64,000 nt of DNA, taken from the NCBI GenBank assembly GCA_963612025.1, contig CAVDUB010000001.1, positions 75,577 to 139,576 on the forward strand, written 5' to 3'. The notes beneath the pieces were generated by a model. It was given only the letters and a program-made list of their open reading frames with translations, was not told the DNA's origin and did no database searches. Below, one piece after another: positions 1 to 64,000 of this stretch. Positions within the stretch are counted from its first letter, which is position 1. Every line of letters starts with the position of its first letter. The position numbers and the translations under genes were made by a program. The DNA comes from a bacterium. GTDB taxonomy: Bacteria; Bacillota_I; Bacilli_A; RFN20; CAG-288.

Positions 1-3000
1 TTTCCGTGAAGTAGCTGAGAGCAGGGATATCGACCTTCATGGAGAAGTCCTGGTTAGCCGTATAGCTTGCAGCAGAGACACCTGTGCTCATGGCGGTTCC
101 ATCGACATGGATGGCGCTTCTGACTTCGACCTCGATTTCAGCAGTGGAGGTGATCCAGACATCCTGCTTCGTCTTCGCATTCAGCGTGATCTTGCCTTCC
201 TTTGTCGGCTTTCCGCTGACAACCTTATTGTTGACAAACTTCAATCCGTATTCGGCAAGTGCGTCATTCGAGGCATCATCGAGAATGAAGGAGATATCCG
301 AATTGGAGACCTTGATATTATTGTTGACGCCCTGTTCGACAACGACAGTGAACTTCTGGCCAGAGACAGCACCGTTCTTGATCGTGGTGGAGTTGGCTCT
401 CGTATACAAAGCTCTCTGGGCTTTGCGACGGATCGCAAAATAGAGAGATGGATTTGCCTGATCATCACTGGTAGCCGTGGCACTCGATTTGGTCTTAACC
501 ATCTTGGCTGTTGCATCCCAGGTACCATGATCAAGAGCGTTCTTCGGATAGCCCTTGGACTGACCAAGAAGCTGATCGGAACCGGCATAGGCCATCAAAT
601 TGACCGGAACATAATCTTTTGCCCAGGCATCTGTGCAGACATCCGCCTTGGAATCCCATTCATCTCTTAAGAGATACTGATGGATGGCATAGGAGTTTGC
701 CGTGACGGCATAGCCGATACGGTTGAAAGATGACATGAGACCCATGGAATGACCGAATTTCACGGCATATTCGAACGGCTTGAGATACTGTTCACGAATG
801 ACCTGTTCATTGGCGAAAGTGAGGACACCGCCATAGTCCGCACGATATGATTCCTGATCATTGAGGAAGAAATGCTTACAATAGGTGATAAGACCCTTGC
901 TGACGGCTCCCGAGACAACAGCTGCAGCGAATCTTGCCGCATGATAGCCATCCTGAGAATAATATTCGAAATTACGTCCGCTGAAAGGTGAACGATGAGT
1001 ATTCATAGCCGGACCAGCCCACTGGGAAAGTCCCAAGAAGATGGCTTCATTTCCGACAAGACGTCCCATCTTTTCGCCTAATTTCGTATTGAAAGAGGCA
1101 GAGAGAATCGGAGCGGATGGGAAGAGGGTACCGCCAGAAATCTGGACAGGACCATCCTTATAGTTGTCTTCATCCTTGTTGATGACATCCAAAGCCGCCA
1201 TTCCAGGGCCAGACTTGGCATCGCCAGAGACGATGTTTGCCAAATCATCCCAGCTGAGTTGGTTCATGAAGGAAGTCCATTTTGCGCTTCCGGCATCTGT
1301 TCCTTCGGTGACCTTTCCATCCTCAACCGTCAGATCCTGATAATCGACGCCTGCCATATCGGCCAAATTGAGGTGGTTTTTACCCGTGGTCTTGCTATCC
1401 TGTGTCCATGTTGATGGAACACTGCTCGCATACCAAGGATCGGCTTCTGACAATTCATAATGGTTGTAGACATCCTGATCATCGAGAAGTTCCTTTTGTT
1501 CCTTCGTGAGCGTGCGATCGGCAACACTGGCAGCGGCAGGTTGTTTGAGACCACCTTCATCGCTTCTGGAAATCGTATTGTTCTCCAAAGCTTCCTTGGT
1601 GGAATTGTATTCATCATCCTGGGAGAAAATTGGCTTGATTTCCTTTCCCGTGACATAGTCATTCTGAATATCAATCGTGGAATTGATGGTTCTTGTCATG
1701 GAAAGAACTGGCGTATGGGAGTCCTTGTTGGCCGTGATGGTGTAATCACCCGCTTCGAGTTCATAGCCAGTATGACCATTGTTGTTCTTGTCATTATAGT
1801 CGAAGGATGCCATATCCTGGGCGACGAACTGCACGGTGACAATATCGCTTTCGCCTGGTTGGAGAAGTTTCGTCTTTCCGAAGTTGACCAGGTTGTTCGA
1901 TGCTTTCTCGATTCCATTTTTCTTATAAGGTGCGGAGAAATAGATTTGGACAACATCTTTTCCTGCGACAGACCCGGTATTGGTGACCTTCACTTGAGCG
2001 GTCACAGTCTGTGTCGCACCAGAAATCGTTGCAGTTTTGGCTACGCCGACCCATTTCCAATCAAAGGTGGTATAACTCAAGCCGAATCCGAATGGATAGA
2101 GAACATTGCTGTTGTACCATCCTTCGCCATCCTTGCCCATATCGGTGGCTTTTGTTTCATAGAAACGATAGCCATTGTAGATACCTTCACGGTATTCCGT
2201 CTCGGTATAGTTGGTTGCTTCGCCATTATAGTAGAGCGTCGCATTCATTCTCGACCCGTCACCATTCTTGTTCTGATTCTGCCATCCGAAGTTAGTAAAA
2301 GAAGGATCGTTCTTAAAGTTCTTTGTCCAGATATCGGAAGTATGTCCAGATGGGTTGACTTCACCGGTCAAGATTTTTCCGATAGCCAATGCACCGTTGT
2401 TTCCAACGCCGCCAATCCATAAGACGGCATCGACACCCAGATTGGTCGATGTCTTTTCTTCAACCAACTCAGGAATTTCCATGATATTGGAAGAGTTGAT
2501 GAGAACAATGACCTTGCCGAAATAGGTCTTGACGTGCTTGATCAATTCTCTTTCATTGTCATCAAGCATGAGATAGTGATCATCTTCATTCTTATGTCCG
2601 TCCACCTGGCAAGTTGCCAAGTCCTTGTTTTCAGCACCGTTTCTATGAAGAGTGATGACAGCAGCATCATTGTAGGCATAATAGGATGCGATGGTGGAGG
2701 AAGTATATTCATCCATGGAAATTTCAAGAAGGTTGTTGTCTGCCGTCTTTGTGGCTCCATTGATGGTCTTGTAGGTCTTGTAGAGATCGATCGTCGATGG
2801 GTTGACCTGGATGCCAACTTCTTCTAGAGATTCCTGAACTCCAGTAAAGGCAATATTATTGTTTCCTGTTTTGCCAGCGCCTGATCCGCCACCGGCCGTC
2901 ACCATATCGACTGTGGCAATGCCAAAGCAGGTAACATGCTTTTCCGAACTGGTCAAAGGGAGGGCATTGTTGGCATTCTTCAATAAAACATCGCCTTCGC

Positions 3001-3337
3001 TTGCAATATCGACGGCAGTTTCCTTGGCAGCCTGCTGCTCGATTTCAAGAGAAGAATAATCCGTGTAGAATTTTCCGTCTTTGGATAAATCACCCGTCTT
3101 TCCACCTGTCACTTCGACATTCTTTTCGACGACAGGATCGACTTCATCGTCATCGTCGTCATCTGGTTCCGGATCAGTCGAACTTGAACTGCTCGAGGTT
3201 GAATCGCTTGTTCCCGTCGTATCGGTCGTAATTGGGAACGTGGAACTCGGATTTCCGGTCGAAGATGTGGAGTTTGAACATCCAACCATGAAAGCTGACA
3301 TCGCCGCCAAAACAACGAGTTTGAATTGTTTTTTCAT
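1..3337 (-). CDS. Glycoside hydrolase family 3 lipoprotein, domain-permuted; the C-terminus runs off the left window edge
   Basis: It is absent from the ORF track because no stop codon lies inside the window. Minus-strand reading from the ATG at 3337 (purine-rich RBS upstream) gives MKKQFKLVVLAAMSAFMVGC (lipobox), then an S/T/D-rich linker. The same motifs as the complete paralogs follow (SNVLYPFGFGLSYTTF near 2060-2100; LSQWAGPAMNTHRSPFSGRNFEYY near 960-1030). Plus-strand ORFs here are antisense shadows. Confidence 0.85.
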   Translation of the reverse strand, partial: MKKQFKLVVLAAMSAFMVGCSNSTSSTGNPSSTFPITTDTTGTSDSTSSSSSSTDPEPDDDDDDEVDPVVEKNVEVTGGKTGDLSKDGKFYTDYSSLEIEQQAAKETAVDIASEGDVLLKNANNALPLTSSEKHVTCFGIATVDMVTAGGGSGAGKTGNNNIAFTGVQESLEEVGIQVNPSTIDLYKTYKTINGATKTADNNLLEISMDEYTSSTIASYYAYNDAAVITLHRNGAENKDLATCQVDGHKNEDDHYLMLDDNERELIKHVKTYFGKVIVLINSSNIMEIPELVEEKTSTNLGVDAVLWIGGVGNNGALAIGKILTGEVNPSGHTSDIWTKNFKNDPSFTNFGWQNQNKNGDGSRMNATLYYNGEATNYTETEYREGIYNGYRFYETKATDMGKDGEGWYNSNVLYPFGFGLSYTTFDWKWVGVAKTATISGATQTVTAQVKVTNTGSVAGKDVVQIYFSAPYKKNGIEKASNNLVNFGKTKLLQPGESDIVTVQFVAQDMASFDYNDKNNNGHTGYELEAGDYTITANKDSHTPVLSMTRTINSTIDIQNDYVTGKEIKPIFSQDDEYNSTKEALENNTISRSDEGGLKQPAAASVADRTLTKEQKELLDDQDVYNHYELSEADPWYASSVPSTWTQDSKTTGKNHLNLADMAGVDYQDLTVEDGKVTEGTDAGSAKWTSFMNQLSWDDLANIVSGDAKSGPGMAALDVINKDEDNYKDGPVQISGGTLFPSAPILSASFNTKLGEKMGRLVGNEAIFLGLSQWAGPAMNTHRSPFSGRNFEYYSQDGYHAARFAAAVVSGAVSKGLITYCKHFFLNDQESYRADYGGVLTFANEQVIREQYLKPFEYAVKFGHSMGLMSSFNRIGYAVTANSYAIHQYLLRDEWDSKADVCTDAWAKDYVPVNLMAYAGSDQLLGQSKGYPKNALDHGTWDATAKMVKTKSSATATSDDQANPSLYFAIRRKAQRALYTRANSTTIKNGAVSGQKFTVVVEQGVNNNIKVSNSDISFILDDASNDALAEYGLKFVNNKVVSGKPTKEGKITLNAKTKQDVWITSTAEIEVEVRSAIHVDGTAMSTGVSAASYTANQDFSMKVDIPALSYFTE

Positions 3338-3355
3338 CTGGTTTTTCCTTTCTTT

Positions 3356-3370
3356 GAATGACAATCATTC
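3356..3370. promoter_or_regulatory. Perfect 6-3-6 palindrome GAATGAcaaTCATTC between the GH3 lipoprotein RBS and the divergent TetR operon (operator candidate)
   Basis: The inverted repeat is read directly from the sequence and lies about 19 nt upstream of the ATG at 3337. Confidence 0.35.
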
Positions 3371-3639
3371 TTTAACTTCTCTTGTTTACAAGTGATTTCT
3401 TGCCAAGGAATGCAATCACCTGTAAGCCCTTTTATTTTAGAAACAGGCCTTTTTTCTTTGAATAGGCAAAAAAGTCGAATGAGTTAACAAGAAAGACAAA
3501 AAGACAAAAAAGTGCCAATTACGCACTTTTTGCAGAAAACTGTTTATTTTCTATGATCTTATCTTCTAACCGACGAATTTTTGATTTAAAATAACCTCAA
3601 AGTTTATGAAAAAAACTTTTAGAAAGAAAAGTCCCGATT

Positions 3640-4158
3640 ATGAATCAAAGCACAAGAACAAAGACAGCAATCATGGATGGATTTCTTTCTTTATTGAATC
3701 CTGATGTACATGAAGAAGATATTTCCCTAAAGGAAATCCTCGATTCCTGTCTTGTCACAAAATCGACCTTCTACCGCCACTTCAAGGACAAGCAGGATTT
3801 GATTCGCTTTTGTTTCTCAAACTTCTCAAAGGAAATGTATTTCCATACAAAATGCTTTTTCCTAGGAAATGAATCAGAAATGGATTTCATCCTCTATCTC
3901 AATCTAAAAAAGATGAAATTTAGAAAGCTTTGTCTCATCAGAAAAGAAAAAGACATGAACCGTTTCTTCCTTGAAAGACACTTTCTGGAAAACAACGAAG
4001 AGGGGAACACCTATTTCGGAGATGAGATTTTCTCTCTTCTTTATTCCCTCTTGGAAGATGAACAGCCTTGCAAAATCGAAACCCTCAAGCACTCCCTTTC
4101 CGCCACACTTGAGAAACTAAATATTCAGATAAAAGAAATAGGAGGAAAAATCAACTGA
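3640..4158 (+). CDS. TetR/AcrR family transcriptional regulator
   Basis: The N-terminal HTH motif is ISLKEILDSCLVTKSTFYRHFKDKQDLI. The stop TGA overlaps the next ATG (TGATG). Confidence 0.85.
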   Translation: MNQSTRTKTAIMDGFLSLLNPDVHEEDISLKEILDSCLVTKSTFYRHFKDKQDLIRFCFSNFSKEMYFHTKCFFLGNESEMDFILYLNLKKMKFRKLCLIRKEKDMNRFFLERHFLENNEEGNTYFGDEIFSLLYSLLEDEQPCKIETLKHSLSATLEKLNIQIKEIGGKIN

Positions 4159-4886
4159 TGATCTTGCAGATAGCCATTGTGGAAGATAATGAAAATGATT
4201 ATCTCAACCTGAAGACGCACTTGGATAAATTTTCTCTCGAAAACAATATTCCTATGAAATTGTTCTACTATTCATCCGGTGAAGCCTTCCTAAATGAATA
4301 CAGACCGATTTACGAAATTGTCTTTTTGGATATCCAGCTTCCTGGAATGAGCGGAATGGACACGGCAAAGAAATTGAGAGACCTCGACAATCTTGTCACG
4401 CTCATTTTCACAACAAACATCGCCTCTTTGGCTATCGAAGGATACCAGTACAATGCAAACGACTACCTTTTAAAGCCCATCAAATACGAAACTATCGAAG
4501 CGAAAATGAAGAAGATCATGAAAAACGTCAAAATCAAGACAAGGACAATTCCGATTATGATGGATGGAAAGGTGAAACTCATCGAATATTCCTCTCTCCT
4601 CTATATCGAATCCTTCGGGCACAATCTCGTCTTCCATACGATAGAAGGCAACTTTGAAGTGCGTGACAAAAAGACCATGAAGAACCTCGAGGAAGAACTC
4701 TCTGAGTTCAATTTCGCAAGATGTTCCGTGAGTTATCTCGTCAATCTCTCTTTCCTATCGGGCATCGATAAGAATGAAGCCGTCCTGATCAACAAGGAAA
4801 GATTGCCGATTTCGAGAAATCGAAAAAAAGACTTTGTCGAGAAAGTCTTCGATGCATTGAAGAACAATCGAGGATTCCTACTTTGA
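4158..4886 (+). CDS. LytTR-family response regulator (canonical receiver domain)
   Basis: Receiver motifs are IAIVEDNEND, FLDIQLPGMSG, FTT and LLKPI, followed by a C-terminal LytTR-type DNA-binding region. A GGAGG RBS sits inside the TetR 3' end. Confidence 0.9.
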   Translation: MILQIAIVEDNENDYLNLKTHLDKFSLENNIPMKLFYYSSGEAFLNEYRPIYEIVFLDIQLPGMSGMDTAKKLRDLDNLVTLIFTTNIASLAIEGYQYNANDYLLKPIKYETIEAKMKKIMKNVKIKTRTIPIMMDGKVKLIEYSSLLYIESFGHNLVFHTIEGNFEVRDKKTMKNLEEELSEFNFARCSVSYLVNLSFLSGIDKNEAVLINKERLPISRNRKKDFVEKVFDALKNNRGFLL

Positions 4887-6208
4887 GCGCCTCCATCTTT
4901 TATGGGCATGTGGATTTTCCCTTGCTTCTCATTCTCGGTGAAACATTGATTGCCCGATTCTTCGTCAAGAGAAGCCATTTTTTCATTCGTTATCTTCTTT
5001 ATGTCCTTTTGACAATCGGAAGCAATTTTGGACTCTACTACTTAGGGAATATCCCACTAAATTTTCTCTATAAAATTTCTGAGCCATTCATCGTCTTTCT
5101 TATTTCTCTGCTCGGTCTGTTCTTCTGCTTCCGGGCGAGTTTTGCAAGCTATCTTCTCGCTGCCAATATCGGCTATTGTCTGCAGAATACCTCCTATTGT
5201 CTTGCGAGTCTTGTCCGCATGATTTTCGGATTTGATGCCGATGAGAAATGGTATTTCATGATGATGATTCTCATTCCTATCTTCTCCGTATACACCTATC
5301 TATTCAATAAGCTCTATCTTTCCAAGCCTGAAAATGTCAAAGGAATCGGTCAAATTACCGAAAAAAGGCAAATTATCATCACCTTCATTTCCTGTTCAGC
5401 CATTTCTTTCTTATCCTCATGCGGAATGTCGACCGCCATAAAAGCAGGCAACGATGCCATCGGCTGGATCAGCATCTATTGCTTCAACATCTGCATCGGT
5501 GTCATCTCGCTCACATCGGAACTCGAGCTCTTGACATCCCGAGCGAAGATCAAGGAGGCTGCCCAGATCAAAGCGCGCTATGATAAGGATAAGGAAGCCT
5601 ATCGACAGAACACGGAAAATATCGAACTGATCAATATCAAAATGCATGATCTGAAACACCAGATGGACTCGCTGACGAACAAACTCGGCGAAGAGGAAAT
5701 TGAATCGCTCAAGAAATCCATCGATGGCTTCTGTCAGAAGGTGAAAACCAACTGTACTGCTCTTGATTTCGTTCTCCAGGAAAAAGGAGCAACGCTCCTC
5801 AACAATCAGATCCAATTGACCTGCATGCTCAACGGAGAAAAACTCAATTTCATTCCCAAGGAAGTCCTCTATTCCCTCTTTGAGAATGCCTTGAGCAATT
5901 CGATAGAAGCCGTCAAGAAACTTCCTGTCGAAAAAAGGCTGATTTCGATCAAAGGCATCGATTTAGGGGACTATATGCATATACACATAGAGAATAATAG
6001 CCTGAACCAAAAAAGCATCTCATTAGGAGAAACATCCAAGAAAGACAAAATCGGACACGGATATGGACTGAAATCCATAAAAAATATCATGGAGGAATAC
6101 GACGGAAAATTCTCCTATCAGTTGGTGGATGGCATTTTTTCTCTTGATTTGTTCTTTTATCTTAAGAATCAAAAAAGAAAAGACGAAATCGTTCAAGAAA
6201 TATTGTAA
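4883..6208 (+). CDS. Polytopic sensor histidine kinase, AgrC/HPK10-like (GHKL ATPase)
   Basis: There are 6-7 N-terminal hydrophobic helices. The H-box is MHDLKHQMDSL, the N-box is LFENALSNSIEA and the G-box is GHGYGLKSI. The TTG start overlaps the response regulator stop; an alternative ATG lies at 4902. Confidence 0.85.
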   Translation: MSASIFYGHVDFPLLLILGETLIARFFVKRSHFFIRYLLYVLLTIGSNFGLYYLGNIPLNFLYKISEPFIVFLISLLGLFFCFRASFASYLLAANIGYCLQNTSYCLASLVRMIFGFDADEKWYFMMMILIPIFSVYTYLFNKLYLSKPENVKGIGQITEKRQIIITFISCSAISFLSSCGMSTAIKAGNDAIGWISIYCFNICIGVISLTSELELLTSRAKIKEAAQIKARYDKDKEAYRQNTENIELINIKMHDLKHQMDSLTNKLGEEEIESLKKSIDGFCQKVKTNCTALDFVLQEKGATLLNNQIQLTCMLNGEKLNFIPKEVLYSLFENALSNSIEAVKKLPVEKRLISIKGIDLGDYMHIHIENNSLNQKSISLGETSKKDKIGHGYGLKSIKNIMEEYDGKFSYQLVDGIFSLDLFFYLKNQKRKDEIVQEIL

Positions 6209-6316
6209 TCGTTCATTTCATCTTCCAAGTACGCCGTGAAAATTACCAACTTTGACCAAGATATTCTTTCCTCGGTATCAAAACTATAAAATGTAAGCGA
6301 TACCAAGGAGGAAAAG

Positions 6317-6868
6317 ATGGAAAAATCACATACAGCCAGTCTTCGGACAAAAAACTACATTCTGAATTCTTTTTCGAACTTATTGGTCATGAAGGAATTT
6401 CCCAAGATCACCATTACCGACATTCTTAACGAAGCCGATATCTCCAAGGGAACCTTCTATAAGTACTTTCAGGATAAATACGATTTATCCATGCAGGTCT
6501 ATCGATCCTTCTATGAAAGATTAGAAGAGACGATTCTCTCAAGGAATCTCTCAGCTCAGATGGATGGGTATTGCGATTTCTTCAATGAGAATAAGATGTA
6601 CTATGAGTCGCTGATGAAAATCGATGACGGTGTTTTATGTCTCAAGGATTTGTTCAAGGAAGACTTGAAGAAATATTACATCCAAAACATCCAGAACAAT
6701 GATGTCGAAGCTGATTTGTATGCCCATCAGATTCTATGGGTCTTCTCTTATTTCACTTCCCTCAACAGGAAAATCGAAAGAGAGGATGTCGAACAGTACT
6801 TCTCGATTTCAAGAAATTTTTCCTTGAACCTTCTTGCCCATCAGACCAAGAATGAAAAAAGAATCTAG
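6317..6868 (+). CDS. TetR/AcrR family transcriptional regulator (second copy)
   Basis: The HTH motif is ITITDILNEADISKGTFYKYFQDKYDL. An AAGGAGG RBS lies upstream. Confidence 0.85.
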   Translation: MEKSHTASLRTKNYILNSFSNLLVMKEFPKITITDILNEADISKGTFYKYFQDKYDLSMQVYRSFYERLEETILSRNLSAQMDGYCDFFNENKMYYESLMKIDDGVLCLKDLFKEDLKKYYIQNIQNNDVEADLYAHQILWVFSYFTSLNRKIEREDVEQYFSISRNFSLNLLAHQTKNEKRI

Positions 6869-6961
6869 AAGGTCTGATGAAAGAAAAAGAAAGTCATTCA
6901 ATAGATAACCCTTTCTCTATTTGATTTTCCCTTATCGAATGTGGCATGAAAGCCGCATTCT

Positions 6962-6989
6962 GCGGCCAGGTTCATTCTTGGCCGCTTTT
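6962..6989 (+). terminator. Rho-independent terminator after the second TetR gene
   Basis: The stem GCGGCCA/TGGCCGC is followed by TTTT. A second hairpin (GAATGTGGC/GCCGCATTC) precedes it at 6937-6960. Confidence 0.7.
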
Positions 6990-7052
6990 CAGTTTCTAGA
7001 AAAGAACATCAGCATATAGATGGGAAGATTGACGATTCTTTCGTTTTCCTTA

Positions 7053-8043
7053 TTATATATATTCCTTTTCGAGAGGACATATGCCTTTTCGATTTCCGGG
7101 TATATTTCGAAAAGATGATAAGAGCATGATTTTCATATTTGCCCGTTGCATTCGGATTTCCGGATTTGACTTCCAAAGGGATAATCTGTCCTTTTTTTGT
7201 ATCAGGGAATCAATTTCGCCGCACTTTTTATGATTGTAGTAGTAAAGAGGATACCCTTTTGAGGCGAGTTCCTCAGCGACAACATTTTCAAAAGGAGCAT
7301 CAAAATTGATTGTGCAATCCCCTTGCATGACTTTCACTGCATTTTCCCTATCGAAGAGTTGACAGGAAAGAAGACCGATATCATTCGAAAAAAGTTTCAC
7401 TGTCTTTCGATTCTCATTCAGTCTCAATGGATACATTGTAAGACGCCAAGGCGACACCCGCTTTCGTAAGCCAAAGAAAAGCATCTCTCAAATCGAGATT
7501 TTTAGCATTCGGATAATCGAATTTTGATTTTCGAAAATGCTTGTCCTTTCGATTCTGTTCCACTGGAATACTTCTATACGACTCACTGATCAAGATTCTT
7601 TGCTCGAGAGGAGCATATTTCTGAATATACTTCTGATATCCGTCCAAAAGCTGATTCTGGCATGTTCTGACCTTCTCCAAGTCCATCGATTCCAGAAAAA
7701 GAGAAACAGCTTCCGGCAATTCCACCAACAAGAAGATATTGCTGAAAAAAACATCATTTTTTGATGAATCGTTTCCTCGACTTTCGACACCGTGCCAAAT
7801 GCTTTTTTAAATAGAAAAGAACTTCAGAACCGATCCCCTTGCAGCCTAAAAACTCTTCGAAATCCAATGGATACATCGTATATGTATCCATATATCCGAC
7901 AGGATTGGACTGAATTTCAAAGAGGCTGAGTCCGAACAAAGAACCAGATAATGCATATCGGGAGCTTCGTTCACAAGTTTTTTGATTGATGTAATCGGAT
8001 CAATCGTTTTTTTGTACAAAAAAAGCCCGATTTCTCGGGTCAT
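7053..8043 (-). pseudogene. Frameshifted, 5'-truncated COG1373-type AAA ATPase (DUF4143 C-terminal region)
   Basis: Five overlapping minus-strand ORF fragments in three frames together read like one DUF4143-type protein (YTMYPLDFEEFL; LDLRDAFLWLTKAGVA; YYYNHKKCGEIDSLIQK). No P-loop region remains because tRNA-Leu starts 11 nt upstream. Confidence 0.7.
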
Positions 8044-8053
8044 TTTTTCTTAA

Positions 8054-8137
8054 TGGTGCGGACGGTCGGAATCGAACCGACATGGGAAGCCCATACGCCC
8101 CTCAAACGTACGCGTCTACCAATTTCGCCACGTCCGC
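8054..8137 (-). tRNA. tRNA-Leu (anticodon GAG), CCA encoded
   Basis: The manual cloverleaf has acceptor GCGGACG/CGTCCGC, anticodon arm TACGT-TTGAGGG-GCGTA, a long variable arm (GGGCTTCCC) and T arm GTCGG-TTCGATT-CCGAC. Confidence 0.9.
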
Positions 8138-8155
8138 ATAACTTTAAGCCTATAA

Positions 8156-8184
8156 ATCATACCAAACCTTTGCTATTATTGCAA
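8156..8184 (-). promoter_or_regulatory. Sigma-A type promoter for tRNA-Leu
   Basis: On the minus strand the pattern is TTGCAA-17 nt-TATGAT with an upstream TGn extension. It lies 12-20 nt upstream of the tRNA 5' end. It overlaps a divergent TTGCTA-17-TAAAAT pattern (8170-8198) facing the DUF45 gene. Confidence 0.55.
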
Positions 8185-8215
8185 GTTTTTTATAAAATAT
8201 TTTTGCATTCAATTT

Positions 8216-8908
8216 ATGGATAAGCGCATTTATATCGGTCAAAGAGAATATCATATGACAGACGGAAATTCTTTTGTGGCTAAAATTTATCGAAAATCAA
8301 ATAACCGTGGAATTTCTATCCGTGCCGTCTATGGAGAGATAGAAATCTATATCTCGACCTATACCTCTTTTTCAGATATGGACAAATTCGTTTCCTCAGC
8401 GTATAACAAGTTCAAAGGAAAGATCCTGAACAGACCATTTATGAAAGAAAATGTCTATATCTACATGTTAGGAAAGAAAAGATATTTCACATATGATCCA
8501 AGCAAGAAAGATGATCCAAACTATTTCTTTCTTCCTATGAACACCAAGGATCCTCTGACACGATATAAAAAACTCTTTCTTATCTATTTGCGTGAAAGGG
8601 TGAACCTCCTAGGAAAGAAAATGGGAAGAGACCTTTCTTCCTATATTATCCGAACCGGACTTTTTCTTTCCTATTATGCTGTCTGCTTTCCGACAAAACA
8701 TCAGTTCAAATTTGATTACCGACTTTTTGCCTATAAGCCGGAAATCATGGACAGCGTCATCATCCACGAGATTGCCCACACCTATGAGATTCATCACAAC
8801 GAAAGATTCTATACGATCGTGAAATTGTATTGCCCGCGCTACGATTACCTAAATCGTCAGATCGAAAACGGAAAATTCGAAGGAGAATACCAAGATTATG
8901 TCATTTAA
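8216..8908 (+). CDS. YgjP-like metallohydrolase (DUF45 / M48-type HExxH)
   Basis: The C-terminal motif is VIIHEIAHTYEIHHNERFY. Confidence 0.7.
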   Translation: MDKRIYIGQREYHMTDGNSFVAKIYRKSNNRGISIRAVYGEIEIYISTYTSFSDMDKFVSSAYNKFKGKILNRPFMKENVYIYMLGKKRYFTYDPSKKDDPNYFFLPMNTKDPLTRYKKLFLIYLRERVNLLGKKMGRDLSSYIIRTGLFLSYYAVCFPTKHQFKFDYRLFAYKPEIMDSVIIHEIAHTYEIHHNERFYTIVKLYCPRYDYLNRQIENGKFEGEYQDYVI

Positions 8909-9620
8909 AGTCATCGAGAGCAAAGAAAACAAAACCTATAAAGATCTTGTCCGACTCAAGAAAGGCGATCCAAAGAATGGATTGTTTCTGATTGAAGGAG
9001 AAGACCTCCTAACAGAAGCCTATAAGGAAGGAAAACTAACAGCCGTCATCGTTCCAGATGGAACAAAGATGCCGATGATTGATCTTCCAATCTATGGACT
9101 AAAACAAGGATTGTATCGAGAACTCTCCTCTTATCAGTCATTGCCAAAAGCGATGGGAATCGCTCATGTGGATATGGTCGATTGCTCAATGCTTGGTGAA
9201 AGAGTCATCTATCTCGATGGCGTGCAGGATCCTGGCAATGTTGGAACCATCATCCGTACTGCCCTAAGTTTCCAATATACGGGGGTGATGCTTTCAACTG
9301 ATTCAGTTTCATTGTATAATAGTAAAGTCATCCAATCCACAAAAGGAGCCATATTCCATCTCCCTGTCGCAAGAGGCGACCTCTCCCTTTTGAAAGAAAA
9401 AAATTATCATATCTATCTGACCACCTTGGATGGTGAGGATGAAAGAAAATTTTCTTCTCTTCCATTGCCTTTTGCCTTAGTCATGGGAAATGAGGGAAGA
9501 GGAGTCAATCCAAAGAACCTCTCGTTGGGAGAAAAAATCAAAATCGAAATGAGTGGAATCGATTCCCTCAACGTCGGTGTTGCGGCTGGAATCTTCATGT
9601 ATCGTTTCAAGAAGAATTAG
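8898..9620 (+). CDS. TrmH/SpoU-family RNA 2'-O-methyltransferase
   Basis: SpoU motifs are GVQDPGNVGTIIRTA, VMGNEGRGV and SLNVGVAAGIFMY. Confidence 0.85.
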   Translation: MSFKVIESKENKTYKDLVRLKKGDPKNGLFLIEGEDLLTEAYKEGKLTAVIVPDGTKMPMIDLPIYGLKQGLYRELSSYQSLPKAMGIAHVDMVDCSMLGERVIYLDGVQDPGNVGTIIRTALSFQYTGVMLSTDSVSLYNSKVIQSTKGAIFHLPVARGDLSLLKEKNYHIYLTTLDGEDERKFSSLPLPFALVMGNEGRGVNPKNLSLGEKIKIEMSGIDSLNVGVAAGIFMYRFKKN

Positions 9621-9636
9621 AAGGAGTCAAAGAAGA

Positions 9637-10575
9637 ATGGAAGTCATTCAAGTCATCAAGGAAAGAAATCCAAAAATTGAAGTCTATCGGCCTCTCAGAA
9701 AGACCGTGCTTTTATGTACCAATGGATTCCAAACCACTGATACCCATGATTCCCTCCCGATGCAGGAATATTTCAACAATTCCTTCAGAAAAGATTTCCC
9801 GGAATGTGAAATCGTCCTGGTGAAACTCTTCGAGCCATCAAAGACAAGGACGCATCGTCATCTTTCCTTCGAACATGAACTCGAGAAGAAAATCCAGGAA
9901 TATATCCAAAAAGGATACAACATCTATCTCATGGGCTATTCCTTCTCGGCTGCTCTAGTCTGCAAGATGGCCAAGAAATATCAGAAAGACGTTCTCCGTG
10001 TGATCCTTGTGGCCCCTGTCTATGATACGATTCTCAACCACATGATTTCTGGATATATCAAATATGCCTGGAAATTCCACAAGCTGAACAAGAAGTACGG
10101 AAAGAAAGTCTCCAAGGCCATCGGAAGACAGACTGTCAAAGGACTTCCCGGGCTCTTATTGGCGATTCTGTTTTCGATTCTTCAGAACCGTAAATATTTC
10201 AAGAAAGTCGAACAGCCCACGCTTCTCATCCGTGGAAAAGAAGATATTCTCTGCACCGAGCATTCCATAAAGAAAGTCACAAAGAAGATCAAGGGAGAGA
10301 AGGAAACCTATCTTTATCCAAAGATGTCCCATGGCATTCTCAAGAGTGTCCGCCTGAACGGCATCGTCTATGAGGACATATTCCATTTCAGCTTCGATAC
10401 ACCTTTCTATCTTGAGAATTCCGTCCAGTTCGTTCAACCTGTGAAAAAAGAAGAAAAGGAAGAAAAAGTCAAGTTGGATGAAGATGGCTATGTCATTCCG
10501 ACATTCGGCGAAATTTTTTCTCAAATCGATCCAGACGGAGACGATTTTTCTACCCAGCAGGAAAACGAATTCTAA
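9637..10575 (+). CDS. Alpha/beta hydrolase (esterase/lipase-like) with an acidic C-terminal tail
   Basis: The start was moved to the ATG at 9637, behind an AAGGAG RBS at 9621. The nucleophile elbow is MGYSFS, with a later GKEDIL and MSHG. Confidence 0.75.
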   Translation: MEVIQVIKERNPKIEVYRPLRKTVLLCTNGFQTTDTHDSLPMQEYFNNSFRKDFPECEIVLVKLFEPSKTRTHRHLSFEHELEKKIQEYIQKGYNIYLMGYSFSAALVCKMAKKYQKDVLRVILVAPVYDTILNHMISGYIKYAWKFHKLNKKYGKKVSKAIGRQTVKGLPGLLLAILFSILQNRKYFKKVEQPTLLIRGKEDILCTEHSIKKVTKKIKGEKETYLYPKMSHGILKSVRLNGIVYEDIFHFSFDTPFYLENSVQFVQPVKKEEKEEKVKLDEDGYVIPTFGEIFSQIDPDGDDFSTQQENEF

Positions 10576-10596
10576 GTTTCAGAATCTATTGTTATC

Positions 10597-10636
10597 AAGA
10601 CTGCCAATGTCTTTTACTCTCGGCAGTCTTTTTTAT
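10597..10636 (+). terminator. Rho-independent terminator
   Basis: The stem AAGACTGCC/GGCAGTCTT is followed by TTTTTT. Confidence 0.6.
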
Positions 10637-10856
10637 AAAAAATGGAATTTACTATCCTCTCATAAAAAATATTCAGCACATCTAATCTGCATCATTAAGA
10701 CCAGTGAGAATATCATTTAGATCTCCATGGTATAATTACTTTTTATCCATTCATGTCTTTTCTCCAATTCTTCAAAAGAACTCTTTTTCATCGACAGAAC
10801 TTCTTTGGAATGTTCTCTTTTCAGCATGCAGAATGCCCATAGTCCCTTCTTGTTCG

Positions 10857-10890
10857 TTGCTCTACAAGAGGAGTTAGTATATAATACTAA
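10857..10890 (+). promoter_or_regulatory. Candidate ileS promoter with an overlapping palindrome
   Basis: The pattern is TTGCTC-17 nt-TATAAT (10880-10885). The 7-3-7 palindrome TTAGTATataATACTAA (10874-10890) covers the -10. An alternative extended -10 (TGgTATAAT) lies near 10727-10735. Confidence 0.4.
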
Positions 10891-10924
10891 AGTTTTAACG
10901 ATTCTTTTTTTTGGAGGCTTTTAT

Positions 10925-13666
10925 ATGGAATTAAAGAAAACACTGATTATGCCGAAAGGAAAATTCCCGATGCGTGCCAATCTTCCTTCCTGGGAAGGTG
11001 ATATGGCAAAGGGATGGGATAACACAAATCTTTATGAGCAGCTTCTTCAAGCTCATATGACCAAGGATCCTTTCTATCTTCATGATGGCCCTCCATATGC
11101 GAATAATGAGATTCATGCCGGTCATGCCCTGAACAAGATCATCAAGGACATCATTTTGCGTTCAAAGAATCTGGAAGGATATTATGTTCCATATACCCCA
11201 GGATGGGATACCCATGGCCTCCCAATCGAGAATTGTGTGACCAAAATGGGCGTCGACAGAAGAACGACTGCTCCTGCTGATTTCAGAAAGAAATGCCGCG
11301 AATACGCTTTGACCCAGGTTGACAAGCAAAGAGGTCAAATGCTTCGCTTAGGTGTGATTGGCGACTATCATCATCCCTATCTCACCTTAGACCGCGACTA
11401 TGAAGTCAATCAGGTCAAGATTTTTGCCAAGATGGCTATGGATGGACTCATCTACAAGGGATTGAAGCCGGTCATCTGGTCCTGGTCAAGCGAGTCCGCC
11501 TTAGCGGAAGCCGAAGTCGAATACAAGGATGTCAGTGCCACCACCATCTATTTCCGCTTCCCTGTCGAAGAAGGAAATGAATTCGTTTCCAAAGGCGACC
11601 ATTTCCTTGTCTGGACAACCACCGGTTGGACCATCCCTTCCAACCAGGGACTCTGTCTGAATCCTTCCATGGAATATGGTCTCTTCCACACGGAAAAAGG
11701 CAACTATGTCATGCTCAAGAGCTTGGCGGAGAAAATGAAGGAAGAGATTCCTTTCGAATCGATGGAACTTCTCAAGTCCTTCACCGGAAGAGATGTCGAA
11801 GGTGTCAAAGTTCATCATCCTTATCAGGAAAGACTTGTTCCTGTCTGTGTGGATGATTATGTCACTTCCGATTCCGGTACCGGCATCGTCCATCTTGGTC
11901 CTGGACATGGTGCCGACGACTATCGCGTCGGCAAGAAATATGGTCTTCCGATCATCTGCACGGTCGATTCCAAAGGTCATATGATCGATGCTGGAGAAGA
12001 AGTCAATGGACTCTTCTATGAAGATTGTTCCACCAAGGTTATCGAAATCCTCAAAGGGAACGGCAACCTCTTATCCACAAAGGAACTTGTCCATGCCTAT
12101 CCGCATGACTGGAGAACAAAGAAGCCGGTTATCTTCCGTGCCACGGCGCAGTGGTTCTGCTCTGTCGGAAAAATCAAAGATAAGCTTCTCGAAGAAGCCG
12201 AGAAAGTCAAATATAAGCCATCCTGGGGCAAAGTCCGTTTTGAAAACATGCTCACAGGAAGAGAAGATTGGTGCATTTCCAGACAAAGACTCTGGGGTGT
12301 TCCGATTCCGATTTTCTATGGTGAGGATGGCGAAGCGCTTCTCGATGAAAAACTCTTCGAGCATATCGAAAATCTCTTCTCGGAATATGGCTCCGATATT
12401 TGGTATGAGAAGGAAGCAAAAGACCTTCTTCCGGAAGGCTATACAAATCCGCACTCCCCCAACGGCATCTTCTCAAAGGAAAAGGACATCATGGATGTCT
12501 GGTTTGATTCCGGATCCTCCTTCCTCGGTTCAGATATCGCCTTAGGTCACCCGTTCCCAGCCGATGTCTATTTCGAAGGCAACGACCAATATCGCGGATG
12601 GTACAATTCCTCGATGATTCTTTCGGTCGCCTATACAGGAAAATCCCCTTATAAACAGATTCTGACCCACGGCTTTATCGTCGATCAGAACGGCGAAAAA
12701 TTCTCCAAATCGAAGAAAAACGGCATCGACCCAGTCACCATCTGCAATCAATTCGGTGCCGATATTCTCCGCTTGTGGACGACGAGCATCGACTATACGA
12801 CAGCGGAAATCAAATTGACGCAGGATCTTCTCAAGGTCTGCTCAGATCAGTATCGAAAAATCCGCAACACCTTCAAATTCATGATTACGAATTTGGATGA
12901 TGACGACAATGGAAATCATTTCGATATCAGCTATAAGCCAACCGATCTTTCCTTGATTGACCAAATGATGATCAACAAGCTGAAAGTCGTCCTTGCAGAT
13001 ATGAAAAAAGGATATGATACCTACGACTTCGCTTTAGTGAGCAACACCATCATGAATTTCTTTGTCAACGACCTTTCGAGCTTCTATCTCGACTTCAAGA
13101 AGGATACCCTCTATTGCGATGGCAAAGATTCCGCAAGCCGAAGAAACACCCAATACGTCTTATACACCATCATCAAATCCTTGGCAATTGCCTATTCGCC
13201 GATTCTCGCCTTCACCTGTGAGGAAATCTATCGTGCCATCCCGATTGCAGAAAGAAAGAATTCTGTTGCTTTGGAGGCCTATCCAAATCTCGGTGAAATC
13301 GATGAGAATCTCACAAAGGAATATGAACAGTTCCTCATATTGAGAGATCATGTCAACGCCATGATGGAACCCTATAGAAAAGAAGGTGTCATCGGTTCCT
13401 CACAAGAAGCAAGCGTGACCTATCTTCCAAAATCCAAGGAAGAAAATGAAGTCATCAAGAAATTTACATCGGATGAATTAGCTAAGATTCTTCAGGTTTC
13501 CCATTTCTCCTTAGGTGAAAAAGACATCGTCATCAAACATGAAGGAGAAAAATGCGAACGCTGCTGGAACTACTTTGACGAATGTCTTCTCGATGATGAA
13601 AAGCATCATATCTGCAAACGCTGCCAGGATGTCATCTCCTCTCTGAAGGAAGAAAACAAAGACTGA
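10925..13666 (+). CDS. ileS: Isoleucyl-tRNA synthetase
   Basis: The start was moved to the ATG at 10925 behind a GGAGG RBS. The HIGH motif is HAGHALN, the KMSKS motif is KFSKSKKN, and a C-terminal CxxC...CxxC zinc motif is present. Confidence 0.97.
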   Translation: MELKKTLIMPKGKFPMRANLPSWEGDMAKGWDNTNLYEQLLQAHMTKDPFYLHDGPPYANNEIHAGHALNKIIKDIILRSKNLEGYYVPYTPGWDTHGLPIENCVTKMGVDRRTTAPADFRKKCREYALTQVDKQRGQMLRLGVIGDYHHPYLTLDRDYEVNQVKIFAKMAMDGLIYKGLKPVIWSWSSESALAEAEVEYKDVSATTIYFRFPVEEGNEFVSKGDHFLVWTTTGWTIPSNQGLCLNPSMEYGLFHTEKGNYVMLKSLAEKMKEEIPFESMELLKSFTGRDVEGVKVHHPYQERLVPVCVDDYVTSDSGTGIVHLGPGHGADDYRVGKKYGLPIICTVDSKGHMIDAGEEVNGLFYEDCSTKVIEILKGNGNLLSTKELVHAYPHDWRTKKPVIFRATAQWFCSVGKIKDKLLEEAEKVKYKPSWGKVRFENMLTGREDWCISRQRLWGVPIPIFYGEDGEALLDEKLFEHIENLFSEYGSDIWYEKEAKDLLPEGYTNPHSPNGIFSKEKDIMDVWFDSGSSFLGSDIALGHPFPADVYFEGNDQYRGWYNSSMILSVAYTGKSPYKQILTHGFIVDQNGEKFSKSKKNGIDPVTICNQFGADILRLWTTSIDYTTAEIKLTQDLLKVCSDQYRKIRNTFKFMITNLDDDDNGNHFDISYKPTDLSLIDQMMINKLKVVLADMKKGYDTYDFALVSNTIMNFFVNDLSSFYLDFKKDTLYCDGKDSASRRNTQYVLYTIIKSLAIAYSPILAFTCEEIYRAIPIAERKNSVALEAYPNLGEIDENLTKEYEQFLILRDHVNAMMEPYRKEGVIGSSQEASVTYLPKSKEENEVIKKFTSDELAKILQVSHFSLGEKDIVIKHEGEKCERCWNYFDECLLDDEKHHICKRCQDVISSLKEENKD

Positions 13667-13669
13667 TCT

Positions 13670-14419
13670 ATGGAAAATAACAATAAGGCAAAGAAGTTCA
13701 TCAAGGAACTTCCAACTCGGCTGAAGGATTATTTCCATGATTACTTCAAGAATCTGAACTACCCATTATGGATACTGATGATTCTGATTTCAATCGGACT
13801 TTTCCTTCTTGATTATTTCACCAAACGTGCAGCCTATAACGACCCTCGTCTCCAGGCAGGAGAAATCATTACCCTCATTCCCGGACTCATTGATCTAAAC
13901 CTTGTCGGCAATGCCGGCGCGGCCTTTGGCAGCATGTCTGGTTGGTCTTGGTTTTTGATTCCTGTCAGCATGATTGCTTCAATCATGTTGACGATCAATC
14001 TCGTCCTACGCTTTCGAAAATACAATTGGGGCATGACAATCGGCATCACCTTGATGCTGCCTGGTGCCGTCGGAAATCTCATTGATCGCATCGGTTTCGC
14101 CTGCAAGGCAGTCCCCTATGACAAAGGGGTCATCGATTTTCTCCAATTTTCTTTCTGGAAATCCTTTGCCATCTGCAACATCGCCGACTATTGTCTGACA
14201 GTGGGAATCATCGTCCTGCTCGTTGGGTTCTTCTTCGAATTCAAGAAAGAATACAAACAGATGAAAGAAGAGGAAGAAAAAGAGAAACAGGAAAAGGATT
14301 CACCCGAAGCCATTCAAGAAAAAGAAGACATGACCAGCAAGCTTTCCGAATTGGAAAAGAAGGAAAACGAATCACTCAAGGAGGACATAGACAATGGAAA
14401 CAAAAACATTCAAGAGTGA
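13670..14419 (+). CDS. lspA: Lipoprotein signal peptidase II with a long K/E-rich C-terminal tail
   Basis: Motifs are GNLIDR, VIDFLQF and FAICNIADY, with four hydrophobic helices. Confidence 0.9.
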   Translation: MENNNKAKKFIKELPTRLKDYFHDYFKNLNYPLWILMILISIGLFLLDYFTKRAAYNDPRLQAGEIITLIPGLIDLNLVGNAGAAFGSMSGWSWFLIPVSMIASIMLTINLVLRFRKYNWGMTIGITLMLPGAVGNLIDRIGFACKAVPYDKGVIDFLQFSFWKSFAICNIADYCLTVGIIVLLVGFFFEFKKEYKQMKEEEEKEKQEKDSPEAIQEKEDMTSKLSELEKKENESLKEDIDNGNKNIQE

Positions 14420-15311
14420 TATGCAGGGACGACTCGATGTGGTTCTCTCCTCATTGAGCGGTCTCTCCCGTTCCCAGGTGAGCAAACTCATCAAATCAGA
14501 AAAGGTTTTCGTCGATGGAAAGATGATTTCATCCGCCTCCTATAAGGTTGCACCTGAACAGGAACTTGCCTATACCCTCGAAGAGAAGAAGCCAGCGGTC
14601 GCAAAAGCCAAAGAAAAGGTCGATCTTGATTTTGTCTATCAGGATGAAGACATCTCCATTCTCAACAAGCCTCGCGGCATGGTCGTCCACCCAGCACCCG
14701 GACATAATGATGACACCTTGGTCAACTATCTCATGCAGGACGACAAGTTCGAATTCGATCCCAACGATGAGGAAAACAATCGTCCAGGCATCGTACACAG
14801 AATCGATAAGGATACCTCTGGGCTCCTTGCCATCGCCAACAACATCGATTCCCAGAATGTCCTTCAGAATGAAATCCGTGAAGGAGAATTCCATCGCACC
14901 TATCTTGCGTTGGTCTATGGAAATGTGGAGCACAAGAAATTTCGCATCGATGCTCCGCTGACAAGACCGAATCACACGCACAGAAAAGCCGAAGTCGATA
15001 TCTACAAGGGAAGAGATGCCATCACCCATTGTCAGCTCTTAGCCAACAATGGAAAGGTCTCCCTTCTCAAAGTGACGCTCGAGACGGGAAGAACGCATCA
15101 GATCCGCGCTCATCTTGCCTATATCGGTTATCCGATTGTCGGCGATCCGCTCTATGGAAAAAGAAGAGAGGATGTCGCAAACAAAGGTCAGGCTCTCCAT
15201 GCCTATTCATTGTCTCTGATTCATCCGGGAACCTTGAAGAGAATGACATTCTACGCACCCATTGACGAATATTTCAAAAGCCTTTTGAGATATTTCTATA
15301 AGGCGAATTGA
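14394..15311 (+). CDS. rluD: RluA-family 23S rRNA pseudouridine synthase (RluD-like, with N-terminal S4 domain)
   Basis: Motifs are HRIDKDTSGLL and GRTHQIRAHLAYIG. Confidence 0.9.
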   Translation: METKTFKSDMQGRLDVVLSSLSGLSRSQVSKLIKSEKVFVDGKMISSASYKVAPEQELAYTLEEKKPAVAKAKEKVDLDFVYQDEDISILNKPRGMVVHPAPGHNDDTLVNYLMQDDKFEFDPNDEENNRPGIVHRIDKDTSGLLAIANNIDSQNVLQNEIREGEFHRTYLALVYGNVEHKKFRIDAPLTRPNHTHRKAEVDIYKGRDAITHCQLLANNGKVSLLKVTLETGRTHQIRAHLAYIGYPIVGDPLYGKRREDVANKGQALHAYSLSLIHPGTLKRMTFYAPIDEYFKSLLRYFYKAN

Positions 15312-15319
15312 CAACATTC

Positions 15320-18289
15320 TCAAAGCTGGCATTTTGCCAGCTTTTTGTTTTTCCAGAGAAAACATGCAAAAAAGAACAAAGAAAGAAGAACAAAGAAGAC
15401 AATCATCGAAACAAAAAGAATGAACCAATAGGGTGTAATTCTGACAATTTTTGATGTCTTGGCAATTCCATTCATTGCACAGGAATTGACAATCTGATAT
15501 TCCCAGTTCTTTGCTGATTCAAGGAGGAGATTCAAAAGAGTCAAATCTTTTTCTTCCTTGATGTATTTTACGATTCTTTTTCCGGCAATGGCATTGCCAT
15601 CCAGGCAGAACTGATTCGTTCCACTCGACAGGATTTCCCTGACATGTCCTTTATATCCGCTTGTCGCGCCATAAGTGGCATCTGTTACGATATTGCCGAT
15701 AAATCCCCATTCTTCTCTCAAGAGAGATGTATTGAGGGCATACGAGGAAGAAGCAAAAGTCAGACCGATTCTCTCAAAACTCTGCATCATCCCATGACAT
15801 TTCCCTTCCTTGACAGCCCCTTCGAATGCACGCAAATCATTTTCCCGGAAAGCCTGTTCGTTGAAGAAGACGCTCACTCCTTCTCTTCCCGTCTCCTGGT
15901 CATTGCCAGCAAAATGCTTTGGTGCCGCATGGACGCCAAGTTTCTCCATAGCTTGAATTTCTTTTATACTGGCCAGATAGGTCATGTGACTATCTTCTGA
16001 CATATATTCGAAATTTCGTCCTCCGAATGGTGTGCGGTGAAGGTTGGGTCCAATACAGTAATTCTCAAAAGATTTCGTAAACAAAGATTCGTTTCCCATG
16101 AGATTTCCTCTTTTTTCATACAAGACTTCATTCCATGTCGATGTCAGAATGTTCTTGCATGGAAACGTCATCGTTTCCATCTTTGAGCCATCTTGATAAA
16201 AATAGATCCGGCCGAGTGAATCCATGCCATCCCCTGTGTTGACCTCTGGCTGTGAAAGGGAGGCAATGCTTGGGCATGTGAAAGATTCTGCTGTTGTCAA
16301 AGCGAGGTCATCGATGCTGGCCTGTTTGATAAACTGATTCCATAAGGGATCATCAAGAGGAATTCCCTTCATGGCAATCAAGGGAATATTTTCATTCTGT
16401 GAAACAGGCAGTTCGTCAAAAGAAGATTCCGAAAGATAGAATTCACCGCGAAGATGATCAATCATTTCATCATTGACGGAAATAGATGCTTGAGAAACGG
16501 GATAGGTATTCTGATAATCCTTTCTTGAGAGATACGGAAATTCCTTTTTGTCCTTGTAATGATGGATGTCGCAATCAGAGAAAAGGTTCGTCACCTTTTT
16601 TCCGTTACTTGTGGAAAATGTTTCTTTATCAAAATCCCATGAAAAAGAAATAACATTTCTTTTTTCACATGAATAAGGCTGTCCCTCTTCATCAAAAAGT
16701 CCGAGCTGATTCTGACTCGAAAGAATCTGATTGAGAGCATCATGACAATCTTTTCCGATGGAAAGAAAATAATCTCCCTGGGAAAGAATATAGGTCTTGG
16801 CATTATAAGCATCATAGCTTGTAAGGAAATAAGGATTGATCGAAATCGTAACGATTTCTTCCTCGTTTGGCAAAAGTTCTCTTGTCTTTTTAAACCCAAC
16901 AAGAACAATGGCGCTTTTCTCGATGTCATTTTCCTTTTCGTATTCCCCATAGGGAGTCGAGGCATAGACCTGAACGACATCCTTTCCTGAAACAGAGCCG
17001 ATATTTCGCACACGAACCTTCAGGGTGATTTCTTCTTTCGAAATATCCGAATCGATGATTTCCTGATCAAAAGTCGTATAGCTCAATCCATGTCCGAAAG
17101 GATAGGAAATCTCTTTTGCGTAGTTCCATTCCTGACCATCAAGAGATCCGACACTGCTCTTTGCAGAAAAGCGGTTGAGGATGCAATCCTCATACCTCGT
17201 TTCATAGTATTTGTATCCGATATAAATATTCTCCGCCTGAAAAGAAACAAGTTTTGCCTTTTCCTTGATGGTCAGATTCTTATCCATGGAAGAAATATTT
17301 TCGAAAAAAGGTGTCCTTGTTCCGGAATTGACAACCGCAGGCGAAGATAAGGAACTGACCGCATAGGTATCGACGAGTTTTCCGCTTGGATTTGCTTTTC
17401 CACAAAGAAGATCGGCAACGCCCTGAAAGCCTGTCAGGCCAGGCTGGCCGATTGCCAAGATGGCATCTGCATATTTTTTGATCTTCTCAATTTCCATCTG
17501 ATTCGAAGAATTCAAGAGCACAATCACCTTAGAGAATTTCTGTCTTGCAAAAGAAAGCAAAGATTCTTCATTCTGATGAAGTGCTAAAGAAGAAAGAACA
17601 CGGACTCCATCATCGTCCACATCATCCATCAATAAATCGACGCCTTCGGATCCGACACGGGATAAAGTGATGATACAGCAGTCCTTATATCCTTCGAAGG
17701 ATGACTCCAATTTCTGATAAAACGAAAGAGACTCCTCACTCAAGGAGGCTGAATAGCCTTGCATTGTGGAATTCGATGGTATCGGCAATGTTCTTCTTTT
17801 CGCACTTCCCTTTTTCAATGCCTGATAGGCTTCCTCGTTGATAAGAAAACCATCGGACTCCAGGGCTGTCTTTAAGTCGATGCGATAGGGTCTTTCTTCT
17901 GTCACATAGTTTCCAGCAGAACTCGCCTTATAGATAGGATCGACACTCGCATGGCCCAAGAGTGTAATCTTTTTTTCTTCTCTCAGAGGCAGAGCTTCGT
18001 TTTCATTATAGAGAAGAACAGCACCTTCCTTTTCCTCCTCGATTCCCTCTTGACGACAGATTCTTTCGAGTTCGTCAAAATTTTCATCCGAAAGTTGATG
18101 GTCGAGAATATCCGTTTCATAATAAAGATTCGAAGATACGTCTTCGTCATTGACCACTTTTGATGTACTGATATGAAGGAAATTATTGATGCTATCTTTA
18201 TTCTCATTGAAAATCAGGAATACGAAAAGAAGAAGAATGGAAACAGACAGAAATAAAGATGACAAAACAGCATATTTTTTATTTTTCAT
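15320..18289 (-). CDS. Glycoside hydrolase family 3, domain-permuted, with N-terminal signal-anchor and C-terminal TM anchor
   Basis: The alpha/beta-sandwich motifs come first (VLLYNENEALPL; YPFGHGLSYTTF), followed by an Fn3-like region. The (beta/alpha)8 motifs come last (PKHFAGNDQETGRE; REEWGFIGNIVTDA). The C-terminus is WFILFVSMIVFFVLLSLFFFACFLW-KNKKLAKCQL. Confidence 0.9.
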   Translation of the reverse strand: MKNKKYAVLSSLFLSVSILLLFVFLIFNENKDSINNFLHISTSKVVNDEDVSSNLYYETDILDHQLSDENFDELERICRQEGIEEEKEGAVLLYNENEALPLREEKKITLLGHASVDPIYKASSAGNYVTEERPYRIDLKTALESDGFLINEEAYQALKKGSAKRRTLPIPSNSTMQGYSASLSEESLSFYQKLESSFEGYKDCCIITLSRVGSEGVDLLMDDVDDDGVRVLSSLALHQNEESLLSFARQKFSKVIVLLNSSNQMEIEKIKKYADAILAIGQPGLTGFQGVADLLCGKANPSGKLVDTYAVSSLSSPAVVNSGTRTPFFENISSMDKNLTIKEKAKLVSFQAENIYIGYKYYETRYEDCILNRFSAKSSVGSLDGQEWNYAKEISYPFGHGLSYTTFDQEIIDSDISKEEITLKVRVRNIGSVSGKDVVQVYASTPYGEYEKENDIEKSAIVLVGFKKTRELLPNEEEIVTISINPYFLTSYDAYNAKTYILSQGDYFLSIGKDCHDALNQILSSQNQLGLFDEEGQPYSCEKRNVISFSWDFDKETFSTSNGKKVTNLFSDCDIHHYKDKKEFPYLSRKDYQNTYPVSQASISVNDEMIDHLRGEFYLSESSFDELPVSQNENIPLIAMKGIPLDDPLWNQFIKQASIDDLALTTAESFTCPSIASLSQPEVNTGDGMDSLGRIYFYQDGSKMETMTFPCKNILTSTWNEVLYEKRGNLMGNESLFTKSFENYCIGPNLHRTPFGGRNFEYMSEDSHMTYLASIKEIQAMEKLGVHAAPKHFAGNDQETGREGVSVFFNEQAFRENDLRAFEGAVKEGKCHGMMQSFERIGLTFASSSYALNTSLLREEWGFIGNIVTDATYGATSGYKGHVREILSSGTNQFCLDGNAIAGKRIVKYIKEEKDLTLLNLLLESAKNWEYQIVNSCAMNGIAKTSKIVRITPYWFILFVSMIVFFVLLSLFFFACFLWKNKKLAKCQL

Positions 18290-18686
18290 GGTGACAATTC
18301 ATAAAGAAAGAAATAAAGAAAAACAACAATGCCAAAAGAAGAAGGAGAAGGATTGTAAAATCAAAAGGAACAAGGGATGGGTTTCCAAACATCGTAATGC
18401 CTTGAAAGAAATCGACAAAGTCATACACCCTCGAATACAGCACTAGTCCAAGCGAAGCCGATAGAAGGATAGGACAACAAAGAGAAAGAAGAAAAGAATG
18501 CTTTTCTTTCAGAAAAAAAGAAAAAACACTACTAACGAGGAAAAGAAAGAGAAAAACAACACAAAGAATTCCTTTCCATTCCAACGGAAGAAAAAGGAAA
18601 AGAAAAAGAATCGATAAAAAGCAAAGAATCCAAGAAAGGAAAAGAAAAAGATGTTCAATCGGATGGGATTTTATTTTCTTATGCAT
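18279..18686 (-). CDS. Hypothetical F/L-rich polytopic membrane protein (doubtful; could be a pyrimidine-rich leader)
   Basis: The 135-aa ORF has a stop that overlaps the GH3 ATG at 18289 by 11 nt. It has no recognisable RBS or promoter, and it starts only about 7 nt after the upstream terminator. Confidence 0.35.
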   Translation of the reverse strand: MHKKIKSHPIEHLFLFLSWILCFLSILFLFLFLPLEWKGILCVVFLFLFLVSSVFSFFLKEKHSFLLSLCCPILLSASLGLVLYSRVYDFVDFFQGITMFGNPSLVPFDFTILLLLLLALLFFFISFFMNCHHEK

Positions 18687-18692
18687 TTTTCT

Positions 18693-18727
18693 TTAAGAAA
18701 GGGCTAAGGAAGTGCCTCCCTAGCCCT
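18693..18727 (-). terminator. Rho-independent terminator after GH3 gene 18748-21678
   Basis: The hairpin AGGGCTAgGGA/TCCtTAGCCCT has one mismatch and is followed by TTTCTT on the minus strand. Confidence 0.55.
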
Positions 18728-18747
18728 ATAGATGTCATTTCGATTGC

Positions 18748-21678
18748 TTACTTTTCTTCTGCGACTTCGGCTTTTTCGTCCTTATACGCCTTGCGGATTG
18801 CAAAGAATCCCCAGACAATCAAGCCAACCGGAACAGCGATATCGACAATCATGAGAACGACTTTCCAATAGGCCATCGCATAATGATCGATTTCGACGCC
18901 GAGGATGTTCGAATTGCAGACAGCATAGAGTGTCTCATGCGTTGCATTTCTGAGCATCAGACAATCCGTTGCATTATTCGAATCGAAAACAGAACTGTCG
19001 GCTGTCTGTGAGCAGAGATCGAGCGTTCCACCAGCATACAAAGCCGGTTTGACCTGCATATAGTCACCTTTGTTGTGGTGTGTATTGAAATCCGTGATGA
19101 CAGCACCATGGAATCCCCATTCTTCTCTCAAAATCGTCGTCGTCAAGCTATAGGTCGCTCCAGACCAACGGGTTCCGATACGATTGAAAGAGGTCATGAT
19201 GCCACGGCTCTTGCCAACTTTGACAGTGATTTCAAATGGTCTGAGATAAAGTTCACGCAAAGCCTGTTCATTGACAAACGTGCAATCGCCATTGGCATCG
19301 CGGTGTGTTTCACCTTCATTGCCGACAAAATGCTTCAAGTATGTCGTCATACCCTTCTTGTTGGCACCCTTGACTTCATAGGCACCCATCATACCGGAAA
19401 GGAAAGGATCTTCAGAGAAATATTCACAGCATCTTCCGCCGAATGGATTGCGATGGAGGTTCATGGCAGGCGCATACCAACCAGTATAAGGAACACCACT
19501 CTGTCCGACTAGGCCTTCATTGCCGACCGATTCACCCAATTTCTCGAGAAGGTCGACATTCCATGTCGAAGCGGTGATAACTTCACAGCAATACATAACG
19601 GTATTGTTGATCGTCGGATCTCCCATAAAGGCCGTCAATCCAACCGGACCATCGGCATCGATGGTGGCTGGCTTGGTGATGGAATCCATCTTTTCCGTAT
19701 GGAAACCGGCATCAAGATACATCGTCAGCTGTTCATCATATGTGGTCTGATCAAGAAGTTTGTCCCATAACGGATCATCGAAATCCTTGCCCTGCAGATC
19801 AATAAGTTTCATGCCATTATCCGCACCATAGGTCGGCATTTCAGCCGTCTTGGTTCCATTGACATACGGGTTGGCATCGTCTAAGGAAGTGTTGTTGTTC
19901 TTCAAAAGGTCACGGAAGGCCGTATCGATGGTTCTTTCTTCCTGAGTTGATGGAGACGGGAAAGTTCCTTCCCAATCATTTCTCGAGAGCGTCGACTGAC
20001 AATTCGAATCGGATCCATCAAAATGATTTTCGACCTTCGTTCCTGTGACATTGTCATTTTCGAACTTCAGTCCATTTTCACAATTCATCGAAATCTTTCT
20101 GGATGAATCATGGGCTGTCGAAGCAACATACAAGGAATAAGCACCCTTATCGAGTTCATAGCCCTTGAAATCATTCTTGTTGGCATCATTGTAGTCATAG
20201 TTCGCAAGATAATACGGATCGATGCTAATGGTGAGTTCTTCAGACTTTCCAGGTTCAAGCAAGCCGGTCTTTGCAAAACCGACAAGAACCTTCGAGGATT
20301 TTTCGATGCCACCGGCATAATAGGTTCCGCCCATATAAATCTGAACGACATCCTTGCCAGCGACCTCAGAAGTATTGGTGACTTTCACCTTGACATCGAA
20401 TGGATCTTTCGTCAATTCTTTTCCGTTCAAAGTCCCTTCATTGGTGATGGTCCACTCAAATGTAGAATAGCTAAGACCATATCCGAACGGATAGAGAACA
20501 TTCTGAGTATACCAATTCTCATTGTTTTCTCCTCTGGTCTCATAATAGCGATAACCGATATAGACCCCCTCTTCATAGTTGGTGAAATAATAGAGGGAAT
20601 TTCTCAGCTTTCCACTCGCATTGATCAAGAAGGCATCGCCATTGTCGCCAACACCTTCACACTGCGAATTGTCGCCGAAGTTGTAATAGGAAGGAACCGA
20701 TTTGAAGTCCTTGACATAAGTGTCTGTGAGATGTCCAGAAGGATTCACGCTGCCATTGAGAATCTTTCCGACAGCCATGGTTCCCTGGGCTCCTGGGAAG
20801 CCAATCCATAAGATACCATCAATCTTATCGTTTTCCTCCAACGCGGTGCAGTTGAGTTGGTTGGCCGCATTGACCAAGACCACAACCTTCTTGAATCCTG
20901 CGGAAGTCACCATGTTGATCATGGCTTCTTCGTCCTTGTCAAGATCAAGGAACGTCTTGCTAGAATCGCCAGGCTGAGCTCTCGGAAGATCGAATCCTTC
21001 ACCGCCGATACGGGTCAGGAAGATAACCGCCATATCCGAATAGGAAGTGAACGTGGACTTCACCGAATCCGTATAATTCGCAAGCGGAGTCTCACCGACG
21101 TTCAATGTTGCTGAGCCTCCGGAATCCATGCCTGGATTGGAGGATCTTTCCGTTTTATCATTCTTATAGAATTCCTTCAAGGTCGGATTGATCTCATATC
21201 CGGCTTCCGTCAGAGAATCATAGATATTTTTTGTCTTACTATCTGTGGAGTTGCCAGCCGAACCGGATCCAGCAATTGCCATATTGATGGAATTGCGTCC
21301 GAAGACAGAAATCTTCTTCGTGGAGTCCGTCTTTGCCGGAAGAGCATTGTTCTTATTCTTCAAAAGAACCATGCCTTCTTCACAAAGCTCATTGTTAACC
21401 TTGTTTCCATGTTCCTGGGCACTCGTCTTATCACCGGCCTTGACATCCTCGTCGAGTTCGAAAGAAGTCGTAACCGTCGAACCGGATTTCGCAATGGCGC
21501 GATCGCCGCCGAAGAGTCGATCCAAAACACCACCTAACACCTGTCTGCTCAAGGCAAGAGGTGTCACAACAATCAGAAGAACAGCGACAATAGCTGTCAC
21601 GATAAACCAAACTCGGCTTCCGACATGATGGAAAATAACAGCAAAAGGATTACGTTTTTTTTGATTTTGATTATCCAT
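18748..21678 (-). CDS. Glycoside hydrolase family 3, domain-permuted, with N-terminal TM/signal and C-terminal TM anchor
   Basis: The start was moved to the ATG at 21678 behind AAAGGAGG; the track start at 21714 is TTG. Motifs are MVLLKNKNNALP, YPFGYGLSYSTF, KHFVGNEGETHR and REEWGFHGAVITDF. The C-terminal TM is VVLMIVDIAVPVGLIVWGFFAI followed by a basic tail. Confidence 0.9.
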   Translation of the reverse strand: MDNQNQKKRNPFAVIFHHVGSRVWFIVTAIVAVLLIVVTPLALSRQVLGGVLDRLFGGDRAIAKSGSTVTTSFELDEDVKAGDKTSAQEHGNKVNNELCEEGMVLLKNKNNALPAKTDSTKKISVFGRNSINMAIAGSGSAGNSTDSKTKNIYDSLTEAGYEINPTLKEFYKNDKTERSSNPGMDSGGSATLNVGETPLANYTDSVKSTFTSYSDMAVIFLTRIGGEGFDLPRAQPGDSSKTFLDLDKDEEAMINMVTSAGFKKVVVLVNAANQLNCTALEENDKIDGILWIGFPGAQGTMAVGKILNGSVNPSGHLTDTYVKDFKSVPSYYNFGDNSQCEGVGDNGDAFLINASGKLRNSLYYFTNYEEGVYIGYRYYETRGENNENWYTQNVLYPFGYGLSYSTFEWTITNEGTLNGKELTKDPFDVKVKVTNTSEVAGKDVVQIYMGGTYYAGGIEKSSKVLVGFAKTGLLEPGKSEELTISIDPYYLANYDYNDANKNDFKGYELDKGAYSLYVASTAHDSSRKISMNCENGLKFENDNVTGTKVENHFDGSDSNCQSTLSRNDWEGTFPSPSTQEERTIDTAFRDLLKNNNTSLDDANPYVNGTKTAEMPTYGADNGMKLIDLQGKDFDDPLWDKLLDQTTYDEQLTMYLDAGFHTEKMDSITKPATIDADGPVGLTAFMGDPTINNTVMYCCEVITASTWNVDLLEKLGESVGNEGLVGQSGVPYTGWYAPAMNLHRNPFGGRCCEYFSEDPFLSGMMGAYEVKGANKKGMTTYLKHFVGNEGETHRDANGDCTFVNEQALRELYLRPFEITVKVGKSRGIMTSFNRIGTRWSGATYSLTTTILREEWGFHGAVITDFNTHHNKGDYMQVKPALYAGGTLDLCSQTADSSVFDSNNATDCLMLRNATHETLYAVCNSNILGVEIDHYAMAYWKVVLMIVDIAVPVGLIVWGFFAIRKAYKDEKAEVAEEK

Positions 21679-21820
21679 ATTTCCTCCTTTATCCATCTCT
21701 TTTTCATTCCCCAATTGAAAAGAAGATGATTAAAAACATTGTATTGTAAACCCCTTACATTTTCATTTTTTTATCTTATATTTCTTTTTTTTGAGCGTAA
21801 GTTGTTACACCTTTTTTGCT

Positions 21821-21854
21821 ACAAAAAATGCCTTGGCCAAGAGGCCAAAGCATT
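21821..21854 (-). terminator. Rho-independent terminator after the CBM-like lipoprotein gene
   Basis: A 12-bp stem AATGCCTTGGCC/GGCCAAaGCATT (one mismatch) is followed by TTTTTT on the minus strand. Confidence 0.7.
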
Positions 21855-21870
21855 GATTCATTCCTTCGAT

Positions 21871-22626
21871 TTAGAAAACGTCGTAATCGGTCTTCTTATC
21901 GGAAAATTCCAATTCGGCATCTCCGAAATCGGTCAATTTGAAGCAGTCGATAATCGGAGCCGTCGCCGACATCGTTCCACCCAAGCCATTGTTATTTTTG
22001 GTCATATAGACAAGTTTATTCTCGCCTTCCTTCAGATTGATTGTCGATAAGAGCTTATCCGTAAATGGTTTGCTTCTTCCTTCAGTCGAAGAGGGTATAT
22101 CCGTAAAGGAAATCTGAGCATAAACGACAGGTATATCGTTGATGGTGATGGAATTGTTTGCCATCGTATAGGTCTGGTTATTGAAGAATTCACCCGAGAT
22201 TCTCCAAGTGAGTTTTGCGGTGCAGGCCTTGTTGGATGTGATGGTGAAACCGATTGTTGCACCATACTTATATAAGTAGGAAACATAGAAGCCATTCGAA
22301 GCCTGGAAGTCACCGGTTCTATCCGGAACGATAATGTTGGCTCCATTCTGGGATCCAGAAAATCCCGGATAATCCTCAGCCCATTCGATGTCTGGAGAGA
22401 ATTCAGCTTCCAAGACAAGTGTTCCTGGTTCCTCAGTGGTTGTCGAGCTTGTTTCAGCAGCCGTCGAATTGACCGTCGTATCGCTTGGGGCGATCGTTGT
22501 ATTCTGCTTTTCTGTGGTTTTGGCTGTATTGGAAGCATCAGCCGGTTTGGTTGAATTCGAATTGGATGTCTCACCACAAGAGACAAGCAGAGGCAAAAGC
22601 AACAAAGGCAACAGATTCTTTTTCAT
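21871..22626 (-). CDS. Lipoprotein with a putative carbohydrate-binding beta-sandwich (CBM6/35-like; function is inferred)
   Basis: The start was moved to the ATG at 22626 behind AAAGGAG. The N-terminus is MKKNLLPLLLLPLLVSCGE (lipobox), followed by an S/T/N linker and then about 170 aa resembling CBM modules (LEAEFSP..., TINLKEGENKLVY). It is embedded in the GH3 array. Confidence 0.7.
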   Translation of the reverse strand: MKKNLLPLLLLPLLVSCGETSNSNSTKPADASNTAKTTEKQNTTIAPSDTTVNSTAAETSSTTTEEPGTLVLEAEFSPDIEWAEDYPGFSGSQNGANIIVPDRTGDFQASNGFYVSYLYKYGATIGFTITSNKACTAKLTWRISGEFFNNQTYTMANNSITINDIPVVYAQISFTDIPSSTEGRSKPFTDKLLSTINLKEGENKLVYMTKNNNGLGGTMSATAPIIDCFKLTDFGDAELEFSDKKTDYDVF

Positions 22627-22749
22627 AAATGATAATCTCCTTTCTATAAAGTTGTGCATGATTGTTTACGATCTGAGTCGAAAAATCATGAATAAAAAGC
22701 AAATCCTTTAACTTTGAATTTCAAATTCGCAAGTATCGAATATAGAAGA

Positions 22750-22774
22750 GACACCCGGCAGATAACCGGGTGTC
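22750..22774 (-). terminator. Terminator hairpin after the large GH3 gene
   Basis: The perfect 9-bp stem GACACCCGG/CCGGGTGTC has a weak T tract (TCTTCT). Confidence 0.55.
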
Positions 22775-22793
22775 AATTCTTGCTCGTATCAGA

Positions 22794-25700
22794 TTACTTC
22801 TCTTCTCTCTTCTTCTTGAAGGCAAGGGCGACACCTAAGAGAGCCATAGCTCCTAAGGCAGAAGAGGCAGCGATGATGCTTCCGCCACATCCCTTGTTTT
22901 CAGTCTTGCTTTCAGCAGCCGTCTTGGCTTCATCAGCGGTCTTCTTGGCTTCATCGGCTGTTGTCTTGGCAGTATCAGCCGCGGTCTTTGCGGCATCGGC
23001 TGCCGTCTTTGCAGCATCAGCCGCAGCCTTTGCGGCATCAGCAGCGTCCTTAGCCTCATCAGCAGTGACAACGTGTTCTTCTGTTCCACCTTTGACGGTC
23101 AAGGTGATTTCCTGATCGTATTCACGGGTGACATCCGGATTTCTCCATCCACTTCCAGGAGTGAACTGGATGACATGGAGCTTAAAGACATAGGTTCCGT
23201 TCTTCGTGGCTTTTCCAGTAATCTTTCCATCCGCGGACAAAGTCAAGCCTTCTGGCAAGGTTCCTTCCGCATCCATATAGGTGACGGTCGTTGTTCCTTC
23301 CGCTTTGATATAGTCAGAAGAAATCTGTGCTTCGAAGTCTTCGCCAACGGTGATTTCAGTCTTATCAATCTTGAAGGCATCGATGACGTTCAAGGTATAG
23401 TTCTTGGTATGTGTGATCCATCCATCGGCATGCATCGTGACAGTGAAGGTGTAGCTTCCTTTGGCCGTGCTTGATCCAGTCAGGTTGCCCGCGCGATCAA
23501 GAGTGATGCCTTCTGGCAAGCTTCCGCCCGTCACTTCGTACCAGACATCGGTTGTGCCGACGCTTTCGCTTGCTCTCACAGATCCGTTGAAAGTTGTTCC
23601 AGCTGGAGCATTGAAGGTGGCTGTCTCAGCATCCCACTTGCTGAAGTTGAGACCATTTTGTGTGATGGAAGAATTGGCAGTGACATAGAGAAGGTTGATC
23701 ATGGACTTTCTGTAGTAATAGTAGACCGTCCATAAGTCTGTTCCATCCTGGACAGGGACTTTCTTGGTCGAATCCCAGGTTCCCAATCCGGAAGGCCTAC
23801 CACCAAAGCCAAGCAAAGTATCCATGCCGGCGACTCTGGCCATGAAGCCATTGGAATATGGGGAAGTTCCATAGTTGAAGGATCCGGCATCGGTTTCTGT
23901 GAAACCATTGAATCCCCATTCATCACGGAGCATATAGGTCATTTCAGCTGTATTGTTGTAGTTTGCAATATAGCCGATGGAGTTCATACCACCCATGACG
24001 GCTTTGCAGTCGCCGATTTCAACAGAGAGACGGAATGGCTTGAAGTAGATTTCTCTCATCGCCTGTTCAGAAACGAAGGCGTGGTTGCCGTTACGCTGTG
24101 TTTCGCAGTCATTGAGGGCCATATGCTTCATGAAGGCATAGCAGCCTTTTGCCTGTGCGGCCTTGATGGAATAGGCACCGATCATACCGCCCAAGAGACC
24201 GTCTTCAGAATAGTATTCGAAGTTACGTCCGCTGAAGGCTGAACGATGTGTATCCATGGCAGGACCATACCAGCCTGGACGGATACCCCATAAGGATTCT
24301 TCACCGATGAGCGTTCCGAATTTCTCAGCCAAATCGATGTTGAAGGTGGCAGCCAACGTGCAGGCGACAGGATAGTCGACTCTATAGATGGCGGAAGGAC
24401 CATCGACATCAGTTGTCTGTGGCTTATTGATAGAGCTGATGCCCGCATTGTGCCATCCGCAATCATCCAATGCCTTATAGAGTTCTTCCCAAGTCATCTT
24501 GTTGATGACTTTATTGTAGAGTTTCTTTCCTTCTTCAGTTGACGGATCAACACCGGCAAGAGAATAGAAGTCTTCAGTGACAGATGTATCACCCTGGGTG
24601 TAATCTGCACCGAATTCTGCCTTGACATCGGCTTCTGTCTTCTTCATGCTGCTTGGCATGTAGCCGTTGATATCGTCATTTCCTTCCATCTTGACGCCTG
24701 TGACAATGCCAGACATAATGGCCAAGGCATCACCTTTGACTGTGCTTTCGGCATCGCCTTTGGCTTTTGGCTTATTGATATTAGCTAAATCTTTTCCAGA
24801 AGCTCTGGAGAGCTGTTCGACAACAAGGCCATCGCCGTCCATTGGCAAAGAACGATAGGGGTTCTTAATTGTGGTATCAGTGGTATTATTCTCAGCAATG
24901 TAATCGCTGAAGAGGTTGTGGACTTCATTGTTGGTATAACCATCGGTGGTGAGTGTGATTCCAGATTCAAGACTCCAAGTCACCGTTTCGAAATAGTTAT
25001 GGGAATCATCGGCAATCTTGAAAGCATAGTTGCCTTTGTCCAATTCATAACCCTTGAAGCCATTGTGATTTGCATCATTGTAGTCATAGGAGGCAACATC
25101 GGTATCTTTCCAGCTCAAAGTGAGAACCTGCTCTTCATTCGGCTGGAGGATTTCCGTCTTGGCAAAAGCGACTAAGACCGCAGAGGGCTTTTCAATCTCG
25201 CCATCGATATATGGAGCTTCGACATAGATCTGAACCGTCTTCTTTCCAGCGACCGAACCGACATTCTTGACTTTCACCGTCATCGACATGTCATGTGTTG
25301 TCGAATTATAGGTGACATCCGTCTGTTTAGAAACATCGAATTCAGTGAAACTCAAGCCATAGCCGAATGGATAGACGACATTTTCCTTATACCAATTCTT
25401 GGCCGTATCACTTGCTTCACCGCCCTTGATGGTGAACATAGTTTCATAATACTTATAGCCAAGGTAGACACCTTCTTCATAATTGGTATAGGCAGCGATA
25501 TTGGCAACTTCTGTTGTCGAATAATTACCCGTCCTATCTTTGCTATACCAAACGTCTTTGTATTTCGATTCAAAGTTTTCATCCGTCTTATCAGGGGTGA
25601 GGAAATAGTTTTCAGCATTTCCTTCCTGATTCTGTGCGTTCGTACCGAAATTGAGGGAAGTTGGATCCTTAAGAAGATCGCGAGGATAGACATCGACCGT

Positions 25701-26594
25701 TTTGCCGGATGGATTGACTTTTCCGGTCAAAATGTCGCCGATAGCATAGAAGCCTGTTCCGCCAACACCGCCAGTCCATAACATGGCATCGATTTCATCA
25801 TCATCCTGAAGATCACCAAGTTCCATGACGTTTGTCGCATTGAGAATAACGACAATCTTGCTGAATTTCTTGGAATCCTTGATCATCTTGATCATATCTT
25901 TCTCATTTTCAGAGAGTTCAAGATAATGATGATCAATCTTCTTTCCATCTGCATCAACCGGGTCATCACCGGTATGATCAACAACGCCTGTCACTGGTTC
26001 ATCCGCACCTTCAGAACCCGAACGGACGATCGTGATGATGGCAGCATCATTGTAGGTATTCCATGTTTCCTTCACAGAATCTTCATAGCTCGAAACCGGT
26101 GTTTCACCGACTGTGAAACCGCCAGAGGAGAACATACCGCCGGATGTTCTTGCTTTGCCGGAACGGGTATCATCTTCATAGAATGCCTTCTGCGCCGGGT
26201 TGACATTGAATCCTGCTTCTTCCAACGTATCATAGATACCGGCAGAAGGATAATATCCTTTTGAAGCACCGGAACCGCCACCGCCGATCGAAGTGGCCGT
26301 GGAGTTCTTGCCAAAGACCGTGACATTATGCACGTTCGTAAACGGAAGAACATTGTCTTTGTTCTTCAGCATGATGATGCCTTCACCGGCAATTTCTCTT
26401 GTAAGCTTGTTTCCAGCCTCGCCAACATCTTCCATCGAAGCATAGGCAGAATAGAATTTCTTGCCTGTCGACGCTGTATTGGCTCCTTTCAATCCAGTTT
26501 TTCCTGTAACAGACGTACCAAGTTCACCGGATAACAGTCCAAATCCCATCAATGCAGCAACAGCGAAGAACGCCTTCTTTTTGGTTTTTTTCAT
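22794..26594 (-). CDS. Large surface GH3 glycosidase (permuted) with two He_PIG/Ig-like repeats, an Ala-rich heptad stalk and a C-terminal TM anchor
   Basis: The signal peptide is MKKTKKKAFFAVAALMGFGLLSG. GH3 motifs are IIMLKNKDNVLP, YPFGYGLSFTEF, MKHMALNDCETQR and RDEWGFNGFTETDA. The repeats are VTGGSLPEGITLDRAGNLTGSS and EGTLPEGLTLSADGKITGKA. The C-terminus is GCGGSIIAASSALGAMALLGVALAF-KKKREEK. A strong AAGGAGG RBS is present. Confidence 0.92.
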   Translation of the reverse strand: MKKTKKKAFFAVAALMGFGLLSGELGTSVTGKTGLKGANTASTGKKFYSAYASMEDVGEAGNKLTREIAGEGIIMLKNKDNVLPFTNVHNVTVFGKNSTATSIGGGGSGASKGYYPSAGIYDTLEEAGFNVNPAQKAFYEDDTRSGKARTSGGMFSSGGFTVGETPVSSYEDSVKETWNTYNDAAIITIVRSGSEGADEPVTGVVDHTGDDPVDADGKKIDHHYLELSENEKDMIKMIKDSKKFSKIVVILNATNVMELGDLQDDDEIDAMLWTGGVGGTGFYAIGDILTGKVNPSGKTVDVYPRDLLKDPTSLNFGTNAQNQEGNAENYFLTPDKTDENFESKYKDVWYSKDRTGNYSTTEVANIAAYTNYEEGVYLGYKYYETMFTIKGGEASDTAKNWYKENVVYPFGYGLSFTEFDVSKQTDVTYNSTTHDMSMTVKVKNVGSVAGKKTVQIYVEAPYIDGEIEKPSAVLVAFAKTEILQPNEEQVLTLSWKDTDVASYDYNDANHNGFKGYELDKGNYAFKIADDSHNYFETVTWSLESGITLTTDGYTNNEVHNLFSDYIAENNTTDTTIKNPYRSLPMDGDGLVVEQLSRASGKDLANINKPKAKGDAESTVKGDALAIMSGIVTGVKMEGNDDINGYMPSSMKKTEADVKAEFGADYTQGDTSVTEDFYSLAGVDPSTEEGKKLYNKVINKMTWEELYKALDDCGWHNAGISSINKPQTTDVDGPSAIYRVDYPVACTLAATFNIDLAEKFGTLIGEESLWGIRPGWYGPAMDTHRSAFSGRNFEYYSEDGLLGGMIGAYSIKAAQAKGCYAFMKHMALNDCETQRNGNHAFVSEQAMREIYFKPFRLSVEIGDCKAVMGGMNSIGYIANYNNTAEMTYMLRDEWGFNGFTETDAGSFNYGTSPYSNGFMARVAGMDTLLGFGGRPSGLGTWDSTKKVPVQDGTDLWTVYYYYRKSMINLLYVTANSSITQNGLNFSKWDAETATFNAPAGTTFNGSVRASESVGTTDVWYEVTGGSLPEGITLDRAGNLTGSSTAKGSYTFTVTMHADGWITHTKNYTLNVIDAFKIDKTEITVGEDFEAQISSDYIKAEGTTTVTYMDAEGTLPEGLTLSADGKITGKATKNGTYVFKLHVIQFTPGSGWRNPDVTREYDQEITLTVKGGTEEHVVTADEAKDAADAAKAAADAAKTAADAAKTAADTAKTTADEAKKTADEAKTAAESKTENKGCGGSIIAASSALGAMALLGVALAFKKKREEK
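22917..23063 (-). repeat. Seven imperfect 21-nt (heptad) tandem repeats encoding ADxAKxA
   Basis: The protein reads ADEAKDA ADAAKAA ADAAKTA ADAAKTA ADTAKTT ADEAKKT ADEAKTA. The DNA periodicity is visible in 22917-23063. Confidence 0.85.
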
Positions 26595-26671
26595 ATGTTA
26601 CCTCCTTAGAATAAAACCATGGAACGACCATTATTGGGGACTAACAGTGTGTTCCTTTCATCGACAAGTGC

Positions 26672-26700
26672 ATTCTAGGAAAAAGAATTTTGTAAATCAA
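26672..26700 (-). promoter_or_regulatory. Candidate promoter of the large GH3 gene
   Basis: On the minus strand the pattern is TTGATT-17 nt-TAGAAT, about 75 nt upstream of the ATG at 26594. Confidence 0.5.
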
Positions 26701-26714
26701 TGTAACCGCTTAAC
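26701..26714. promoter_or_regulatory. cre-like half-good site abutting the -35
   Basis: TGTAACCGCTTAAC has two mismatches at one end relative to TGWAANCGNTNWCA. Confidence 0.3.
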
Positions 26715-26757
26715 CTCTTCTTTTGGCTTCGTAAGTTGTCGTATTTTTTTTCGCACG

Positions 26758-26771
26758 TGTAAGCGGATACA
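26758..26771. promoter_or_regulatory. cre-like (CcpA) site
   Basis: TGTAAGCGGATACA fits the degenerate cre consensus TGNAANCGNWNNCW. Confidence 0.45.
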
Positions 26772-26946
26772 CTCCGAAAGACAGACGTTTTTCACCGTAA
26801 CAATTGACAGATTCAAGTGTTTGTATAATTCTTTTCTTTCGATTTGTGATGAAAACGAATCTTTGCAAGCAGAATTTTTTAACGACAAAAAAAGCCCTTT
26901 TATCTGCAATAAAAAAGATATCTTTCGATATCCTTTATTCCATAAT

Positions 26947-27669
26947 TTAGGACTCATGGACCTTTAAATATTTTGTCAGAGCATCCTGGAATTCTTTCTT
27001 CTTCGGATGAGAAATCATCAATTCATCTTCTCCAACATAGACTGTATATTTGTTGATGCCGGAGACATAACTGAGATTGACGAGGTAGCAGTGATTGCAG
27101 CGGACAAAGATAGAGGGAAGGACTTTCTCGATTTCGGAAAGTGAACCATATGTATCGTAGATGCCCTTGGTTGTATGATAGAAAAGTCGATGATTGATGA
27201 TTTCGACATATTTGATTTCGTAACTATTCAGAATCCGGCTGCCATTCTCATTGTTGATCATGATTTTCCGATATTTTTCCTGCTCTTTCTTCATAAAAAT
27301 AAAGACACGGGGCAATTTCTGAAGGAGATAGGATCGGTCAATTGGCTTTAGCAGAAAATCAACCGCATTCATTTCATATCCTTTGATGGCCAGTCTTTCG
27401 TTATCTGAAGTAAAAATGAGAAAGACATTGTCGTCAAAAGCCTTCAATTTCCTGGCAACATCAAAACTATCCATATCTTCCAATGATGTATCAAGAAAGA
27501 CAAAATCGAAGATATGGGAGAGATTTTTCAAAAATAAATGTCCTTGCTCATATTGCTGGATTTCAATTTTAAAATGGTTTTCAGAAGAAAAACCATTCAG
27601 AATATCCACTAGAGTTTCGTTCGTGGATATATCCTTTCCGACAATAGCCACTTTCATTCTTTCGATCAT
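26947..27669 (-). CDS. Orphan LytTR-family response regulator with an atypical receiver
   Basis: The receiver has FVFLDTSL (acceptor Asp), FTS and LLKPI, but the beta1 loop reads IVGKD instead of an acidic pair. A LytTR C-terminal domain is present and there is no adjacent kinase. The start could be 27669 or 27657 (MKVAIVG). Confidence 0.85.
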   Translation of the reverse strand: MIERMKVAIVGKDISTNETLVDILNGFSSENHFKIEIQQYEQGHLFLKNLSHIFDFVFLDTSLEDMDSFDVARKLKAFDDNVFLIFTSDNERLAIKGYEMNAVDFLLKPIDRSYLLQKLPRVFIFMKKEQEKYRKIMINNENGSRILNSYEIKYVEIINHRLFYHTTKGIYDTYGSLSEIEKVLPSIFVRCNHCYLVNLSYVSGINKYTVYVGEDELMISHPKKKEFQDALTKYLKVHES

Positions 27670-27727
27670 CCTCCAAAAGTCGGATTCTGCCTTCCATGGG
27701 AAGACGTCATCCGATATTTTCTTGGAA

Positions 27728-27757
27728 ATTTTACCCCCCCCCGTGTCTCCTTGTCAA
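27728..27757 (-). promoter_or_regulatory. Candidate promoter of the orphan LytTR gene with a G9 tract in the spacer
   Basis: On the minus strand the pattern is TTGACA (27757-27752), an 18-nt spacer (AGGAGACAC + 9 G), then TAAAAT (27733-27728). Confidence 0.55.
27734..27742. repeat. Homopolymer C9 (G9 on the minus strand)
   Basis: It is read directly from the sequence. It is the only G/C run of 8 or more that I noticed in the window. Confidence 0.95.
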
Positions 27758-27805
27758 GATTGCCGTTTTGTCCATCTTTCATCTCATCCGTCCGATTTCG
27801 TTCGG

Positions 27806-27834
27806 TGGACAAAAAAGCCGTTTTGCATTATACT
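27806..27834 (+). promoter_or_regulatory. Candidate nadE promoter
   Basis: The pattern is TGGACA-17 nt-TATACT, about 27 nt upstream of the ATG at 27861. Confidence 0.5.
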
Positions 27835-27860
27835 TTTCAAAAAAAGAAAGAAGAAGAATC

Positions 27861-29807
27861 ATGTCCCTTAATCTATTGAAGGCAACCTGCCTGATTCCCA
27901 AACTCAAAATAGCCGATATTCATTTCAATACAGAGAGCATCAAAAAACTCTATCTCGAAAAGAAGGACTCGGCAATTCTTTTGACTCCCGAACTCTCGTT
28001 GATCGGATACACTGCTCAGGATCTCTTTTTCCAGAAGGCATTCTTAGTAGAAATCGAAAAGGCATTAGTCCAACTAAAAGACATAACGGCATATAACGAA
28101 AACCTCTTAGTCGTCGGTGCCCCTCTTCTTTTTCAGAATCGTCTCTATAATTGTGCCGTCTATCTTTCGAATGGAAAAATCATCGGCATCGTTCCCAAGT
28201 CTTTTATTCCGAATTATGGTGAATTCTATGAAGCGAGATGGTTTGCATCCGGAAAAGAAATCACCGGGCAGACGCTGATGATTCAAGGAGAGAAAGTTCC
28301 CTTTGGTGTCGACATTCTATTGCAGGATGAAAATTCTTCTGCCGTCATCGCATCTGAAATCTGTGAGGATCTCTGGGTGGGTGATAAGCCATCGACCAAA
28401 GCCTGTCTAAACGGGGCCAATATTGTTCTCAATCTCTCGGCAAGTGATGAAAATGTTGCCAAGAGAAAATACCGGAAAGATCTTGTCAAGATGCAGTCGT
28501 CCACGCTTTATTGTTCCTATCTTTATTGCTCAAGCAGTTTTGATGAATCCTCGCAGGATCTTGTCTTCTCCGGACACAATCTGATTGTCGATAACGGAAG
28601 CGTCCTGAATGAAGTTTTCTTCCCCGAGAGTCCTTCTTCCATCACCGGAATTCTCGATATCGACAAATCAACCTATAACAGAATGCACCAGTCCACATTC
28701 GAAAACAGAAATGATTCCTATCGAATCATTCCTGTCAAACTGAAGAAATTCCTTAATGAGGAGCTGTCCATCGAAGAAAAAGTCGAAATGCTGAGAAAAG
28801 AATGCTACCCCATTGCTCGAAATCCTTTCGTGCCAGACGAAAAGGAGAAGAGAAAAGAAAGATGTCTTGAGATCCTTTCGATTCAGGCTCATGGCTTGGC
28901 CACGAGGGTGAAAAATACCAAGATTCATAATCTTGTCATCGGCATATCCGGTGGGTTGGATTCCACCTTGGCCCTTCTTGTCTGCAGCCAGGCCAAAGAA
29001 ATCGTTCCGGAGATAAATATCATCGGCATCACGATGCCAAGCGAAGGAATGACAAGCAATCTGACAAAGAACAATGCCGTCGACCTCATGAAGGAACTCG
29101 ATGTGGAAATCCGCGAGATTCCGATTCGCAAGACCGTCGAAGAGCATCTAAAAGATATCCATCATCCTCTTTCCTATGAAGGAGAAAAGGATGTCACCTA
29201 TGAGAATGCCCAGGCAAGAATGAGAACCTATATCCTCATGGATATTGCCAATATGGAAAAAGGAATGGTTGTCGGAACAGGAGATTTGAGCGAACTCGCC
29301 CTTGGTTGGTGCACATACAATGGAGATCATATGTCCATGTATGCCGTCAACAGTTCGATTCCGAAAACCCTCGTGAAATACATTGTCGAAGCTTATAGTG
29401 ACACCTTAGCCGATGAGAAATTAAGCAAGACTCTGAAAAGTATCATCGACACACCGATTTCTCCCGAACTGACGCCGAACAAGGATGGACAGATTGCACA
29501 GAAAACCGAAGAAAGAATTGGAAAATATGATCTCAACGACTTCTTCCTCTTCTATTTCCTTCGTTACGGATTCTCCCCTGAGAAGATCTTAACCCTTGCT
29601 CTTCTTGCCTATCCAGAAGAGACGAAAGAGCATATCAAAAAAAGTCTCGAAAACTTCTATCGTCGATTCTTCAGTCAGCATTTCAAGAGAAGCTGTCTTC
29701 CAGACGGTCCGAAAGTTGGAAGCGTCACTCTCTCGCCAAGAGGAGACTATCGAATGTCTTCGGATAGTTCGCCGGACACCCTTCTTGACGAACTTAATAA
29801 ACTATAA
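27861..29807 (+). CDS. nadE: Glutamine-dependent NAD+ synthetase (CN-hydrolase + NAD synthetase domains)
   Basis: The start was moved to the ATG at 27861 (MSLNLLKATCLIPKLKIAD). The nitrilase-like N-terminal half contains EICEDLW, and the PP-loop motif is GISGGLDSTLALLV. Confidence 0.92.
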   Translation: MSLNLLKATCLIPKLKIADIHFNTESIKKLYLEKKDSAILLTPELSLIGYTAQDLFFQKAFLVEIEKALVQLKDITAYNENLLVVGAPLLFQNRLYNCAVYLSNGKIIGIVPKSFIPNYGEFYEARWFASGKEITGQTLMIQGEKVPFGVDILLQDENSSAVIASEICEDLWVGDKPSTKACLNGANIVLNLSASDENVAKRKYRKDLVKMQSSTLYCSYLYCSSSFDESSQDLVFSGHNLIVDNGSVLNEVFFPESPSSITGILDIDKSTYNRMHQSTFENRNDSYRIIPVKLKKFLNEELSIEEKVEMLRKECYPIARNPFVPDEKEKRKERCLEILSIQAHGLATRVKNTKIHNLVIGISGGLDSTLALLVCSQAKEIVPEINIIGITMPSEGMTSNLTKNNAVDLMKELDVEIREIPIRKTVEEHLKDIHHPLSYEGEKDVTYENAQARMRTYILMDIANMEKGMVVGTGDLSELALGWCTYNGDHMSMYAVNSSIPKTLVKYIVEAYSDTLADEKLSKTLKSIIDTPISPELTPNKDGQIAQKTEERIGKYDLNDFFLFYFLRYGFSPEKILTLALLAYPEETKEHIKKSLENFYRRFFSQHFKRSCLPDGPKVGSVTLSPRGDYRMSSDSSPDTLLDELNKL

Positions 29808-29856
29808 AAAAAGAGGTCGGTTCTTCTTCCCAACGCAGGAGAAAGCCGACCTTTTG
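29808..29856. terminator. Bidirectional terminator between convergent nadE and the phosphoesterase gene
   Basis: The stem AGGTCGG/CCGACCT is flanked by an A-run and a T-run. Confidence 0.5.
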
Positions 29857-29858
29857 TA

Positions 29859-30398
29859 CTAGAATTTCAGTTCCTTATAGACATGGTCATCGAATAGATC
29901 AAGAAGCTTGATTCCTTCTTCATTCATCAGAATATAGGAATGATGCCCATCCTTCGGAAGTGAGATGCTTCCTGGATTCATCAGAATCAGATTTTCTTTC
30001 TTTTCCAGGACACCAATATGGGTATGTCCCTGAAGGAAGATATCCCCTGGATTTGCCGGAAGATTATCAAAGAAGAAATGATGACCATGCGTCATCATGA
30101 TTTCCTTATCGAAGAGATAGAGCGTGGCGATATCGGAAATCGGGAATTTGCTGACCCACTGATCCACTTCGGATTCGCAGTTTCCCTTGACTGCGATGAT
30201 CTTGTCGGCATATTCATTCACCAAAGAAACGACATCCTTCGGGGAGTATTCCTCTGGCGGAACATTTCTAGCTCCATTGTAGTAGAAATCACCACAAAGA
30301 AGAATCTTCTTCGGAGCATATTTCTCCACCTTTCCAAAAAAGATCTTCGCATACTTATAGCTTCCATGGATATCCGATCCAATCAGAATGTTCGTCAT
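29859..30398 (-). CDS. YfcE/MJ0936-family metallophosphoesterase
   Basis: Motifs are GSDIHGS, GDFYYNG, GNCE, THGHH and GHTH. Confidence 0.85.
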   Translation of the reverse strand: MTNILIGSDIHGSYKYAKIFFGKVEKYAPKKILLCGDFYYNGARNVPPEEYSPKDVVSLVNEYADKIIAVKGNCESEVDQWVSKFPISDIATLYLFDKEIMMTHGHHFFFDNLPANPGDIFLQGHTHIGVLEKKENLILMNPGSISLPKDGHHSYILMNEEGIKLLDLFDDHVYKELKF

Positions 30399-30411
30399 TT
30401 TCTTTTCCTCC

Positions 30412-30906
30412 TCAAAAATCGAGTTTATGAATCACACCTTTCGAATTGTAATCAAAGATGGAGATCCCTTCTTCAGTGATTGCCATATAGGAATGATGTC
30501 CGTCTCTTGGACGGGATATCGATCCAGGATTGGCGATAATTCTCTTCCTATCATCCACAAAGATTCCGCTCTGATGGGAATGCCCCAAAAGCATGATATC
30601 GTAGGGCTGGTCATAGTTATATGGATTATAATAATGTCCGTGCGTCAAGACGATGAGTTTCGAAAAGGCATAGTCAAAGGTAAGATACGGAAGAGGAAAC
30701 CGGGCAAGGTCTTCCTCGACTGTGCCATCACAGTTTCCTTTGACTGCAAGAATCTTTTCGCTGAGCGGATTGAGCATCCGAATGGAATCTTCAAGGATAT
30801 CGCCAAGAATATACATCTTGTCGAACTTTTCTTCCCTGAAGAGTTCGATCATTGCACGCGTATATTCTTGATCATTATGAAGATCTGAGAGAACCAAGAT
30901 TTTCAT
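30412..30906 (-). CDS. YfcE/MJ0936-family metallophosphoesterase (tandem paralog)
   Basis: The start was moved to the ATG at 30906 (MKILVLSDLHND). Motifs are GDILED, GNCD, THGH and GHSH. Confidence 0.85.
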   Translation of the reverse strand: MKILVLSDLHNDQEYTRAMIELFREEKFDKMYILGDILEDSIRMLNPLSEKILAVKGNCDGTVEEDLARFPLPYLTFDYAFSKLIVLTHGHYYNPYNYDQPYDIMLLGHSHQSGIFVDDRKRIIANPGSISRPRDGHHSYMAITEEGISIFDYNSKGVIHKLDF

Positions 30907-30963
30907 CCCATGTATTATAATGATTTTGTTTCGTGTTTTCATCAGAAAGGAGATGATTCATCT

Positions 30964-31689
30964 ATGAAAAAAGCCTTCGCATCCGATTTTGACAATACCC
31001 TCTACTTCAAAGACGGCCTTAGAGAAAAAGATCTCCTTGCCATCAAAAAGAAGCAAGAAGAAGGTCTCCTTTTTGGTATCTGCACAGGAAGAAGCCTCGG
31101 TGGTGTTCTGGTTCCTGTAAAGGAAAAGATTCATTTCGATTTCTATATTCTTGCCACCGGTTCACTGATACTCGATGACAAGAAAGAACCCATCTTTTCA
31201 AAGACAATCGACATCGATGATGTTTTGAAGATTACAGAGGAATATCAAAATCGATATCATCTCGCCTATAACTGCGGAGATAATTTCTATTCTCTTTATG
31301 ATGAATACGAAATCGTCGTCCAGATGAAGAATCTTTCTAAGCTTCCATCTCATGTCCATGGCATCTCTTTTCTGACAGAGAATACCAATAAGGCCTATGA
31401 AATCTGTCAATATCTCAAAGCTCATTATCCAGTCAGTGCATATAACAACGGGCCCTTTGTGGATATCACAGCCCATGGCTGCTCAAAAGGAGAAGCCATC
31501 CTTCTTCTGAAGAAGATGATGAACATCGACTTCATCTATGGAATGGGTGATTCCTATAACGATATCTCCATGCTCGAGAAAGTCGATTCTTCTTTCACAT
31601 TCCTTTCTTCTCCTGAACTCGTAAAGTCAAAAGTCGATAAAATCACTTCTTCGATTCATGAATCCTTAGCGACAATCGAACTCAAATAA
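30964..31689 (+). CDS. Cof-type HAD-IIB phosphatase
   Basis: The start was moved to the ATG at 30964. Motifs are FASDFDNTLY and GMGDSYNDISMLE. Confidence 0.85.
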   Translation: MKKAFASDFDNTLYFKDGLREKDLLAIKKKQEEGLLFGICTGRSLGGVLVPVKEKIHFDFYILATGSLILDDKKEPIFSKTIDIDDVLKITEEYQNRYHLAYNCGDNFYSLYDEYEIVVQMKNLSKLPSHVHGISFLTENTNKAYEICQYLKAHYPVSAYNNGPFVDITAHGCSKGEAILLLKKMMNIDFIYGMGDSYNDISMLEKVDSSFTFLSSPELVKSKVDKITSSIHESLATIELK

Positions 31690-31743
31690 AGAAAATAAGA
31701 TGGAGATAAGTCACTCGAAAAGTCTGCGATGCTTCGAAAAGTC

Positions 31744-31772
31744 TTGCATATCCACCCAAGGCGTGGTAGAAT
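31744..31772 (+). promoter_or_regulatory. Sigma-A type promoter for tRNA-Met
   Basis: The pattern is TTGCAT-17 nt-TAGAAT, 30 nt upstream of the tRNA. An 11-bp direct repeat TCGAAAAGTCT (31715-25 and 31734-44) precedes or overlaps the -35. Confidence 0.6.
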
Positions 31773-31801
31773 AATCGTCGCTAGAAAGATAGCACCTACA
31801 T

Positions 31802-31876
31802 CGCGGGGTGGAGCAGTGGTAGCTCGCCAGGCTCATAACCTGGAGGTCATCGGTTCGAATCCTTTCCCCGCTACCA
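31802..31876 (+). tRNA. tRNA-Met (CAT), initiator-like acceptor and D arm, CCA encoded
   Basis: The fold is CGCGGGG-TG-GAGC-AGTGGTA-GCTC-G-CCAGG-CTCATAA-CCTGG-AGGTC-ATCGG-TTCGAAT-CCTTT-CCCCGCT-A-CCA. Position 1:72 is a C:U mismatch. The T stem has two mismatches. Confidence 0.8.
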
Positions 31877-31888
31877 ATGAATGATCAA

Positions 31889-31911
31889 CTCAGCATATGC
31901 TGGGTTTTTTT
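31889..31911 (+). terminator. Terminator after tRNA-Met
   Basis: The palindrome CAGCATATGCTG, extended by C-G and T-G pairs, is followed by T7. Confidence 0.55.
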
Positions 31912-32147
31912 ATTTTATGCTATCTTTTTTTGTTGCCTAATATCAACCAAAAAAACGTAGAAAATCGACTGATGCAACGATTAACTTTCATCTTTTTAAG
32001 GCAAGTCTTTCGATAACAATGATAGGAAAGGAAGAAAATATGCAAAGACATACTAGAGAGTTATAGGTAGGATGCCAAGTCATGGCTATCAGAATCAGAA
32101 CATGAGAAACGGAATCCTAAGGTACTTCTTAACTTACTATTCTTTAT

Positions 32148-32164
32148 GTGTATAAAATATACAC
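32148..32164. promoter_or_regulatory. Perfect 7-3-7 palindrome GTGTATAaaaTATACAC upstream of the ATPase gene (operator / -10 overlap candidate)
   Basis: It is read directly from the sequence and lies 17 nt upstream of the ATG at 32181. Confidence 0.35.
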
Positions 32165-32180
32165 AAAAAGGAAACTGTAA

Positions 32181-33314
32181 ATGCTGAAAAGTTATTCGAT
32201 TGAACATTACCGTGCGATTGAAAAAACAAAAATCGACCTCAGAAAAAGTAAAATCGATTATCGCAACAATTACGTCTTGGATGGAGAAACCATCAATCCA
32301 GCTGTATTCTATGGAAATAACGGTATAGGAAAATCGCTTGCCCTGAATCCATTTGGAATTCTAACCTTTCTTTTGAATTATGAACCAAGTACTCTTCCAA
32401 ATCATCTTTTAGCTTTTCCTGATGTCTTGGAACTTCAAGAGGGAACTCCAATCACTGAATTTCCGACATTTATTTTTGATTTTGTTCTCGACGGCATTCC
32501 TTTTACCTATGAAATTTCCTTGCTCGGGAAAAAAATCATAGCAGAGAAACTAATCACAAAGAATCTTCTTCTTTTTTCCAGAAAGAAGAATACATATCTT
32601 CTTGATAAGCAAGAGAATACGGTTTCGGAATATTATCCCGCACTTCGAAAAATCGGCATTGAGGAATATGGTTCTGAGCATGAACATCGTCAGCTCATAA
32701 AGAAAATCTACGACTATCTTTCTTCCATCATATATATCGATTCCCAAGGCAATGTCTTCGGAAGGGAATTCCGTGAAGCAGGTGTTTTTGATACCATTCA
32801 ATCGATGGGAAAGTCCTTTGAAGAACATCTCAACAAGATTCTTTCGATACCGAACATCACTTTCTCAACGAAAGTCAATGAGAAGACACACGAACAAGAA
32901 CACTATTTCACCTTCATCGATGCAAAAAAGGATTTGCATGCCGGTTTTGCCAGTGAAGGCATGATGCAGACATTGCGTCTTGTTCTTGTCTTGGAATCCG
33001 GTCTAAAAACAAAAAACAGGCTCGTTGTCGTGGATGAACTAGATCGTTCTTTGCATCCGATTGCATTAAAAAAGACAATCGATGAATTCGTCGAAAAAGG
33101 CGTTCAACTAATTTTTTCCTGCCATGATACCAATCTCATGCGCTATCTTAGACCAGATCAGGTCTATTTCTCCTATTTCGGTGAAAATCTACATACAACG
33201 TTTCATCGTCTCAACGATATCTATCCGCGTCTCAGAGAAATCAATTCGATCGAGACAATGTATCTGAAAGGCGTCTTTGACGAGAAAATGGTCAATGCTG
33301 CAAACAAAAACTAA
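32181..33314 (+). CDS. Stand-alone ABC/SMC-like ATPase (AAA_21/AAA_15 type), no partner gene
   Basis: Walker A is YGNNGIGKS, the signature-like motif is FASEGMMQT, Walker B is RLVVVDELDRSLHP and the H-loop is SCHDTNLM. The gene is visibly more AT-rich than its neighbours. Confidence 0.75.
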   Translation: MLKSYSIEHYRAIEKTKIDLRKSKIDYRNNYVLDGETINPAVFYGNNGIGKSLALNPFGILTFLLNYEPSTLPNHLLAFPDVLELQEGTPITEFPTFIFDFVLDGIPFTYEISLLGKKIIAEKLITKNLLLFSRKKNTYLLDKQENTVSEYYPALRKIGIEEYGSEHEHRQLIKKIYDYLSSIIYIDSQGNVFGREFREAGVFDTIQSMGKSFEEHLNKILSIPNITFSTKVNEKTHEQEHYFTFIDAKKDLHAGFASEGMMQTLRLVLVLESGLKTKNRLVVVDELDRSLHPIALKKTIDEFVEKGVQLIFSCHDTNLMRYLRPDQVYFSYFGENLHTTFHRLNDIYPRLREINSIETMYLKGVFDEKMVNAANKN

Positions 33315-33319
33315 AAAAA

Positions 33320-33369
33320 GAAGACAAGAATGAACTTCATCTGCTATTTTCATTCTTTGTCTTCCTTTT
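33320..33369. terminator. Bidirectional terminator between the convergent ATPase and degV-like genes
   Basis: A 14-bp stem GAAGACAAGAATGA/TCATTCTtTGTCTTC (one bulge) is flanked by A and T runs. Confidence 0.6.
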
Positions 33370-33400
33370 CGAATGTGTTTTTTCGTATAGAACAATCCTT

Positions 33401-34288
33401 TTAGTTCGATCTCTTCTTTCCCCAGAAGAATAAGGCCACTGTACCAGGACCGGTATGGGAACCGATGGTGGTTCCGATGGAATTGATTTCCACCTTGCCT
33501 TTCATCTTTGTAAAGCGTTCTTCCACAAGAGCCTTCACGGCAGCCGCATATTCTTCGCAGGCCGACATGGAAATATAGACCTTGTCGGAGTAATCAAGCC
33601 CATCGATGCAGTTTTCTTCCATCTTGTCGACAATGATATGTTCGACCTTCTTGATGGTTCTGACTTTTTCTCTTGGGATAAGATGGCCATCCTCATCCAT
33701 ATTCAGCAAAGGACAGATATGAAGAAGATTCCCGATGAATCCGGAGGACTTGGAGATTCTTCCGCCGCGGACATAATATTTCAGGTCTGTCGAAAAGAAC
33801 CAATGATGGACTTCCAGCTTATGTTCTTCAGCCCAAGCACGAAGATCATCGATATTCATTCCTTCATCTCGAAGATCAGCCAATTTGTCCATCAAGAGTC
33901 CATAGCCTGAAGAAGCACCCAAGGAATCGACGATATAGATTTTTCTCTCCGGATATTTCTCCTTGAGCATGCTTGCGGCATTCAAGGCCGACTGATACGT
34001 TCCGGAAAGGCCCGAAGAGAGGGTGACATGGAGAATGTCCTTTCCTGCCAAAAGAAATGGTTCAAAGAAACGATAATATTCACCTGCAGAGACCTGACTT
34101 GTTTTCGTCATCGCTCCATTTTCCATATCCTTATAGAATTTGTCGAAAGGATAGGATTGGCCAAAATCGTCCATATAATCTTTTCCATCGACCAAAAAAT
34201 GGAACAAGACTGTCTTAATGTCTCTGTCCTTGTAATGCTCACAGGATAAATCCGATGTCGAACAGCAGCTGAGAATATAATTTGCCAT
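33401..34288 (-). CDS. DegV-family fatty-acid-binding protein
   Basis: DegV-like length and motifs are present (ILSCCSTSDL, IVDSLGASSGYGLL, GTTIGSHTGPG). Confidence 0.85.
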   Translation of the reverse strand: MANYILSCCSTSDLSCEHYKDRDIKTVLFHFLVDGKDYMDDFGQSYPFDKFYKDMENGAMTKTSQVSAGEYYRFFEPFLLAGKDILHVTLSSGLSGTYQSALNAASMLKEKYPERKIYIVDSLGASSGYGLLMDKLADLRDEGMNIDDLRAWAEEHKLEVHHWFFSTDLKYYVRGGRISKSSGFIGNLLHICPLLNMDEDGHLIPREKVRTIKKVEHIIVDKMEENCIDGLDYSDKVYISMSACEEYAAAVKALVEERFTKMKGKVEINSIGTTIGSHTGPGTVALFFWGKKRSN

Positions 34289-34330
34289 AAGGCCTCCCTT
34301 ATCTATGTATGTTTATTGTACAACAAATAT

Positions 34331-34364
34331 GAAAAAGAAAGAGGCTGATTTTCATTCTCAGCCT
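34331..34364 (-). terminator. Rho-independent terminator after htpG
   Basis: The stem AGGCTGA/TCAGCCT is followed by CTTTCTTTTT on the minus strand. Confidence 0.6.
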
Positions 34365-34373
34365 GCTTCTTTT

Positions 34374-36311
34374 CTACTTCTTATAGGCTTTCAGCATCAA
34401 TGAGTTGAGATTGGTGATGAAATTCTGCTTGTCTTCGATTTCGAATCCTTCTAAGAGCATCGCCTCATCATAGAACACTTCGGAAATCTTCTTGATTTCT
34501 TCCTTGTCTGTGACAGTCTTGATGCTTTCGAAAAGCGGATGGTTCGGATTCAGCTGAAGAACCTTTGTGGCCTTGGCCCTATTCTCTGGATTGTTCTTGG
34601 CTTCCGGTTCGGAATTCAAGACGTTCTCCATATTCAGGGAGAGTCCGTCCTTGCTTGCAAGGGAGACCGGAGCATCCTCAAGATGAAGAGAGAAGGAAAC
34701 ATCGTCGACCTTCTCCTTGAGTTCCTCCTTGATCTGCTCGAGGAGGCCTTTGTTCTCCTTGGTCAATGTCTCAAGGTTCGTTTTTTCTTCCTCGCTGAGT
34801 TCATCCGTAGTTTCACTTGTGATGTTCTTGAACGGAAGCTTCTCATATTCATTCATCATGGTGATCGTGAATTCATCGATCTGGCTATGGAGAAGAAGGA
34901 CATCATAGCCGAGCTTGCGATAACGGGAAATCTCCGGAAGCAGCTTGATGGCTTCGATTGTCTTTCCCGAGGCAAAGTAGATGTTCTTCTGGCCTTCCTT
35001 CATGGAATCCTTGTATTCCTTAAGAGAAATCGGCTTTTCCTGATTGAGCGTATCATAGACAAGAAGATCCTGGAGTTCTTCCTTCTTCATGCCATAGGAA
35101 GAATAGATGCCGAACTTGATGAAATCACCATAGTTCTTGAAGAATTCGAGATACTTCTCCTTATCTTCATCCTTGAGCTGCTTGAGTCTGTCGACAACCT
35201 TCTTTTCGATGTTGCTGGCAATCTTCTTTAACAGCGGAGACTTCTGAAGCATCTCACGGGAGATATTCAGCTGGAGATCCTCTGAGTCAATCAATCCACG
35301 GATAAACTTCAGATAATCCGGAACCAATTCCTTATTCTTCTCTTCGATGAAGATGCCCTTGGCATAAAGAGCCAAGCCTTTTTCATAATCCTGGGCATAG
35401 AGGTTGTAGGGGACATGCTTCGGGATATAGACAAGGGCGGAATATTCCAAAGTTCCTTCCGCCTTGATATTCATGGCAAGAAGAGGATCCTCATAGTCAT
35501 TGAAGCGGCTCTTATAGAATTCGTTGAGTTCCTCGTCCGTGACATCTTTCTTTTGTTTCTTCCAAAGCGGAACCATGGAATTGAGCGTTTCATCACTCGT
35601 TTCATCATGATATTTTCCTTCAATCGGCTTTCCATCCTGATCCTTGTCCTGGACAGAATGGCTGACGAGCATGCGAATCGGGTATCGGATGAAGTCTGAA
35701 TACTTCTTCACGAGATTCTTGATGGTATAGTCTTCAAGGTATTCAGAATAATTGTCTTCATCCTTATCATCCTTGAGATAGACACGGATAGCCGATCCAC
35801 TATCCTTGAGGAAAGGATTCTCATCATCTTCGATGGTATAGGTCTCCACGCCATCGCTTGAAAACTTATAGGCATTTTGATCGATATCTTTGGTATAGAC
35901 TTCGATCTTCTTGGCAACCATGAAGGCCGAATAGAAGCCGACACCGAACTGACCAATCAAATCGACATCTTCCTTCTTTTCCTTCATTTCCTTGTACTTG
36001 GCAAGGAATTCCTTCGTCCCAGAACGTGCGATGGTTCCTAGATTCTTTTCCAAGTCTTCCTTGGACATGCCAATGCCATTGTCAGTAATCTGAAGATATC
36101 TTTCCTTCTTATCGACTGTAATGCGAATTTCATAATCCTTCTGGGCATATTTTCCTTCCGACTGCAAAGCCAAAAACTTATATTTGTCGATGGCATCGCT
36201 GGCATTGGAGATCAATTCACGCAAGAAAATCTCACGATTGGAATAGATCGAATTGATCATCAGGTTCAGCAATTCCTTCGACTCCGTCTTAAATGTCTTT
36301 TCTTCTTTCAT
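34374..36311 (-). CDS. htpG: Hsp90-family chaperone HtpG
   Basis: The start was moved to the ATG at 36311 behind a GGAGG RBS. Motifs are LRELISNASDAIDK and IGQFGVGFYS. Confidence 0.95.
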   Translation of the reverse strand: MKEEKTFKTESKELLNLMINSIYSNREIFLRELISNASDAIDKYKFLALQSEGKYAQKDYEIRITVDKKERYLQITDNGIGMSKEDLEKNLGTIARSGTKEFLAKYKEMKEKKEDVDLIGQFGVGFYSAFMVAKKIEVYTKDIDQNAYKFSSDGVETYTIEDDENPFLKDSGSAIRVYLKDDKDEDNYSEYLEDYTIKNLVKKYSDFIRYPIRMLVSHSVQDKDQDGKPIEGKYHDETSDETLNSMVPLWKKQKKDVTDEELNEFYKSRFNDYEDPLLAMNIKAEGTLEYSALVYIPKHVPYNLYAQDYEKGLALYAKGIFIEEKNKELVPDYLKFIRGLIDSEDLQLNISREMLQKSPLLKKIASNIEKKVVDRLKQLKDEDKEKYLEFFKNYGDFIKFGIYSSYGMKKEELQDLLVYDTLNQEKPISLKEYKDSMKEGQKNIYFASGKTIEAIKLLPEISRYRKLGYDVLLLHSQIDEFTITMMNEYEKLPFKNITSETTDELSEEEKTNLETLTKENKGLLEQIKEELKEKVDDVSFSLHLEDAPVSLASKDGLSLNMENVLNSEPEAKNNPENRAKATKVLQLNPNHPLFESIKTVTDKEEIKKISEVFYDEAMLLEGFEIEDKQNFITNLNSLMLKAYKK

Positions 36312-36343
36312 TTTTTTCGCCTCCAAATTAGAACAAATATATT

Positions 36344-45826: not shown

Positions 45827-45855
45827 ATGATACAATCTCATTCGTAAAAATTCAA
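45827..45855 (-). promoter_or_regulatory. Candidate promoter of the hypothetical-NfeD-SPFH operon
   Basis: On the minus strand the pattern is TTGAAT-17 nt-TATCAT. Confidence 0.45.
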
Positions 45856-45900
45856 GGAAATTCAAAAAAATATTATTTCGTACAAAAGAAAAAATAAGAA

Positions 45901-46007
45901 TTTTCTAGAACATCTGGAAATTATCTAGAAACATCTAGAAATATGAAAAATCACTTGCATAAAATATTCCCTATTTTCTCGGGATATTCATCTAGAAACA
46001 TCTAGAA
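45901..46007. repeat. Six copies of a 10-bp-phased direct repeat (consensus nnaTCTAGAA) in two clusters
   Basis: Four contiguous 10-mers span 45901-45940 (ttttctagaa catctggaaa ttatctagaa acatctagaa), and catctagaa-a-catctagaa spans 45989-46007. The 17-mer TCTAGAAACATCTAGAA occurs twice exactly. Confidence 0.85.
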
Positions 46008-46226
46008 GTTTTATTTCGAATGAATCGAGAACATACATTGAATTTGTTTCCTCAAATAGCAATTATTTTCTCGTTTTTTAATACCATTCATGAAGTTTTT
46101 ACACATTCCTGTTTTAGAAGAGTCGCATAACGTAACATTTGCTTCCTAGATGAAACATTCAACTTATTTAATATGTTGTGATTATGAAATTTCAAAGGTG
46201 ACATCGCTCAATTTCCCTATCTGCAA

Positions 46227-46259
46227 AGAAAAAAGGTCTGATACATATTGTATCAAACC
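46227..46259 (-). terminator. Rho-independent terminator after tRNA-Gly
   Basis: A 10-bp stem GGTTTGATAC/GTATCAGACC (one G-U pair) is followed by TTTTTT on the minus strand. Confidence 0.75.
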
Positions 46260-46272
46260 TATTCTTTTTAAA

Positions 46273-46346
46273 TGGAGCAACCGGCGGGAATCGAACCCGT
46301 ATATACAGCTTGGGAAGCTATCGTTCTACCACTGAACTACGGCTGC
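46273..46346 (-). tRNA. tRNA-Gly (anticodon CCC), CCA encoded
   Basis: The fold is GCAGCCG-TA-GTTC-AGTGGTA-GAAC-G-ATAGC-TTCCCAA-GCTGT-ATAT-ACGGG-TTCGATT-CCCGC-CGGTTGC-T-CCA. Confidence 0.88.
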
Positions 46347-46378
46347 AGAAGGCTGACAGAAGACTGTCAGCCAATTAT

Positions 46379-49300
46379 TTACTTCAGCAACTGATCGTCG
46401 ACATCGGCTTCGCTTTTCATGAAATCGTCCTCATGAACTTCGCCATCTTCTTCCTCAGCGGAGAGAAGCGGCTTGATTCCAGTACCAGCTGGAATAAGTT
46501 TACCAATCATGACGTTTTCTTTCAAGCCCAAGAGATTATCAATCTTTCCCTTGATGGCAGCATCCGTCAAGACAGAGGTTGTCTGCTGGAAGGAAGCGGC
46601 TGAGAGGAAGGATTCCGTATCCAAGGCAGCCTTGGTGATACCAAGGACAACTGGACGGCCGACAGCCGGCTTGCCGGCGTGGCGGAGAACCTTATCGTTC
46701 TTCTTGGTGAAGACAATATCGTCGACTTTCTGACCAGGAAGCAAATCCGTATCACCGGCATTGATGATGAGGAGCTTGTTGGTCATCTGACGGACAATGA
46801 TTTCAAGATGCTTGTCGGAGATATCGATACCGGCATTGCCCTTGTAGACTTCCTTGACTTCCTTGATGAGATAATTTCTCACAGTGGTCAAGTCCGTGCA
46901 TTCAAGAAGTTCCTTCGGATCGATATGGCCTTTGGTCAAAGCCTGACCGGCAAGGACCTCATCGCCGACATTGACACAAGGGACAGCGTTCGGATAGGAG
47001 ATGAATTCCATCTCTTCAAGATCATTTTTGATTGTGAAGACATGTCTCAAGCCCTGATCCTTGATTTCCGTGACTTTTCCATGGATATGGGTAATCAAGG
47101 AAAGATCCTTGGCTTTTGGATGACGAACTTCCAAAAGTTCCTGAACACGAGGCAAACCTTGTGTAATATCCGACTGACCAGCAACACCACCGGTGTGGAA
47201 GTTCTTCAAAGTCAGCTGTGTACCTGGTTCACCGATGGACTGGGCGGCCATGATACCGACCGTGTCACCGATTGTCGCCAATTTACCTGTGGCCAAGTTG
47301 CGTCCATAGCACTTGATACAGACACCATTCTTGGATTCGCAGGTAAGAATGGAACGGATTTCAACTTCTTTGACGTCCGTACTGGCAATGAGATGGGCGT
47401 CATCCTCGTTCATGCATTTATCGGCAGAGACAAGGATTTCTCCTGTTTCAGAATCGATGAAATCATGCATCAGATAACGACCGACAAGACGGTCTTCCAA
47501 AGAGGCGATGACAGCGCCATCGGCCGCCTTGAGCGTCTTGACGAAAATGCCATGATCGCAACGGCAGTCTTCCTCACGGATGACAACATTGTGAGAGACA
47601 TCAACCAAACGTCTGGTCAGATAACCAGAGTCGGCGGTCTTCAAGGCCGTATCGGAACCGTTCTTTCTCGTTCCGTGTGTAGAAGAGAAGTATTCAGAGA
47701 CAGTCAAGCCATCCGAATAGCAGTTCGTAACCGGCGTTTCGATGGCAACGCCATCGGCTTTCAACATACAGCCTTTCATACCGATCAGCTGCATATAGTT
47801 ATCAAACGAACCTCGAGCACCGGATTCCATCATCATGAACATCGGGTTGCGTGGAGAATCCTTCATTCTCTTCTTGAGCATCGGAGAAAGATCGTTCTTC
47901 TTGACGCTGTCCCAAACGGCGATGATGGCATTGTGTCTTTCATCTTCCGTGAAGAAGCCAAGATCGAAGTTCTCCTGAATCCAATTGACCTTTTCATAGG
48001 CCTTTTCATAGATTTCACGACGGCCTTCCATCGGCTTCATATCGTCTAACGAGACCGTCAAGCCAGACTTGGTGGAATAATCGAATCCCTGGTTCTTGAA
48101 GAGATCCATGATATGAGCTGTTTTGACAGCGTCTTCGTTGTAGTGATGGAAGATCTTATCCATCATGACCTGAATGCCCTTCTTATCGATTGGGGCACGA
48201 AGAGGCTGAAGTTTGCAGTATTCCTTGAAGGCATCGAAATCATCGCCATCCTGGAATTTTCCAGAAGCGATGACTGCATCATACGCTTTCGAAGCGGTAA
48301 CGAAGAATTCATCCAAAGTATGCTCGAAGTTTTCGGCATAGTGCTTCTTCGAATCCTTGTCATCTCGATAGGGGAAGTTGATGTATGGGAAATCAGACGG
48401 GAAGATCTTATTGAAGATCAATTTTCCAACTGTGGTGAGAAGATAGGAATTGTTCTGTTCTTCAGTAAATCCTGTCTTCTTGAGGGAACGGCCAGGGACA
48501 TAGACTCTGGTTCTCAAAGAGAGTTTTCCATTCTGATAGGCAAGGATTGCCGTCTCCGGATCGGTGAAGACCTTTCCTTCGAACTTCTCATAAGAACGGA
48601 ATTTTTCAGCCATGGCAGGCTCATTGCGCTTCTCATAATATTTGGCATACATCTCATCCATGTCGATGTTGTCTTCCAAGGTCAGATAGTAGTTTCCGAA
48701 AATCATATCCTGGGAAGGAACGCAGATCGGCTTGCCATCACTCGGCTTGAGGATGTTTCTGTTGGCCATCATAAGACTCATGGCTTCAGCCTGAGCCTGT
48801 CTTCCAAGCGGAACATGAACAGCCATCTGGTCACCGTCGAAGTCGGCGTTGAAGCCAGGGCAGACAAGCGGATGGAGACGGATTGCCTTGCCTTCGATGA
48901 GAATCGGCTTGAAGGCCTGAATACCCAAACGGTGAAGCGTTGGGGCACGGTTGAGAAGGACCGGATGATCCTTGGCAATCTTTTCGATTGCGTCATAGAC
49001 TCTCGGATCTCTCTTGGCGATCAATTCATCGGCCTGTCTCTGAGAGGTGACCGTAGAATCCTTGGCGAAGATCAATTCGTGAGCGATGAATGGACGGAAA
49101 AGCTGGACAGCCATTTCTCTTGGCAAACCGCATTCGTCCATATTGAGGGTCGGTCCAACAGCAATGACGGAACGACCGGAATAATCGACACGCTTACCCA
49201 AAAGGTTCTGACGGAAACGTCCTTGCTTACCCTTCAAAGTGGAGGAAAGCGACTTCAAGGTATTTCCGGAGATGGACTGGGTTGGCTTGTTTCTCTTATC

Positions 49301-50344
49301 GTTATCGATCAAGGCATCGACCGCTTCCTGAAGCATACGTTTTTCGTTGATGAGGATGACGTTTGGTGCGTGTTCTTCGATTTCATGCTTCAGACGGTTG
49401 TTCTTGATGATGACCTGACGATAGAGATCGTTGAGGTCGGAGGTGGCATAACGTCCACCATCGAGTTGCATCATCGGACGAAGATCCGGTGGAATGACAG
49501 GAAGGACAGTGAGAACCATCCATTCCGGCTTGACCTGAGAATTCTTGAAGGATTCAAGAACTTCCAATCTCTTGATCGCCTTGATTCTCTTCTGGTTCTT
49601 CTCTCCGACAGAGTTCTTCAAGTCAGCAGAAACTTCCTTGATTTCCTTGTCGAGATCGATTTCCTTGAGAAGCTTCAAGACAGCTTCAGCACCGATTCCA
49701 AATTCAGCACCGGTATATTTGTGGATGAACTTGGAGACAGTGAAGAAATCGAATGGATTCGATCTCTTGGAGATTGTCTGAATATAATTCTTGCCCTTGG
49801 CATAATCCAAATCACCATCATGAAGACGTTCGCTGGTGAGGATTTCCTGTTCGATGACCATGGCAAAGACATCACGGGCCGTATTCTCATCGAGGACCTG
49901 ACGGTATTTCAAAATCTTGGAAATACCGGCATTGGTCACGATATGCGAAACGAAATAGACAACTTCTTCAAGCTGCTTGGGAGGAATGCCCAGAGTAAGA
50001 CCCATCTTGGACGGGCTTCCCTTGGCATACCAAATATGGGTGCAAGGAAAAGCAAGGTTGATATAACCCATTCTCTCACGGCGGACGGCTTTGAGAGTGA
50101 CCTCAACGCCGCACTTTTCGCAGACTTTTCCAGCATAGGAAGATTTCTTGTATCTTCCGCAATGACATTCATAATCCTTGGCAGGACCAAAGATTTTTTC
50201 GCAGAAGAGACCATCGGGTTCCGGTTTTTGGGAACGATAGTTGATCGTTTCCGGTTTGGTGACTTCACCCTTGCCCCATTCGCGAATCTTATCCGGACTA
50301 GCAAGACCAATCTTGATTGCCTTTAAGCGGTTTAAATCAAACAT
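46379..50344 (-). CDS. rpoC: DNA-directed RNA polymerase subunit beta'
   Basis: The 1321-aa ORF contains the zinc motif CHCGRYKK...CEKCGV and the catalytic motif NADFDGDQM. Confidence 0.99.
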   Translation of the reverse strand: MFDLNRLKAIKIGLASPDKIREWGKGEVTKPETINYRSQKPEPDGLFCEKIFGPAKDYECHCGRYKKSSYAGKVCEKCGVEVTLKAVRRERMGYINLAFPCTHIWYAKGSPSKMGLTLGIPPKQLEEVVYFVSHIVTNAGISKILKYRQVLDENTARDVFAMVIEQEILTSERLHDGDLDYAKGKNYIQTISKRSNPFDFFTVSKFIHKYTGAEFGIGAEAVLKLLKEIDLDKEIKEVSADLKNSVGEKNQKRIKAIKRLEVLESFKNSQVKPEWMVLTVLPVIPPDLRPMMQLDGGRYATSDLNDLYRQVIIKNNRLKHEIEEHAPNVILINEKRMLQEAVDALIDNDKRNKPTQSISGNTLKSLSSTLKGKQGRFRQNLLGKRVDYSGRSVIAVGPTLNMDECGLPREMAVQLFRPFIAHELIFAKDSTVTSQRQADELIAKRDPRVYDAIEKIAKDHPVLLNRAPTLHRLGIQAFKPILIEGKAIRLHPLVCPGFNADFDGDQMAVHVPLGRQAQAEAMSLMMANRNILKPSDGKPICVPSQDMIFGNYYLTLEDNIDMDEMYAKYYEKRNEPAMAEKFRSYEKFEGKVFTDPETAILAYQNGKLSLRTRVYVPGRSLKKTGFTEEQNNSYLLTTVGKLIFNKIFPSDFPYINFPYRDDKDSKKHYAENFEHTLDEFFVTASKAYDAVIASGKFQDGDDFDAFKEYCKLQPLRAPIDKKGIQVMMDKIFHHYNEDAVKTAHIMDLFKNQGFDYSTKSGLTVSLDDMKPMEGRREIYEKAYEKVNWIQENFDLGFFTEDERHNAIIAVWDSVKKNDLSPMLKKRMKDSPRNPMFMMMESGARGSFDNYMQLIGMKGCMLKADGVAIETPVTNCYSDGLTVSEYFSSTHGTRKNGSDTALKTADSGYLTRRLVDVSHNVVIREEDCRCDHGIFVKTLKAADGAVIASLEDRLVGRYLMHDFIDSETGEILVSADKCMNEDDAHLIASTDVKEVEIRSILTCESKNGVCIKCYGRNLATGKLATIGDTVGIMAAQSIGEPGTQLTLKNFHTGGVAGQSDITQGLPRVQELLEVRHPKAKDLSLITHIHGKVTEIKDQGLRHVFTIKNDLEEMEFISYPNAVPCVNVGDEVLAGQALTKGHIDPKELLECTDLTTVRNYLIKEVKEVYKGNAGIDISDKHLEIIVRQMTNKLLIINAGDTDLLPGQKVDDIVFTKKNDKVLRHAGKPAVGRPVVLGITKAALDTESFLSAASFQQTTSVLTDAAIKGKIDNLLGLKENVMIGKLIPAGTGIKPLLSAEEEDGEVHEDDFMKSEADVDDQLLK

Positions 50345-50359
50345 TGTTCAGTGTCCTCC

Positions 50360-53300
50360 TTATTCATTGTCTTCTTTTTCAAAAGAAGCTTCTTCTGATT
50401 CCATATTCTGATCATCCATGAATTCAGCACTGACTTCTTCTTCCAAATGAGCATTGCGTGCTTCTTCCATATCGCGTTCATCATCATGCTTGGTGTCGAA
50501 ATTCACCATATCGTGATGCGAACGGCGGCTATCTCTTTCAGCCTCTTCAGAAATGGTATCCATATTGATGGGCTGATTTCTTTCGTCGAGAAGGTTGACA
50601 TCGATGCCGAGACCCTGCAATTCCTTGATGAGAACGCGTGTGGACTCTGGCATATTCGGCTTGGAAACCTGTTCACCTTTCAAGATGGATTCGTAGGTCT
50701 TGTTACGGCCGACCATATCATCGGACTTGATCGTCAACATTTCCTGAAGGGTATAGGCTGCGCCATAGGCTTCCAATGCCCAGACTTCCATTTCACCGAA
50801 ACGCTGACCACCGTTCTGTGCCTTACCACCCAAAGGCTGCTGTGTGACAAGAGAATACGGTCCGATGGCACGGGCATGAATCTTATCTTCGACCATGTGG
50901 TCAAGTTTGATCATATACATGACACCGACAGCGATACGGGCATCAAATCTTTCACCGGTCTGACCATCATAGAGGACAGTCTTTCCATCCGGATCGATGC
51001 CTGCTTCATGCATGAATCCTTCGATTTCCTCATTGGATGCACCATCGAAGACAGGTGTCGAAACCTTGATGCCTAATTTCTTACAGGCTAAACCAAGCTG
51101 GACTTCCAAGACCTGACCGATGTTCATACGGGAAGGAACACCCATTGGGGAGAGAAGAATGTCGACGGGCGTACCATCCGGAAGATAAGGCATATCTTCG
51201 ACAGGGAGAACCTTGGAAATAACACCCTTGTTTCCGTGACGTCCAGACATCTTATCGCCGACCTGGATTTTTCTCTTCTGGACAACGTAGACCTTGACTG
51301 ATTCAAGAACATCTGGAGAAAGGAGTTCATCACCCTTGTCTCTCGAGAAGGTCTTGACATCCAAGACGATACCTTCACCACCATGTGGGACACGCAAAGA
51401 GGTATCCTTATCTTCATCGGATTTGCTCGAGAAGATGGACTTGAGAAGGTGATCGTTATTCGTCTCCGTGCTTTCACCCTTTGGCGTCGTCTTACCGACC
51501 AAGATATCGCCTTCCTTGACTTCCGTTCCAGGAACGACAATACCTTTTTCATCCAAATAGGTTTTCTTGTCTTCGCCGAGGTTCGGAACATTGCGGGTAA
51601 ATTCCTCATCACCCAACTTTGTCTTGCGGCGATCGATTGGATATTCTTCAATGATGAGGTTTGTGAACAAATCATCATTGACACATTTTTCCGAAATGAC
51701 AACAGCGTCTTCGTAGTTGTAGCCATGCCATGTGGTGAAGGCGACAACCGCGTTCTGACCTAAGGCAAGTTCGCCCTTGTCCATACTCGGACCATTGGCG
51801 ATGATCTGACTCTCAGAGACATGTTCGCCGACTTCGACAATCGGAGTCTGCGAAATGCAGGTTCGCTTATTGGAACGGACAAAGGATCTCAATTTGTAGA
51901 TCTTCTTGGTTCCGTCATCCTGGTTGATGACAATCTGCTTGGAATCGACATAGTCGATATAACCAGGTTTTTCAGCCAAAAGAGCTTCACCAGAATCGTG
52001 GGCAATCTTTCTTTCCAAGCCGGTTCCGACAAACGGAGCTTCCGGTCTCAAAAGAGGAAGAGCCTGACGCTGCATGTTACTACCCATAAGGGCTCGCTTA
52101 CCATCATCGTTTTCCAAGAATGGAATACAGGCAGCAGCGATGGAGACAATCTGCTTTGGAGAAGCATCGATCAAATCGCAGTCTTCTGCCTTGGTGGTGA
52201 CATATTCACCATTCAAACGGGCGTTGACAACATCATCAAGGATGCGGTCTGTCTCTTTATCCACATTGACGTTTGCCTGACAGATGGTGTGATTTCTTTC
52301 CTGATCCGCGGTAAGCCAAAGGACATGGTCCTTGTCATTATCGATAATACGATTCTTGACTGGACGATATGGGGTCTGAAGGAATCCATATTCATTGACC
52401 TTGGCATAGCAGGCGAGGTTGGAAATCAAACCGATGTTCTGACCTTCTGGTGTTTCAATCGGACAGATTCTTCCGTAATGCGTCGGATGGACGTCACGGA
52501 CAGCCGAAGAAGCACGATCACGGGTCAAACCGCCACGGCCCAAAGCGGAAAGACGTCTCTTGTTGGTCAATTCAGCAAGAGGATTGGTCTGATCCATGAA
52601 CTGGGAGAGCGAATCCGAGTTGAAGAACTGGATGACGGCACTTGTCAAAGCCTTGATATTAATCAAGGAGGAAATCGACATGTTGGAAAGATCCGAGGTC
52701 GACATGCGATCATGGATGGTTCTCTTCATCTTGCTAAGGCCGGCGCGGAACTTATCCTGAATCAATTCGCCGACACAGCGGACTCTCTTATTTCCAAGAT
52801 GGTCGGTGTCATCGGTATAGCCGATGCCATCGATGAGGTTGAGCATATAGGAAAGAGATGCAATGATATCCGAAGTTGTGACATGTGTCAGATTGAGTCT
52901 CAAATCAGTACCAATGATATAGACCGTCTTTTCAGGATCCAATGGGGAGACAACCTTGACGCGATTGACAACATCATTCGTGTCGAGATCCGGATTGGCA
53001 TGAAGGTGGATGGAATGATTCTCATTGCCATCGAAGAATTTCTCCTTCTTCAATTTGGCAACATCATCAATGGAAAGGACTTTGCCTTCCTCAAAAACAA
53101 TTTCGCCTTCATTGCTGATAAGGTCTTCAGCCAATGTCTGATTGATCAAACGATCATAGATTCCCAACTTTTCATTGATCTTGAATCTTCCAGCCTTTCC
53201 GAGATCATAATGTTCATTCTCGAAGAAGCGCTGCTTCAGGGTCATAGCTGCAGACTCCGCTGTATAGGGTTCACCTGGACGGAGCTTTCTGAAAATATAG

Positions 53301-54160
53301 CCAACAGCCTGATGCATTCTTTCTTTGGCGCCTTTATCTGCCTTGACCGGATTCTTTTCAAGAGCCTTGAGAAGGAAGCTGTTCTCGCCAAAAAGGCCTA
53401 ACACACCCGTGACTTCTCCAGAAGGAGTGCCATCAGCATTGTTCGGCAGTTCAGTATCATTCAGTTGATCGGAATCGGAAACAATTCCCAGAGCACGGAG
53501 GAGGACAAGGGCCGGGACTTTTTTCTGTTTGTCGATACGGACGGAGACAAAATCACGATTATCCGTCAAATATTCCAACCAGATACCTCTGGCAGGGATG
53601 ATGTTGGAACCATAGACGATGTTGATTTCATTCTTAGCATCGGTATCGGTTTTCTTCAAGGTGACTTCATCCATTTCCTTGGAGACATAAGCACCCGGAG
53701 AACGGACAAGCTGAGAAGCGATGCATTTCTCAGATCCATTGATGATGAATGTGCCAGATGGAGTGATCCAAGGGAAATCGCCCATGAAGATTTTTTCTTC
53801 GACGATCGTTCCATCCGGATGTTTCAGACGAAGCGTGACATGAAGTGGAGCTGAATAGGTCAACGCGGAGACTTTACACTCAAAATACCCGTGTTTCTCA
53901 TCCGCAGAACCCCACTGGGCATTCACGTAATCCAATTCAGCAATTTCTTCTGCATCGGTTTCGCGGCCGCGGGTATCTTTGTTGGAGAAAATCGGGAAAA
54001 TATCTCTGAAAACTTCATCGACGCCAGTTTCAGTGAACCATTTGAACGATTCCGTCTGAACAGCACAAAGATTGGGAAGCGGAACCGTGGAGAAAGTCTT
54101 ACTGAGATCCAAACGGCCTGTTTCCGTCTTCTGATATTTATTAATGTCAAATCTTTCCAT
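50360..54160 (-). CDS. rpoB: DNA-directed RNA polymerase subunit beta
   Basis: The 1266-aa ORF contains conserved blocks (GRHGNKGV, FGEMEVWALEAYGAA). Confidence 0.99.
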   Translation of the reverse strand: MERFDINKYQKTETGRLDLSKTFSTVPLPNLCAVQTESFKWFTETGVDEVFRDIFPIFSNKDTRGRETDAEEIAELDYVNAQWGSADEKHGYFECKVSALTYSAPLHVTLRLKHPDGTIVEEKIFMGDFPWITPSGTFIINGSEKCIASQLVRSPGAYVSKEMDEVTLKKTDTDAKNEINIVYGSNIIPARGIWLEYLTDNRDFVSVRIDKQKKVPALVLLRALGIVSDSDQLNDTELPNNADGTPSGEVTGVLGLFGENSFLLKALEKNPVKADKGAKERMHQAVGYIFRKLRPGEPYTAESAAMTLKQRFFENEHYDLGKAGRFKINEKLGIYDRLINQTLAEDLISNEGEIVFEEGKVLSIDDVAKLKKEKFFDGNENHSIHLHANPDLDTNDVVNRVKVVSPLDPEKTVYIIGTDLRLNLTHVTTSDIIASLSYMLNLIDGIGYTDDTDHLGNKRVRCVGELIQDKFRAGLSKMKRTIHDRMSTSDLSNMSISSLINIKALTSAVIQFFNSDSLSQFMDQTNPLAELTNKRRLSALGRGGLTRDRASSAVRDVHPTHYGRICPIETPEGQNIGLISNLACYAKVNEYGFLQTPYRPVKNRIIDNDKDHVLWLTADQERNHTICQANVNVDKETDRILDDVVNARLNGEYVTTKAEDCDLIDASPKQIVSIAAACIPFLENDDGKRALMGSNMQRQALPLLRPEAPFVGTGLERKIAHDSGEALLAEKPGYIDYVDSKQIVINQDDGTKKIYKLRSFVRSNKRTCISQTPIVEVGEHVSESQIIANGPSMDKGELALGQNAVVAFTTWHGYNYEDAVVISEKCVNDDLFTNLIIEEYPIDRRKTKLGDEEFTRNVPNLGEDKKTYLDEKGIVVPGTEVKEGDILVGKTTPKGESTETNNDHLLKSIFSSKSDEDKDTSLRVPHGGEGIVLDVKTFSRDKGDELLSPDVLESVKVYVVQKRKIQVGDKMSGRHGNKGVISKVLPVEDMPYLPDGTPVDILLSPMGVPSRMNIGQVLEVQLGLACKKLGIKVSTPVFDGASNEEIEGFMHEAGIDPDGKTVLYDGQTGERFDARIAVGVMYMIKLDHMVEDKIHARAIGPYSLVTQQPLGGKAQNGGQRFGEMEVWALEAYGAAYTLQEMLTIKSDDMVGRNKTYESILKGEQVSKPNMPESTRVLIKELQGLGIDVNLLDERNQPINMDTISEEAERDSRRSHHDMVNFDTKHDDERDMEEARNAHLEEEVSAEFMDDQNMESEEASFEKEDNE

Positions 54161-54335
54161 ATATTTACCTCGTGTCTTTCTTTCCGTTCACACTACGGGA
54201 CTAAAGTTGTTTAAGGCTTTTTCGAATAAAAAAGTCGAGCTTTTCGTGTGTAATCTGCCCGACTCCTTATAGACAACTAAGCCCACACCTCCCAAAAGGG
54301 CGATGTGGGACTAGGATACGCAAGTGAAATACGGA

Positions 54336-54707
54336 TTACTTGACTTCGACTTCAGCACCAACAGCGGTGAGCTGCTTGGCAATTTCTTCGCCCTCGGAAG
54401 GAGAGACCTTTTCCTTGATGGCGACAGGAGCCTTGTCAACAAGCTTCTTGGCATCCATAAGGCCTAAGCCAGTGATGGCCTGAACAGCCTTGATGACCTG
54501 AACCTTGGAAGCGCCAACACCCTTGAGGGTAACTGTGACTTCGCTCGGTCCTTCAGCGGCAGCGGCACCAGCACCGGCAGCAACAGCAACACCGGCAGCA
54601 GCCTTGACACCGAATTCTTCTTCGATAGCATGGACAAGATCCATGATTTCGACCATGTTCATTTCCTTCAAACCGGCAATGACATCTTCTTTAACTAATT
54701 TAGCCAT
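54336..54707 (-). CDS. rplL: 50S ribosomal protein L7/L12
   Basis: The sequence reads MAKLVKEDVIAGLKEMNMVEIMDLV..., with an Ala-rich hinge and ...GAEVEVK at the C-terminus. Confidence 0.98.
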   Translation of the reverse strand: MAKLVKEDVIAGLKEMNMVEIMDLVHAIEEEFGVKAAAGVAVAAGAGAAAAEGPSEVTVTLKGVGASKVQVIKAVQAITGLGLMDAKKLVDKAPVAIKEKVSPSEGEEIAKQLTAVGAEVEVK

Positions 54708-54762
54708 TTTAGTTTTCCTCCATTAATGGTTTTTTTCATTCAACGAAATACGACAGCGCCGA

Positions 54763-55281
54763 TTATTCGGCAAGAGCCTGGGCACCTTCCGGATCGTTCT
54801 TCTTGCCAACTTCCTTGACAGTAAGGGCAAACTGAACGAGCGGGGCTTCCAAGACAGACAAGAGACGGCTGAGAGCACCTTCCTTGCCACCGACATTTGC
54901 CAAATCATTGAGCTTGTCAGCGTCGCAGAAACTGCCATCGATCATACCGCCCTTCACAGCGAAATTCTTCTTATGGGCTTTGGCAAATTCACCTAAGACA
55001 TCCAATCCAGCTCCAGCTTCATCAGCGGTAACCAAGGCAGACGGTCCTTTGAACAAAGAATCCAATTCAGATAAGCCATCTTCATCGACAGCTTTCTTCA
55101 TAAGGGAATTCTTCTGGACAGAAAGTTTGGCACCAGCCTTCTTCAAGCCAGCTCTGAGTTGGTTGACATCAGCGACAGACAAAGCAGAATAAGAGACAAC
55201 AACTGTGGTGTGAGAAGTTTTGAGAACATCGTTTAACTTCGAGACGATTTCCTTCTTCTCAGCTAAGATCTGCTGATTCAT
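54763..55281 (-). CDS. rplJ: 50S ribosomal protein L10
   Basis: Both its position and its sequence fit L10 (VVVSYSALSVADVNQLR). Confidence 0.97.
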   Translation of the reverse strand: MNQQILAEKKEIVSKLNDVLKTSHTTVVVSYSALSVADVNQLRAGLKKAGAKLSVQKNSLMKKAVDEDGLSELDSLFKGPSALVTADEAGAGLDVLGEFAKAHKKNFAVKGGMIDGSFCDADKLNDLANVGGKEGALSRLLSVLEAPLVQFALTVKEVGKKNDPEGAQALAE

Positions 55282-55463
55282 CTTTTCACCTCCTCATTTT
55301 GGTTTGGTGTATAGAACAATATACTTTATTGACTTTTAAGCATAGTTACTCAATTCAATCCTCGGTAACATATTGAGCCGTTTATTTATCGGCAGTTACT
55401 GTCTTAGGTATATTGAGACACCCGAATCATTCGGAAACGACACAACTATAAAATAGTTAGAAA
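55282..55463 (-). promoter_or_regulatory. Structured rplJ 5' leader (possible L10-leader autoregulatory RNA)
   Basis: This 180-nt spacer between rplA and rplJ has several hairpins (CCGAAtgaTTCGG; GCCGataaataaaCGGC; GTAAC...GTTAC). The assignment rests on position and structure only. Confidence 0.35.
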
Positions 55464-56141
55464 TTAGAGAGCAATCTTAATGGCTGGGCCATAAGTGCTG
55501 GAAATGGTTGCAGAGAGAATGTAGGTACCCTTGACAGCAACCGGCTTGATCTTGTTGACCGTATCGATGATGGTCTTCAAGTTCTCAGCAAGCTTCTCAG
55601 TATCGAAGCTGGCCTTGCCGAAGTTGATGGAGAGGTTTCCATCCTTATCATTACGATAAGAGATTTTACCATTCTTGATTTCCTTGATGGCAGAAGCAAT
55701 ATCCGGAGTGACAGTTCCAGTCTTCGGGTTCGGCATCAAGCCTTTCGGACCCAAGACACGACCCATACGGCCTAAGAGACCCATCATATTCGGAGTGGCA
55801 ACGATGACATCGAAATCAAACCAATTTTCTTTCTGAATCTTATCGAGCATGTCCTGCTGACCAACATAATCAGCACCGGCAGCCGTAGCATCACTCACTT
55901 TATCGGTGATGGCCAAGACTCTGACAGTCTTACCATTTCCGTGAGGAAGAGTGATGGTTCCTCTCAACTGCTGATCAGCCTGTTTTGGATCGATATTGAG
56001 ATTGAAACTGACATCGATGGATTCATCGAATTTGGCAGTTGCAGTCTTCTTGACCAATTCGCAAGCTTCAGCGACGGTATACTTCTTGTCTTTCTCAATT
56101 AAAGCTAAAGAAGCAGCATATTTTTTAGATAATTTTTTCAT
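55464..56141 (-). CDS. rplA: 50S ribosomal protein L1
   Basis: L1-like sequence is present (FDESIDVSFNLNIDPKQADQQLRG). Confidence 0.98.
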   Translation of the reverse strand: MKKLSKKYAASLALIEKDKKYTVAEACELVKKTATAKFDESIDVSFNLNIDPKQADQQLRGTITLPHGNGKTVRVLAITDKVSDATAAGADYVGQQDMLDKIQKENWFDFDVIVATPNMMGLLGRMGRVLGPKGLMPNPKTGTVTPDIASAIKEIKNGKISYRNDKDGNLSINFGKASFDTEKLAENLKTIIDTVNKIKPVAVKGTYILSATISSTYGPAIKIAL

Positions 56142-56161
56142 AACCCATGTTCTCCTTTAGA

Positions 56162-64000: not shown

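Follow-up and report, generated by a model that had tools for sequence, protein, structure and literature searches.

Does a homopolymer that lies between the two hexamers of a promoter act as a heritable control on the regulator gene it precedes? The question is raised by a run of nine consecutive G residues on the minus strand of a 64-kb stretch of bacterial DNA (hereafter the window), upstream of a gene encoding an orphan, atypical response regulator of the LytTR family. Knowledge of repeat-driven promoter switches comes almost wholly from pathogens (Neisseria, Haemophilus, Treponema, Mycoplasma), in which they nearly always act directly on surface-protein genes. Here the host is an uncultured gut commensal and the tract lies on a regulator, so that a single tract could tune several glycosidase genes. 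A search of the literature returned no report of a promoter-spacer tract on a LytTR regulator; a report on LytTR and phase variation in S. gallolyticus (PMC8545106), considered as a precedent, was set aside since it concerns an unrelated pilus switch.

Anatomy of the regulator promoter

The regulator gene and its divergent neighbour, nadE, are arranged around the tract as follows.

27861-29807, plus strand: nadE, divergent from the regulator gene
27806..27834, plus strand: nadE promoter candidate TGGACA-17-TATACT, from a consensus scan, separate from the tract
27752..27757, minus strand: -35 hexamer TTGACA of the regulator promoter, from direct reading and a consensus scan
27743..27751, minus strand: non-repeat half of the spacer, AGGAGACAC, from direct reading
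27734..27742, minus strand: length-variable G9 homopolymer (C9 on the plus strand), the only G/C run of at least 6 in the 64 kb
27728..27733, minus strand: -10 hexamer TAAAAT of the regulator promoter, from direct reading and a consensus scan
27658..27727, minus strand: predicted 5' UTR of the regulator gene, counted from a predicted start of transcription and containing a GGAGG RBS at 27674-27670
26947..27657, minus strand: gene for the orphan atypical LytTR-family response regulator, 236 aa (PF04397 and PF00072)
26908..26942, minus strand: intrinsic-terminator-like hairpin AAAGGAUAUC-GAAA-GAUAUCUUUUUU with a U6 run after the regulator gene, from folding

The initial annotation had described TTGACA, an 18-nt spacer composed of AGGAGACAC and nine G residues, and TAAAAT, and these are read exactly at 27757-27728 on the minus strand, with the spacer occupying 27751-27734. 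The resulting TTGACA-18-TAAAAT matches the consensus at 11 of 12 positions and is the top site in a consensus scan of 26500-28300. The same scan returned five promoter-like sites, compared with 4.9 expected from shuffled sequence, so that a consensus match by itself is not evidence for a promoter. Promoters of the sigma-70/sigma-A type have hexamers spaced 16-19 nt apart and a transcription start approximately 7 nt downstream; here the hexamers match at 11 of 12 positions and are conserved, and the start is a predicted one. The promoter was originally placed 50-60 nt from the start codons of the regulator gene, which proved too short: the -10 hexamer ends 71 nt upstream of the probable start, ATG 27657 (MKVAIV...). 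This codon is preferred to the one at 27669 because the gene calls of the relatives are 236 aa long and because GGAGG lies 12 nt before it.

Other roles for the DNA around the tract were considered and rejected. A riboswitch or leader RNA spanning the tract is ruled out by the absence of an Rfam match in 26500-27950, the regulator 5' UTR included, even at E values up to 1; over the whole window, Rfam finds three tRNAs and nothing else. A consensus fold of the 5' UTR gains no support from covariation (-0.05 kcal/mol), and the folding analysis yielded no supported structure there. A G-quadruplex is likewise excluded, as a lone G run is not enough to make one. The idea that the regulator acts on its own gene through repeats upstream of that gene's promoter was also dismissed, since the DNA there is unconserved and is deleted in one lineage of relatives (lineage D, below).

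Rarity of G/C runs

The tract had been singled out as the only G/C homopolymer of at least 8 noticed in the 64 kb, which is true even at a threshold of at least 6. G/C runs of lengths 3 to 9 occur 561, 69, 7, 0, 0, 0 and 1 times in the window, and a single run of at least 6 is found where a first-order Markov model, evaluated analytically, predicts 10.8 (Poisson P of at most 1 = 2.4e-4). The counts of A/T runs fit the Markov expectation. By our arithmetic, extrapolating the observed ten-fold drop per added base, approximately 7e-4 G/C runs of length 9 are expected per window. In each related locus the tract is again the sole G/C run of at least 6. The genome strongly avoids G/C runs, and the sole exception sits in a promoter spacer.

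Tract length among relatives

Related loci were assigned to lineages A to E, whose regulators are approximately 100, 95, 90, 81 and 70% identical to that of the window by protein search. The comparison covers 22 related assemblies, and the tract is present in 13 distinct haplotypes from four species-level lineages (A to D).

Lineage A, window and L001: AG[G/A]AGACAC + G9, spacer 18 nt
Lineage B, L002, L003, L087 and L088: AAACAATAC + G8, spacer 17 nt
Lineage B, L086: AAACAATAC + G9, spacer 18 nt
Lineage C, L004-L008 (two haplotypes): AAGAGACACA + G7, spacer 17 nt
Lineage D, L009, L054 and L080-L083 (four haplotypes): AAAAGACAC + G10, spacer 19 nt
Lineage D, L084 and L085 (two separate runs): AAAAGACAC + G9, spacer 18 nt
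Lineage E, L010 and L011: no tract, TTGACA-17-TAGAAT, spacer 17 nt

An uninterrupted G run is thus kept at the same promoter position in lineages A to D, with lengths of 7, 8, 9 and 10 represented by two, three, four and four of the 13 haplotypes. Spacers of 17 nt accompany G7 and G8, those of 18 nt accompany G9 and those of 19 nt accompany G10. Within lineages B and D the tract is polymorphic on near-identical flanks. A tract of invariant length across strains had been named as the outcome that would speak against a switch; the relatives vary, and the states with one G fewer and one G more that had been predicted are both observed among them. Differences in intergenic length among L080-L083 were discounted as tract variation, being due to 2-nt indels in the UTR.

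Wherever the upstream flank is present on the relatives' contigs, the order nadE, regulator, GH3 (a glycoside hydrolase family 3 gene) is kept; the lineage E contigs and two of lineage B end or diverge before nadE. Lineages A, C and D all conserve the nadE promoter candidate, as do three of the four haplotypes of lineage B (L086-L088); L002 and L003, whose upstream flank has diverged, lack it, and so does lineage E. Only about 11 nt separate it from the regulator's -35 hexamer in lineage D. The nadE candidate at 27806-27834 had been called separate, and it is indeed present and free of the tract.

Beyond these lineages, a scan of species-representative genomes with the window's own exact spacer pattern gave no match, and a general form of the pattern returned 41 loci from a metagenome contig collection, none of them homologous to this locus. 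An exact look-up of the window regulator, with both start codons, and of P0001 found no record. The more distant relatives derive from deer and rumen samples, which makes an animal gut origin likely. The RpoB protein can be aligned over its full length with PDB chains 8x6f and 6wvj (1277 and 1254 bits), of S. aureus and B. subtilis, whereas actinobacterial and proteobacterial chains match it piecemeal. Its close matches include several MAGs named "Bacilli bacterium"; one match at 85% identity bears the name Treponema rectale, but this is the sole Treponema among the best 120, and the label was not accepted as the taxonomy of the organism, which we take to be an uncultured Bacilli-type member of the Bacillota.

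Conservation of the promoter against neutral expectation

The main evidence that the hexamers form a promoter is a phylogenetic footprint. TTGACA is identical at six of six positions in all 22 related assemblies, those of the 70% identical lineage E included, and TAAAAT is invariant in lineages A to D and reads TAGAAT (five of six) in lineage E. The surrounding DNA has diverged: between the divergent -35 boxes 26 of 50 positions (52%) are identical in lineages A and C and 7 of 48 (15%) in A and D, and the regulator 5' UTR retains 46 of 73 positions between A and C and 34 of 74 between A and D (46-63%). The hexamers and the RBS, whose GGAGG is invariant in the intergenic alignment, are the only intergenic blocks invariant from lineage A to lineage E, with the single -10 difference in lineage E. 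Because the hexamers are conserved across lineages with diverged flanks, they are supported as the regulator's working promoter. The earlier promoter call is backed by this footprint, the 70% relative carrying TTGACA-17-TAGAAT at the equivalent site. Approximately 40 nt upstream of the regulator -35 hexamer are deleted in lineage D, which argues that no conserved upstream activator site is needed.

Within the spacer, the non-repeat half has much the same sequence, A[AG][GA]AGACAC, in lineages A, C and D and is replaced by AAACAATAC in lineage B; this half is therefore not strictly constrained. Four-fold degenerate sites of the regulator and nadE genes provide the neutral expectation. They differ at 43-50% among lineages A, C and D (Jukes-Cantor 0.55-0.87), at 17-20% between A and B, and at 67% between A and E. 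At 43-50% divergence, we calculate that a neutral 7-nt block has only about a 2% chance of staying identical in any one pair. The locus has its own control in two A/T runs, A8 at 26751-26744 and T7 at 27845-27839, which vary in length between near-identical strains and are interrupted or shortened in other lineages, whereas the G run is retained. Given that neutral sites between the lineages differ at 43-50%, the G run is, by this comparison, retained by selection while its length varies, the signature expected of a selected variable repeat.

Pace of length change

At close range, changes in homopolymer length are the fastest events in the locus. L086 (G9) and L088 (G8) differ by two substitutions in 1495 nt, with the tract as the only indel; L086 and L087 differ by three substitutions, the tract and a poly-A run; and L087 and L088 differ at the poly-A run alone. 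L086, from a contig with 3.3x coverage, is one of two within-lineage variants and represents an apparent reversal to G9 inside a G8 lineage. Four lineage D haplotypes that differ from one another by 1.5-2.8% all carry G10, and the length is likewise constant over two haplotypes each for G7 and for G9. At the level of consensus sequences, the tract turns over at only some tens to hundreds of times the rate of substitution per site, more slowly than classic contingency loci do. A/T runs also vary, so that homopolymer indels are general in these genomes.

The data, being consensus assemblies, support a polymorphic, selectively retained tract over proven high-frequency phase variation. "Volume control" is also better supported than on/off phase variation, because consensus lengths hold steady across several haplotypes within a lineage. 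In Treponema pallidum tprL, G9 is found in most molecules although lengths of 7-11 coexist within an isolate (PMC7864442), which indicates that a stable consensus is compatible with switching.

An orphan regulator with an altered receiver domain

The regulator carries a LytTR domain (PF04397, E = 2.3e-16, residues 146-231) and a receiver domain (PF00072, Response_reg, 1.6e-10) that is matched only from profile position 20. Its gene is followed by a terminator-like hairpin of -12.2 kcal/mol (z = -3.95; 0 of 200 shuffles fold as well), which a consensus terminator scan missed because the stem is AT-rich. With this hairpin and U6 run behind it, the gene looks monocistronic.

The acidic pair of the receiver reads GK rather than ED, with IVGKD in the clade of the window compared with IVEDD in relatives at 40-53% identity. 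The acidic pocket is not intact; the phospho-acceptor Asp is present in the window protein and is a Glu in lineage D (P0006). CheY D13K, with Lys at the second acidic position, is active without phosphorylation.

No histidine kinase lies within approximately 12 kb of the regulator, the sole HATPase match being HtpG. The regulator had been described as an orphan at a glycosidase locus, a description that holds: a kinase is lacking in that interval, and three GH3 genes are found downstream of the regulator. A GHKL kinase (PF14501, approximately 435 aa) comes directly after the regulator in relatives at 41-46% identity (L055, L057, L058, L061 and L060). L057 has the regulator, the kinase and then a GH3 gene; in L056, GH3 comes straight after the regulator. 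Because these distant relatives also pair the regulator with GH3, the link between the two is, by gene order, an old one, and both the kinase and the acidic pocket appear to have been lost in the clade of the window. In lineage E the same promoter, kinase-less regulator and GH3 occur without the tract.

GH3 genes and a candidate operator

The GH3 genes and the elements upstream of them are arranged as follows, all on the minus strand.

26701..26766, minus strand: candidate operator upstream of GH3-1, near-invariant in all lineages
26766-26758, minus strand: operator box CCGCTTACA
26751-26744, minus strand: operator poly-A, A8
26738-26730, minus strand: operator box CAACTTACG
26714-26701, minus strand: operator box GTTAAGCGGTTACA, abutting the -35 of the GH3-1 promoter candidate
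26672..26700, minus strand: GH3-1 promoter candidate TTGATT-17-TAGAAT, from a consensus scan and conserved in the alignment
22794..26594, minus strand: GH3-1, 1266 aa, glycoside hydrolase family 3
21749..21804, minus strand: second operator copy upstream of GH3-2, with CAACTTACG at 21804-21796 and TAAGGGGTT at 21757-21749
18748..21714, minus strand: GH3-2, 988 aa, probable second target of the regulator
15320..18289, minus strand: GH3-3, 989 aa, third paralogue

The GH3-1 protein combines a signal-like sequence at its N terminus with Ig-like domains and a hydrophobic anchor at its C terminus. Approximately 190 nt upstream of its gene are near-invariant across all lineages. The window contains two copies of the box CAACTTACG, one upstream of GH3-1 and the other upstream of GH3-2, against 0.11 expected, and the pattern TAAGSGGTT occurs three times against 0.38 expected, a count that 0 of 100 shuffles reach; two of its three copies fall at the CAACTTACG places upstream of GH3-1 and GH3-2. 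No operator boxes were found directly upstream of GH3-3. Among the relatives, L057 has GTTAAGGGGTTACA upstream of GH3 at the same 23-nt distance from TAGAAT, and L056 and L010 have close variants of the element upstream of GH3. The candidate operator contains GTTAAG, which is the core of AgrA-type sites. From this core and the association of the element with GH3 genes, we infer that the regulator binds the candidate operator upstream of them.

A model for the tract and its alternatives

The reading that we consider the most probable, and hold with some confidence, is that the tract is a slippage-prone repeat of the porA/tp0126 type, kept by selection in the promoter spacer, where it would exert volume control on the regulator and its glycosidase regulon. 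In this model, gain or loss of a G by slippage would set the separation of the -35 and -10 hexamers at 17, 18 or 19 nt; the spacer length would set the strength of a near-consensus promoter for the housekeeping sigma factor (sigma-70/sigma-A type), and with it the amount of the LytTR regulator. Since the partner kinase and the acidic pocket appear to be lost, the activity of the regulator is probably set by its amount and not by phosphorylation. The regulator would then act on the operator, consisting of CTTAC-type boxes and GTTAAGCGGTTACA abutting the -35 hexamer, of at least two surface-anchored GH3 genes, and the tract would allow the output of a small glycosidase regulon to be turned up or down in a heritable and reversible way. 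Output is predicted to be intermediate in the window (18 nt), high in lineages B and C (17 nt) and low in most of lineage D (19 nt), a ranking that draws on general knowledge of promoters and on the porA and tp0126 tracts (PMC2791445, PMC7864442). By this analogy, we infer that spacer length affects transcription of the regulator and that switching occurs within populations; every spacer length from 17 to 19 nt may be functional, in which case the effect could be modest.

Two alternatives accept the promoter and the run, and differ from the volume-control model in what the run is for. One sees in the tract a mutational hotspot that is tolerated and plays no part in switching: an accident of history, it would persist because slippage regenerates a pure run, lengths would be slowly fixed between lineages, and the promoter would be adequate at 17-19 nt throughout. 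The stable consensus length in most haplotype groups is in keeping with this, as are the A/T runs at the locus that also vary between close strains, lineage E, which manages without a tract, and lineage C, where the run is broken at its 5' end (A, then G7) in what looks like incipient decay. A mere hotspot does not readily account for the absence of G/C runs of 6-8 from the 64 kb, where 10.8 of at least 6 are expected, with the exception placed exactly in a promoter spacer; nor for a G run kept in four lineages at 43-50% neutral divergence when the A and T runs are not. Only spacers of 17-19 nt are seen, moreover, which suggests a functional bound on length, and we regard the hotspot as an unlikely explanation, albeit a serious one. 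The other alternative is that a G-rich spacer is selected for itself, as an operator for a DNA-binding protein or as a rigid G:C block that tunes melting or twist, with changes in length incidental. The AGACAC half is conserved in lineages A, C and D as well, and effects of poly-G on promoters other than through spacing have been discussed for tprL (PMC7864442). Yet lineage B changed four of the nine non-repeat bases and kept the G run, lineage E swapped the whole spacer and kept the promoter, and a fixed binding site, for which there is no candidate binding protein, would hardly tolerate lengths of 7 to 10. This makes selection for G-richness alone improbable.

The remaining alternatives question the promoter or the run itself. 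That the real promoter lies elsewhere, leaving the tract as merely upstream or untranscribed DNA, could be argued from a transcription start that is a predicted one and from consensus matches that are not enriched (5 against 4.9 expected). We nevertheless consider this very improbable, since the hexamers and the RBS are the only conserved intergenic blocks from lineage A to lineage E and between nadE and the regulator gene the consensus scan shows no second promoter-like site on the minus strand. Least credible is an artefact of sequencing or assembly, such as two-colour Illumina poly-G calls or homopolymer miscounts, in the run or in its length differences. All of the data are short-read metagenome assemblies, and L086 stands at 3.3x coverage; but the run is embedded in long contigs and flanked to either side by unique sequence, and its length within each haplotype is the same in assemblies made independently, by independent assemblers (NCBI MAGs, ENA, Logan), from three or more separate accession runs. 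This agreement counts G7 five times, G10 six times and G9 in two separate runs.

A more speculative extension of the volume-control model, which we put forward only tentatively and consider rather doubtful, is that a signal-sensing two-component system has become a device for bet-hedging by mutation. It would have lost the kinase and the phosphorylation pocket, and a hypermutable poly-G spacer would have taken over control of the regulator, producing subpopulations with different levels of surface GH3. The tract coincides with loss of the sensor kinase, which suggests that stochastic control replaced sensing. If the bet-hedging idea is true, this commensal member of the Bacillota would in effect possess a "phasevarion" for carbohydrate foraging, built on a transcription factor. 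Loci of this kind can be found and tested by comparison of metagenome assemblies alone.

Comparison with known systems

The locus is unusual in its target, a kinase-less regulator, in its host, a commensal Bacilli-type lineage, and in its apparent exchange of sensing for mutation. Mycoplasma hyorhinis, an organism related to the Bacillota, has poly-A tracts in the promoter spacers of its vlp genes. As here, a homopolymer occupies the spacer; the vlp poly-A acts directly on surface lipoprotein genes, whereas the tract described here is poly-G. Phase variation in mycoplasmas has been reviewed (PMC10502178).

In Neisseria meningitidis porA, fetA and opc, the length of a spacer homopolymer modulates the level of transcription (PMC2791445; PMC7864442), and the porA poly-G, like those of fetA and opc, resembles the present tract in being an unstable homopolymer between the -35 and -10 hexamers of a sigma-70-type promoter. 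The meningococcal tracts serve single outer-membrane protein genes of a Gram-negative pathogen and their switching has been measured, whereas this one serves a regulator of an uncultured Bacilli-type commensal, where switching is a prediction. Expression of T. pallidum tp0126 is optimal at a 17-nt spacer, with lengths that vary among and within isolates around one modal length, as summarised in PMC7864442 (citing Giacani 2015 and 2007). Its tract, like those of the tpr genes, is a poly-G of comparable length that separates the -35 hexamer from the -10; the target is an OmpW-like surface protein of a spirochaete pathogen, without a regulator or regulon, where here it is a regulator. Haemophilus influenzae hifA and hifB have TA repeats in a combined divergent promoter (van Ham 1993, as cited in PMC11868660 and PMC2791445). 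As those accounts describe it, that repeat also lies in the promoter spacer of a divergent intergenic region, but it is a dinucleotide common to two overlapping promoters, while the nadE promoter here is without the tract.

The canonical LytTR two-component systems of the AgrA/AgrC type share the LytTR domain and the receiver with the regulator described here, and its distant relatives have an adjacent kinase of the AgrC type. The present regulator departs from that type in having no kinase, GK for ED, a Glu phospho-acceptor in one lineage and no autoregulatory upstream repeats.

Repeats also control regulators elsewhere, as with flgS and flgR of Campylobacter jejuni. Further repeats in regulatory genes are the poly-C of Bordetella pertussis bvgS (Stibitz 1989, as cited in PMC11868660) and the poly-G of Klebsiella pneumoniae rmpA (bioRxiv 10.1101/2025.09.12.675794). 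In these systems a repeat on a regulatory gene alters several downstream genes, as proposed here; their tracts are coding and switch the gene on or off by frameshift, whereas the tract at this locus lies in a promoter and would be expected to give graded levels.

Poly-G promoter spacers beyond the regulator locus

Throughout the window, G/C homopolymers are scarce: seven G/C runs of length 5 were observed against 38 expected, and no G/C run of length 6-8 was found. The depletion of G/C runs, while A/T run counts agree with expectation, suggests a genome-wide selection or mutation bias against them.

The arrangement in which a poly-G tract separates TTGACA from the -10 element was also found in three sets of homologous metagenome contigs unrelated to the window locus, and within each set the tract varies in length.

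Contig sets with polymorphic poly-G spacers
L014, L033, L034, L036, L045 and L050: G8-G10
L012, L022 and L041: G7-G9
L032 and L043: G9-G10

Genes downstream of these promoter-like arrangements include one encoding a trimeric-autotransporter-like adhesin (signal region MNRVYRVIWS...), one encoding a lipoprotein, and others. The poly-G arrangement of L012 precedes a gene for a small membrane protein; L022 and L041 have the upstream flank in common with L012, but a different ORF of 50 aa lies downstream. Single contigs place such an arrangement ahead of genes for a prepilin-like protein (L018), a lipoprotein (L047) and a secreted protease (L027). Polymorphic poly-G spacers appear to be common among uncultured bacteria, as judged from a contig sample that is biased by a search targeting exactly the TTGACA/poly-G/-10 pattern.

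Variants within the regulator family

The regulator of lineage D (P0006, encoded on L009), which is about 81% identical to that of the window, carries Glu at the position of the phospho-acceptor Asp (VFIETS vs VFLDTS), and this same lineage has the longest tract, a G10 within a 19-nt spacer. A more distant LytTR regulator, 42% identical, is encoded on a Clostridia MAG contig (L060), where its kinase gene follows it, and its own promoter, within 2900-3000, reads TTGACA-AACCT-G8-A-GGGG-TATACT, a spacer of 18 nt. A G tract seems to have arisen here independently, again in a promoter of this regulator family.

Other variable and conserved elements of the locus

Two A/T runs in the regulator locus also differ in length among near-identical strains, and a leader lies immediately 5' of the glycosidase gene GH3-1.

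26744-26751, minus strand: A8 run between two conserved candidate operator boxes, 5' of GH3-1
27839-27845, minus strand: T7 run in the 5' UTR of the divergent gene nadE
26595-26671: GH3-1 leader, about 70 nt

The poly-A run occurs as A6, A7 or A8 among lineage A and B strains, and each change in length alters the distance between the flanking candidate boxes. Because the run is broken up in lineages C to E, its variation is probably neutral slippage, albeit within regulatory DNA. The nadE run is T7 in the window vs T5 in the lineage A strain L001, and is not kept as a run in other lineages.

The GH3-1 leader is nearly invariant, even in the lineage whose regulator is 70% identical, and contains the inverted repeat GGAAC...GTTCC. 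A search of Rfam returned no match for it; it could act as a leader/attenuator element or a protein-binding site.

In lineage B, the DNA 5' of the regulator promoter in L002 (1-100) and L003 (1-80), two assemblies of one sample, diverges from the nadE promoter region of L086 and L087. Both contigs stop at this divergent stretch, and L088, too, runs out at the 5' end of nadE. The DNA beside the lineage B promoter may contain a junction that varies among strains, or a rearrangement.

Neighboring genes and database labels

The three GH3 paralogues (22794-26594, 18748-21714 and 15320-18289) all have a permuted domain order, the Pfam 'C-terminal' GH3 domain preceding the 'N-terminal' one. GH3-1 also contains Ig-like domains of the He_PIG type, together with a stalk rich in Ala and Lys that has a hydrophobic anchor at the C-terminus.

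At 31802-31873 lies a tRNA gene, and after it comes an ORF encoding an AAA_21/AbiEii-like ATPase (32181-33314); the segment 31802-33314 may represent a small defence or toxin-antitoxin insertion.

P0140 (QOS39184.1), an RpoB 85% identical to the Bacilli-type RpoB encoded at window 50360-54160, comes from a public contig of 2.86 Mb whose label, Treponema rectale, is in conflict with the sequence; P0140 is close to the RpoB of MAGs labelled 'Bacilli bacterium'. Several locus-carrying MAGs of the H076xx series also bear implausible labels, such as Bacteroides uniformis and Prevotellaceae.
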